This document shows, piece after piece, positions 1 to 32,000 of a stretch of DNA of 32,000 bases. Position 1 is the stretch's first letter, and each line of letters starts with the position of its first letter. The translations under genes and the position numbers were made by a program. The notes under the pieces are model-generated. The model was not told where the DNA came from. It ran no database searches and worked only from the letters and a program-made list of their open reading frames with translations. The DNA is taken from contig NC_017080.1 in NCBI RefSeq assembly GCF_000284115.1, forward strand, positions 1,320,001 through 1,352,000. The letters run 5' to 3'. The DNA comes from Phycisphaera mikurensis NBRC 102666 (GTDB lineage: Bacteria > Planctomycetota > Phycisphaerae > Phycisphaerales > Phycisphaeraceae).

Positions 1-1
1 C

Positions 2-601
2 TTCCAGGCGGAGGTCAGCGTCATCGCGGCCCGTGACGCCCACGGCGGGACCGTCACCTGGGGGCCGATCGCCAACAGCCACCGCAACCACATCCTCGAC
101 GTGTCGGCCGTTCCCGCGGGCCTCGGGGACGCGTTGGAGGCCGAGGCGGTGGCCGTCGCCGAGCAGGTCGTCGCGGCTTTCGAGCTGGTGGGGGTGCTCT
201 GCGTCGAGTGCTTCGTGACGCGGTCGGACGCGTCCGGCCCGCGGATCCTCGTCAACGAGATCGCGCCACGGCCGCACAACAGCGGGCACCTGACGATCGA
301 GGCCTACGAGCTCTCTCAGTTCGCGGCGCAGGCGCTGTGCCTCGGCGGCGGGCGGCTGCCGTCGTCGCCGGGCTTGCGGCGGCCTGCGGCGATGGCGAAC
401 CTGCTCGGAGACGTCTGGGGGAAGGGCGGGGAGCCGCCGCGGTGGGACGCGATCGCGGGCCGGGAGGGGGTGACGGTGCACCGCTACGGCAAGGCGGTGG
501 CGCGGCCGGGGCGGAAGATGGGGCACGTGACGGCGCTGGCGGGGACCGCGCACGAGGCGGTCCGCAACGCCGTGGAGGCGCGAGCCGCCCTGCGGGCGTA
601 G
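2..601 (+). CDS. purK: N5-carboxyaminoimidazole ribonucleotide synthase PurK, C-terminal part (5' end outside window)
   Basis: Frame is open from the window edge. Carries the PurK ATP-grasp signature VNEIAPRPHNSGH and the C-terminal GRKMGHVT. Confidence 0.85.
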   Translation, partial: FQAEVSVIAARDAHGGTVTWGPIANSHRNHILDVSAVPAGLGDALEAEAVAVAEQVVAAFELVGVLCVECFVTRSDASGPRILVNEIAPRPHNSGHLTIEAYELSQFAAQALCLGGGRLPSSPGLRRPAAMANLLGDVWGKGGEPPRWDAIAGREGVTVHRYGKAVARPGRKMGHVTALAGTAHEAVRNAVEARAALRA

Positions 602-650
602 CCCGGCGCGGTGCCCGACGCCCCGCGGGACACCCGCGGCGGCGCCGGGA

Positions 651-1229
651 TCAGGCGAGCCGCCCCAGCACGGCGTCGCGGATGGCCTCGGGCTCGGCCA
701 TGCGGCCGGCGCCGCCGGTGCGGCAGGCTTGCCAGCCGGATTCGGGGCCGACGGTGGAGAGGTCCGGCAGCAGGTCGCGCAGCGCCGCGAGGTTCCGCCG
801 GACGACGGGGTTGGCCCACATGTCGGCGTTCATCGCGGGGGCGAGGACCAGCGGCCGGCCGGCGGGCAGGGCGGTGACGGCGAGGGCCACCGGGTCGTCG
901 CAGAACCCCGCCGCGAGCCGCGCGAGCAGATTCGCCGAGCACGGGGCGACGACCGCGGCGTCCGCCCAGCGGGCGAGGCCGACGTGCGGCGAGCTCGGCT
1001 CGTCGTAGGCATCCCAGAGCGAGGTGGCGACGGCGGCGCCGGAGAGCGACCGCAGCGTGAGCGGCCCGAGGAAGCGCGTCGCCGAAGCGGTCATCGCGCA
1101 GCGGACCTCGCAGCCCGCCTGGACCAGGCGGGAGACGAGCGTGGCGGACTTGTACGCCGCGATGCCCCCGGAGACGCCGACCAGCACGCGGCGGGGCCGC
1201 CCCGCGGCCTCGCCGGCCGCCTCAGGCAT
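651..1229 (-). CDS. coaC: phosphopantothenoylcysteine decarboxylase-type flavoprotein (stand-alone CoaC domain, 192 aa)
   Basis: N-terminal GVSGGIAAYK and the PAMNADMW motif of the CoaBC decarboxylase half. Start overlaps the rpoZ stop, matching the conserved rpoZ-coaBC gene order. No CoaB half is present. Confidence 0.75.
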   Translation of the reverse strand: MPEAAGEAAGRPRRVLVGVSGGIAAYKSATLVSRLVQAGCEVRCAMTASATRFLGPLTLRSLSGAAVATSLWDAYDEPSSPHVGLARWADAAVVAPCSANLLARLAAGFCDDPVALAVTALPAGRPLVLAPAMNADMWANPVVRRNLAALRDLLPDLSTVGPESGWQACRTGGAGRMAEPEAIRDAVLGRLA

Positions 1230-1467
1230 CCGCCGTCGCGGCCTCTTCGGGCGCCGGCTCGAGCTGGTCGTCGCCCTCCTGGGCGATGGTGATCTTGCCC
1301 TCGATGATCTCGGCGACGGCGATCTCGAAGTCGCTGCGGCCGTTGCGCTCGACCAGCGGCCGGGCGCCCTCCATCAGTTCCCGCACCCGGTGCTGGACCA
1401 GCGCCGTGAATTTGAAGCGTCCGCCCATGGCGTTGATGACGGTGTCGTCTTTGAGTTCTTCGATCAT
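1222..1467 (-). CDS. rpoZ: DNA-directed RNA polymerase omega subunit (81 aa)
   Basis: ATG at 1467 inside a longer spurious ORF. Product MIEELKDDTVINAMGGRFKFTALVQHRVREL... is omega-like and lies directly upstream of coaC. Confidence 0.6.
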   Translation of the reverse strand: MIEELKDDTVINAMGGRFKFTALVQHRVRELMEGARPLVERNGRSDFEIAVAEIIEGKITIAQEGDDQLEPAPEEAATADA

Positions 1468-1766
1468 CGGGGGTGATCCGGTCGGATGCGGGTCCAGGTG
1501 CGGGGTGGGGGTGGCGGATGTCGGGCCTCGACGCGCAGCAGGCCGCCGGCCGCGCGCGGTCCGGAGTCTAGCGGACCGGCGCTGGAGGGGCGCGCCCGCG
1601 GCTGCGGGCCGCGGCCGCGGGCCGGTCTGGGCCGTTCTGGGGCCGGACGCCCTCTCCCGCGACGCGGCGGCCTCCCCCGCGCCGTCTCCGGGCGGTTCGC
1701 GAGGCCGGTTCTTGCGCCGCCTCCGCGACACCTCGCCTCGCCCGGCGTAGAGCGGGCGGCGACGCG

Positions 1767-3968
1767 ATGAACCGACCCCCAACCCGTTCCCGTAAGCTCG
1801 GCCGCCGCCCCTTGCCCCTCCCCCGGGACCTCCCCATGACCGCCGCCGCCTCCGGACCCGCCTTCACCTCGCCGCCCGATCCGCCGGTGAACCTGCCGCC
1901 GGTGACGGAGCGGTCGGAGGCGGCGGCGGACGAGCAGAAGGGCGTCGACAACCTCATCAAAGCGGCGATGGCCGGGTCGGTGGTGCTGCTGGTGGCGATC
2001 ATCGCCGACTTCGTGTGGGCGAACGAGGACTACGCCGACTACCTCGCCATGCTCGCGGCTCTGCTGCTGGGCGGGCCGATCGTCTGGGGGGCGGCCCGGG
2101 CGTTGTGGACCGGGCGGTGCAGCCACGATCACCCCGAGGGCCACGGCCACGGCGAGGGCTGCGACCACGGGGCCGCGCACGCCGAGCCCGAGGGCGGCAG
2201 CCACATGGAGGAGCTGGTCGCGCTGGCGATCCTCGCCAGCTTCGCCCTCGGCGAGTACATGGAGTGCGCCCTGGTGGCCTTCTTCATGCTCATCGCCTCG
2301 CTGATCGAGCACCGGACGGCCGTCGGGGCGCTGCGCGACATCGAGAGCCTCGTGCGCATCACCCCCACGCGGGCGGTGCGGCTGGCCGCCGGGCAGGACG
2401 GGCAGGCCGGTCGCGAGGAGGAGGTCGCCGCGGCGCAGCTCCGAGCGGGCGACGTCGTCGTCGTCCGCCCCGGCGACAACGTCCCGGCCGACGGGATCAT
2501 CCGCTCGGGCGAGTCCTCCATCAACCAGGCGAACATCACCGGCGAGTCGCTCCCGGTCGAGAAGCAGCCCGGCGACACCGCGTACGCGGGCACGATCAAC
2601 CAGACCGGCCGGCTGGAGATCGAGGTGACCAAGGCCGGCGAAGACTCCACGCTGGGCAAGGTGAAGAACCTGATCCTGCAGGCGAGCCAGACGCGGCCGG
2701 CGGTCGTCCGCGAGCTCAGCAAGTACACGGCGTACTACACGCCGGTCGTCCTGATGCTCGCGGCGATCCTCTTCGTGCTCACCGAGAACCCCGAGGCGGC
2801 GATCAGCCTCCTGCTGGTCGCCTGCCCGTGCGCGCTCATCCTCTGCGGGCCCACCGCGGTCGTCGCGTCGCTGTCGGCGGCCTCGCGCCTGGGCATCTAC
2901 GTGAAGAGCGTGGCCGACCTGGAGGTCGTCCGCCGCACCACCGCCTTCGTCATGGACAAGACCGGCACGCTGACCACCGGCGAGCTGGCCGTCACGAAGA
3001 TGCGGCCCGCCGAGGGGGTCGACCCCGCCGAGCTGCTGCGCCTCGCGGCGACCGCCGAGAAGGACTCGCGCCACCCGGTCGCCAGGGCCGTGGTGGCCAT
3101 GGCGGAGAAGGCCTCGGTGGAGCCCGCGGGCGTCACACGCTTCGCGGAGGAGGCCGGGCGCGGCGTGAGCGTCAGCCTCCAGGAGGGCGGCGAGGTGCTC
3201 GTCGGCCGCGAGGCCTTCCTCAACGACGCCGGCGTCGACGCCTCCGGGCTGGACATGGCCGGCAGCGACGGCCTCTCGCTCCTCTACGTCGCCCGGGACG
3301 GGCAGGCCGTCGGCTGGGTCGGCATGGCCGACGGGCTCCGGCCCGGTGCGGCGGAGGCCATCGAGGACCTCGACGCCGAGGGCGTGAAGCAGCGGGTGAT
3401 GATCACCGGCGACCGGCGCAGCTCCGCCGAGCGGGTGGCGTCGCAGCTGGCCCTGACCGGCTTCTCCGCCGAGGCGCTGCCCGGCGACAAGCTGACGCTG
3501 GTCGAGCAGCTCAAGGCCGCCGGCCACACCGTCGCGGTCATCGGCGACGGCGTGAACGACGGCCCGGCCCTCGCGGCCGGCCACGTGTCGATCGCGATGG
3601 GCGCCGCCGGCTCGGACGTCGCCGTCGACGCCGCGACGATCGCGCTCATGAACAACGAGCTCAACCGGCTGCCCTTCCTCGTCCGCCTGTCGCGGAAGAC
3701 CGTGAACGTGATCCGCCAGAACCTCGTCTTCACCGGCGTGTACATCGTCTTCATGCTCGTGCTGCTGGGCTTGGGCTACCTCACCCCGCTGTGGGCCGCC
3801 ATCGGCCACGGCGTCTCCTCGATCGTGGTCATCTTCAACTCCGCCCGGCTCGTCCGCGAGGGGGAGGGCATGGAGGTCGCGACGCCGGGGCGGCTGGAGG
3901 AGGAGGCGCCGAGGAAGCGCGTGGTGACCGAGCGGGTGGCGCCCGCCGGTGCGGCGTTGCCCGCGTGA
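1767..3968 (+). CDS. heavy-metal translocating P1B-type ATPase
   Basis: CPC in TM (LLVACPCALILCGP), DKTGTLT phosphorylation site, GDGVNDGPAL hinge, His/Cys-rich loop CSHDHPEGHGHGEGCDHGAAH. Start is uncertain (ATG 1767 or ATG 1836). Confidence 0.9.
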   Translation: MNRPPTRSRKLGRRPLPLPRDLPMTAAASGPAFTSPPDPPVNLPPVTERSEAAADEQKGVDNLIKAAMAGSVVLLVAIIADFVWANEDYADYLAMLAALLLGGPIVWGAARALWTGRCSHDHPEGHGHGEGCDHGAAHAEPEGGSHMEELVALAILASFALGEYMECALVAFFMLIASLIEHRTAVGALRDIESLVRITPTRAVRLAAGQDGQAGREEEVAAAQLRAGDVVVVRPGDNVPADGIIRSGESSINQANITGESLPVEKQPGDTAYAGTINQTGRLEIEVTKAGEDSTLGKVKNLILQASQTRPAVVRELSKYTAYYTPVVLMLAAILFVLTENPEAAISLLLVACPCALILCGPTAVVASLSAASRLGIYVKSVADLEVVRRTTAFVMDKTGTLTTGELAVTKMRPAEGVDPAELLRLAATAEKDSRHPVARAVVAMAEKASVEPAGVTRFAEEAGRGVSVSLQEGGEVLVGREAFLNDAGVDASGLDMAGSDGLSLLYVARDGQAVGWVGMADGLRPGAAEAIEDLDAEGVKQRVMITGDRRSSAERVASQLALTGFSAEALPGDKLTLVEQLKAAGHTVAVIGDGVNDGPALAAGHVSIAMGAAGSDVAVDAATIALMNNELNRLPFLVRLSRKTVNVIRQNLVFTGVYIVFMLVLLGLGYLTPLWAAIGHGVSSIVVIFNSARLVREGEGMEVATPGRLEEEAPRKRVVTERVAPAGAALPA

Positions 3969-4200
3969 AGCCGCCGGAGCGCTGCCGGGGGCGGCAAGAA
4001 GGTCGGCCGCCTCCGCTGTCGCGAGCGGGCCCGGAGCGAAGCCGTGGAGCCGGATCCACGGGGCGCGGCGCCTCTCGCCGCGTCTCGCGAGGCCTGGGAG
4101 GTCGAGCCGCCCCGAGGCACCGGGCTCCAACCCGCGGCGCTTCCACCTTGGAGACGCCCCGGAGCATCGGCCCCGCCGCGGCGACACGTCGGGCGGGGAT

Positions 4201-4246
4201 CCGCGGACCGTCGAGGAATCGGGCTCGTTTCGCGTCCGGTCCGCGG
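4201..4246. repeat. REP-like hairpin module (CCGCGGACCG - 26 nt - CGGTCCGCGG)
   Basis: 10-bp perfect inverted repeat in the intergenic region downstream of the ATPase gene. The same arms recur at 9595, 17471 and inside integron cassettes. Confidence 0.7.
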
Positions 4247-4303
4247 CCCCGCGCGAGCCGGTAGGTTCTGCGCGGATCACCGCACCCTCCGGAACCCTCG
4301 CCC

Positions 4304-4810
4304 ATGCCCGCTTTCGGCCTGCTCTCGGACTCCCACGGCCGCGCGACGACGACGGAGCGGGCGGTGCAGGTGCTCGTCGACGCGGGGGCGGACACGTTGC
4401 TGCACCTCGGCGACGTGGGCACGGTCGAGGTGATCGACGCGCTGGTGGCCGAGGGCGAGGACGGCGAGGAACTGCCCGCGCACGTCGTCTTCGGCAACAC
4501 CGACTGGGACGAGGGGGCGCTCGCCCGCTACGCCGAGGATCTTGGCGTGGTGGTGGACCACCCCGAGGGCGTGATCCAGCTGCCCGGCGGCGGCGAGCTG
4601 CGCTTCCAGCACGGGCACGAGGCGCCGCGCATGGGAGCCGCCATGGGCGGCGGGGCCCGCTACCTCTGCCACGGGCACAGCCACGCCCAGCGGGACGAGC
4701 GGGTGGGCTCGACGCGCGTGGTGAACCCCGGGGCGCTGTTCCGGGCCAGCGTCTACTCGGTGGCGGTGCTGGACACCGACGCCGACACGGTCCGGTTCCT
4801 CGAGGTTTGA
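4304..4810 (+). CDS. YfcE/MJ0936-family metallophosphoesterase
   Basis: Motifs SDSHG, GDVG, GNTD, HGH, GHSH in canonical order. Confidence 0.8.
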   Translation: MPAFGLLSDSHGRATTTERAVQVLVDAGADTLLHLGDVGTVEVIDALVAEGEDGEELPAHVVFGNTDWDEGALARYAEDLGVVVDHPEGVIQLPGGGELRFQHGHEAPRMGAAMGGGARYLCHGHSHAQRDERVGSTRVVNPGALFRASVYSVAVLDTDADTVRFLEV

Positions 4811-4877
4811 TCGAGCCACGGGGCCGCGCCACGCCCGGCGTCGCGAGGATCCGCGGCGGCGGGCGTATCGTCGCCCG

Positions 4878-5570
4878 ATGAGCGGCTTGCCGATGATGCT
4901 GAGCCTCGCGGGCGTGCCGGTGCTCGTGGTCGGCGGCGGGGCGGTGGGCACCCGCCGGGCGGGCCGGATGGCCGCGGCGGGGGCGGCCGTCCGGGTGGTC
5001 GATCCGTCCGCGGGAGGCCTCCCGGGCGCGGCGGGGGTGGAGCTTGTGCCGCGCGGCTTCGAGGCGGCGGACCTCGATGGGGTGCGGATCGTCGTGGTGG
5101 CGACGGCGGACGCGGCGGTGAACGAAGCGGTCGCCGCGGCGGTGGCGACGCGGCCCGAGCCGAGGCCTTGGCTGAACCGTGCCGACGAAGCGGCCGCGGG
5201 CGACCTGGGCTTCATGGCGGCCAACGCGGTCGGGCCGATGACCGTGGCGGTCGACTCGGGCGGCGCCTCGGCGGGCGAAGCCAGAAAGCTGGCGGGGGAG
5301 CTCGCGGCATCGGTCGACCCGGACCGCGGCGAGCTGCTCGGGGCCGTGGCCCGCGTGCGGCCGCTGGTCCGGGGCCTGGTGGAGGACCCGGCCAAGCGGC
5401 GGGAGCTGCTGGCGGCGATGACCTCGCCGGAGGCGCTGGCGCGGCTCAAGGAGGAGGGTCCGGCGGCGCTGGACGCGTGGCTCGGCGGCCTGGTGGGGCG
5501 GGCGCGGACGCCCAGGAGGCTGGCGGTCGGGGTGAAGCCGGCGGCGTCGGACGCGGAGCGGGCCGGTTGA
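4878..5570 (+). CDS. sirC: precorrin-2 dehydrogenase / sirohydrochlorin ferrochelatase (SirC/CysG N-domain-like)
   Basis: Rossmann motif VLVVGGGAVGTRRA, about 230 aa, lies in a heme cluster upstream of hemA. Confidence 0.65.
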   Translation: MSGLPMMLSLAGVPVLVVGGGAVGTRRAGRMAAAGAAVRVVDPSAGGLPGAAGVELVPRGFEAADLDGVRIVVVATADAAVNEAVAAAVATRPEPRPWLNRADEAAAGDLGFMAANAVGPMTVAVDSGGASAGEARKLAGELAASVDPDRGELLGAVARVRPLVRGLVEDPAKRRELLAAMTSPEALARLKEEGPAALDAWLGGLVGRARTPRRLAVGVKPAASDAERAG

Positions 5571-6478
5571 GCGGGGCCGCGACCTGGATCGCCGGCATCG
5601 CCTGCGTGGTGGCGGCCTGGGCCACCGGCGGCCTGGTGGTCGCGCTGCTCGGGCGGCGGCGGACCCGGGCCCAGGAGCGGCCGGCGCGGGTGACGGTGGC
5701 GCTCCGCTTCGCCGGCGTCGCCGGGCTGTGTGCCGCCGGCCTGGTGACGCGGGGCATCACCTCCTGGGGCGAGGCCGGCTGGCGGCCGCTGGAGAGCCAC
5801 GCCGACGGCCTGCTCCTGGTGGGCCTGCTGCTCGCGGCGGCCGCGACCTACCTGGTCGCGGGACCGCGGCTGGCGGTGCCGGGCACGCTGATCGGCGGCG
5901 TGCTCACGGCGACGCTGGCCTGGGCGGTGTGCGCGACGAGCTTCACCGACGGCCGCTTCCGCATGGACTCGCTCTCGCCGCTGTGGTTCACGCTGCACCT
6001 CGGCGGCGTCTACATCGGCACGGCGGCGGCGGCGGTCGCGGCCGGCGCGGGCGCGGCGTGGCTGATCGCGGAGCGCCGGCTGAAGCACCGCGGCGCGGGC
6101 TGGGTGGAGGGCCTGGGCCGCTTCGCCTCGCTGGAGCGGCTCGAGGCGCTCGTGCGTCACGCGGCGATTGCGGGCTTCGTCACGCTCTCGATCGGCCTCG
6201 CCGCGGGCCTGGTGATCTCGGCGAACCAGCCGGACCTTGTGGGCTCGTTCCTTTCGCCCAAGCTCCTGCTGTCGCTGGCCGCGTACGCGGCCTTCGTGGT
6301 GGCGGTGTTCTTCGGCACGGGGCTCGGCTTCCGGGTGGCGGGGGAGCCCCGCCGGGGGGCGTGGGGGTCGATCCTCGGCTTCGTGCTGCTGCTGGCGGTC
6401 TCGGCCGTGGCGACGGCCTGGCCCGGCGGCGGCATGGGCGGCACCGACGGCGTGCTCGCGGCGGAGGCTGCCCGATGA
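5567..6478 (+). CDS. HemX/CcsA-family (cytochrome c assembly-like) integral membrane protein
   Basis: Multi-TM protein with ...WLIAERRLKHR... after a TM helix, as in HemX/YpjD-type proteins. Candidate TTG 5567 overlaps the sirC stop (TTGA), and the stop overlaps the hemA ATG (ATGA). Start is uncertain. Confidence 0.55.
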   Translation: MSGAATWIAGIACVVAAWATGGLVVALLGRRRTRAQERPARVTVALRFAGVAGLCAAGLVTRGITSWGEAGWRPLESHADGLLLVGLLLAAAATYLVAGPRLAVPGTLIGGVLTATLAWAVCATSFTDGRFRMDSLSPLWFTLHLGGVYIGTAAAAVAAGAGAAWLIAERRLKHRGAGWVEGLGRFASLERLEALVRHAAIAGFVTLSIGLAAGLVISANQPDLVGSFLSPKLLLSLAAYAAFVVAVFFGTGLGFRVAGEPRRGAWGSILGFVLLLAVSAVATAWPGGGMGGTDGVLAAEAAR

Positions 6479-7827
6479 CCGAGATCGCCGCGTTGTCGAT
6501 GAGTCACCGCAACGCGGACCTGCCGCTGCGCGAGCGGGCGTCGGTGGACGCGGCGCGGGCGAGCCGGCTGCGGGCGGAGCTCGCCGCGGCGACCGGCGAG
6601 CTGGTCGTGCTGTCGACCTGCAACCGGACGGAGCTGTACGCCACCGGGTCGGTCGGCCCGTCGGCGCTGCGGGCCGCCTGGTCGCGGGCGTCGGGCGTGG
6701 CCGAGGCCGAGCTCGCCGGGGCCTCGTGCGAGCTGGCGGGCGGCGCGGCGGTGAGGCACCTCTTCCGCGTGGCGGCCGGGCTGGAGAGCCAGGTGGTCGG
6801 CGAGCCGGAGATTCTCGGGCAGGTGAAGCGGGCCTACGAGAACGGCCGGCTCGCCGCGGCGTCCGGGGCCTGCGGCGCCGGGCCGGTGATGCACCGCGTC
6901 TTCCAGCGGGCGCTGGCCGCGGCGAAGTCCGCGCGGAGCGAGTCGGGCCTCTCCCGCCGGGGCGGTTCGGTCGGCTCCGTCGCGGTGACGCTCGCCCGCA
7001 CGGTGTTCCAGGGCTTCGAGGGCAAGGAGGTGCTCTGCGTCGGGGCCGGTGCGATCGCCAAGGCGACGATGCGTCGCTTCCTCCGGCACCGGCCGGCGCG
7101 GGTCCGCCTGGTCAACCGCCGCGAGGACCGAGCCGGGGAGCTCGGGGCTCGGCTGGGCCTGCCGGATCCCGCGGCGGCGGCCTGGCCGCTGGAGCGGCTG
7201 GAGGAGGCGCTGATCGCGGCCGACGTCGCCGTCTTCGCCACGGCCGCGACCGAGCCCGTGCTCACCGAGGCGGCGCTGAAGCCGCTGCTGAAGCGTCGCC
7301 GCGGCCGCCCGCTGCTGATCCTCGACCTCGGCCTCCCGCGGGACGTCGAGCCGCCGGTGGGCAAGCTCCCGCGGGTCTACCTCTACAACGTCGACGACCT
7401 CCAGGAGGTCGTCGACCACGACCCCGAGCGGCGGGCGTCGATCCAGGCGTGTTCGCTGCGGGTCGAGGCCGCCGCCGCGGCCTGCGTCGCCGACCTGACG
7501 TCGCCCGATCCCGGCCCCGCGATCGGCCGGCTCCGGGCCCAGCTGCACGCCCTCGCCGGCGAGGAGGAGACCCGCACCCGGGCCCGGCTCACGACGCTGC
7601 TCGGCGACCGGGTCGACGCCGCCACGCGGGCGGAGGTGGAGGCGGTGCTCGGCGAGTTCCGCCACCGCCTCGTCAACAAGGTGCTGCACGGGCCGGTCTC
7701 CCGCGTCCGAGGGGAAGCGCCGGTGGGTGTCGGCGAGCTGGAGGCGTTGTTCGGCCTCGGCGAGCCGCCGCCGCCGGTGGCGGCACCCGCCGGGCCCGCC
7801 GTCGCCGCGCGCGGCGGGCTGGCGTGA
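6475..7827 (+). CDS. hemA: glutamyl-tRNA reductase
   Basis: MTEIAALSMSHRNADLPLRE..., catalytic STCNRTELY, NADPH domain GAGAIAK. Confidence 0.9.
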   Translation: MTEIAALSMSHRNADLPLRERASVDAARASRLRAELAAATGELVVLSTCNRTELYATGSVGPSALRAAWSRASGVAEAELAGASCELAGGAAVRHLFRVAAGLESQVVGEPEILGQVKRAYENGRLAAASGACGAGPVMHRVFQRALAAAKSARSESGLSRRGGSVGSVAVTLARTVFQGFEGKEVLCVGAGAIAKATMRRFLRHRPARVRLVNRREDRAGELGARLGLPDPAAAAWPLERLEEALIAADVAVFATAATEPVLTEAALKPLLKRRRGRPLLILDLGLPRDVEPPVGKLPRVYLYNVDDLQEVVDHDPERRASIQACSLRVEAAAAACVADLTSPDPGPAIGRLRAQLHALAGEEETRTRARLTTLLGDRVDAATRAEVEAVLGEFRHRLVNKVLHGPVSRVRGEAPVGVGELEALFGLGEPPPPVAAPAGPAVAARGGLA

Positions 7828-7844
7828 GGCTCCGCCGCGGGGGC

Positions 7845-8351
7845 TCACCCGTCGGCGAACCCGAAGCCGCGCTGCCCCGGCGTCTGCGCCGGGGGCTGCG
7901 CTTCGCGGACGGCCTGCACCTCCTCGAAGAGATCGTCCACGTCGCGGAAGTTCATGTAGACGCTGGCGAATCGGATGTAGGCCACGGCGTCGAGCGCCTT
8001 GAGCCGCTGCGCGGTCAGGCGCCCGACCTCCAGCGAGTCCACCTCGCGGTCGCCCCGCTTGAACAGCGACTCCTCCACCGCCTCCGCGGCGGCGACCAGC
8101 GCGTCCGCGGGGACCGGTCGCTTGTAGCAGGCGGCCTGCAGCCCCGCGAGCACCTTCGCCCGGTTGAAGGGGACGCGTGTCCCGTCCTTCTTGACCACGG
8201 TGACCCGGGCCGTCGGCTCCACCCGCTCGTAGGTGGTGAAGCGCCGGTTGCACCGCTTGCACACCCGCCGCCGCCGCGTCGCGCCCGCGTCGTCGAGCTC
8301 GCGCGAGTCCACGACGCGGTCGTCGTTCTGGGCACAGAAGGGGCAGCGCAT
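7845..8351 (-). CDS. nrdR: transcriptional repressor NrdR
   Basis: MRCPFCAQNDDRVVDSR...CKRCNRRFTTYE zinc ribbon plus ATP-cone. ATG at 8351 lies inside a longer spurious ORF. Confidence 0.92.
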   Translation of the reverse strand: MRCPFCAQNDDRVVDSRELDDAGATRRRRVCKRCNRRFTTYERVEPTARVTVVKKDGTRVPFNRAKVLAGLQAACYKRPVPADALVAAAEAVEESLFKRGDREVDSLEVGRLTAQRLKALDAVAYIRFASVYMNFRDVDDLFEEVQAVREAQPPAQTPGQRGFGFADG

Positions 8352-8365
8352 CGGGTTTGAAGGTA

Positions 8366-8393
8366 CCCCCGCCTCCGGCGGGGGGCTCTTTTT
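8366..8393 (+). terminator. intrinsic-terminator-shaped hairpin (CCCCCGCC-TCCG-GGCGGGGG followed by CTCTTTTT)
   Basis: 8-bp GC stem, tetraloop and T5 run on the + strand. Lies 15 nt beyond the nrdR start codon with no + strand gene upstream. Confidence 0.4.
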
Positions 8394-8576
8394 GGAAGAG
8401 ACGCAGCGACGCTCGGAGGACGCGCGTGCGGAGAAGCTGCACGGGCCGCGAACATCGATGGCGGGGGGCTTCAGCGGGCTGGGTGAGCGAGGAAGCGAAG
8501 AAGTCAGGCAGCGCGTCGCCTCCGGCGACGAAGGCGCGCCCCGCAATCGCGTCCCGCTTCTCTATGTCTGACTTCG

Positions 8577-8720
8577 TCTCTCCCCCCGCCCCCGCCCGAC
8601 CCGCGACCCCGATCTTCGCGGTCCACGCAGCCCCTCCGCACGACACCGCCCCAAACGTCGCTTCCTTCCCCCCCCCTAGCTTCCCCACCCCGCAAGCCCC
8701 CTTCCTCCCCCAACAACCCC
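8577..8720 (+). promoter_or_regulatory. C-rich/G-poor leader upstream of ymdB (G-run-rich on the opposite strand)
   Basis: Runs such as tccccccgcccccgccc, cccctcc, ttcccccccc, ccccacccc, cccccttcctccccc lie immediately before ATG 8721. Confidence 0.5.
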
Positions 8721-9593
8721 ATGCGTATCGCCTTCCTCGGGGACGTCGTCGGTGCTCCCGGCCGACGGGCCCTCCTCCAGTGCCTCCCCGACCTCCGCGG
8801 GCCGCGGCGTGTGGACGTGGTGCTCGCCAATGTCGAGAACACCGCGTCGGGCAGCGGGCTGCTGCCCGACCAGCACAAGCGCTTCGCCGAGGCGGGGGTC
8901 GACGGCATGACGCTGGGGGACCACGCGTTCCGCAAGAACAAGATCCGCTCCGCGCTCGAATCCGCCGACGACCTCATCCGCCCCTTCAACCTGCCCGGCA
9001 CCGCCTGGGGCCGGGGCGCGATGACCCTCCGCAAGCCCGGCCTGCCCGCGGTGCACGTGATCACGCTGATGGGGCGGCTGTTCATGAACGGGCCGCAGGC
9101 GGGCGATCCGTTCGCCGCGCTGGACGGCTGGCTGGAGCGGCTGCACGCGCAGCACCGCGACGGCCCGCCGCCGGTGATCGTCGTCGAGATCCACGCCGAG
9201 GCGACCAGCGAGAAGGTCGCGCTGGGCTGGCACGCCAACGGTCGCGTTGCGGCGGTCGTGGGCACGCACACCCACGTGCCCACCGCCGACGCCCGCGTGC
9301 TGCCGCGGCCCGGGCCCGACCCGACGATCCCCGGTGATGTCCGGCCCGGCGTCGGCGGCACCGCCTACGTCACCGACCTGGGCATGACCGGGCCCGACGA
9401 CTCGTGCCTGGGCCGCCGCGTCGACCGCGTGCTCTCGTTCATGACCCGGTGCGTCCCGAGCCCCTTCGACGTCGCCGAGGGGAACCCGCACGCGCACGGC
9501 GTCCTCATCGACGTCGACGAGACCACCGGCCTGGCCACCGCGATCGAGCGCTACGACGTGGCGGCCGACGTCGGGGCGGCGCCCTTCGTCTAA
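8721..9593 (+). CDS. ymdB: YmdB-like metallophosphoesterase (2',3'-cyclic-nucleotide phosphodiesterase family)
   Basis: MRIAFLGDVVG, NVENTASGSG, TLGDH, EIHAEATSEK, GTHTHVPTAD, YVTDLGMTG. Confidence 0.88.
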   Translation: MRIAFLGDVVGAPGRRALLQCLPDLRGPRRVDVVLANVENTASGSGLLPDQHKRFAEAGVDGMTLGDHAFRKNKIRSALESADDLIRPFNLPGTAWGRGAMTLRKPGLPAVHVITLMGRLFMNGPQAGDPFAALDGWLERLHAQHRDGPPPVIVVEIHAEATSEKVALGWHANGRVAAVVGTHTHVPTADARVLPRPGPDPTIPGDVRPGVGGTAYVTDLGMTGPDDSCLGRRVDRVLSFMTRCVPSPFDVAEGNPHAHGVLIDVDETTGLATAIERYDVAADVGAAPFV

Positions 9594-9594
9594 G

Positions 9595-9640
9595 CCGCGG
9601 ACCGCGCCGCTTTCTGCGCCGACGGGGCGACGGTCCGCGG
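9595..9640. repeat. REP-like hairpin module (CCGCGGACCG - 26 nt - CGGTCCGCGG)
   Basis: Starts 2 nt after the ymdB stop. Same arms as 4201-4246. Confidence 0.7.
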
Positions 9641-9721
9641 CCGGTTCGGCGGCCGGGTGGACCGGCCGCGCGGCCACCGCGCCCGCGGCCGGCCTCGCGC
9701 CCAAGCTCCTGCGTGTACCCA

Positions 9722-10327
9722 ATGCCCACCCTCCACGCCACCTGCCTGCTCGCCTCGGCTCCGGGACCGTCGGTCGGCTTCTGGAGCACGATCTTCGGCA
9801 CATCCTGGTCCGACGCCGGCCGCCTCGCCCTGACCGCCCTCGCCGGCTACGCGGTGCTGGTGGCGATGATCCGGCTGTTCGGGAAGCGCACCACCTCGCG
9901 GATGAACAACTTCGACTGGATCGTTACGGTCGCGATCGGCACGATCTTCGCCACCACGCTGATCCGCGACGCCGTGCCCCTCTCCGACGGGCTGCTGGCC
10001 ATCCTGCTCCTGCTCGTCGTCCAGTTCGCGGTGACCCAGGCCACCGCCCGCTCCGCATTCGCCCGCCGTTTGTTTCTGTCCCCGCCGCGGATCCTCTGCC
10101 GGGCGGGCGTCGTCGACGAGCGGGCGATGCGACGCGAGCGGGTCTCCCGCTCGGAGCTGGAGTCCGCCGTGCGGGCGGCCGGGCTCGGCCGCCTCGGGGA
10201 CGCGGCCGCGGTCGTGCTCGAGTCCGACGCCACGCTCGCGGTCGTGAAATCGACCGACCGCGACCGCCTCACCGCCTTCCGGGGCGTCCGCGGCTTCGAA
10301 CCGCCGGCCGATGCCGACGGCCGCTGA
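9722..10327 (+). CDS. DUF421 (YetF-like) membrane protein
   Basis: N-terminal TM helices, LFGKRTTSRMNNFDWIVTVAIG motif and a C-terminal soluble domain. Start is uncertain. Confidence 0.65.
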   Translation: MPTLHATCLLASAPGPSVGFWSTIFGTSWSDAGRLALTALAGYAVLVAMIRLFGKRTTSRMNNFDWIVTVAIGTIFATTLIRDAVPLSDGLLAILLLLVVQFAVTQATARSAFARRLFLSPPRILCRAGVVDERAMRRERVSRSELESAVRAAGLGRLGDAAAVVLESDATLAVVKSTDRDRLTAFRGVRGFEPPADADGR

Positions 10328-11608
10328 TCAGAAGAGCAGCTGCAGCTGCGTGCGGATCGACAGCAGATCCCCGCCGCCGGGCGGCGCGAGGCCCAGCCCG
10401 CCGCCGAAGGCGCCGCCGGCGAGGGCCTCCGGCGTGGTGCCGCCGAAGCCGGCCGGTGCCTCGGGGACGTACACGCCGTCGAGGGTCAGCCGCAGGTCCT
10501 GGCCCCGCAGGTAGGCGTTGACGCCGGCTGTCACCGCGTGCACCGCGTCCACCTCGCCGTCGTCGATGAAGTCGTAGCGGACGAAAGGCTGCACCTTCTC
10601 GGTCAGGCTCCAGCCGCCCTGCACCACGAAGCCCCGCGCGCTGAATCCGCCGGCGTCCGCCCCCATGACCGCGGCCATCGCCGCCACGGAATCGAGCTTG
10701 AAGACGGCGTCGGCGGTCCAGGCCGACAGCGTGTTGCCGCCGACCACCGAGTCGTCGTCCTGCACATGCCCCGCGAGGCCGAGGAACAGCTGCGGGCCCA
10801 GCTCCCAGGCGACGAGGTCCTTGAGGTTGTCCCACTCGCCGAGCAAGCGGCTCTGCGCACGGGTGGTGAAGGCCCAGTCGCTCGCGTCGTTGAGGCTTCC
10901 GGTGTTGCTGCGTGTGCCGCCGTCGCTGAGGGCGGCGCTCAGCCGCACCCGGTCGGCGACCGGCACCACCAGCTGCACCTGTTCGCTGCGGTTGAGGGTG
11001 AAGAAGTTGCTGCTCTGGGCCCGATCCGCCGCGAGCAGCCGCTTCGCCGAGAGCAGCTGCTCGTAGAGGAACGGGAGCTTGAAGAGCCCGGCCTGGAGCT
11101 TGACGCCGCCGTCGAACGTCCACTGGACCTGCGCGTCGAGCACGTCCACCCCGCCGCCCTCGCGGTCGGCGTCGAGCTGCAGGAAGTAGCTGAGCTTCTC
11201 GTCGACCACGTGCCCGGAGAAGGCGAGGCGGGCCCGCCGCACCTGGAAGCCCGAGGCGTCGTCGCGGGGCCCGCCGGCCGCGTCGCGGAGAGCGACGTGC
11301 TGGAACTGCAGCAGGCCCTCGATGTCGAGCCGGTGGCCCGGTCCCGCGAGGAAGAAACGCTGCCCGTCGTGCCCGCCGAACGCCGCCGCCTCCCCGGCCG
11401 CCTCCACCGCGTCGTCGACCACCCGGCGGACCTCCTCGCGGCGGGCGTCGGCGGTCCAGGGCGCCTCGCCGCGTCGCTCGTCGAGCTCCGCCCGCAGCGC
11501 CGCGACCTCGGCCCGCAGCGCGACGAGCCGGTCCGCGGGCGGCTCCTGCGCGGACGCGGCGGGTGCGGCGACGGCGGCGGCGAGGGCGAGGAGACGGATC
11601 GGCTTCAA
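10328..11608 (-). CDS. outer-membrane beta-barrel porin (phosphate-selective porin O/P-like)
   Basis: Signal peptide MKPIRLLALAAAVAAPAASAQE, N-terminal coiled coil, alternating beta-strand pattern, C-terminal ...IRTQLQLLF. Confidence 0.7.
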   Translation of the reverse strand: MKPIRLLALAAAVAAPAASAQEPPADRLVALRAEVAALRAELDERRGEAPWTADARREEVRRVVDDAVEAAGEAAAFGGHDGQRFFLAGPGHRLDIEGLLQFQHVALRDAAGGPRDDASGFQVRRARLAFSGHVVDEKLSYFLQLDADREGGGVDVLDAQVQWTFDGGVKLQAGLFKLPFLYEQLLSAKRLLAADRAQSSNFFTLNRSEQVQLVVPVADRVRLSAALSDGGTRSNTGSLNDASDWAFTTRAQSRLLGEWDNLKDLVAWELGPQLFLGLAGHVQDDDSVVGGNTLSAWTADAVFKLDSVAAMAAVMGADAGGFSARGFVVQGGWSLTEKVQPFVRYDFIDDGEVDAVHAVTAGVNAYLRGQDLRLTLDGVYVPEAPAGFGGTTPEALAGGAFGGGLGLAPPGGGDLLSIRTQLQLLF

Positions 11609-11889
11609 GGTGCGGGCACGCTAGCGCACCGCGGCCGGTCGCCGAGCCTCGCCCGCCGAGCCTCTGCCCCATGCGTCCGGCGGTCGGGCACGCGTCGCTG
11701 CGTAACCGCTCTGCCTGTGGGCCGCGGGCGGTCTGGGCGGGGGCCGGCCGCACCGCCCGGCCCTCCCCCGGCGGCGTCGCGCCGGCTTGCCGCGTCCACG
11801 CACCGCCGACCCGCAGCGTTTACCCTGACGCTCGCGCCGCCCACGCCGGGCGGCGGCTCTTCTGCACCTCCCGCCGGAGGCGGAATGCC

Positions 11890-12546
11890 ATGAACCCACA
11901 GGACATCCCCCTCGAGAGCGCGGCCCACAAGCCCTACAAGACCGTGCTGCTGTTCGGCGCCCCGGGCGCGGGCAAGGGCACGCAGGGGAAGATCCTCGCG
12001 CGGATCCCGGGCTTCTACCACTGCTCCTGCGGCGACGTCTTCCGCAACATGGACCTCACCAGCGACCTGGGCCGCATGTTCGTCGACTACTCCAGCCGCG
12101 GCGAGCTCGTGCCCGACGAGGTGACGGTGAAGATGTGGGCCCGGGCGATCCGGGCCCGCGCCTTCCTCGGCGACTTCAAGCCCTCCGACGACATCCTGAT
12201 CCTCGACGGCATCCCACGCACGCTGCAGCAGGCCCGGCTGATGGACGAGCACGTCGAGGTCATCCAGGTCATCCACCTCACCTGCTCGGACGAGGCGGAG
12301 ATGGTGCGGCGGCTGCGGCGCCGGGCGATCAAGGAGAACCGCCGCGACGACGCCGACGAGGCCGTGATCCGCAGCCGCTGGCGGATTTACCAGGAGGAGA
12401 CGGCCCCGGTGCTCCGGCACTACGAGCCGTCGATGATCCGCGAGGTGGACGCGATGGGCTCGCCCGCCCAGGTGCTCGGCAGCGTGCTCGACCACGTGGT
12501 GCCGGCCCAGGACGCGCACTTCGCCGCGGACCGCGAGGGGAAGTAG
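11890..12546 (+). CDS. adk: adenylate kinase family protein
   Basis: P-loop LLFGAPGAGKGTQG and LILDGIPRT. ATG 11890 lies inside a longer spurious ORF. Confidence 0.8.
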   Translation: MNPQDIPLESAAHKPYKTVLLFGAPGAGKGTQGKILARIPGFYHCSCGDVFRNMDLTSDLGRMFVDYSSRGELVPDEVTVKMWARAIRARAFLGDFKPSDDILILDGIPRTLQQARLMDEHVEVIQVIHLTCSDEAEMVRRLRRRAIKENRRDDADEAVIRSRWRIYQEETAPVLRHYEPSMIREVDAMGSPAQVLGSVLDHVVPAQDAHFAADREGK

Positions 12547-12702
12547 CGAGAAGGGGGGGGCGATCCGCGGCGCGGCGGGCGTGGAGCCAGGGGCGACGGG
12601 GGATCCCGGCGGGCATGCCCGAGCCGTGCGGCCCGGCGGCTCCGCCGGCCGGGGCTCGCTCCGGCGTCTTCATCGATCCTCCCGTTCCCGGCTTCCCGAG
12701 CC

Positions 12703-13923
12703 TCACGCGGTGGCGTCCGCGTCGGCCCGCCTGCAGATCATGGCCCGCACGCTCCGCCCCAGGCGGAGCACGAGAACCACCAGCGCCGCCTCGCCCGCTC
12801 CGCTCCAGCGGCGGGCGAGCGCGTCGGGCTCGCAGGCGCGGCCGCGGGTCTTCACGGTGACCTCGCCGGCGTCGAGCGCCCGGAGCCGGGCGGCGACCTT
12901 CTCCGGCCGGAAGGCGAGCTCCTCGAGCAGCTCGAAGGCGGTGAGCCAAGCCGCGTCGCCGGCGTCGGCGGGCAACGCGTCGGCGGTGAGCACGCCGAGG
13001 CCGGGGGCGAGCTCGGGCAGGCCCAGCGTGGGGAGCAGCTCCGCACGCTCCAGCGCCGGGTCGGGAACGAGGAGCAGGCCGGCCGGCGGGGCGGTGCCGA
13101 GGTCGGTGGACGGCTCGCCGGCGCGGTGCAGCACGCCGCCGGGCCGGACGAGCGAGGCGGAGCGGGTGGCGGTGCCGGCGAGGCGTCCCGTCCAGAGCAG
13201 GGCCTGGACCAGCGTCGAACGCCCGCCGGCGGACGCGCTCACGAAGCCCAGCTCGGCGGGTGCGCCCGGCGCCGCGAGCGTCGCGGCTTCGGCGCGGTCG
13301 ACGCCGGGGGCGAGCTTGACGCAGCCGCCGGCCGCGGCGGCGAGCGAGGCCCGGACGGCGGCCGGCCCGGGGAGCATCGCCCCGAGGCCTCGGAGCCGGC
13401 GGCCGGCGGCCCGGCGGGCGGGATCCAGGTGGACGAGGCGGCAAGCCAGCGCGCCGCGGGGGAGGTCCTCGATCCGCGCCGCCGCCGCGGGCACGCCGGC
13501 GTTCCGGCCCGCCATCCACGCCCGGAGCGGGTCGGCGTCGATGCCGATCGCGGCGACTCCGGCCTCCGCCAGGGCGATCAGGTCGCCGCCGACGCCGCAG
13601 CCCAGGTCCAGCGCCGGCGGGTCGCCGGGCCGCGCGGCGGCCGCGAAGCGCGACGCCTTCGCCGCCGCCACCGCGAGCGAGCTCGCCTGCTCCACGCCCT
13701 CGGCGTCGGCGAGCAGCGTCGCCGCCCGCTCCCCGAACTTCGGCTCCGCCTTGGCCCGGGCGGCCGCGAGGCCGAGAGCGGCGGCGACGATGGCCGGGTC
13801 GCGTCCGGCGCGGAGGCGGGCGACGGAGGCGACGCGCGAGGCGTCGGTCGCCGAGGCCTCCCGCATCAGCGTGGCGTCGCCCGCGGCGGCCGCCGCGGCG
13901 GTGATTCGGTCGGCGTGCGGCAC
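12703..13923 (-). CDS. class I SAM-dependent methyltransferase with C-terminal extension
   Basis: Motif I LDLGCGVGGD followed by GIDAD. 406 aa. Confidence 0.6.
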   Translation of the reverse strand: MPHADRITAAAAAAGDATLMREASATDASRVASVARLRAGRDPAIVAAALGLAAARAKAEPKFGERAATLLADAEGVEQASSLAVAAAKASRFAAAARPGDPPALDLGCGVGGDLIALAEAGVAAIGIDADPLRAWMAGRNAGVPAAAARIEDLPRGALACRLVHLDPARRAAGRRLRGLGAMLPGPAAVRASLAAAAGGCVKLAPGVDRAEAATLAAPGAPAELGFVSASAGGRSTLVQALLWTGRLAGTATRSASLVRPGGVLHRAGEPSTDLGTAPPAGLLLVPDPALERAELLPTLGLPELAPGLGVLTADALPADAGDAAWLTAFELLEELAFRPEKVAARLRALDAGEVTVKTRGRACEPDALARRWSGAGEAALVVLVLRLGRSVRAMICRRADADATA

Positions 13924-14014
13924 GCGGGGACGCTACCGCCGGTGCCGCCGGAGAGCCGGAGCCCCGGCGGCGCTTCGCCCCCGCGGACCGGCCGTTCCGG
14001 GCTACGTTCGGGCG

Positions 14015-15298
14015 ATGCCGACCGTGACCGACCCCGCGAACCCGCTGCTCGCGGTGGCGCTCGGCGCCGCCGCGGTCCTGCTCCCGCTGCTGGTGACCGC
14101 GTGCGTCGTGCTCACCGTCTCCCGCGCACGGCTCTCGCGCCGCCTCGCCGCGGCCGAGGCCGACGCCGCGGGCCTGCGGGCGGCGGCCGAGGCCGCGGGC
14201 GGCCTGCGGACGCTGATCGAGGCGTCGGCCGAGACGCTGGGTGACCGCTTCGCCGCGCTCTCCGCCGAGGCGCTCGACGTCGGAGGCCGCCGCTTCCTGG
14301 ACCTGGCCGACCGCCGCCTCGGCGGCACCGAAGACGCCGCGGCCGCGCGGCTCTCGGCGCTGATCGACCCGCTGCGCTCGCAGCTCGACCGGCAGGCCGC
14401 CGCCGTCGCCGAGCTGGAGCGGGGGCGGCGCGCCAGCGAGGGCGGCCTCAAGGAGCAGCTGCTCGGGCTCGCCCGGGCGCAGGAGGGCCTCGACCGCCGG
14501 GCCGGCGAGCTGGCGGCGGCGCTCTCGGGCTCGTCCGCCCAGCGCGGCCGCTGGGGCGAGCTGACCCTGCGACGCGTCGCCGAATCGGCGGGCATGGTCG
14601 ACCGCTGCGACTTCGGCGAGCAGTTCCACATCGCGGCCGACGATCGGCGGGGCGTCTTGCGGCCGGACATGGTCGTCCACCTCCCCGGCGACCGGCGCGT
14701 CGTGGTCGACGCGAAGGGCGTCGGCGCCTCCTATCTCGCCGCCTGCCGCGAGGCCGACGAGGCCGAGCGGGAGCGGCTGCTCGGCCGGCACCTCGCCGAC
14801 CTCGAGACGCAGGTCAAGCGGCTGTCGGAGAAGGCCTACCAGCGGGCGCTGCCCCGCGGCGTCGACTTCGTCGTGCTCTTCGTGCCGGGCGACAGCTTCC
14901 TGGCGCCCGCGGCCGAGCGGCGGCCCGACCTGCTGGAGTGGGCCCTCGCCCGCAACGTCGTCATCGCCACGCCGACGACGCTGGTGACGCTGCTCAAGGC
15001 CGTCGCCATGGGCTGGCGGGAGCAGGCGGTCAGCGAGAACGCGGCGCGGATCCGCGACGCGGGCGCGGAGCTGCACCGGCGGCTCCAACGCCTCACCGCC
15101 CACCTCGACGCGGCCGGCCGCGGCCTCGCCGAGGCCGTCACCGCGCACAACCGCTTCCTGGGCAGCTTCGAGCGGCACGCGCTCCCGGCCGCCCGGCGGC
15201 TGGAGGCCATGGACGCCGCCGGCGACGAGCCGCTCCGGGCGGAAGCCCCGGCCGCCTCCACCCCCGGCCCGATCCGCAGCCGCACGCCCGCCGCCTGA
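14015..15298 (+). CDS. rmuC: DNA recombination protein RmuC
   Basis: N-terminal TM, long coiled coil, then RGRWGELTLRRVAESAGM...PDMVVHLPGDRRVVVDAK...FVVLFVPGD nuclease-like core. Confidence 0.85.
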   Translation: MPTVTDPANPLLAVALGAAAVLLPLLVTACVVLTVSRARLSRRLAAAEADAAGLRAAAEAAGGLRTLIEASAETLGDRFAALSAEALDVGGRRFLDLADRRLGGTEDAAAARLSALIDPLRSQLDRQAAAVAELERGRRASEGGLKEQLLGLARAQEGLDRRAGELAAALSGSSAQRGRWGELTLRRVAESAGMVDRCDFGEQFHIAADDRRGVLRPDMVVHLPGDRRVVVDAKGVGASYLAACREADEAERERLLGRHLADLETQVKRLSEKAYQRALPRGVDFVVLFVPGDSFLAPAAERRPDLLEWALARNVVIATPTTLVTLLKAVAMGWREQAVSENAARIRDAGAELHRRLQRLTAHLDAAGRGLAEAVTAHNRFLGSFERHALPAARRLEAMDAAGDEPLRAEAPAASTPGPIRSRTPAA

Positions 15299-15406
15299 CC
15301 CCCGCGCGGCGTGGAGCCCGCCGGCCCCGGCCCGTCGCAAGACGCAGGCCCGGGCGGGGCGGCCCGCCCGCCCGGCGGCGTCGAGGAGCCGCACGCGCTT
15401 CGCGCG

Positions 15407-16828
15407 CTACCCCAGCGGCACCCGGTCGTCCGCCGCCCGCAGCTCCCGCTGGGCGTGCTGCGGCGGCATCGGGTCCGGCGGCGCGGCGTCCCGCACCTCC
15501 GCCGCCGGCTCGCCCGCGGCGGCCATCCGCCGCAGCAGCCGCTCCTTCATCCGCTCCCGGACCGGGGCGTACGCGGCCAGGCCGGCGAGGTTGATCAGCT
15601 CGTGCGGGTCGGCGAGGAGGTCGTACAGGTGCGTCTCGGTGTAGGCCGCGGCGAAGCGGTCCCCCGGCGCCGCGTCCGGCGCCTCCGCGGCGTACTTCCA
15701 CCGCCGGGTCCGCACGGCGCGGCCCGTCACGCTCTCGCTCACCTGGATGAAGGCCTCCTCCGGCCACGCCGCCGCCGCGCCCGGCTCGCGGCGCACGAGC
15801 CCGACGGCGCTGCGCCCCTGCGCCCCCTCGGGCGGGTCCACCCCGGCGGCTCCGCAGAGGGTCGGGGCGACGTCGGTCAGCTGGAAGGGCAGCTCCACGC
15901 GCCCGCCGCCGGTGAAGGGCCCGCCGTGCGCCACGCACGGGGTCCGGACGCTCGCCTCGTGGCACGACCGCTTGTACTCGTCGTTCCGCGTGCGGAAGTG
16001 GCAGGCGTGGTCGCTCGCGAAGAGCACGACCGTGTCCTCGATCCGGCCCAGCGAGATCAGCGCGTCCATCAGCCGCCCGAAGGCCTCGTCCAGCCGCCTG
16101 CACATCCCGAAGTAGCCGGCGAGCTGCTGCTGGGCGTTGCCGCCGGTGAGGTGGCGGACCGCCGGGTGGGCCCCGGGCAGCGCCGCCAGGTCGGGCGGCG
16201 TCCACCGCCCGGCGTAGCGGCCGGCGCTGAAGGCCGGGGCCGGGTGATCGTCGCGGTGGTTCTGCATGTGCGGCTCGAGGTGGCTGAGCATGCACAGGAA
16301 GGGCTCACCCGCACCCGAACGCTCGGAGATCCAGCGGATCGTCGCGTCGGTGAGCGCGTCCACCCGGTAGCCCGGCAGGTCGACGGGGTGCCCGCCGGCG
16401 TCCCAGAGCCTCGTCTGGTACGCGTCGCTCGTCGCCTCCAGCGCGTTGGCCGCCAGCCAGTGTTGCCAGCCGCCGCGGCTTTCCTCGGGCACCGCGTCGC
16501 CGCCCCCGGCCAGGTGCCACTTGCCGAAGTAGCCCGTGGCGTAACCGGCCGCGGCGAAGCGCTTCGCCAGCGTGTCGGCTTCGGCGGGCAGCGGCCGCCC
16601 GTTGGTGTGGCAGCCCGGGCCGATGGCCGTCGCGAAGCGGCCGGTCTGCAGGCAGGCGCGGGCGGGGCCGCAGACCGGCTGCGGGGTGATGGCCTGCGCG
16701 AAGTGCGTGCCGCGGGCGCCCCAGGCGTCGAGGTTGGGCGTCAGGTCGAGCGGGCAGCCGTGCAGCCCGCTGGTGTCGTGCCGCTGCTGATCCGTGAAGA
16801 AGACGACGACGTTGAGGCGGCCGCTCAT
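15407..16828 (-). CDS. arylsulfatase-family sulfatase (no signal peptide)
   Basis: MSGRLNVVVFFTDQQRHD, formylglycine motif CGPARACLQTGR (CxPxR), GKWHL. ATG at 16828. Confidence 0.88.
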   Translation of the reverse strand: MSGRLNVVVFFTDQQRHDTSGLHGCPLDLTPNLDAWGARGTHFAQAITPQPVCGPARACLQTGRFATAIGPGCHTNGRPLPAEADTLAKRFAAAGYATGYFGKWHLAGGGDAVPEESRGGWQHWLAANALEATSDAYQTRLWDAGGHPVDLPGYRVDALTDATIRWISERSGAGEPFLCMLSHLEPHMQNHRDDHPAPAFSAGRYAGRWTPPDLAALPGAHPAVRHLTGGNAQQQLAGYFGMCRRLDEAFGRLMDALISLGRIEDTVVLFASDHACHFRTRNDEYKRSCHEASVRTPCVAHGGPFTGGGRVELPFQLTDVAPTLCGAAGVDPPEGAQGRSAVGLVRREPGAAAAWPEEAFIQVSESVTGRAVRTRRWKYAAEAPDAAPGDRFAAAYTETHLYDLLADPHELINLAGLAAYAPVRERMKERLLRRMAAAGEPAAEVRDAAPPDPMPPQHAQRELRAADDRVPLG

Positions 16829-16869
16829 GGCGGGGAGGCTAAACCGCGGCGGACCGGCTCCGGGCGCCC

Positions 16870-17427
16870 TCAGCTTGCGGCCGGTTCGTCCAACGCCTCG
16901 TCGACCGTCCGCGGGCGCTCGTCGACGGGCGGCTTGACGGCGTCGCCTCTCCGCGGCTTCGGGCGCGGGGTCTTGATCTTCGGGCTCGGCGCGTCGTCCC
17001 CGCCGCCGCGGAACCAGTCCCGCGCCTTCGTCTGCAGGTACGCCGTGCCCGCGGAAGCCACCACCGGGATCGCCTTCCTCCGCACCCACCGGCTCTGCAG
17101 CAGCACCACCGCGCCGGCCGCGATCAGCCCGAGCGCGACCGCCTTCTTGTGGTCCCCCAGCCGGTCGTCCAGGCGGTCGGTGACGGCCTGCACCGGATCG
17201 TCGCGGACGTCTTCCGCCAGCTTCTTGCCCCGGCTCAACAGCGACGGCCCTGCCGCGGCCTCCTCCGCATCGGCCGCGGCCTGCTCGGCGGCGAAGGCCG
17301 CCTTCGCCTCGGCGAGGAGGCGGCGGGTCTCGGCGGTGGAGTCGACGGCCGGCTCGGCGGCGGGCCCGGGGTGCGGGTCGGCGGGGCGGGTGGGGGGGAT
17401 CGGCGGCGTGGGGGGCGTCGTGTCCAT
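16870..17427 (-). CDS. hypothetical single-TM protein (third gene of the yqjD/yqjE-like cluster)
   Basis: Pro-rich N-terminus, helical segment and one TM (AVALGLIAAGAVVLL). No recognisable family. Confidence 0.4.
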   Translation of the reverse strand: MDTTPPTPPIPPTRPADPHPGPAAEPAVDSTAETRRLLAEAKAAFAAEQAAADAEEAAAGPSLLSRGKKLAEDVRDDPVQAVTDRLDDRLGDHKKAVALGLIAAGAVVLLQSRWVRRKAIPVVASAGTAYLQTKARDWFRGGGDDAPSPKIKTPRPKPRRGDAVKPPVDERPRTVDEALDEPAAS

Positions 17428-17462
17428 GGGCAGCGGGCGCGGAACGGGCCGCGGGAAGAGGT

Positions 17463-17894
17463 TCAGGAAACCGCGGACCGCGGCGGCGTCGGCCCCGGAG
17501 GGACGGCGGTCCGCGGCGTCGCCGAGGCGGGCGTCACCGGCGGCGCGGCGGGCGAGCCGGGTGCGACGGCAGCGGCCGAAGCGGGCGGCGGGCCGGCGGG
17601 CGGCGGCGGAAGGGCGCTACGCACGCCCATCCAGGCCGCCCCGGCCGCCGCCGCGGCGAGCCAGAGCCCCGCCACCAGCAGCGCGAGCGGCCAGCCGATG
17701 AGACGGGCCAGCAGCCACATGAACGCCACCGTCAGCACGAGCCCCGCCAGCGAGGCGAGCGACACCGCGAGGGACCACCACGTCAGCACCCGCAGCACCC
17801 TCCCGCCCACGTGCAGCGCCACGCGTCCCTCGGCCTCCGCCAGGCCGGCGAGGTTGACGGCGAAGGCGTTGAGTCGACGGAAGAGCTGATTCAT
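17463..17894 (-). CDS. YqjE / holin-X-like (DUF1469-type) inner membrane protein
   Basis: Amphipathic N-terminus followed by two TM helices, located directly after a DUF883 gene. The C-terminal tail overlaps a REP-like hairpin. Confidence 0.45.
   Translation of the reverse strand: MNQLFRRLNAFAVNLAGLAEAEGRVALHVGGRVLRVLTWWSLAVSLASLAGLVLTVAFMWLLARLIGWPLALLVAGLWLAAAAAGAAWMGVRSALPPPPAGPPPASAAAVAPGSPAAPPVTPASATPRTAVPPGPTPPRSAVS
17471..17516. repeat. REP-like hairpin module (CCGCGGACCG - 26 nt - CGGTCCGCGG)
   Basis: Same arms as 4201 and 9595. Lies within the last ~18 codons of the 17463-17894 ORF. Confidence 0.65.
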
Positions 17895-17937
17895 GCTTCA
17901 AGCGGGCGCGGGCGGGCCGCGGCAACGTAGCTCGCGC

Positions 17938-18309
17938 TCAGGCCCGGTCGACGCTGTCGTCGCGGCTGAGCACCTTGCGCTTGATCGTCTGGCGCCGGGC
18001 CAGCAGCATCTTCGTCGCCATGCCCGAGACGATGGCGACGCCGAGCGCGGCCAGCGGCGGGTCGCGGAAGAAGTCCTTCTGCAGGTGGTGGAGCACCGTC
18101 TCCACGGCGTCCACCATCTTGTCCTGCGTGCTGTCGACGGACTGGTTCTGCTCGTCACCGCCCATCAGCCGCGACTCCCGCTTCTGCCGGCGCTGCTCGC
18201 GGAACTCGGCGAGTTCGGCCTTCATCGCCGCGAGCTCCGCGGCGAGGTCCTCGCCCTGCGGTTCGGTCTGGCTTCCGGCGGTGTCCTGGTTCTCGTTGTT
18301 CTTGGCCAT
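17938..18309 (-). CDS. DUF883 (YqjD/ElaB/YgaM-like) membrane-anchored protein
   Basis: Coiled-coil N-terminus. The C-terminal motif RDPPLAALGVAIVSGMATKMLLARR resembles ENPW..GxGxxxGxxLGxLLxRR. Confidence 0.6.
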   Translation of the reverse strand: MAKNNENQDTAGSQTEPQGEDLAAELAAMKAELAEFREQRRQKRESRLMGGDEQNQSVDSTQDKMVDAVETVLHHLQKDFFRDPPLAALGVAIVSGMATKMLLARRQTIKRKVLSRDDSVDRA

Positions 18310-18397
18310 GGTTCGTGCGGGGTGCTTCGGGGGTGGCGTGCACCGCCCCTCGCCCGGAGCGTAGCGCGAGCCGGAGGCGGGGTTGGGCCCGCCGATC

Positions 18398-21300
18398 TCA
18401 CTTCCGCCGGATCGCCAGGCTCACGATCTGGTACGCCGTGAACCCGATCGGGACCCGCGGACCGTCGACGCCCCCGGCATCGCCGAGCCGCCGTCCGCGG
18501 AGGTCGACCCGCTCGGCGGCGAAGCCATCGGCGAGCATCAGCGTGGCGGTGCCGCGGCGGCCGAGCGTCTCGTGCAGCCGGAGGGTGAAGCCGCGGGCCC
18601 CGGCCGCTCCGTCGCCGTCGCCGTCCGCCGCGGGCTTCGCCCAGGCGGGAACCAGCGATTCGCCGCCCTCGACGCCCAGCAAGCCCGCGTGCGCGGCGGA
18701 ACCCACCGCCTCCACCGCGGGCGTGAAGAGCCGGTCCGCCAGGGCGGCCGGCTGCTCCGCCCGCGGGGCGGAATCCGCGTGCGGGCCGAAGGCGAGGCGG
18801 ATCGTGTGCTCGCCGAGGTCGGTGACGGAGGGACCGGTGCCGGCGGAGTCGTTGCCGCCGCCGGAGTGGGCGGTGGACAGGGCGCTGCGGATGAGGCTGC
18901 AGTGCAGCAGGCCGTCGCGGGCGCCGAAGCCGTACTTGGCCTCGGTGACGAGCTGGAAGCCCTCGCTCTCGGTGTCGTCCGACACCGCCGCCCAGCGGGA
19001 GCCGGGAACCTCGAAGGCGGCGTCGTGCGCGAGCGGGCCGGGGCTCTGCGGCCGGAGGACGGCGCCGTAGGGCGCCCCGTAGCGGGCCCGGCCGCCGGTG
19101 AAGCCGGTCTCGGCCGACCACTTGAGCAGCGTCCGCTCGTCGCGCCAGTCCAGCCGGATCTCCAGCCGCACGACGCTCTCGCCGGGGAGCAGGCGGTACC
19201 GCAGCTCGGCGCGGCTCTTCCGCCCGAGCGCCCGGCGGAACACGAGGGTCGGCGCGTGCGTGCCCTCGCCCTCGACGCTCCGCTCGGCGGGCGTGTCGAC
19301 GACGCGGCCGTTGGAGAGCGTGGGCAGGTCGATGTCCCAGGCCTCGTACTTCGCCGGCCGGTCGGGGAAGGTGAACAGCCGGCCGGCGGGCGACCGCAGC
19401 GGCAGGGCGGTGCCCCGGGAGGCGAGGGACTCCGCCTCGCCGGAGGCGTTGAACACGACGCGGACGCGGCCGTTGTCCAGCGTCGCCGCTTCGGCCGAGA
19501 GCGAGAGCGAGGTGGCCGGGAGGTCGGCCTCACGCAGGCTCGCCGCCGCGACCGCGGCCAGCGGCGGCAGCTCCACCATGCGCCCGCCGACCTCCTCGGT
19601 CCGCGGCACCGGCAGCGGGTTGAAGACGATCGGCCGGTCGCCGCTGGCCTCCAGCGAGGCCTCCGCCGCCGCCTCCATCTCCTCCGCGAGCGAGGCCAGC
19701 TCCGGGAGCGCCTCGTCGTACACGTCCGGCACCGAGCTGCCGGGGATGTAGTCGTGGAACTGCGCGAAGACGCACCGCTTCCAGGCGTGCGTCAGCCGCC
19801 CGGCCGCCTCGCTGCCCGGCGCCGGTGCCCCGCCGGGCAGGCACGCCGCGGCCTCGCGCAGCTGCAGCGCCCGCTCCAGCGCCCGGAAGCGGGCTTTCAG
19901 CTCCGACCGCGTCGTCTGCACGCCGCGGTGGTACTCCAGGTACATCTCGCCGGCGTAGGTCGGCAGCCGGTCGCGTTTCTCGTCGAGCCGGTCGAAGAAG
20001 CCCTCGACGGTGCCCCAGCCGGTCCTGGGCATCCCCGCGAGGTCGTTCATCCGGCGGACCCGCTCGGCCATCGCGTCGTTGGGCCCGCCGCCGCCGTCGC
20101 CGTAGCCCACGGCGAGGAGGGTCTCGTCGTGAACGCCCGACTGCCGGTCCTGCAACGCCGGGTGCAGCACCTCGTCCACCGTCGCCGCCGCGTTGTAGAA
20201 GTTCCAGGAGAGGTGCGTAAGCACCTCCGAGCCGTCCATGCCGCGCCACTTGAAGCTGCTGTACGGGATCCGTGTCGCGCCCGACCAGTGCATCTTCGTG
20301 GTGTAGAAGTAGGGCACGCCGAAGCCGGCCATGATCGTCGGCAGCGCGGCGGAGTAGCCGAAGACGTCGGGCAGCCAGACGATCGGGCTGTCGCGGCCGT
20401 CGGGGCGGAGCTTCCGGAAGCCCGCCTGCCCCAGCTCGAAGGCGCGGACCAGCGCCTCGCCGCAGGGCAGCTGCGTGTCGCTCTCGACGTACATCGCGCC
20501 GAGGGGCTCGAAGCCCGGCCGCCCCTCCGGCCCGGGCTTGGCCGCTTCGATCAGCCGCCGGTGGAGCCCCGGGTCGCGCCGCTGGACGGCCTCGAGCATC
20601 GCCGGCTGGCTCTGGTTGAACACCAGCTCGGGGTAGCGGCTGCCCACGTCCAGCGCGTTCGCCAGCGAGTGCACCGCCTTGAACTCGCCGGTCCGCTCGG
20701 GCCACAGCCAGACCAGGTCGATGTGCATGTGCCCGGTGAGCAACACCGTCGAGGCCGTGGCCGCCGCCGGCAGCGACGCGAGCAGCGCGCCGGTCACCTC
20801 CCGCAGCGCCGCCGGCCCGCCGTGGTCGTACGCGTCGACCGCGGCGTCGAGGCCGACGAGGATTCTGCGCCCCAGCGGGTCGAGGTTCTCGATCGGGGCC
20901 CGCCAGCCGAAGCCGTTGGGCAGGTCGCTGCGGCCGGGGTTGTCGCGGCGGTGCAGCGCGATGGCCAAGCCCAGCAGCACCTCCACGTCGAAGCTGGCCG
21001 CCCAGGCCTCCTCGTCGCGGCTGCACAGGAAGGCGCCCTTGAACTCAGAGCCCCGCGCGTCCACGCCCTCGCCCGCGCCCGGCACCCAGATCCCCGTCCG
21101 CGCGCAGGTCGACTCGATCAGCAGCGTCCCGCCGCTCGCGATCAGGTCGTCGGGCAGCCGCAGCCGGGTGTGCCCCGGATCGATGCCCGCGACCGCCGTG
21201 CCTCGCCAGTACGCCGTCGCCTCGCCGCGGTCGCGCCAATCAAGCCACCGCGGGCCCTCGCCGGCCGGGATCTGGACCTTCCACCAGCCCTGATCGAAGC

Positions 21301-21613
21301 GCTTCCCCCAAAACAGCGGCGTCCGGGTCACCGGCTCGTAGGCGAGGGCGTGGGCGTCCGCGATCGTCGTCTCCGCCGTCGTGGCCTCCGCGCGGCTCAC
21401 CGCCAGCGGCCCCCCGCAGACCGCCCAGGTCTCGGCGAGGAGCGCCCGGTGCGTGGCTTCGATGCGCGACGGGATGAACTGGAGGTGACCGGTCTTGGGC
21501 AGCATGGCCGGGACGATAAAGCGACCGTGCCCGGCCACGCGGGTGCCGGCCGTGGCGACCCGCCGGACCCGCGAAGCGAGCTCCGCCCGCTCGAAGTCTC
21601 CAACAAGGAACAA
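18398..21613 (-). CDS. glycoside hydrolase family 38 alpha-mannosidase
   Basis: LLTGHMHIDLVWLWP, LPDVFGYSAALP, MYLEYHRGVQTT. Start is uncertain (TTG 21613 or ATG 21505). Confidence 0.88.
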   Translation of the reverse strand: MFLVGDFERAELASRVRRVATAGTRVAGHGRFIVPAMLPKTGHLQFIPSRIEATHRALLAETWAVCGGPLAVSRAEATTAETTIADAHALAYEPVTRTPLFWGKRFDQGWWKVQIPAGEGPRWLDWRDRGEATAYWRGTAVAGIDPGHTRLRLPDDLIASGGTLLIESTCARTGIWVPGAGEGVDARGSEFKGAFLCSRDEEAWAASFDVEVLLGLAIALHRRDNPGRSDLPNGFGWRAPIENLDPLGRRILVGLDAAVDAYDHGGPAALREVTGALLASLPAAATASTVLLTGHMHIDLVWLWPERTGEFKAVHSLANALDVGSRYPELVFNQSQPAMLEAVQRRDPGLHRRLIEAAKPGPEGRPGFEPLGAMYVESDTQLPCGEALVRAFELGQAGFRKLRPDGRDSPIVWLPDVFGYSAALPTIMAGFGVPYFYTTKMHWSGATRIPYSSFKWRGMDGSEVLTHLSWNFYNAAATVDEVLHPALQDRQSGVHDETLLAVGYGDGGGGPNDAMAERVRRMNDLAGMPRTGWGTVEGFFDRLDEKRDRLPTYAGEMYLEYHRGVQTTRSELKARFRALERALQLREAAACLPGGAPAPGSEAAGRLTHAWKRCVFAQFHDYIPGSSVPDVYDEALPELASLAEEMEAAAEASLEASGDRPIVFNPLPVPRTEEVGGRMVELPPLAAVAAASLREADLPATSLSLSAEAATLDNGRVRVVFNASGEAESLASRGTALPLRSPAGRLFTFPDRPAKYEAWDIDLPTLSNGRVVDTPAERSVEGEGTHAPTLVFRRALGRKSRAELRYRLLPGESVVRLEIRLDWRDERTLLKWSAETGFTGGRARYGAPYGAVLRPQSPGPLAHDAAFEVPGSRWAAVSDDTESEGFQLVTEAKYGFGARDGLLHCSLIRSALSTAHSGGGNDSAGTGPSVTDLGEHTIRLAFGPHADSAPRAEQPAALADRLFTPAVEAVGSAAHAGLLGVEGGESLVPAWAKPAADGDGDGAAGARGFTLRLHETLGRRGTATLMLADGFAAERVDLRGRRLGDAGGVDGPRVPIGFTAYQIVSLAIRRK

Positions 21614-21642
21614 GACGAGCCGCAGCGAGGCGGAAGCGCCTA

Positions 21643-22888
21643 GTGCCGCGTCACGCAGCGATCCGCGGGTAGAGGCTCAGCAGCTTGATCCGGGCGTCAT
21701 CGGCGGTGAACTGCCAGTGCACGCCTCGCTGGCTCTGGTTGCGAGCGGCCGCCCAGGCTCGGGCCTCGCGATCGATCTCCTGGATGGTGTCGATCCGTCG
21801 GCCGAGGCATTGCCTTGAGAGCACACTCAGTTCGCACTCGGCGATGTTCAGCCACGAACCGTGGGCCGGCGTGTGCACCAGCTCGATCCGCTCAGCGATC
21901 CGCCGCGCCTCTGCTGCCTCGAATGCTTCGTACAACGACGCGATCCTGTGGGTGTTCAGGTTGTCGCACACCAGGCGGATCCGTGTCGCTGACTCATAAC
22001 GCGGGGCGTCCACCAACGCCTGGATCTGGTGGGCCCAGTCCGCCGCGGTGCGTCGCCGACTGGTCCGAACGTCCCGCCACCCAGCCAACGGCTCGGTGAA
22101 CATCCACAGGTTGCAGGTGCCGTGCCGCACGTACTCGTGGTCCTCGATCCGACGGCCGGTGGAGTCGGTGAAGCGGCGGCGGGTCTCGCCGATGAGCTGC
22201 TTGGGCTGCTCGTCCATGCACACCACCGGCAACGCCGGGTCGTAGGCGAGCGCGTACAGGCACAGCACCGCCTCCATGGCCGCGACGAAGGCCGCGGACT
22301 GCTCCGGCGGGATGCACCACATCTTCTTCTTCCACGGCTTCAGACCGTTTTTTGAAGAGCGCACCGCACCGCTTCGCGGCTGATCGAGTCCACCACCTTC
22401 AGCTCCACCAGCCGGCCGGCCAGGAGGCGGAGGCTCCAGCGATCATGGCCCTCGGGCGGGTCCGAGCAGGCGATCGTCACCAGCTGGGCTTCGCCTACGC
22501 CGTCGAGCTTGCGTTGCATCGCGCGGTCTTGAGGCTTGCGTTCGAGCAACGAGAGCGGACCGTCCTCGACAGCCTTCTTCCGCCAGCCCTCCACAGTGCG
22601 GACACCCGCGTCGAAAGCCTCGGCGATCTGCTCGTCGGTCCAGGCCGGAGCGCCGGGCGATTCGTCGCACTTGAGCAGGGCTTGCGCCCGCTGGATCTTC
22701 CAGCCGGCGACGCGGCCGCTGCGGACCAGCGTGGTCAGCTGCTCCCGCTCATCGTCGGTGAGGTGGACGTGGTAGAGCTTTCGATTCTTGAGCTTCGTGG
22801 CCATCCTTGGCCTCCTTTGCATTCGGTGGTGAACACGTGCACGGTGACGCTACACGCCTCACCCGCAGATCGGCGGCAGCCGCGGCAC
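21643..22888 (-). mobile_element. IS630-family insertion sequence (~1246 bp) flanked by a TA duplication
   Basis: Terminal inverted repeats GTGCCGCG...GATCCGCGGGT (21643-) and ACCCGCAGATC...CGCGGCAC (-22888). TA at 21641-21642 and 22889-22890. Encodes a DDE transposase. Confidence 0.85.
21651..22804 (-). CDS. IS630-family transposase, two frames joined by a -1 frameshift on an A6 run
   Basis: orfA (HTH, MATKLKNRKLYHVHLTDDEREQL, SD AAGGAGG upstream of ATG 22804) ends ...ALQKTV*. orfB continues NGLKPWKKKMWCIPP...DDE. The A6 slippery run is at 22348-22353. Confidence 0.85.
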
Positions 22889-24297
22889 TAGACGTGCGCG
22901 AGCTTGTTGAGCCCGTTGTAGGCGGCGACCTTGTACGCCTCGGCGAGGGTCGGGAAGTTGAACACGTTGTTGATGAAGAACTCCGCCGTGCCGTCCAGGC
23001 CCATGACGCACTGGCCGATGTGCACCAGCTCGGTCGCCCCGGTCCCCATGCAGTGCACGCCGAGGATCTTGTGGCTGTCCTGGTGGATCAGCATCTTGAG
23101 CATGCCCGTGCGGTCGCCGAGGATCTGGCCCCGGGCGATCTCCTCGTAGCGCGCGACGCCGGCCTCGTAGGGCACGCCCTCCTGGGTCAGCTGCTCCTCG
23201 GTCTTGCCGACCATCGAGATCTCCGGCACCGCGTAGATGCCGTAGGGAAACAGGTCGGTGTTGTAGTTCCCGACGTCCTGGCCGAAGGCGTGGGCGATCG
23301 CCCGGCGGCCCTGCTCCATGGAGGTGCTGGCCAGCGCCGGGAAGCCGATCACGTCGCCGGCGGCGTACACGTGGTCGACGTTGGTCTGGTAGTGCTCGTC
23401 GACCTTCAGCCGCTCGCGGTCGTCGAAGGTGATGCCCACGTTGTCCAGCCCCATCGCCCCGCACACGCCCTGGCGGCCGACGGCGTAGAGCAGCGTCTCG
23501 GCCTTGAGCTTCTTGCCGCTCTCCAGCGTCGCCTGGACGAGCGTGGACACCGTGCCGTTGCGGTGCTCCACCTTCTCGATGCGCTCGACCTTCTCGCCCA
23601 TCCGCAGCGTCACGCCCTGCTGCCGCATGAAGTACATGAAGGCGCCGGAGATCTCGCTGTCGAGAAAGCCCAGCAGCTGGTGTCGGCCCTCCACGAGCGT
23701 GACCTTCACCCCCAGCGTCGCCATGATCGACGCGTACTCGGTCCCGATCACGCCGCCGCCGACGACGATCATCGACTTGGGGAGGCGCTCGAGCTTCAGC
23801 AGGCCGTCGCTGGTGAAGATCGCGTCGTTGTCGAATGGGATGTCGGCGGGCTTGGCCGGCCGCGTGCCGCAGGAGACCAGGAAGCGGTCGGCGGTGACCA
23901 GCTGCGAGTCGCCGTCGCCCTGGATCATCAGCAGGTTGGGCCCCTCGAAGTGGGCCGTGCCCCAGATCAGATCGACGCCGTTCCGCTCGAACTGGCCGCG
24001 GATGACCTCCCACTCGTGGCGGATGACGTTCGAGGAGATCTCGATGAGATCGTGGATCGTGATCTTCTGCTTCGCCCGCGACGCCCCGCTGTAGTTGCCC
24101 CGCTGCGCGGCGCCGGTGAGGTGGAGCGCCGCCTCCCGCAGGCTCTTGCTGGGGATCGTCCCCGTGTTGATCTGGGCCCCGCCGAGCACGTTCTGCTTCT
24201 CGACGATGGCAACCGACTTGCCGAGCTTGGCCGCCTGGATGGCGCCCTTCTGCCCGGCGGGGCCGGTTCCGATGATGACGACGTCGTAGTGCTTCAT
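22888..24297 (-). CDS. sthA: soluble pyridine nucleotide transhydrogenase (Si-specific NAD(P)+ transhydrogenase)
   Basis: MKHYDVVIIGTGPAGQKGA..., GGAQINTGTIPSK (disulfide cysteines replaced as in SthA/UdhA), second GGGVIGTEYA, C-terminal dimerisation domain. SD GGAG before ATG 24297. Confidence 0.88.
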   Translation of the reverse strand: MKHYDVVIIGTGPAGQKGAIQAAKLGKSVAIVEKQNVLGGAQINTGTIPSKSLREAALHLTGAAQRGNYSGASRAKQKITIHDLIEISSNVIRHEWEVIRGQFERNGVDLIWGTAHFEGPNLLMIQGDGDSQLVTADRFLVSCGTRPAKPADIPFDNDAIFTSDGLLKLERLPKSMIVVGGGVIGTEYASIMATLGVKVTLVEGRHQLLGFLDSEISGAFMYFMRQQGVTLRMGEKVERIEKVEHRNGTVSTLVQATLESGKKLKAETLLYAVGRQGVCGAMGLDNVGITFDDRERLKVDEHYQTNVDHVYAAGDVIGFPALASTSMEQGRRAIAHAFGQDVGNYNTDLFPYGIYAVPEISMVGKTEEQLTQEGVPYEAGVARYEEIARGQILGDRTGMLKMLIHQDSHKILGVHCMGTGATELVHIGQCVMGLDGTAEFFINNVFNFPTLAEAYKVAAYNGLNKLAHV

Positions 24298-24484
24298 GGA
24301 GCTCCGCCTTCGGCGGGGTGAGGTTCGCGTGGTGGTTCGTCTCCGCCGGGGGGAACCCCCGGCTGCGCTCGCGGCGAGAACGCTCTGTCGAGGCGTGGCC
24401 CCGAGACATCAGGTGCGGCGAAACAGACGGCCGTGCACGGAGGCATCGGCGATTCGGCGTTCGCTGCGTGACGCGGCGGGCTCC

Positions 24485-24806
24485 GCCCGCACGCGTCCGC
24501 CGAGGTTATGCGTCGTTCCGCCGCGGACCGTGTGCCAAGGAACCCGCCACCCCTCCCGGTCCGCGGAGCGGACGCGAGAGCCGGGTCGCCCGCGATCCAG
24601 GCGCCGGGCCCGCAGAGCCGCCCGTGGCTCACCGCCCTCGGCGGTGTGGCCCGTCGGGCGCAGCCCGAGCGTCGGCCCGGGAGAGGGCGTCCCGACGCGT
24701 GGTTCGTGCAGCCCTCCCGGCTGTGACGAGGGAGCGCCCCGCCGCCCGGGTGCGCCGGCCGGAACCCTCGCACCCACCCGCGCAGCGTCGCGTCGCAACG
24801 CAGCGA
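24485..24806. repeat. structured GC-rich repeat, copy A (approximate boundaries)
   Basis: Shares with copies B and C the hairpin module 24521-24566, the GGGTCGC..GCGATCC stem, gtgcagccctcccg at 24706, the cccgggtgcgcc...cccacccg hairpin and the terminal palindrome gcgtcgcgtcgcaacgc. Confidence 0.7.
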
Positions 24807-24965
24807 ATACGCGTCCTCGAAAAGATTGACGCACTCAATGTCCCGGTCCTGGGTGCCACGCCCCTTGGGGGGTGGCGGGTGCCATCGGCCTGATCTGCGC
24901 TCGACCACCCCGCAAGCGGCGTGGCACCCGGCTCAGGAAGCGTCAGTCTTTTCGACGAAGCGTAT
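24807..24965. repeat. 159-bp imperfect palindrome (long hairpin flanked by A-run/T-run)
   Basis: Left arm atacgcgtcctcgaaaagattgacgcactc...gggtgccacgccccttggggggtgg mirrors right arm ccaccccgcaagcggcgtggcaccc...gcgtcagtcttttcgacgaagcgtat. Confidence 0.7.
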
Positions 24966-25305
24966 GAGTCGTCGGTCCCAGCACGCGTCATCGGCGCCCG
25001 TCTCGGGAGATCCGCGGACCGCGCGGCAAAACGCCGCCAACCCCTCCCCGTCCGCGGAGCCGGCGCTTCAGCCGGGTCGCCACGCGACCCGGGCAGGGCC
25101 GGGCTGCCACGCAGCACGGAACGGCCGCGCAGCGGACGGTGAGTCGGTCGCACGGCTTCCGGGATCCGAAGAGCGTCCCGAAGCATGGCTTGTGCAGCCC
25201 TCCCGCCCGTCGCGAGGCAGCGCCCCGTCGCCCGGGTGCGCCGTCCGGAACCCTCGCGCCCACCCGGGCAGCGTTGCGTTGCAACGCAGCTAATCCGTTG
25301 TCGGT
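24966..25305. repeat. structured GC-rich repeat, copy B (approximate boundaries)
   Basis: Hairpin module 25012-25057, stem CCGGGTCGC-CAC-GCGACCCGG, gtgcagccctcccg at 25192, palindrome gcgttgcgttgcaacgc. Confidence 0.7.
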
Positions 25306-25675
25306 TTCAACGAGCGTCATTGGGGTCCGTGTCCGAAGATCCGCGGACCGTGCGCGAAACCGCCGCCAACCGCGGACGGTCCGCCGAGCGGACGCGAAAG
25401 CCGGATCGCGTGCGATCCGGGCCTCGGCGCAGCCGACCGCCGGCGCAGCCGGCGCCACGGGCTCGCAGAGCCGCCCGTGGCTCAACGCCTTCGGCGATGT
25501 AGCCCGTCGGGCGCAGCCCGAGCGTCGGCCGGGAAGAGAGCGTCCCGAAGCGGGATTTGTGCAGCCCTCCCGCCCGTTAAGAGCGAGCGCCCCGGCGCCC
25601 GGGTTAGCCGTCCGGAACCCTCGCGCCCACCCGGCCCGCGTTGCGTCGCAACGCGGCTGTTTCGACTCGCGTTCC
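25306..25675. repeat. structured GC-rich repeat, copy C (approximate boundaries)
   Basis: Hairpin module 25341-25386 (one mismatch), stem CCGGATCGC-GT-GCGATCCGG, gtgcagccctcccg at 25559, palindrome cgcgttgcgtcgcaacgcgg. Confidence 0.7.
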
Positions 25676-25700
25676 AATCGGCGTGGCCGTTGCCCACCGA

Positions 25701-25769
25701 CGCCCGCTCCGTGCGGAAGCTGTAGTGCCCCCGCCGCAGCACCTCGTGAACCTCCGTCATCGACCCCAT
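25701..25769 (-). pseudogene. intI: integron integrase gene remnant (first ~23 codons only)
   Basis: MGSMTEVHEVLRRGHYSFRTERA matches the IntI N-terminus (IntI1 ...LRERIRYLHYSLRTEQAY...). It is divergent from and 172 bp away from the first GTTAGGC. No recombinase motifs follow in any frame. Confidence 0.6.
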
Positions 25770-25863
25770 GGGCTGAAGCTAGCTTCTGCCTTGCGTGCTG
25801 CCAATACGGCACGATATGCAGAATGTGTCGGGTCGCAACCCGCTCCAAGAGCCCCGCAGCCGC

Positions 25864-25892
25864 TTGACACCCGCCGCGACCCGGATCAAACT
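25864..25892 (+). promoter_or_regulatory. candidate cassette promoter (TTGACA - 17 nt - CAAACT)
   Basis: Perfect -35 hexamer at 25864-25869 pointing into the array. The -10 is weak, and the promoter rules of this lineage are unknown to me. Confidence 0.25.
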
Positions 25893-25910
25893 CACCCACG
25901 ACCGATCGAC

Positions 25911-25947
25911 GTTCTGCCGACAGCATTCTGTCGAATCACTGTTAGGC
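25911..25947 (+). other. attI-like primary recombination site ending in GTTAGGC
   Basis: First GTTRRRY core (25941-25947) is not preceded by an attC. Imperfect direct repeats GTTCTGCCGA / ATTCTGTCGA and inverted CGACAG/CTGTCG lie immediately upstream. Confidence 0.5.
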
Positions 25948-26174
25948 GGCGGTGAACGCGGTCCGCTCTTCCCCGTGTGTCCGCCGTCGCGCCCGTCCGC
26001 GGACCGTCGGGTGTTTCAGCCGTTCGTCCCCACGGTCCGCGGCGCGGTCGTGCGCTGCGGGCCGGCCGCACCTCGTCGGCCGAGCGTCGTCGCCGCTGGT
26101 TTCGCTGCGGCCGGCGTCGCGGCCCCGGCTCGTCGGCCATTCGGTCGGCGGCCCTCGCCGCTCTGCGCGTCGCC
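25948..26174 (+). repeat. cassette K1: 227-bp ORF-less paralogue (copy 1 of 6)
   Basis: Starts GGCGGTGAA, has hairpin CCGCGGACCGT(25997)-24 nt-ACGGTCCGCGG(26042), and a conserved 3' 130 nt ending GCGCGTCGCC. Confidence 0.85.
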
Positions 26175-26283
26175 GCCTAACCAGGCGTTGCAGCGGACCG
26201 GCAGGGTGTGGGGGTTTACAGTCCGCTCCGGGAACCAAGCCCGCCGTCAGTTCGGCCGGCCGCTGAACGCTTCTTCGTTAGGC
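26175..26283 (+). repeat. attC1
   Basis: GCCTAAC...GTTAGGC, 109 bp, imperfect palindrome. Identical to attC5. Confidence 0.85.
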
Positions 26284-26510
26284 GGCGGTAAAAGCGGTCC
26301 GTTCGTCCCCGTGTGTCCGCCGTCGCGCACGTCCGCGGACCGTCGGCGTTTTCGGCCGCTCGTCCCCACGGTCCGCGGCGCGGTCGTCCGCTGCGGGCCG
26401 GCCGTACCTCGTCCGCCGGGCGTCGTCGCCGCTCGTTCCGCTGCGGTCGGCGTCGCGGCCCGGGCTCGCCGGCCATTCGGTCGGCGGCCCTCGCCGCTCT
26501 GCGCGTCGCC
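26284..26510 (+). repeat. cassette K2: 227-bp ORF-less paralogue (copy 2)
   Basis: Same length and architecture as K1. Confidence 0.85.
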
Positions 26511-26619
26511 GCCTAACAAGGCGTTGCAGCGGACCGGCAGTGTTCCCGGGTTTACAGTGCTCCCCCGGTTCCAGCTGCGTCGTCGCTCTGGCCGGCCGCT
26601 GAACACTTCTTCGTTAGGC
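26511..26619 (+). repeat. attC2
   Basis: GCCTAAC...GTTAGGC, 109 bp. Differs from attC6 at 3 positions. Confidence 0.85.
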
Positions 26620-26853
26620 AGCACCCCAAGCGGGCTTGTGCTGCTGCGCACACGTGCCGTCTTGCCAACCCGCGGACCGTCGCGTGTTTCGGCCTTTGGG
26701 CCCCACGGTCCGCGGCGCCTTTACCCGCTGCGGGTCCGCCGTGTTCGGCTCCTTTGGCATCGCCGCAGGTCCAGCGCTGCGGTCGTTGTCGCGGCTCAAG
26801 CGCTGCTCCGCTCCCGGTCAGGGCGCCGCCGTCTTCCACGTCCCCCGCGTGCG
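26620..26853 (+). repeat. cassette K3: ORF-less, divergent relative of the 227-bp family and paralogue of K15
   Basis: Carries hairpin CCGCGGACCGT(26670)...ACGGTCCGCGG(26715). The first ~110 nt align with 31701-31810. Confidence 0.75.
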
Positions 26854-26962
26854 GCCTAACCAGGCGTTGCAGCGGACCGGCAGTGCTCGCGGGTTTACAC
26901 TGCTCTCCCGGTTCCAGCTGCGTCGTCGCTCTGGCCGGCCGCTGAACACTTCTTCGTTAGGC
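26854..26962 (+). repeat. attC3
   Basis: GCCTAAC...GTTAGGC, 109 bp. Confidence 0.85.
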
Positions 26963-26969
26963 CGCATCT

Positions 26970-27395
26970 TTGAGCGCTTCCGAGACATTCCGCCTCAAGC
27001 AGCTGGAGGAGCTCCAGGAGCTCATCCCGTCTCTGATCGACAGGCTCAACGAGATCGCCCGCGTCGATCCAACCAGATCCGGCCCAGGTGATCCCGCAGT
27101 CAACCCGTCACTGCTTGCATCTTGTCGGGCGGCAATCCCCTTGCTGCAACGTGCAACCGAGCAGTGCCACACTTTGGGTCCATCGAGCGACACGGCTCAC
27201 CACACAAGGAAGAAGAAGCCGAAACGTACCGCTGCACAGATTGCCGCAAAAAAGAAGAAGATCCGCATGACGGGGATACCGAAGGGTGGAAAGAAGCGTA
27301 AAAAGTCAAAGCTACCGCAAGGCGGACCAGCTCGCAGCGTGCGAACTGTCGGGAGCGGGCAAACGTTGAAGCCGGGAAGCCACCGCTCCACGTAA
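26970..27395 (+). CDS. cassette K4: orphan 141-aa protein with N-terminal coiled coil and lysine-rich basic C-terminal half
   Basis: ORF fills the cassette, with TTG start 8 nt after the attC3 core and stop 4 nt before R'' of attC4. Visibly AT-richer than the host. Contains KKKPKRTAAQIAAKKKKIR...GGKKRKKSK. Confidence 0.6.
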   Translation: MSASETFRLKQLEELQELIPSLIDRLNEIARVDPTRSGPGDPAVNPSLLASCRAAIPLLQRATEQCHTLGPSSDTAHHTRKKKPKRTAAQIAAKKKKIRMTGIPKGGKKRKKSKLPQGGPARSVRTVGSGQTLKPGSHRST

Positions 27396-27399
27396 TGCG

Positions 27400-27509
27400 G
27401 CCTAACCAGGCGTTGCAGCGGACCGGCAGTGTGTGGGGGTTCACAGTGCATTCCCCGGTTCCAGCTGCGGCGTCGCTCTCGCCGGCCGCTGAACACTTCT
27501 TCGTTAGGC
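27400..27509 (+). repeat. attC4
   Basis: GCCTAAC...GTTAGGC, 110 bp. Confidence 0.85.
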
Positions 27510-27736
27510 GGCGGTGACACCGGTTCGTCCTTCCCTGTGTGTCTGCCGTCGCGCATGTCCGCGGACCGTCGGGGGTTTCGGCCGCTTGCCCCCGCGGTCC
27601 GCGGCGCGGTCGTCCGCTGCGGGCTGGCCGCACCTCGTCGGCCGGGCGTCGTCGCCGCTCGTTTCGCTGCGGTCGGCGTCGCGGCCCCGGCTCGCCGGCC
27701 ATCCGGTCGGCGGCCCTCGCCGCTCTGCGCGTCGCC
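27510..27736 (+). repeat. cassette K5: 227-bp ORF-less paralogue (copy 3)
   Basis: 23 substitutions and no indels versus K1 by hand alignment. Confidence 0.85.
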
Positions 27737-27845
27737 GCCTAACCAGGCGTTGCAGCGGACCGGCAGGGTGTGGGGGTTTACAGTCCGCTCCGGGAACCAA
27801 GCCCGCCGTCAGTTCGGCCGGCCGCTGAACGCTTCTTCGTTAGGC
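27737..27845 (+). repeat. attC5
   Basis: GCCTAAC...GTTAGGC, 109 bp. Identical to attC1. Confidence 0.85.
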
Positions 27846-28072
27846 GGCGGTGAAAGCTGTCCGTCCATCCCCGTGTGTCCGCCGTCGCGCACGTCCGCGG
27901 ACCGTCGGCGGTTCCAGCGGCACGTGCCCACGGTCCGCGGCGCGGTCGTCCGCCGCGGGCCGGCCGTACCTCGTCGGCCGGGCGTCGTCGCCGCCCGTTT
28001 CGCTGCGGTCGGCGTCGCGGCCCCGGCTCGTCGGCCATCCGGTCGGCGGCCCTCGCCGCTCTGCGCGTCGCC
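27846..28072 (+). repeat. cassette K6: 227-bp ORF-less paralogue (copy 4)
   Basis: 17 substitutions and no indels versus K2 by hand alignment. Confidence 0.85.
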
Positions 28073-28181
28073 GCCTAACAAGGCGTTGCAGCGGACCGGC
28101 AGTGTTCCCGGGTTTACAGTGCTCCCCCGGCTCCAGCTGCGTCGTCGCTCTGGCCGGCCGCTGAACTCCTCTTCGTTAGGC
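28073..28181 (+). repeat. attC6
   Basis: GCCTAAC...GTTAGGC, 109 bp. Confidence 0.85.
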
Positions 28182-28186
28182 GTACC

Positions 28187-28540
28187 TTGGCGAAACCGAC
28201 TTCCGAAGCGGCTTGGCTCGGAGCGTTCGCCGCGATCGTCTGGACGTTCCCCATCGTTGCTCTATTTGCGCTTCTGTATCGGTTCCCGATTCCTTTCGCC
28301 GGGTACATGACCGGACCGGCAGCGGTTCCCCCGGCCATGCTGGCTGTCTTGTTCTACGGTGCGCTCGGGGGCGTCTTCGTTCAGCTCCTCGCGGGCTTGG
28401 GTGCCGGTGTGGCCGCTTGGTGGTGGGCCCGTCCCAATCGCAGCCGTAGCAACCGCTACGCAGTGGCGTTGGCCGCTCTTGCAGCCGTCCCGGGTGTGCT
28501 GCTCCTGGCAGTCCTCGACCACCTCATCGGCCCGTGGTGA
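28187..28540 (+). CDS. cassette K7: small multi-TM membrane protein (117 aa)
   Basis: ORF fills the cassette, with candidate TTG start 6 nt after the attC6 core and stop 4 nt before R'' of attC7. Three to four hydrophobic helices. Start is uncertain. Confidence 0.5.
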   Translation: MAKPTSEAAWLGAFAAIVWTFPIVALFALLYRFPIPFAGYMTGPAAVPPAMLAVLFYGALGGVFVQLLAGLGAGVAAWWWARPNRSRSNRYAVALAALAAVPGVLLLAVLDHLIGPW

Positions 28541-28544
28541 GCAC

Positions 28545-28653
28545 GCCTAACCAGGCGTTGCAGCGGGCCGGCAGTGTGTGGGGGTTTATGCTGCTCTCCC
28601 GATTCCAGCCGCGTCGTCACTCTGGCCGGCCGCTGAACGCTTCTTCGTTACGC
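28545..28653 (+). repeat. attC7 (variant core GTTACGC)
   Basis: GCCTAAC...GTTACGC, 109 bp. Confidence 0.8.
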
Positions 28654-28665
28654 GGCTTGAGCACT

Positions 28666-28992
28666 ATGTTGGTACTGCTCATGCTGGCCACTCAAGCGTT
28701 GCTGATCGGCGTCGCGGTGGGTGTGCGGACTTCTCGGACCGAGCGTTCTGCCAAGGATTCTGCTGCGCTCGCTTGGGGGTGGGCGCTGGCTGTCCTCACT
28801 CTGACCCTGTTCATCTTCGCAGTCGTGTACGAGGCTGTATCACCTCGACCGCTCGGGCACCCGGTCCTGGTCGCGCTCTCGTTCACGCTCTTGTGGTGGT
28901 TCATTCCCCCAATTCTTCCTGCCGTCGCGGGGCTTGCGGCAGCGAGCTGTTGGATTCTGCGTCGTGCTCGCCCGCAAGGTCCGGCCGCCTAA
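28666..28992 (+). CDS. cassette K8: small multi-TM membrane protein (~108 aa)
   Basis: ATG 28666 (or TTG 28657). Product MLVLLMLATQALLIGVAVGV.... The stop TAA is the TAA of GCCTAAC in attC8. Confidence 0.5.
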   Translation: MLVLLMLATQALLIGVAVGVRTSRTERSAKDSAALAWGWALAVLTLTLFIFAVVYEAVSPRPLGHPVLVALSFTLLWWFIPPILPAVAGLAAASCWILRRARPQGPAA

Positions 28993-29094
28993 CCAGGCGT
29001 TGCAGCGGGCCGGCAGTGTGTGCGGGTTTACACTGCTTTCCCAGTTCCAGCCCGCCGTCGCTCTGGCCGGCCGCTGAACGCTTCTTCGTTAGGC
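28987..29094 (+). repeat. attC8
   Basis: GCCTAAC...GTTAGGC, 108 bp. Confidence 0.85.
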
Positions 29095-29321
29095 GGCGGT
29101 GAACGCGGTCCGTTCGCCCCCGTGTGTCAGCCGTCACGCACGTCCGCGGACCGTCGGCGTGTTCGGCCGCTCGTCCCCACGGTCCGCGGCGCGGTCGTCC
29201 GCTGCGGGCCGGCCGTACCTCGTCCGCCGGGCGTCGTCGCCGCTCGTTCCGCTGCGGTCGGCGTCGCGGCCCCGGCTCGTCGGCCATCCGGTCGGCGGCC
29301 CTCGCCGCTCTGCGCGTCGCC
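29095..29321 (+). repeat. cassette K9: 227-bp ORF-less paralogue (copy 5)
   Basis: Same length and architecture. Closest to K2. Confidence 0.85.
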
Positions 29322-29430
29322 GCCTAACAAGGTGTTGCAGCGGACCGGCAGGGTGTGCGGGTTTACAGTGCTCTTCCTGTTCCAGGCCCGCCGTCAGTTC
29401 GGCCGGCCGCTGAACACTTCTTCGTTAGGC
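29322..29430 (+). repeat. attC9
   Basis: GCCTAAC...GTTAGGC, 109 bp. Confidence 0.85.
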
Positions 29431-29657
29431 GGCGGTGAAAGCGGTCCGTTCTTCCCCGTGGGTCCGCCGTCGCGCATGTCCGCGGACCGTCGGCGAGTTC
29501 GGCCACTCCTCCCCACGGTCCGCGGCGCGGTCGTCCGCTGCGGGCCGGCCGTGTCTCGTCGGCCGGGCGTCGTCGCCGCTCGTTTCGCTGCGGTCGGCGT
29601 CGCGGCCCCGGCTCGCCGGCCATCCGGTCGGCGGCCCTCGCCGCTCTTCGCGTCGCC
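29431..29657 (+). repeat. cassette K10: 227-bp ORF-less paralogue (copy 6)
   Basis: Same length and architecture. Confidence 0.85.
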
Positions 29658-29766
29658 GCCTAACCAGGCGTTGCAGCGGACCGGCAGCGTGTGCGGCTTT
29701 ACAGTGCTCTCCCGGTTCCAGCTGCGTCGTCGCTCTGGCCGGCCGCTGAACGCTTCTTCGTTAGGC
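29658..29766 (+). repeat. attC10
   Basis: GCCTAAC...GTTAGGC, 109 bp. Confidence 0.85.
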
Positions 29767-29803
29767 CGCGGCAGCATTGCTGTGTCTCCCAGGAACTGCA
29801 ACA

Positions 29804-30166
29804 ATGAGTCGGCGTAGCAGAGCCAAATTGGTGACGAAGAGCTCGGACATCGGCAGCCGGATCCTCAACTCTGCTCAGCTGAACGCTAGTTCTGCTGTCC
29901 CACGTTTCCTAGCTGGCCGCGAAGCACTAGAGTCCGCTCCTGCTCCAGCGGCCAAAAAGAAGAAAAAGCGTATCAAGCTGAAGCCGTTCGCCTGCGACGT
30001 TTGCGGCGAAGTTTTCAGCCTTAAAGCTATGGATAGGCACAGGAGGCGTGTCCATTTCATACCAACGCCACAACAGTCTGCTATGGTGAAATGCCCGCAC
30101 TGCCGGAAAGCCGTGAGGCAGTGCAATCTGCGAAAGCACATGGAAAAAATGCATCCTCAATCTTGA
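29804..30166 (+). CDS. cassette K11: 120-aa protein with poly-lysine tract and two tandem C2H2-type zinc fingers
   Basis: MSRRSRAKL...AAKKKKKRIKLKP, then FACDVCGEVFSLKAMDRHRRRVH and VKCPHCRKAVRQCNLRKHMEKMH (both C-X2-C-X11-H-X4-H). AT-richer than the host. Confidence 0.65.
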   Translation: MSRRSRAKLVTKSSDIGSRILNSAQLNASSAVPRFLAGREALESAPAPAAKKKKKRIKLKPFACDVCGEVFSLKAMDRHRRRVHFIPTPQQSAMVKCPHCRKAVRQCNLRKHMEKMHPQS

Positions 30167-30187
30167 AGGCCAGCTCGCCGGCGTGCG

Positions 30188-30297
30188 GCCTAACTCGGCG
30201 TTGCAGCGGACCGGCAGTGTGTGCGGGTTTACAGTGCTCCCCCCGGGTCCAGCTGCGTCGTCGCTCTGGCCGGCCGCTGAACGCTTCTTCGTTAGGC
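30188..30297 (+). repeat. attC11
   Basis: GCCTAAC...GTTAGGC, 110 bp. Confidence 0.85.
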
Positions 30298-30461
30298 CGC
30301 ACCAAACCGGGCGGTTGGGCTCCGCTCCTCCGCACGCTGGCGGGCGTCGCCGCCGGCCGCTGCTCGGCGTGCTCGCCGCTCGGTTCGCTGCGTCGGCCGC
30401 CGCGGCTCCAGCTCGCCGGTGCTCTCGTGCAGCCGGGCCCGTGGCACATCCGCCGCGTGCG
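30298..30461 (+). repeat. cassette K12: short (164 bp) ORF-less cassette related to the 3' half of the 227-bp family
   Basis: gggcgtcgccgcc...gctcggttcgctgcgtcggcc resembles gggcgtcgtcgccgctcgtttcgctgcggtcggc. Lacks the hairpin module. Confidence 0.6.
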
Positions 30462-30570
30462 GCCTAACCAGGCAATGCAGCGGACCGGGGGTGTGCGCGG
30501 GTTTACGGTGCTCGCCCGGATCCGGGCCGCCGTTGTGGTTGCCCGGCCGCTGATTGCTTCTTCGTTAGGC
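30462..30570 (+). repeat. attC12
   Basis: GCCTAAC...GTTAGGC, 109 bp. More divergent inner arms (ggcaatgcagcgg / ccgctgattgc). Confidence 0.8.
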
Positions 30571-30648
30571 CGCACCAGTGGAGTGGAAATGCACTGCGCT
30601 ATGCCGCAATCACCAAGTGCCGTCTCTTCTTCTCTGGTGCGTTTCACA

Positions 30649-31212
30649 TCAGCTGCGTGGAGCGATCCTCGACTCTGCTACACCGGAGAAGAGTGATTCC
30701 AGTCCCTTCTGCACGCGTTGAGCGAGGTCCGGCGTTGCGGCAATATCACCTGCTGAGAGATTCGCGGGGAACGCCGGGAGCTGGACCGATCGATCGCCAA
30801 GTAGTACAACCCCCATCGTGCGGAGTACCTCGCGAAGTGCCGCGTCCGCGTGATGCGCGCCGGCGCGAGCGTTGATGACCAACACGGGCTTATCGGTCGC
30901 GGCGGGCACGCTCACGAGCCACTCCAGCGTGTTCTTTATATGGGCGCTGATCCCGTGTGCGTACTCCGGGCTTGCGAGCAGCAGGCCGTCGCATGCTGCG
31001 ACCCACTCTCGGCAAGATGTAACGGTGCGCGGCGGGTCCGCCTCCAGGTCGGGATTGAAGAGCGGCAGCCGGGCCGGTAGGTCGGAGGTCTCCAGCTCGG
31101 CGTACTCCGGGAAGAGAGTTCGCGTCGCTTTGAGAACGCGCGCATGAACAGAATTGGCACGCAGGCTGCCGCACAGACCGGCAATTCGGACTTCCGGGCG
31201 AGTACGTGGCAC
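30649..31212 (-). CDS. cassette K13: NAD(P)H-dependent FMN reductase family protein, inverted relative to the array
   Basis: VRIAGLCGSLRANS... and LLLASPEYAHGISAHIKNTLEWL (FMN_red SPEYN..xxxLKNxxDW-type motif). GTG start with GAGG 6 nt upstream. Confidence 0.75.
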   Translation of the reverse strand: MPRTRPEVRIAGLCGSLRANSVHARVLKATRTLFPEYAELETSDLPARLPLFNPDLEADPPRTVTSCREWVAACDGLLLASPEYAHGISAHIKNTLEWLVSVPAATDKPVLVINARAGAHHADAALREVLRTMGVVLLGDRSVQLPAFPANLSAGDIAATPDLAQRVQKGLESLFSGVAESRIAPRS

Positions 31213-31373
31213 AGGACGCCTCGACTGTACCGCCGCGAGGGACGTCTCTTCTATCAGGTCCGCGGGGCCGTTAGGGACGCTCCTGCCATGTGAAAGCCGC
31301 GGACCGTCACATCCTCAAGCGTTCCGGCGCTCCAGTGCGCGGCGCGGTCGTTTCTCGCGGGCCCCCGCGTGCG

Positions 31374-31482
31374 GCCTAACCAGGCGTTGCAGCGAACCGG
31401 CAGTGCTCGCAGGTTTACACTGCTCCTCCGGTTCTAGCTGCGTCGTCGCTCTGGCCGGCCGCTGAACGCTTCTTCGTTGGGC
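31374..31482 (+). repeat. attC13 (core GTTGGGC)
   Basis: GCCTAAC...GTTGGGC, 109 bp. Confidence 0.85.
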
Positions 31483-31537
31483 GGCCATTTCTCCAACTCG
31501 TTCCACAATCCGCCTGATCTCCTCCATCATCGCGACC

Positions 31538-31684
31538 GTGGCCTGCCTCGCGTTGCTGGCTTCGCTCTTGGTGCTCCTGCTTGCCCCACATCCGCTCATG
31601 GCACTGCCTGTCGTCATCTTCGGCGTCGGTGGGCTCGGTGCTGCGGCGGTGGCGTACTCCGCCAGTCGCGCTCCCGCCGCCTAA
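31538..31684 (+). CDS. cassette K14: possible 48-aa two-TM peptide
   Basis: GTG 31538. Product VACLALLASLLVLLLAPHPLMALPVVIFGVGGLGAAAVAY.... The stop is the TAA of GCCTAAC. Below the ORF-track size cut-off and the start is speculative. Confidence 0.3.
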   Translation: MACLALLASLLVLLLAPHPLMALPVVIFGVGGLGAAAVAYSASRAPAA

Positions 31685-31700
31685 CGCTTCTCCGTTGGGC
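31679..31700 (+). repeat. collapsed attC (R'' + 8 nt + R' only)
   Basis: GCCTAAC-gcttctcc-GTTGGGC. The whole L-box/variable region of the ~109-bp site is missing. Confidence 0.6.
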
Positions 31701-31873
31701 CGCACCCAAAGCGGGCTTGTGCTGCTGCGCACATCCGCCGTCTCGCCAAGCCGCGGACCGTCGCGGGTTTCGGCGTCCCGGCCCCACGGTCCGCGGCGCG
31801 GCGGCCTCGTGCGGTGCAGCTCCGCCGCTCATCCGGTCGCCCTCCCCGCCGCCTTCCACGCTCGCCGCGTGTG
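31701..31873 (+). repeat. cassette K15: shortened paralogue of K3, last recognisable cassette
   Basis: Starts CGCACCCAAAGCGGGCTTGTGCTGCTGCGCACA as K3 does. Hairpin 31751-31796. Ends gcgtgtg followed by the decayed GTCCTAC. Confidence 0.65.
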
Positions 31874-31880
31874 GTCCTAC
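31874..31880 (+). repeat. decayed inverse core (GTCCTAC) marking the end of the array
   Basis: Sits where GCCTAAC is expected after ...ccgcgtgtg. The downstream sequence no longer resembles an attC. Confidence 0.4.
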
Positions 31881-32000
31881 CGGTCGTCGGCCGTGCCCGC
31901 GGCGACCTGCAACACCGCCGCCGCCTGCGGCTGGGTCCTCCCCACGTCTTCGACCGCCGTGGGCCCCCGCGACCGCGAAACCATGGATCCGCCGTCCGTG

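Follow-up and report, generated by a model that had tools for sequence, protein, structure and literature searches.

The DNA lying between the transhydrogenase gene sth and a cassette array in Phycisphaera mikurensis is, with a probability that we put at about 80%, the decayed platform of a sedentary chromosomal integron, in which the integrase gene intI is cut after codon 23, the attI site and the cassette array are kept, and non-coding repeats follow the truncated gene. In the terms used by IntegronFinder we would call this locus a CALIN that still shows its origin through integrase loss, and it is a clean but ordinary case of integron decay. The window (i.e. the whole 32-kb stretch of DNA that was analysed) has a G+C content of ~73%, and the same locus is present in the assembly GCA_014207395.1 with two base differences, both of which are within an IS element. 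The features of the locus are listed below; where a feature is not assigned to a strand, none is given.

25941-31700, plus strand: cassette array, which reaches or passes the end of the window
25770-25940: intI-attI intergenic region (from the sequence)
25701-25769, minus strand: intI stub, codons 1-23, MGSMTEVHEVLRRGHYSFRTERA (from its translation and an IntI N-terminus profile)
25659-25700, minus strand: unique segment of 42 nt from the breakpoint to the first repeat unit, through which the stub ORF continues as SVGNGHADWNASRN
25292-25658, minus strand: repeat unit L3, 367 nt, with an internal duplication of 33 nt
24959-25291, minus strand: repeat unit L2, 333 nt, with a middle unrelated to that of L1 and L3
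24806-24958: foldback insert of 153 nt at the junction of L2 and L1 (from its fold and a comparison of the junctions)
24521-24805, minus strand: repeat unit L1, 285 nt, which ends in the ancestral 46-bp palindrome and is without the 55-nt tail
24521-24566: copy of the 46-bp palindrome that ends L1, within which synteny with close relatives stops
25012-25057 and 25341-25386: further copies of the palindrome, in L2 and L3, respectively
24298-24530, minus strand: 5' leader and promoter region of sth, 87-89% identical in nucleotides to the close relatives L123-L125
22888-24297, minus strand: sth (soluble pyridine nucleotide transhydrogenase), GC3 ~1.0, with homologues named Si-specific NAD(P)(+) transhydrogenase
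21642-22891, minus strand: IS630-family element at the stop codon of sth, with DDE_3 and HTH_32 domains and terminal inverted repeats; a gap in synteny

Read along the minus strand, the order is thus the stub, the 42-nt segment, L3, L2, the 153-nt insert, L1 and the leader of sth, which is the first real gene past the repeats and the sole strongly coding gene adjoining the stub and repeat region. The first-pass annotation, which was made from the sequence alone, had proposed that the ATG at 25769 on the minus strand opens the N-terminus of an integron integrase, and this proposal is borne out by profile searches. The minus strand from 25781 to 25659 translates as a stop codon, LQP, MGSMTEVHEVLRRGHYSFRTERA and SVGNGHADWN, in which the in-frame stop (25779-25781) lies three codons upstream of the ATG and Ala23 corresponds to 25703-25701. 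As the filters of HMMER drop short matches, profiles of our own were built. An attC L-box pattern scan of genomes yielded 120 loci from many phyla, several of which encode IntI (none of the 120 was close to the present attC family, L or R, in full-length BLAST comparisons), and the IntI N-terminus profile comprises 10 sequences independent of the window, viz. eight from these loci together with IntI1 and IntI3. Among the 557 six-frame peptides of the window, the stub peptide ranks first (17.2 bits, E 9.3e-5, profile positions 6-29) and the runner-up has an E-value of 0.73, while none of 200 dinucleotide-shuffled windows reaches the score of the stub, the maximum for this null set being 10.3 bits. 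Further, the back-translated motif HYSFRTERA was matched in 15 contigs of the JGI metagenomes, eight of which carry it at the N-terminus of an IntI. All eight of these N-termini read ...LRRxHYSFRTERAY..W.RRF, and the three of them that are full length are 52-55% identical to IntI1. The stub shares 12 of the 13 residues of LRRxHYSFRTERA with these real IntIs, and an intact IntI of the stub type would be expected to begin with M..TEVHEVLRRGHYSFRTERAY. The G+C content of the stub at codon positions 1, 2 and 3 (~65/48/96%) also follows the pattern of native genes, sth included.

If the 23-codon match were a chance ORF, and the array a CALIN that had moved to this place and never had an adjacent intI, then the searches with single sequences and general libraries would look much as they do. 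The tblastn and HMM searches by which the annotation had proposed to check its claim gave a divided result in this regard, as tblastn with IntI1 alone is not significant for the stub (E 0.12) and scans of the stub ORF and of three long ORFs over the repeats with Pfam and NCBIfam returned no match, but the dedicated N-terminus profile detects the stub. Searches of large protein libraries with the single sequence likewise returned no IntI. A word-indexed protein search with a 45-aa stub query gave no candidates; however, since IntIs sharing HYSFRTERA do exist in metagenomes, this negative should be interpreted as a property of the index and not as biology. The sole match from an exhaustive phmmer search with a 35-aa stub query was an artefact consisting of seven identical 4-bit repeats in a protein of 3036 aa. 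Against a chance ORF stand the independent profile and its shuffled controls, the fact that most occurrences of HYSFRTERA in real data (eight of 15) are at the N-termini of IntIs, the native-gene codon pattern, and a position, orientation and distance from attI that are as in intact integrons, and this alternative is extremely improbable. Based on the profile score, the identity of the motif, the G+C content of the codon positions and the distance from attI, it is concluded that the stub represents a real IntI N-terminus.

The annotation had also held that the similarity stops exactly where the conserved tyrosine and the xxW motif should follow, and here too the results agree, as the stub departs from IntI directly after Ala23, at the point where the metagenome IntIs, eight out of eight, continue with AY..W (containing the invariant Tyr). 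The breakpoint in intI is thus predicted to lie between 25701 and 25700. The 42-nt segment beyond it has no similarity to the tails of the L units, to IntI or to any of the compared loci. Eight sequences were used for a full-length IntI profile, which recovered only the stub (E 0.063) from all frames of the 32 kb, with nothing further below an E-value of 4. Catalytic, C-terminal or additional-domain remnants of IntI are absent from every frame of the 32 kb, which extends to the whole window the earlier statement that no trace of the tyrosine recombinase is left in 24300-25700, and the 2.3 kb past its right end contain SDR and sulfatase genes but no integrase domain. The array is thus without a cis-encoded recombinase, as had been claimed; the 24 kb to one side and the 8 kb to the other contain no other intI sequence, and ~93% of intI is gone. 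In a complete integron, the product of intI is a tyrosine recombinase that carries the additional domain specific to IntI, and no gene of this kind was found at this locus. Similarly, in terms of the intI pseudogenes of Cury et al. (2016), the ORFs of the region show no match to PF00589, and the full-length IntI profile gave no C-terminal match.

However, if intI were merely interrupted by a frameshift or an insertion, then the remainder of the gene should be nearby and could be restored. Two weakly IntI-like translations are in fact present on the same strand within the L region (viz. YSLRCDATLRGWVRGF at 24809-24759 and WDRRLIRF at 24980-24957), but their scores of 1.5-4.7 bits are within the range of the null set, they fall on sequence of the repeat units, and the other copies of these units contain stops in that frame. 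The head of L1 also shows a DNA identity of only ~42% to the stub's own codons, and the leader of sth begins directly after L1. As all frames of the 32 kb were without a C-terminal or catalytic segment, an interrupted gene is refuted for the window, and we consider this alternative very improbable overall. A derivation of the L units from intI was considered and rejected as well, the IntI-like translations being noise, and so was an in-frame fusion to box II by way of GHAD (25688-25677), which is a match of four residues with nothing after it in any frame.

On the other side of the stub, position 25941, the G of GTTAGGC, is the exact point at which the homology among the copies of the so-called R cassettes starts. 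The sequence to the left of it is unique, due to which this position is identified as the attI/first-cassette junction (G/TTAGGC). It lies 172 nt from the ATG of the stub, which is on the opposite strand and points away from it. The distance from the conserved motif to GTTAGGC is 240 nt here; in L142 and L132, which are intact integrons with an IntI of the same type as the HYSFRTERA hits and also cross over at GTTAGGC, the two values are 216 and 266 nt. Judging from this geometry, the locus has a putative attI that adjoins intI and is divergent from it, with a crossover of the form G/TTRRRY. A consensus promoter scan revealed no sigma-70-like site and no terminator, although promoters in planctomycetes may differ from the consensus, and a weak candidate Pc was noted by eye only (TTGACA at 25864-25869, a spacing of 17 nt, and CAAACT, to 25892). 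Fourteen attC sites of the form GCCTAAC...GTTAGGC are present in the window, a lower bound for the array, and 12 of the 14 are ~109 nt in length. Their bottom strands fold into stems of the R-box and L-box with two unpaired bases on one arm, so that the cassettes are bounded by imperfect palindromes with extrahelical bases, as attC sites are. Six of the cassettes are near-identical 336-bp R cassettes without an ORF, which occur as duplicated R-R pairs and are accompanied by diverged copies; other cassettes carry small ORFs, a gene for a C2H2 zinc-finger protein and, in reverse orientation, one for an FMN reductase. These comparisons show that, as far as sequence can tell, the attI junction is intact and so is the array, with its 14 or more canonical attC sites, in accord with the earlier statement that attI survives. 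No cis-encoded integrase would remain to excise, capture or reshuffle the cassettes, and the array would be frozen unless IntI comes in trans, changing otherwise only by homologous duplication and deletion.

The repeats that follow the stub were described in the first-pass annotation as three copies of a repeat and a palindrome, and its coordinates and sizes were essentially right: the three units are those listed above, and the palindrome measures 160 nt. The pairwise identity of L1, L2 and L3 is 68-87%. It is not distributed evenly, as the 5' core of 125 nt is 82-86% identical in all pairs and the hairpin part 75-78%, whereas the middle of the unit is 91% identical between L1 and L3 and unrelated in L2. 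The program TRF did not detect these units. The L units are non-coding, because the region 24300-25700 shows no codon periodicity, their indels are not multiples of 3 and they have no matches in Pfam, NCBIfam or Rfam; in the last of these (Rfam 15), no match reached the gathering score over the window and only chance-level matches were seen at E <= 5 in 24200-28700. An ORF that runs across the repeats has been entered at NCBI as the P. mikurensis protein HNQ78_000860, and when the 312-aa ORF over L2 and L3 was compared with 5.8e9 proteins, only this protein itself was recovered. The 5' core was not found elsewhere by pattern scans, by nhmmer or by the protein search through the overlapping ORF. 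A scan for the L motif gave no matches in genome contigs and metagenome contigs, but the negative result for genomes is a weak one, since the source locus itself was not recovered in that scan, P. mikurensis being probably absent there or the locus masked.

The conservation of the 5' core could reflect constraint, and if the L units were functional structured RNAs (sRNAs or a long leader), running from the intI promoter to sth and selected to fill the place of the former intI body, then several of their features would be accounted for. They share their strand with both the stub and sth and are rich in hairpins, the folds of single units are modestly better than those of shuffled sequences and more so on the minus strand (z = -2.6) than on the plus strand (z = -1.8), the 5' core is conserved in three copies even though the middle of L2 has been replaced, and a predicted long-range helix contains one double change from A-U to C-G. 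However, the covariation term in the fold of the aligned units is ~0, with only three sequences to draw upon, no Rfam family matches them even at E <= 5, further copies are lacking in the pattern scans and among the 5.8e9 proteins (with the limit on the genome scan given above), no promoter or terminator consensus was found, and the leader from which sth is expressed is the same in the relatives, which have no L units. Such a function is, on balance, unlikely. The earlier statement that the body of the integrase was replaced by structured repeats is thus correct as a description of the layout, but it should not be interpreted as a demonstrated event, and the indications of functional structure are weak. 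The repeats are most likely filler, the L units standing in for no lost function, and at present they point to no new mechanism.

The sequence interposed between L2 and L1 is of a different kind. Together with flanking bases, the 153-nt insert makes up the 160-nt palindrome (24807-24966), which folds into one long hairpin of -58.8 kcal/mol (z = -8.6). Its terminal inverted repeats of ~19 bp (CGTCCTCGAAAAGATTGACGC and GCGTCAGTCTTTTCGACGA), the imperfect 7-bp direct repeat that flanks it (AGCGAAT and AGCGTAT) and its want of coding capacity resemble those of MITEs and foldback elements, and it looks like an insertion of this type; it differs from them in that it is known as one copy only, in all of the sequence compared. 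An origin as an IS630-derived MITE was also considered and rejected, as the insert does not resemble the termini of the IS630 element nearby.

Every L unit ends in a 46-bp palindrome of the form CCGCGGACCG-N26-CGGTCCGCGG, in which arms of 10 bp enclose a spacer that is always 26 nt long but whose sequence varies. One copy is also present in every R cassette, and apart from this palindrome the L units have nothing in common with the R cassettes, so that their interpretation as degenerate or inverted R cassettes was rejected. The palindrome occurs 16 times in the 32-kb window and 16 times in 70 kb of the relatives, versus once in 938 kb of unrelated DNA, and its half-sites number 32 in the window against 1.6 expected. 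A second element, the M module, forms the middle of L1 (24600-24690) and of L3 (25455-25545), and these two copies are 80-84% identical to four copies in the relative L126, where they make up two intergenic palindromes. On the strength of these comparisons, the L units are mosaics of intergenic repeat modules specific to this lineage. The REP and BIME elements of E. coli are short GC-rich palindromes in intergenic regions, often located right after stop codons, which form tandem mosaics with other motifs. The present repeats are like them in being short, GC-rich, dispersed intergenic palindromes, in many cases directly behind a stop codon, that cluster with other motifs in tandem mosaics, with many intergenic copies of a short palindrome in the genome and in close relatives. 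However, they differ in the 10-bp arms and in the fixed length and variable sequence of the 26-nt spacer, and the L core is found at this locus only. If the 46-bp palindrome served the Phycisphaera lineage as an active site or hotspot of recombination, shaping the variable region upstream of sth and amplifying both the L units and the R cassettes, then a second, integrase-independent system of shuffling would exist beside and inside a dead integron, but we regard this as distinctly unlikely.

The placement of the locus is clarified by four relatives, available as metagenome contigs (ENA ERZ25039505 and ERZ27264759), in which Sth is 94-96% identical in amino acids. In three of these four, the alignment extending from sth ends at 24530 or 24532, and in the fourth it ends at 24331. 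The breakpoint at 24530 falls inside the palindrome 24521-24566, and in three of the four relatives the palindrome is present at the same place with differing spacers. Upstream of it, the three relatives have different genes, viz. cas1/cas2 and 4.7 kb without called genes in one, an FG-GAP gene in another, and an Xre/RES toxin-antitoxin pair together with sod in the third; in the fourth relative the palindrome is missing and sod lies immediately upstream. From these alignments and the differing upstream genes it follows that integron, stub and L units alike are specific to P. mikurensis and occupy a variable spot upstream of sth. The IS630-family element on the other side of sth is likewise missing from the relatives in the comparison of synteny, and a search by way of IS630 copies recovered two short Logan contigs only.

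No intact orthologous intI, which would serve as a donor sequence for placing the breakpoint and for reconstructing the event and the order of its steps, was found in any of the relatives. The loss of intI could have come about by a deletion, by an insertion followed by a deletion, or by an inversion. In the decay that we favour, a deletion or rearrangement would have taken out codons 24 to ~320 of intI, and the same change would have joined the stub to intergenic DNA, rich in repeats, that lies upstream of sth. Unequal recombination or slippage between palindromes may have produced the tandem L units.

Cury et al. (2016, PMC4889954) proposed that CALINs (clusters of attC sites for which no integrase gene lies within 4 kb) arise when the integrase is lost; in their work CALINs outnumber complete integrons, and 38% of them have an IS nearby. 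The P. mikurensis locus is similar to these in having at least two clustered attC sites, no integron integrase within 4 kb and an IS element nearby. However, it differs from them in that intI retains its first 23 codons and the attI junction is kept as well. The screen for pseudogenes in the same work, which found intI pseudogenes near 15 of 279 CALINs, requires matches that cover >50% of either the intI_Cterm or the PF00589 profile, and since it depends on the C-terminal domain, a stub such as the one described here would be missed. [quoted passage not shown] 2008, PMC2426708, and the Xanthomonas surveys cited there). The present locus resembles these pseudo-integrons in that the function of the integrase is lost and the cassette array is retained, but most of those are the result of frameshifts, stops or partial deletions in which the IntI-specific domain is kept, whereas here nearly the entire gene has gone. 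Most CALINs are without a recognisable remnant of intI, and the significance of the P. mikurensis locus is that of a probable fossil of a CALIN formed in place by loss of the body of the integrase, in which attI and the start of the gene are both present. The locus is also a record of an integron-type array from a cultured species of the Phycisphaerae. Remnants of intI consisting of the N-terminus only were met incidentally in four further loci (L026, L097, L130 and L141). As screens based on the C-terminus miss such remnants as well as the present stub, the proportion of CALINs arising from local decay may be underestimated.

The 46-bp palindrome that is dispersed in this region has the structure CCGCGGACCG-N26-CGGTCCGCGG, in which the two arms of 10 bp each are conserved, and the spacer is constant in length (26 nt) and variable in sequence. 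Most of its copies in the window are intergenic and some of them are found immediately 3' of stop codons. It appears to be specific to the Phycisphaera lineage: 70 kb of sequence from the relatives contain 16 copies, whereas the unrelated loci, 938 kb in total, contain 1. Recognition sequences for SacII and RsrII overlap within its arms.

Copies of the 46-bp palindrome in the window (about 46 nt each)
4201, 9595, 12524, 17471, 18455, 24521, 25012, 25341
25997, 26333, 26670, 27559, 27895, 29144, 29480, 31751

When P. mikurensis is compared with three close relatives (metagenome loci L123, L124 and L125), synteny is lost inside one such palindrome, which lies upstream of sth, the transhydrogenase gene. 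Both arms of this palindrome are retained in all four genomes and the spacers are unrelated, as is the content upstream of it (viz. an integron, CRISPR-cas, an FG-GAP gene, and toxin-antitoxin plus sod genes). In L123 (1-10000) the place of the integron is taken by the CRISPR-cas region, with a Cas3-like gene, a cas1 gene that is split in two, and cas2; after these, the 4.7 kb immediately upstream of sth, in which no genes are called, are presumably a CRISPR array.

Palindrome at the synteny break
window 24521-24566
L123:9732-9775
L124:9657-9702
L125:9888-9933

At the stop codon of sth there is an IS630-family element (window 21642-22891), whose HTH_32 and DDE_3 ORFs are offset as for a frameshift. 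It overlaps this stop codon with both its terminal inverted repeat, CTAGTGCCGCG, and its TA target. The element is missing from the relatives, and the draft assembly and a Logan contig are both interrupted at it.

One copy of the palindrome is also found inside each of the R cassettes, which are 336 bp in length, lack ORFs, and could be non-coding or sRNA cassettes. Their six near-identical copies form three duplicated R-R pairs, with 92-94% identity between pairs.

R cassettes in the window
25941-26612, R-R pair
27503-28174, R-R pair
29088-29759, R-R pair
26613-26955, diverged copy
30291-30563, diverged copy
about 31700-31830, diverged copy

Towards the distal end of the cassette array, the sequence GCCTAAC-GCTTCTCC-GTTGGGC (31679-31700) is an attC site with only its two R boxes left, its internal part being deleted.

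Some sequences elsewhere resemble parts of L1-L3, the tandem repeat units between the intI stub and sth. In the close relative L126, a module with the core TCACCGCCCCCGGCGGTGT, which also makes up the middle of L1 and L3, occurs in two intergenic regions (1020-1178 and 8296-8447), in each as two inverted copies that together form a palindrome of about 150 nt. Between sth and the GH38 gene in L125 (12650-13300), a unit of about 121 bp is repeated in tandem at least five times; nhmmer finds it to be weakly similar to L-unit positions 187-267. Further, GCACCCTCCGGAACCCTCGC (window 4280-4305), which has a start codon 5 nt downstream and a 46-bp palindrome 40 nt before it, matches the conserved L-core segment CCGTCCGGAACCCTCGC at 17/20 bases, a likeness of sequence that may be due to chance or to a shared motif.

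In other, unrelated loci (L026, L097, L141 and L130) intI is likewise present as an N-terminal piece only, the one in L130 looking truncated, so that the decay of integrases may repeatedly end in N-terminal stubs.

N-terminal intI pieces in unrelated loci
L026:2370-2594, IntI1 residues 24-98
L097:5430-5621, IntI1 residues 15-78
L141:8959-9084, IntI1 residues 2-42
L130:~899-1000, looks truncated after AY

Follow-up and report, generated by a model that had tools for sequence, protein, structure and literature searches.

The window analysed here is a 32,000-nt stretch of the Phycisphaera mikurensis NBRC 102666 chromosome. Its positions 25700-31880 contain a 23-codon intI stub, an attI region and 15 cassettes (Table 1). 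An initial annotation had described 15 cassettes bounded by canonical attC sites; the number of cassettes stands, but their borders comprise 13 full attC sites (108-110 nt), an attC that has collapsed internally and a degenerate site at the terminus. Between sth and the stub lie three tandem non-coding units, each bearing one copy of a genome-wide hairpin; an Rfam search of these units returned no match. No attC motif was found in the 9.2 kb that follow the end of the array. A short-chain dehydrogenase (SDR) gene and sulfatase genes are located downstream. The same structure is found in an independent draft assembly of P. mikurensis (2 mismatches over 9.3 kb), the two assemblies representing one strain.

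Table 1. Features of the locus, in window positions. Bits and E were obtained with an attC covariance model trained on class 1 sites, a small surrogate whose E-values are rough.
Feature	Position	Strand	Content	attC site	Bits	E
Three tandem non-coding units	about 24521-24811, 24985-25297, 25314-25684 (within 24298-25699)		between sth and intI stub; repeat families D6, D9, D12			
intI stub	25700-25769	-	ATG (25769) and ~23 codons, MGSMTEVHEVLRRGHYSFRTERA			
attI and promoter region	25770-25941	+	crossover G at 25941 (G|TTAGGC)			
K1	25942-26277	+	336 bp, no ORF; hairpin 25997-26042	26175-26283	28.9	4.7e-5
K2	26278-26613	+	336 bp, no ORF; hairpin 26333-26378	26511-26619	30.4	1.8e-5
K3	26614-26956	+	343 bp, no ORF; variant hairpin cassette	26854-26962	28.7	5.3e-5
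K4	26957-27503	+	141-aa ORF 26970-27395	27400-27509	26.6	2e-4
K5	27504-27839	+	336 bp, no ORF	27737-27845	28.9	
K6	27840-28175	+	336 bp, no ORF; K2 paralogue	28073-28181 (best model match)	32.6	4.6e-6
K7	28176-28647	+	117-aa membrane-like ORF 28187-28540	28545-28653 (R' GTTACGC)	18.6	0.027
K8	28648-29088	+	108-aa membrane-like ORF 28666-28992	28987-29094	26.6	1.9e-4
K9	29089-29424	+	336 bp, no ORF	29322-29430	25.5	3.8e-4
K10	29425-29760	+	336 bp, no ORF	29658-29766	28.2	7e-5
K11	29761-30291	+	120-aa protein 29804-30166	30188-30297	26.0	
K12	30292-30564	+	273 bp, no ORF	30462-30570	23.3	0.0014
K13	30565-31476	+	912 bp; repeat family D8	31374-31482 (R' GTTGGGC)	15.2	0.23
FMN-reductase gene in K13	30649-31212	-	187 aa, NADPH-dependent FMN reductase (PF03358, 88.2 bits)			
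K14	31477-31694	+	candidate small two-helix membrane ORF	31679-31700, collapsed, GCCTAAC|GCTTCTCCGTTGGGC	10.1	5.2
K15	31695-31880	+	terminal remnant, K3-type hairpin cassette; array end	degenerate R'' GGTCCTAC (about 31873-31880)		

Cassettes of the array

Of the 15 cassettes, nine are non-coding; these bear a hairpin that is also found genome-wide. K1 (repeat family D1), which has no coding signal in any frame, is 93% identical to its paralogue K5 and 92% identical to cassette C6 of a second array in the same genome, at the locus that we call L031. At that locus, C3 and C6 resemble K9 (94% identity), C4 resembles K3 (85.5%) and C8 resembles K12 (83.6%), a truncated relative of the hairpin cassettes with compensatory changes (GCAAT/ATTGC) in its attC L stem. 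K2 matches metagenomic cassettes over its full length (L036 58-392 and L034 650-316; 88.4% identity), and K15 shares 86% identity with the beginning of K3 (family D11).

The ORFs of the coding cassettes have a GC3 of 0.59-0.78, compared with 0.98 for sth; the K4 ORF (GC3 0.67) has a TTG start and encodes a lysine-rich C-terminus. Pfam searches found no family above threshold for the 141-aa K4 protein and none for the 108-aa K8 protein, and the K7 protein is listed under two accessions within one assembly. The K11 protein contains two C2H2 zinc fingers (PF13894, 30.9 bits; PF00096, 26.9 bits; both above cut-off). The earlier list of ORF-bearing cassettes (K4, K7, K8, K11 and tentatively K14) was correct as far as it went, but it had missed the reverse-oriented FMN-reductase gene of K13. 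We could also reproduce the claimed positions of the ORF ends, 0-21 nt before or inside R'': the K4 and K7 ORFs stop 4 nt and the K11 ORF 21 nt before it, while K8 and the candidate K14 ORF (31682-31684) use the TAA of GCCTAAC as their stop codon. As the 3' end of K13 carries a hairpin-cassette remnant, with GTTAGGG at 31271 and a degenerate hairpin at 31297, this cassette probably represents two fused ones.

Sequence, fold and model detection of the attC sites

Our recount of the 13 full sites agreed with the initial annotation, which had noted a palindrome of ~109 bp recurring 13 times from 26175: all are imperfect palindromes that begin with GCCTAAC, and they end with GTTAGGC (11 of 13), GTTACGC (one, 28647) or GTTGGGC (one, 31476). 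Counting both strands, GCCTAAC occurs 26 times in the window, compared with 1.07 expected from shuffles. Folding likewise recovered the layout proposed for these sites: the R box pairs over 7 bp, the spacer stays unpaired (3 nt against 6 nt as folded), the L stem has two bulged bases, both on the 5' arm (+ strand), and a variable loop follows. On the bottom strand, the extrahelical bases occupy positions 16 and 23 (C16, T23) with a 6-bp stem between them, the attC geometry given in PMC5027507. The label "canonical" needs nuance in that the first extrahelical base is C instead of the usual G, as it also is in the blaVIM-2 attC. In a set of 34 attC sites, drawn from three sources, pairing was seen in 94.8% of cells, compared with 18-46% when the partner was slid, and five pairs showed compensatory changes.

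A covariance model trained solely on seven attC sites of mobile class 1 integrons, an approximation of the check suggested earlier, recovered all 13 sites, each over its full length and on the + strand, at 15.2-32.6 bits (rough E-values of 4.6e-6 to 0.23), with no other match below E 0.7. Under the same model, held-out genuine class 1 sites from unrelated families (dfrA27, arr-3, dfrA14, dfrA5) scored 18.4-23.0 bits. The array is partly decaying, as two distal attC sites are weak (E 0.027 and 0.23), one has collapsed through deletion of the hairpin lying between the R'' AAC and the L' AAC (K14) and the last is lost.

The palindrome is GC-rich and imperfect, and the genome holds a separate dispersed palindromic repeat, features that would suit an ordinary REP/MITE-type repeat clustered by chance and unrelated to integrons. 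We regard this explanation as extremely improbable. All 26 core motifs fall within 25941-31685; the remaining 26 kb of the window, the 9.2 kb beyond it and three relative contigs (20 kb of each) have none. Every copy lies downstream of an integron integrase or of its stub, the class 1 model detects the copies on one strand only, and the units move as cassettes. Single copies scattered over the genome had been named as evidence against an integron; in the roughly 60 kb of genome examined, the 109-nt element was absent outside the two arrays, and cassette breakpoints fall at G|TTRRRY.

An intI deletion and a sister integron

As the initial annotation had stated, the first GTTAGGC (25941) has no attC ahead of it and lies 172 nt from the start of a divergent ORF, the stub ATG. 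The 40-nt block at 25902-25941, GACGTTCTGCCGACAGCATTCTGTCGAATCACTG, is nearly invariant (38/40 identical to L031), and the whole intI-attI spacer is identical to that of L031 at 130 of 168 nt (77%). The attI end, ...AATCA(A)CTGTTAGGC, is also retained beside two metagenomic intI genes, and in metagenomes the same attC family adjoins further integron integrases. The attI and promoter region yielded no sigma-70-like promoter.

L031 contains an intact integron integrase gene (6221-7384, 387 aa), the kind of gene whose presence elsewhere in the genome had been raised as something to look for, and an array with the same attC family. The encoded protein scores 338.8 bits against TIGR02249 (curated cut-off 265) and resembles VchIntIA (PDB 2A3V; E 3e-63), including the integron-specific segment. 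The stub is identical to the 5' end of this intI at 61 of 70 nt (87%), and the first 24 residues correspond almost one for one (MGLMEEVHEALRRGHYSFRTEQAY in the intact protein, MGSMTEVHEVLRRGHYSFRTERAS in the stub), which bears out the integrase N-terminal signature ascribed to the divergent ORF. The stub position also gave the best IntI1 tblastn match in 41 kb (E 0.16), and a Pfam search of a 95-aa ORF located there returned no match. Homology to L031 halts at window position 25700 and resumes in L031 sequence 3' of the intI stop codon: window 25596-25674 matches L031 6143-6222 at 78.8% and window 25492-25554 matches L031 6038-6101. A four-way alignment shows that the three tandem units are homologous to the short spacer after the intact intI stop codon. 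This alignment pattern indicates that most of intI, from ~codon 24 to ~the stop, was lost when about 1.05-1.09 kb were deleted internally.

With 79.5% identity between the two platforms (stub plus attI), the window platform is a diverged paralogue of the complete integron elsewhere in the chromosome. We consider it very unlikely that the window array is instead the distal half of one integron split by chromosomal rearrangement. The genes sodA and sth are adjacent in the closest available relatives, while in P. mikurensis sodA marks the end of the intact array and sth the beginning of the window array, which hints at a rearrangement around one ancestral site, and the IntegronFinder paper (PMC4889954) names rearrangement as one route to integrase-less attC clusters. 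However, a split array would have neither an attI nor an intI 5' end of its own, and the window has both; the platform was accordingly either duplicated or acquired twice, with intI deleted in place afterwards.

Several cassettes are shared between the two arrays. K7 and L031 C7 are 98.5% identical, with one synonymous difference across the 354-nt ORF, and their homology terminates at R'. K11 is 97.7% identical to C1, the cassette beside the L031 attI (2 differences across the 363-nt ORF), and this homology begins exactly at G|TTAGGC, preceded by an attC in the window and by attI in L031. We read this junction as a sequence signature of integrase-mediated transfer. Homologous cassettes occupy differing neighbourhoods, with breakpoints precisely at G|TTRRRY, and two collinear two-cassette blocks are present (K6-K7 with C6-C7; K2-K3 with C3-C4). 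The finding of near-identical cassettes in both arrays, one of them attI-proximal in the intact integron, indicates recent cassette traffic; the K7/C7 identity could also have originated by homologous recombination between flanking attC repeats.

Such recombination is central to the proposal that the array is a pure fossil, a segmental duplicate of a complete integron that lost intI, has been untouched by integrase since, and shares cassettes through RecA-type gene conversion between 109-nt attC repeats. Both collinear blocks are flanked by attC repeats of 85-95% identity that could have served as homology arms, the distal attC sites are in decay, and both arrays end in truncated attC sites. 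Nevertheless, we hold this proposal to be unlikely, given that the platforms are 20% diverged yet the shared ORFs differ by <1%, and that the trans integrase gene is intact with the conserved segments of its family. In addition, there is no similarity between the sequence left of the C1 start (the G|TT of attI in L031) and the attC preceding K11, so homologous exchange lacks a substrate at this junction, which attI x attC integration predicts exactly.

We conclude, with a probability of about 0.92, that window 25700-31880 is a P. mikurensis chromosomal integron consisting of a cassette array minus its own integrase. The initial annotation's reading of a degenerate chromosomal integron with an intI stub and attI is backed by the covariance model, the non-scattered element and the intact intI elsewhere. 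Sequence, fold, homology, junctions and the intact trans integrase are direct observations for this array. The deletion left the intI ATG, 23 codons, attI and an array of units each terminating in attC. Once single-stranded, the bottom strand of an attC forms a hairpin in which the R box pairs over 7 bp, a central spacer stays unpaired, an L box follows, C16 and T23 are extrahelical and the variable loop is long. Integron integrases recombine these hairpins at G|TT. Recombination of attC x attC excises a cassette circle, and that of attI x attC inserts it beside attI. As no integrase is encoded at this locus, any movement would have to depend on the intact IntI of the sister integron acting in trans, an enzyme that serves the same attC family. 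Ongoing recombination, its direction and any expression of the cassettes are inferences.

Relation to known integrons

In the terminology of IntegronFinder, the array is a CALIN (cluster of attC sites lacking integron-integrase) in which a remnant of intI is still visible; this type of element is already well understood, and the bacterial host group is little studied. Like the CALIN of PMC4889954, it has two or more attC sites on a single strand, lacks a functional intI within 4 kb, shares its replicon with a complete integron and carries cassettes whose functions are mostly unknown. Among the origins proposed for CALIN is loss of intI, and intI pseudogenes were found near only 15 of 279 integrase-less clusters when searched with a C-terminal profile (PMC4889954), which would miss a purely N-terminal stub. 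Unlike those clusters, the array described here retains visible evidence of its origin in attI and the first 23 intI codons, and provides direct sequence evidence of the cassette sharing with a complete integron that was merely proposed in that study.

The Vibrio cholerae superintegron, whose repeats are known as VCR, is similarly sedentary and chromosomal. Its attC sites are long (about 109 nt) and highly homogeneous and have a large variable loop, it includes paralogous cassettes, cassettes of unknown function and some reverse-oriented genes, and its integrase, VchIntIA, is homologous to that of P. mikurensis. It differs in having >100 attC sites, compared with 13-14 here, whereas the P. mikurensis array has a deleted cis integrase, 9/15 non-coding cassettes and a planctomycete host (class Phycisphaerae, about 75% G+C). 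Class 1 attC sites (aadA1, blaVIM-2 and others) share the same arm geometry, R''(7)-spacer(5)-GTT-extrahelical base-6 bp-extrahelical A (top strand) ... 6 bp-AAC-spacer-GTTRRRY, as a comparison of the blaVIM-2 attC (GTTGCAGCCGAC) with the P. mikurensis array (GTTGCAGCGGAC) illustrates. The P. mikurensis sites are near-identical to each other, while class 1 sites are very diverse, and have a loop of about 50 nt (3-60 nt in class 1) and a 3' spacer of 8 nt (5-6 in class 1). In chromosomal integrons with an inactivated intI, such as those of Xanthomonas, the array is fixed, the integrase has decayed and the attC sites persist, as in this array; P. mikurensis differs from them in keeping an intact paralogous integrase available in trans.

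Array anatomy and attC identity

A repeat search combined with a motif scan recovered a 108-110 nt imperfect palindrome in 13 copies, all of them opening with the outer core R'' as GCCTAAC, and thus bore out the recurrent ~109-bp palindrome described in the initial annotation. The other outer core, R', is GTTAGGC in 11 of the 13 full sites, GTTACGC in one and GTTGGGC in one. On the two strands of the window GCCTAAC occurs 26 times (1.07 expected from shuffled sequences), always within 25941-31685. The array had been read as 15 cassettes with canonical attC sites; we recovered all 15 units, of which 13 have full sites, one has a collapsed site and one has lost its site. In the collapsed site the 14th GCCTAAC (31679) runs straight into GCTTCTCCGTTGGGC. 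There the whole hairpin that separates the AAC triplets of R'' and of the inner arm L' is deleted, as expected for slippage across a stable hairpin. The final unit closes with a degenerate GGTCCTAC, beyond which lie ordinary genes. Since the locus recurs in an independent draft assembly of the species (GCA_014207395.1), where 9.3 kb show 2 mismatches, the structure is not an assembly artefact. An imperfect palindrome of ~80 nt is also present at 24851-24929, between repeat units A and B, upstream of sth.

Features of the array in the window and of related loci (coordinates are those of the window unless a locus is named)
Feature	Location	Strand	Remarks
sth	22888-24297	minus	flanks the array
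intI stub	25700-25769	minus	23 codons left
First GTTAGGC	25941		no attC upstream
Full attC sites	within 26175-31482	plus	13 copies
Collapsed attC	31679-31700		GCCTAAC followed by GCTTCTCCGTTGGGC
Close of final unit	31873-31880		degenerate
Short-chain dehydrogenase gene	32148-33071	minus	flanks the array
Cassettes K4, K7, K8, K11, perhaps K14			small co-oriented ORFs
Cassette K13			reverse-oriented FMN-reductase gene
Cassettes K1, K2, K5, K6, K9, K10			no ORF, 336 bp
Cassettes K3, K12, K15			no ORF, variants
Hairpin copies outside the array	4201-4246, 9595-9640, 17471-17516, 18455-18500, 24521-24566, 25012-25057, 25341-25386		46-nt hairpin
Hairpin copies elsewhere	L031 (sister locus) 19046; L041 (relative's sth contig) 6245, 8651, 9888		46-nt hairpin
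Intact intI	L031 6221-7384		387-aa product

When folded as single strands, the elements show a 7-bp R box, a spacer that stays unpaired and an L stem, and two bases bulge out of the 5' arm on the plus strand. If positions are counted along the bottom strand, starting from GTTAGGC, a C is bulged at 16 and a T at 23, with the 6-bp stem CCGCTG/CAGCGG between them. In attC sites the extrahelical base at position 16 is usually G, a T is conserved at 23 or 24 (Nivina et al., PMC5027507), and a 6-bp stem is required between the first and last extrahelical bases (PMC5027507). Because both bulges and the stem agree with this description, the geometry is canonical; the sole departure, a C in place of the usual G at position 16, is shared by the attC of blaVIM-2. 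The L'' arm of the latter site (record L044, 4337-4408) reads GTTGCAGCCGAC, nearly equal to GTTGCAGCGGAC in the P. mikurensis sites. A set of 34 sites (window, sister locus and metagenomes) had 94.8% of its cells paired (98.3% for the R box), compared with 18-46% when the partner was slid, and compensatory changes were found in five pairs, such as GCGTT/AACGC to GCAAT/ATTGC.

Identity as attC also survived a covariance-model check, approximated with a surrogate model, R1, and not IntegronFinder's own. R1 was built from seven class-1 attC sites of plasmid records (aadA1, aadA2, aadA16, aadB, aac(6')-Ib, blaVIM-2 and aac(6')-29a). With filters off, it matched 13/13 window sites at full length and on the plus strand only, at 15.2-32.6 bits (E 4.6e-6 to 0.23, with E < 0.01 for 11 of the 13). 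It also picked up sites of the sister array and, over 52 kb, gave no further match below E 0.7 besides the sites of the two arrays. Held-out class-1 attC sites (dfrA27, arr-3, dfrA14, dfrA5) scored 18.4-23.0 bits with R1, so the Phycisphaera sites score on a par with true attC sites from unrelated families.

A competing reading, in which the 109-nt element is an ordinary REP or MITE, predicts solitary copies; none was found outside the two arrays in the sequence examined, namely the window, a 9.2-kb extension beyond it and contigs of relatives. A scan of a genome collection with a 20-nt attC pattern gave 27 single chance matches in unrelated high-GC genomes and did not return the source genome, and therefore says nothing on genome-wide dispersal.

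Deletion of intI and the sister integron

No integrase ORF is present in window positions 1-32000 or in the following 9.2 kb. Pfam gave no match to the 95-aa ORF of the stub, and tblastn of IntI1 against 41 kb recovered the N-terminal piece alone (E 0.16). A second IntI1 look-alike (24750-24875, E 0.35) was rejected as intI, as it belongs to repeat unit A.

The protein of cassette K7 carries two accessions in one assembly, and this led to a second P. mikurensis locus, L031, where the intact intI sought elsewhere in the genome was found. Its product, a paralogous integrase, matches TIGR02249 at 338.8 bits (cut-off 265) and VchIntIA (PDB 2A3V) at E 3e-63, integron-specific segment included. About 12 attC sites of the same family follow this gene divergently. 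Relative to VchIntIA, the integrase has an insertion of ~33-45 residues (residues ~241-274) immediately after the integron-specific segment. In the array of this intact integron, a palindromic MITE-like element of ~125 nt with doubled terminal repeats, GGCAAAAGGTGA, stands in place of the 5' arm of one attC (L031 13264-13388); it has one copy in the sequence examined and recalls insertion elements that target attC sites.

Window positions 25700-25941 align with L031 7315-7556, at 87% over 70 coding nt and 77% in the spacer, and the N-termini read MGLMEEVHEALRRGHYSFRTEQAY in the intact integrase and MGSMTEVHEVLRRGHYSFRTERAS in the stub. The 40 nt that adjoin the first GTTAGGC match the attI of the intact integron at 38 positions, and two metagenomic intI genes likewise have the attI end, ...AATCA(A)CTGTTAGGC, next to them. 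An attI, with its predicted crossover in GTTRRRY, stands at the start of the array. Homology to L031 ends at window position 25700 and restarts in the sequence just 3' of the L031 intI stop codon; an internal deletion of some 1.05-1.09 kb therefore removed intI from the window array. Near both ends of the deletion lies a short repeat, GGAGCGGGC, which may have mediated this event.

The sequence 3' of L031 intI is represented in the window by three tandem units (24298-25699). A reading of these repeats as inverted or degenerate cassettes was rejected, the similarity of 60-64% being that expected at high GC. The 312-aa domainless protein of the public annotation (24988-25926, minus strand), which spans the stub and the tandem repeats, is an artefact of high G+C. 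Scans of 24200-32000 gave no promoter-like site, and terminator-like sites only at chance level.

Cassette content and exchange between the arrays

Cassette ORFs have a GC3 of 0.59-0.78, compared with 0.98 for sth, and this codon composition points to a foreign origin. The ORFs of K4 and K8, which we call real, are missing from the protein collection. The 120-aa product of K11 (29804-30166) has a lysine-rich tract and a pair of C2H2 zinc fingers of eukaryotic type, above the Pfam cut-off, and the ORF has a GC3 of 0.59, compared with up to 0.98 in core genes of the genome.

Homology between the window array and L031 is cassette-precise. K7 is 98.5% identical to cassette C7 of the sister array, with ORFs differing by one nucleotide, and K11 is 97.7% identical to C1, with ORFs differing by two nucleotides; the platforms of the two arrays (intI or stub, plus attI region) are 79.5% identical. 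The neighbours of the shared cassettes differ, K11 lying between K10 and K12 in the window and C1 between attI and C2 in L031. Identity between K11 and C1 starts precisely between the G and the TTAGGC of the core. Left of that point the window has an attC and L031 the unrelated sequence of attI. Identity switches on and off at core sites, as does that between K7 and C7 at the right end. With boundaries between the G and the TTRRRY of the core and with differing neighbourhoods, the units are integron cassettes. The left junction of K11/C1 offers no substrate for homologous recombination, and attI x attC integration predicts exactly that junction, which is the strongest evidence for cassette behaviour and for exchange after the platforms diverged. 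Excision and insertion of window cassettes in trans by the intact sister integrase at present would go a step beyond these observations, as would expression of the window cassettes and a direction of cassette transfer between the arrays. At its distal end the array is decaying, with weak, collapsed and lost sites and a probable fusion in K13, and this suggests erosion with infrequent turnover.

ORF-less cassettes account for 9/15 in the window array and at least four in the sister array. In a coding test their variable sites were spread 12/17/18 over the three codon positions, with constraint in no frame, and a coding reading was rejected, since any frame with a synonymous excess also has stop codons. 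RNAalifold returned a positive (unfavourable) covariation term for these cassettes and supported only an invariant hairpin. In Rfam, the full window had no match that reached the gathering thresholds, and a search of 24200-27000 at E up to 1 gave one chance snoRNA match and nothing else. The only invariant payload of the ORF-less cassettes is the 46-nt hairpin, CCGCGGACCG-N-CGGTCCGCGG. As a palindrome, CCGCGGACC-N28-GGTCCGCGG, it has invariant stems and free loops, and 15 matches in the window against 0 expected. Outside the array its copies are intergenic, and in two cases (9595; 36550 in the extension) the copy comes right behind a stop codon. Intergenic copies are also present in related contigs, and the palindrome occurs in a related organism as well. 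Because 7 of the 15 window copies lie outside the array, and because copies follow stop codons and occur in relatives, this is a host-wide palindrome, which we liken to a REP element or terminator.

The ORF-less cassettes also form pairs of types a and b, told apart by their attC loops (K1-K2, K5-K6 and K9-K10, within 25942-29760), each pair preceding one to several other cassettes. The array thus has a block structure, in which such a pair heads each of three successive blocks of ORF cassettes. The whole of K2 is 88% identical to a metagenomic cassette that comes first after attI; the integrase of that integron has ~44% identity to the P. mikurensis one. That the 336-bp cassettes are not junk and form a family of non-coding cassettes spreading in its own right seems unlikely to us. 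They could be selfish minimal cassettes, standing to integrons as MITEs do to transposons, or act as terminator or insulator modules, silencing the array or dividing it into parts. It is also possible that they are evidence for cassette assembly from host intergenic DNA by local genesis, which, if true, bears on the unsolved origin of cassettes. We flag this abundant non-coding cassette family.

Relatives, classification and significance

Eight metagenomic loci, of which two have integrase genes, carry sites of this attC family, with 86-93% identity that extends through the loop. The metagenomic integrons at L034 310-1856, L035 10861-13925 and L036 58-947 share this family and carry the 336-bp non-coding cassette at 88%. 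The attC sites and cassettes are far better conserved than the integrases serving them (~44% identity). In the nearest metagenomic sth contigs (L041-L043, 7489-11515; 91% nucleotide identity), sodA, an Xre-RES toxin-antitoxin pair and sth stand in a row, with no attC at the sth locus, and the window array is therefore lineage-specific. A rearrangement around one site is suggested as the source of both P. mikurensis loci. The array of the complete integron ends at sodA (L031 14672-15409), and the integrase-less array begins at sth. No simple inversion for one ancestral sodA-sth integron was found that fits the gene orientations.

The window array falls short of a complete integron only because its intI has been deleted down to 23 codons. 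Its 13 attC sites share one strand and have no intI near them, which makes it a CALIN, a cluster of attC sites lacking integron-integrase (PMC4889954). Integrons in Planctomycetes are already on record (PMC4889954), and a literature search found no paper on the window array, which is an ordinary though instructive element. It provides a clean natural example of how a CALIN originates, by in-place deletion of intI that leaves attI and an N-terminal stub, and a stub of this kind would escape profile-based pseudogene searches. An "orphan" array can, moreover, keep its link with a complete integron of the same chromosome: the cassettes are 98% identical, the platforms are 20% diverged and one cassette is attI-proximal. 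This supports a view of integrase-less arrays as potentially live cassette reservoirs, and known integron anatomy is extended to Phycisphaerae, a marine planctomycete lineage with 75% G+C. Sedentary chromosomal integrons are defined by >19 attC sites or by presence in 100% of a species' genomes (PMC4889954); the window array, with 13-14 attC sites in a species available as one strain in two assemblies, is outside that class by site count and resembles small sedentary chromosomal integrons.

What the first reader, a model, noticed from the sequence alone, without database searches (positions are those of the whole stretch)
25948..29657. Six exactly 227-bp ORF-less paralogous cassettes with a conserved 11-bp stem and a hypervariable loop
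K1, K2, K5, K6, K9 and K10 are all 227 bp with no indels. Each has the perfect inverted repeat CCGCGGACCGT / ACGGTCCGCGG around a 24-nt loop that differs heavily between copies, for example cgggtgtttcagccgttcgtcccc, cggcggttccagcggcacgtgccc and cggcgagttcggccactcctcccc. A second variable patch lies at nt 7-25. The 3' ~130 nt is nearly invariant. Substitutions hit all codon positions and often adjacent bases, and no frame stands out in third-position GC. I therefore read them as non-coding units such as an sRNA, a protein-binding hairpin, or a promoter or terminator module, not genes. Six copies of an ORF-less cassette with strict length conservation and loop-focused divergence is not a described cassette class as far as I know.
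Basis: partly seen in the sequence, partly recalled or inferred. Interest (0 to 1): 0.75.

Follow-up and report, generated by a model that had tools for sequence, protein, structure and literature searches.

The report
Gene-less integron cassettes carrying a REP-like hairpin
Six copies of a 227-bp non-coding integron cassette in Phycisphaera mikurensis each carry a copy of a palindromic hairpin that is scattered through the host chromosome; repeated gene-less cassettes are already a known class, so this is a new family of that class, not a new kind of element.

Summary
Six 336-nt units (227-nt body plus 109-nt attC) align without indels. Five have a perfect 11-bp stem around a 24-nt loop; K5 has one T·G mismatch. 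The loop varies about five times more than the 3' body.

They are non-coding. GC is flat across codon positions in all six frames, pN/pS is 0.65-1.41, and there is no Pfam or protein homologue.

The interpretation needs correction on three points:
- The host is Phycisphaera mikurensis, and the array is a chromosomal integron with no intact intI in the window.
- The hairpin is not cassette-specific. The same 46-nt element lies at other, mainly intergenic, sites in the chromosome. Its arms equal the inner half of a GTAG-type REP/REPIN repeat found in other Planctomycetota. Conserved arms with a free spacer are the normal signature of such repeats.
- Paralogous, lineage-restricted non-coding cassettes are described in Vibrio, many with promoter activity.

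A 227-nt homologue at 88% identity is the first cassette of an intact integron in a related metagenome genome, so the cassette is mobile. A 148-nt block identical between K1 and K5 shows gene conversion, which may explain the 3' near-invariance.

Function is unresolved. I favour a cis-acting hairpin in the sense transcript, or a selfish cassette.

The parts
25941..25947 (+). Array start: first GTTAGGC core site (attI/cassette junction), preceded by non-attC sequence
   Evidence: The homologous junction ...caatcaactGTTAGGCGGCGG lies next to an intact intI in L123/L126.
25948..26174 (+). K1 body, 227 nt, non-coding; hairpin at 25997-26042; its attC is 26175-26283
26284..26510 (+). K2 body, 227 nt; hairpin at 26333-26378; attC 26511-26619
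   Evidence: The attC bottom strand folds with R and L stems and an unpaired T, z=-4.0.
27510..27736 (+). K5 body, 227 nt; hairpin at 27559-27604 with 3' arm GCGGTCCGCGG (one T·G pair) and an extended stem, -37 kcal/mol; attC 27737-27845
27846..28072 (+). K6 body, 227 nt; hairpin at 27895-27940; attC 28073-28181
29095..29321 (+). K9 body, 227 nt; hairpin at 29144-29189; attC 29322-29430
29431..29657 (+). K10 body, 227 nt; hairpin at 29480-29525; attC 29658-29766
26620..26853 (+). K3: distant relative (~73-78% identity, with indels) carrying the identical hairpin arms at 26670-26715
31701..31880 (+). Last cassette: K3-like body with a perfect hairpin at 31751-31796 and a degenerate terminal R'' site. 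This is the end of the array.
30298..30461 (+). K12: gene-less cassette related to the 3' module of K (79% over 53 nt) but without the hairpin
31297..31373 (+). Tail of cassette K13 (reverse-oriented FMN reductase gene): intact 5' arm, decayed 3' arm, then CGCGGTCGT before the attC
   Evidence: (D8)
4201..4246 (.). Chromosomal copy of the 46-nt palindrome, lying between two high-GC3 ORFs taken as genes
9595..9640 (.). Chromosomal copy of the 46-nt palindrome, 2 nt after the stop codon of ORF 8487-9593
17471..17516 (.). Chromosomal copy of the 46-nt palindrome; gene context ambiguous
24460..25660 (-). Three tandem ~330-490-nt repeat elements. Each holds the same palindrome (24521-24566, 25012-25057, 25341-25386) in the opposite orientation to the K copies. 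They occupy the place where intI is expected.
   Evidence: (D6, D9, D12)

Best explanation
Identity (shown). K1, K2, K5, K6, K9 and K10 are paralogous gene-less integron cassettes in the chromosomal integron of Phycisphaera mikurensis. No intact intI is present in the window. Each is a 227-nt non-coding body plus a canonical 109-nt attC. The family can move by attC recombination: a homologue with the same 227-nt body is the first cassette of an intact integron in a related metagenome genome.

The hairpin (shown). It is one copy of a 46-nt palindromic element dispersed in the P. mikurensis chromosome. Its arms are identical to the inner half of a GTAG-type REP/REPIN repeat of other Planctomycetota.

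Why the pattern looks as it does (inferred). Only the arms are constrained, and by sequence rather than by pairing alone. The spacer drifts freely, or is exchanged with other genomic copies. The 3' body looks invariant because it adjoins the attC and is homogenised among the paralogues by gene conversion.

Mechanism I commit to (inferred; about 0.35 on its own). The element acts in cis on the sense strand. As part of the cassette transcript it forms a very stable stem-loop (-28 to -37 kcal/mol), like the copies behind chromosomal genes. That stem-loop marks or protects transcript 3' ends between groups of coding cassettes. No protein and no trans-acting RNA is involved.
For: Cassette identity. 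Units are bounded by G|TTAGGC, with attC sites running from R'' GCCTAAC to R' GTTAGGC. The attC bottom strand folds with R and L stems and an extrahelical T, z=-4.0.

Host. The SthA protein is exactly Phycisphaera mikurensis WP_014436515.

Non-coding. GC1/2/3 is flat at 0.76-0.81, against GC3 0.96-0.98 in core genes. pN/pS is 0.65-1.41 in six frames. There are no Pfam hits. No gene was called in these cassettes in the public annotation.

Mobility. M1 (L124 57-391, also L123 and L126 9800-9466) has a 227-nt body at 88% identity. It lies directly after attI of an integron whose integrase P0001 carries both integrase domains. A K3-like module with the hairpin occurs in a third integron, L132.

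Dispersed element. 46-nt copies lie at 4201, 9595 and 17471, in the tandem elements, and at L131 4618. The L131 loop, cggcggtttcgcc..., resembles the K loops. The arm motif is found 37 times against 5.0±2.1 expected. Other Planctomycetota carry GTAGGGTCCGC-N-CCGCGGACCG...CGGTCCGCGG-N-GCGGACCCTAC, again with variable spacers.

Arm constraint. There are 0-1 changes in 22 arm positions in each of K1-K10, M1, K3 and the last cassette, although K3 and the last cassette differ by about 25% elsewhere.

Strand-specific property. Bodies have A 3.8% and T 17.5%, against 12% and 13% in the genome. This is retained in M1 and in the K3-type relatives. The + strand fold uses many G·U pairs.

Gene conversion. 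K1 and K5 are identical over unit positions 202-349 but differ at 23 sites in positions 1-201. Variability falls steadily towards the attC.
Against: - No transcription data exist, and there is no U-tract after the stem. The terminator scan found only attC-derived sites, no more than chance.
- Only four chromosomal copies outside the integron region were seen in about 31 kb, and the whole genome was not counted.
- The P. mikurensis copies lack the GTAG flank, and no RAYT gene was looked for.
- Apart from the hairpin and the R'/R'' closing stem, no helix is supported: the covariation term is positive and M1 breaks the predicted 3' helices.
- Absence of indels at about 10% divergence is only modest evidence of constraint. 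The K3-type relatives do differ in length.
- Arm conservation could come from conversion with genomic copies rather than from selection.
Confidence: 0.55

Rival explanations
1. Selfish or functionless cassettes. A short non-coding cassette with an efficient attC is copied within the array by integrase-mediated re-insertion of one- or two-cassette circles, or by unequal crossing-over. It is homogenised by gene conversion. The embedded palindrome is a passenger kept intact by conversion with genomic copies.
For: - Copies sit as three adjacent pairs with alternating attC types and precise attC boundaries.
- K1 and K5 share a 148-nt identical block.
- The 3' body is no more conserved than the loop on the M1 branch: 16/126 against 2/24.
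- The family is rare outside this genome. Apart from the window's own assemblies, the DNA-pattern and protein-profile searches found the 227-nt K family in one metagenome lineage only; a third integron (L132) carries only a K3-like module.
- Boucher et al. proposed this option for the Vibrio non-coding cassettes.
Against: - The strong A-depletion of one strand is retained across hosts and subfamilies.
- The arms stay perfect in M1, whose host shows no other copy in 21 kb, so conversion cannot easily maintain them there.
- There are no indels in seven sequences.
Confidence: 0.28
2. Promoter cassettes. As in Vibrio superintegrons, the gene-less cassettes carry sense-strand promoters that re-start transcription of the coding cassettes that follow each K group.
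For: - Most gene-less Vibrio cassettes have sense promoter activity, and this cannot be predicted in silico (PMC11014356).
- K groups precede each group of coding cassettes: K1-K3 before K4, K5-K6 before K7-K8, K9-K10 before K11.
- The K homologue is first in the M1 array.
Against: - No sigma-70-like site was found in 24000-32000 on either strand.
- The sense strand has about 9 A in 227 nt, which leaves no room for a -10 element.
- The only A-containing 5' segment is the most variable part of the cassette.
- Planctomycete promoter rules are unknown, so this evidence is weak.
Confidence: 0.12
3. A trans-acting small RNA family whose variable loop selects different targets.
For: - A stable stem presents a variable 24-nt loop.
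- Composition is strand-asymmetric.
- The whole unit folds better than shuffles, z=-3.4, although that includes the attC.
Against: - No promoter or terminator motif and no Rfam family.
- No supported structure outside the hairpin.
- Loop complements have no matches above shuffled controls in the 41 kb available. The one exception is a single 14-mer for K10, against a shuffled maximum of 13.
- The same variable-loop pattern occurs in chromosomal copies that lie behind genes.
Confidence: 0.05
4. A small protein is encoded, for example the 67-aa Arg-rich ORF ending at the TAA in R'', or an antisense basic protein.
For: ORFs are open in nearly all frames. The 67-aa frame has a slight excess of changes at its third position within the 3' body, 8 of 16. 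One gene caller predicted an antisense ORF over M1.
Against: - GC is flat at all codon positions in a genome where genes have GC3 of 0.96 or more.
- pN/pS is 0.78 for that frame and 0.65 at best.
- M1 changes fall 4/7/5 over the three phases (counted by hand from the alignment).
- No Pfam hit or protein homologue beyond the same DNA.
- Open frames are expected from the base composition alone.
Confidence: 0.03

Closest known systems
Paralogous non-coding (gene-less, ORF-less) cassettes of Vibrio sedentary chromosomal integrons (Boucher et al. 2006, PMC1382264; Blanco et al. 2024, PMC11014356; oral-metagenome ORF-less cassettes, PMC6557892)
   Same: No gene. Several paralogues in one array: six here, and six for the commonest non-coding cassette in Vibrio sp. 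DAT722. Close homologues (>80% identity) occur only in related hosts and are conserved over the whole length. No synonymous-type substitution pattern. Gene conversion and selfishness have both been discussed as explanations.
   Different: Different phylum (Planctomycetota, Phycisphaerae) and a 75% G+C host. No sigma-70-like promoter motif, and a sense strand almost devoid of A. The body contains a copy of a host-wide palindromic repeat. Promoter activity has not been tested.
REP / REPIN elements (repetitive extragenic palindromes, mobilised by RAYT transposases; known from Enterobacteria and Pseudomonas; from my own knowledge)
   Same: Short G+C-rich inverted arms with a variable spacer. Dispersed, with two of the four copies lying just after stop codons. 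The arms are identical to the inner half of a GTAG-flanked repeat found in several Planctomycetota genomes.
   Different: The P. mikurensis copies and the K cassettes lack the GTAG-containing outer half. Copy number in the genome and the presence of a RAYT gene are unknown. A REP inside an integron cassette has not been described, as far as I could find (one search found nothing for the sequence).
Intrinsic terminators and REP-type mRNA-stabilising stem-loops
   Same: A very stable G+C stem in the sense orientation. Chromosomal copies lie 2 and 24 nt after stop codons.
   Different: No U-tract. The stem sequence is conserved between sites, which terminators do not require.

Membership tests
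Integron gene cassette | Bounded by core sites GTTRRRY, with the recombination point G|TT, and lying in an array that starts at an attI junction | tested here: met
   GTTAGGC is at 25941, 26277, 26613 ... 31694. The same junction lies next to an intact intI in L123/L126.
Integron gene cassette | attC with R''/R' and L''/L' imperfect inverted repeats; the bottom strand folds with extrahelical bases | tested here: met
   R'' GCCTAAC and R' GTTAGGC. The DNA fold of the bottom strand gives -32.8 kcal/mol, z=-4.0, with an unpaired T in the L stem.
Integron gene cassette | An integron integrase is present next to the array | tested here: not met
   No integrase match in the window by tblastn with P0001. 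There is only a by-eye N-terminal remnant at about 25700-25772 on the minus strand. In this genome the array is an integrase-less remnant. Related integrons do have intI.
Integron gene cassette | The same cassette occurs at a different array position or in a different host, with identical boundaries | tested here: met
   M1 is the first cassette in another genome, with a 227-nt body.
Gene-less / non-coding cassette (criteria of Boucher 2006 and Blanco 2024) | No ORF longer than 150 bp (Boucher) or 210 bp (Blanco) | tested here: not met
   67-aa ORFs lie inside the body, and 86-104-aa ORFs run into the attC. This is expected from 78% G+C and a scarcity of A and T, so the length criterion is uninformative in this genome.
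Gene-less / non-coding cassette (criteria of Boucher 2006 and Blanco 2024) | No protein-level match, and homologues conserved over the whole length without a synonymous-site pattern | tested here: met
Gene-less cassette with promoter activity | A transcription start inside the cassette | not testable with these tools
   The consensus scan found nothing. In silico prediction is reported to be unreliable.
REP / REPIN | Short palindromic repeat; many copies; extragenic | tested here: inconclusive
   Four copies outside the integron region in about 31 kb. Two lie just after stop codons, one lies between ORFs, and one is ambiguous. The whole genome was not available.
REP / REPIN | Conserved GTAG tetranucleotide at the 5' end of each REP | tested here: not met
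   No GTAGGGTCCGC with up to 1 mismatch in the window. It is present in the related repeats of other Planctomycetota.
REP / REPIN | Two REPs in inverted orientation around a less conserved spacer | tested here: met
REP / REPIN | Cognate RAYT (Y1 transposase) gene in the genome | not tested
An ORF between two REPINs in L041 has no Pfam match.
Intrinsic terminator | G+C-rich stem followed by a U-tract | tested here: not met
   The stem is followed by CGCGGUCGUCC. The scan reports only attC-derived sites.
Diversity-generating retroelement variable region | Adenine-specific substitutions relative to a template repeat, with a reverse transcriptase nearby | tested here: not met
   The loops contain almost no A (7 of 240 nt), and substitutions are of all types. 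Neither a template repeat nor a reverse transcriptase was specifically searched for.
Known RNA families (Rfam 15) | A covariance-model match | tested here: not met

The most novel reading that the evidence does not exclude
The invariant arms are a sequence-specific binding site for a single-strand recombinase or other hairpin-binding protein. Two candidates are a RAYT-type enzyme and the integron integrase itself; the arm shares GCGGACCG with the L'' arm of these attC sites. On this reading the K cassettes link the integron to the host's REP system, either as vehicles that carry REP hairpins between genomes or as relics of how cassettes or attC sites are built from chromosomal palindromes. The loops would be diversified by ectopic conversion with the genomic copies.
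Probability: 0.08. Interest if true: 0.7.

Novelty: new member of a known kind. Interest (0 to 1): 0.35.

Why it matters
Gene-less cassettes have been studied almost only in Vibrio, which is A+T-rich, and there many act as promoters. This family shows the same population behaviour in a 75% G+C planctomycete: it is paralogous, restricted to one lineage, conserved between hosts, and makes up 9 of about 15 cassettes in the array. A sigma-70 promoter is hard to fit into this sequence, so the role of gene-less cassettes may not be the same everywhere. The embedded host-type palindrome also gives a concrete handle for asking two questions: where cassette DNA comes from, and whether REP-like hairpins travel on integron cassettes. 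The practical value is modest. It is a clean test case for RNA-end mapping and reporter assays, not a new mechanism.

Tried and rejected
- **Genome-contig scan with the bare hairpin pattern.** Its only use was to reveal the GTAG-flanked repeat in Planctomycetota.
- **Collection searches that found nothing.** The viral-contig scan, plasmid BLAST and Rfam at gathering and E-value thresholds all came back empty.
- **Protein-profile search with the antisense frame.** It returned only the M1 contig.
- **Literature.** Searches for the assembly accession and for the motif sequences found nothing relevant. 'Phycisphaera mikurensis' plus 'integron' gave one unrelated preprint.
- **tblastn for intI remnants.** Nothing significant, so the N-terminal remnant is a by-eye call only.
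- **RNA structure of the 3' body.** The folds rely on G·U pairs, have no net covariation, and are broken by M1.
- **Loop-complement target search.** Nothing above shuffled controls.
- **Promoter and terminator scan.** No promoter-like site. The terminator-like sites are no more than chance, and none lies at a hairpin.
- **RAYT between two REPINs in L041.** The ORF there has no Pfam match.
- **Readings rejected.** A tandem 112-codon repeat protein, even though 336 = 3×112 and one frame stays open through the units: pN/pS is 1.41. A DGR-type variable region: the loops contain almost no A. The K body as an inverted attC: R'...R'' is the same order on both strands and there is no L box.

Full report
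**Where the window comes from.** The SthA-like protein at 22888-24297 (minus strand) is an exact match to Phycisphaera mikurensis WP_014436515/BAM03296. It is also found on a 3.80-Mb contig and on draft contig JACHEL010000003.1. The window is about 75% G+C.

**The array.** From 25941 to about 31880 the sequence is an integron cassette array.
- A first GTTAGGC at 25941 is preceded by non-attC DNA. It is followed by about 15 cassettes, each ending in an attC that runs from R'' GCCTAAC to R' GTTAGGC.
- The attC bottom strand folds as expected, with R and L stems and an unpaired T (z=-4.0).
- No integrase is detectable in the window. The place where intI should lie is occupied by three tandem repeat elements at 24460-25660.
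- By eye, a possible integrase N-terminus (MGSMTEVHEVLRRGHYSFRTERA) starts at 25772 on the minus strand. This is not statistically supported.

**Check of the observation.** Six 336-nt units align without a gap, and each body is exactly 227 nt.
- The inverted repeat CCGCGGACCGT/ACGGTCCGCGG with a 24-nt spacer is perfect in five copies. K5 has one T·G pair.
- Across the six copies plus a metagenome homologue, the variable columns are: loop 14/24, 5' patch 20/43, 3' body 27/126, arms 1/22. Loop versus 3' body gives p=7e-4.
- The description is therefore accurate, apart from the K5 arm and a somewhat overstated 3' invariance.

**Coding or not.**
- Core genes of this genome have GC3 of 0.96-0.98 and GC2 of 0.39-0.55. 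The K bodies have 0.76-0.81 at all three positions in all six frames.
- Variable sites fall 17/18/12 over the three phases.
- Nei-Gojobori pN/pS over seven sequences is 0.65-1.41 for the six frames, and 0.78 for the 67-aa ORF that ends in the R'' TAA.
- None of the frames matches Pfam. A profile of the antisense frame finds only the homologous metagenome contig among 5.8 billion proteins. Public gene calls place no gene in these cassettes.
- The many open frames follow from base composition: A is 3.8% and T is 17.5% in the bodies.
- I conclude the cassettes are non-coding.

**The hairpin is not a cassette feature.**
- The same 46-nt element, with arms allowing one mismatch and always a 24-nt spacer, lies at 4201, at 9595 (2 nt after a stop codon) and at 17471. 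It occurs three times in the tandem elements, and at L131 4618, which is 24 nt after a gene end about 5 kb beyond the window.
- The L131 loop, cggcggtttcgcc..., resembles the K loops.
- The arm motif occurs 37 times in the window against 5.0±2.1 expected.
- In other Planctomycetota (Phycisphaerales, Tepidisphaeraceae, Alienimonas, Planctomycetaceae) the identical inner arms sit inside a longer repeat: GTAGGGTCCGC-N-CCGCGGACCG(T)...(A)CGGTCCGCGG-N-GCGGACCCTAC. That repeat has 20-26-nt spacers that differ from copy to copy.
- This is the architecture of REP doublets (REPINs). The comparison with REP/RAYT systems rests on my own knowledge.
- The P. mikurensis copies lack the GTAG half, so I call the element REP-like rather than a REP.
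- Conserved arms with a free spacer are the ordinary signature of this kind of repeat. The individual hairpins fold at -24 to -37 kcal/mol, with no common inner structure.

**Relatives and mobility.**
- A pattern built from the K hairpin and its flank found two JGI contigs from one organism, plus one unrelated contig.
- The K homologue M1 has a 227-nt body. It is 85-89% identical to the six K units over body plus attC (88.6% to K2). Its arms are perfect and its loop is only 2 nt from the K consensus.
- M1 lies immediately after attI of an integron with an intact integrase, P0001, next to pntAB.
- The nearest named relatives of that integrase are from Phycisphaeraceae, Phycisphaerales and Planctomycetota MAGs.
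- No other copy of the palindrome occurs in 21 kb of that genome.
- A K3-type module with the hairpin is present in a third integron, L132, fused behind an ORF after loss of an attC.
- Four other related integron loci have none.
- Inside the window, K3, the last cassette and K12 are distant relatives, and K13 carries a decayed hairpin tail. That makes 9 of about 15 cassettes gene-less members of one superfamily.

**What the substitution pattern means.**
- The arms show 0-1 changes in 22 positions in every member, including K3 and the last cassette, which differ by about 25% elsewhere. There are no compensatory pairs. The arm sequence, not just the pairing, is maintained.
- The 3' body is another matter. 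On the M1 branch it has changed at 16 of 126 positions, against 2 of 24 in the loop. The M1 changes break the 3' helices that RNAalifold predicts, and the covariation term is positive.
- K1 and K5 are identical over unit positions 202-349 (end of body, attC, and start of the next cassette) but differ at 23 sites in positions 1-201. Variability falls steadily towards the attC.
- The six copies form three adjacent pairs with alternating attC types, yet the bodies show a star-like phylogeny.
- Together this points to concerted evolution among the array paralogues, with tracts anchored in the similar attC sites. That alone could produce the 'invariant 3' part'.
- The extra loop variability inside P. 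mikurensis, but not on the M1 branch, fits either relaxed constraint or exchange with the many genomic copies. This is an inference from small numbers.
- Several loop changes (K1, K5, K6) extend the stem.

**A strand-specific property.** The sense strand of the K bodies is almost free of A, with T/A of 4.6. The same bias holds in M1 and, more weakly, in K3, K12, the last cassette and the L132 module, where T/A is 2.1-2.8. Flanking chromosome and the tandem elements are symmetric. This argues that one strand matters, as RNA or as single-stranded DNA. A mutational cause cannot be excluded.

**Function.**
- Nothing here shows function. No sigma-70-type promoter was found, and the terminator-like sites are at chance level and derive from the attC sites rather than the hairpins. 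There is no Rfam family, and no loop targets stand out.
- The chromosomal copies lie just behind genes in the same polarity: TTTC sits in the 5' half of the loop at 9595, at L131 4618 and in the K copies, though in the 3' half at 4201. On that basis I favour a cis-acting role of the stem-loop in the sense transcript, marking or protecting 3' ends between groups of coding cassettes.
- Nearly as likely, the cassettes are selfish and are kept similar by conversion.
- A promoter role, as shown for Vibrio gene-less cassettes (PMC11014356), cannot be excluded in silico. It fits this sequence poorly.

**Comparison with what is known.** Boucher et al. 2006 (PMC1382264) already describe non-coding cassettes that are paralogous, >80% conserved between related species, absent outside the lineage, and possibly selfish or regulatory. 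The K family matches that description point by point. It is therefore a new family of a known class, in a new phylum. Its added feature is a host-type palindromic repeat inside the cassette, for which I found no precedent.

Noticed in passing
window 24460-25660: Three tandem repeat elements of about 330-490 nt lie exactly where intI is expected (families D6, D9, D12). They are rich in hairpins, and each contains the 46-nt palindrome in the opposite orientation to the K copies. They match no Rfam family and hold only a spurious 312-aa ORF. Their nature is unknown.
   Followed up: partly
window ~25700-25772 (minus strand): Possible remnant of an integron-integrase N-terminus (MGSMTEVHEVLRRGHYSFRTERA), 169 nt from the attI junction. 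tblastn with a related IntI finds nothing significant, so the integron appears to have lost its integrase.
   Followed up: partly
window 26142-26290 and 27704-27852: K1 and K5 are 100% identical over 148 nt (end of body, whole attC, and the first 13 nt of the next cassette), although the rest of the bodies differ by about 11% (23 differences in unit positions 1-201). This is a recent gene-conversion or recombination tract within the array.
   Followed up: yes
window attC sites, e.g. 26529-26541; hairpin arms, e.g. 26333-26343: The L'' arm of these attC sites (GCAGCGGACCGGC) shares the 8-mer GCGGACCG with the hairpin arm CCGCGGACCGT. This could be chance in G+C-rich DNA, or it could hint at related protein recognition.
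   Followed up: no
L092 31-97, L103 4525-4591, L104 826-892, L050 54-120, L024 500-567, L026 2212-2284, L041 4492-4563 and 5264-5335, L056 665-736 and 1061-1130: A GTAG-flanked palindromic doublet (GTAGGGTCCGC-N-CCGCGGACCG ... CGGTCCGCGG-N-GCGGACCCTAC, spacer variable) recurs in several Planctomycetota genomes. It looks like an undescribed REPIN family.
   Followed up: partly
window 21651-22822 (minus strand): An IS630-type transposase in two overlapping ORFs (HTH_32 and DDE_3). The draft assembly contig ends inside it.
   Followed up: yes
window 29777-30166: Cassette K11 encodes a 129-aa protein with two C2H2-type zinc fingers (Pfam zf-C2H2_4, E=3e-7), preceded by a lysine-rich stretch. This is an unusual domain for a bacterial cassette.
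   Followed up: partly
L132 1091-1290 (minus strand): In a related integron a K3-like hairpin module is fused behind a coding cassette. Only CTAGGCC is left of the intervening attC, showing that attC loss can turn the module into a 3' tail of a gene cassette. The K13 tail in the window (31297-31373) looks similar.
   Followed up: partly
L124 3040-3700: Two tandem copies of a repeat of about 310 nt lie at the far end of the metagenome array that carries the K homologue. They show no obvious similarity to the window's tandem elements.
   Followed up: no
window cassette ends, e.g. 25941-25952 with 26170-26181, and 26956-26967 with 27395-27406: The first 10-12 nt of several cassettes are complementary to the sequence running into their own R'' site. 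In the circular cassette the R-box stem would therefore be 10-12 bp rather than 7 bp.
   Followed up: partly
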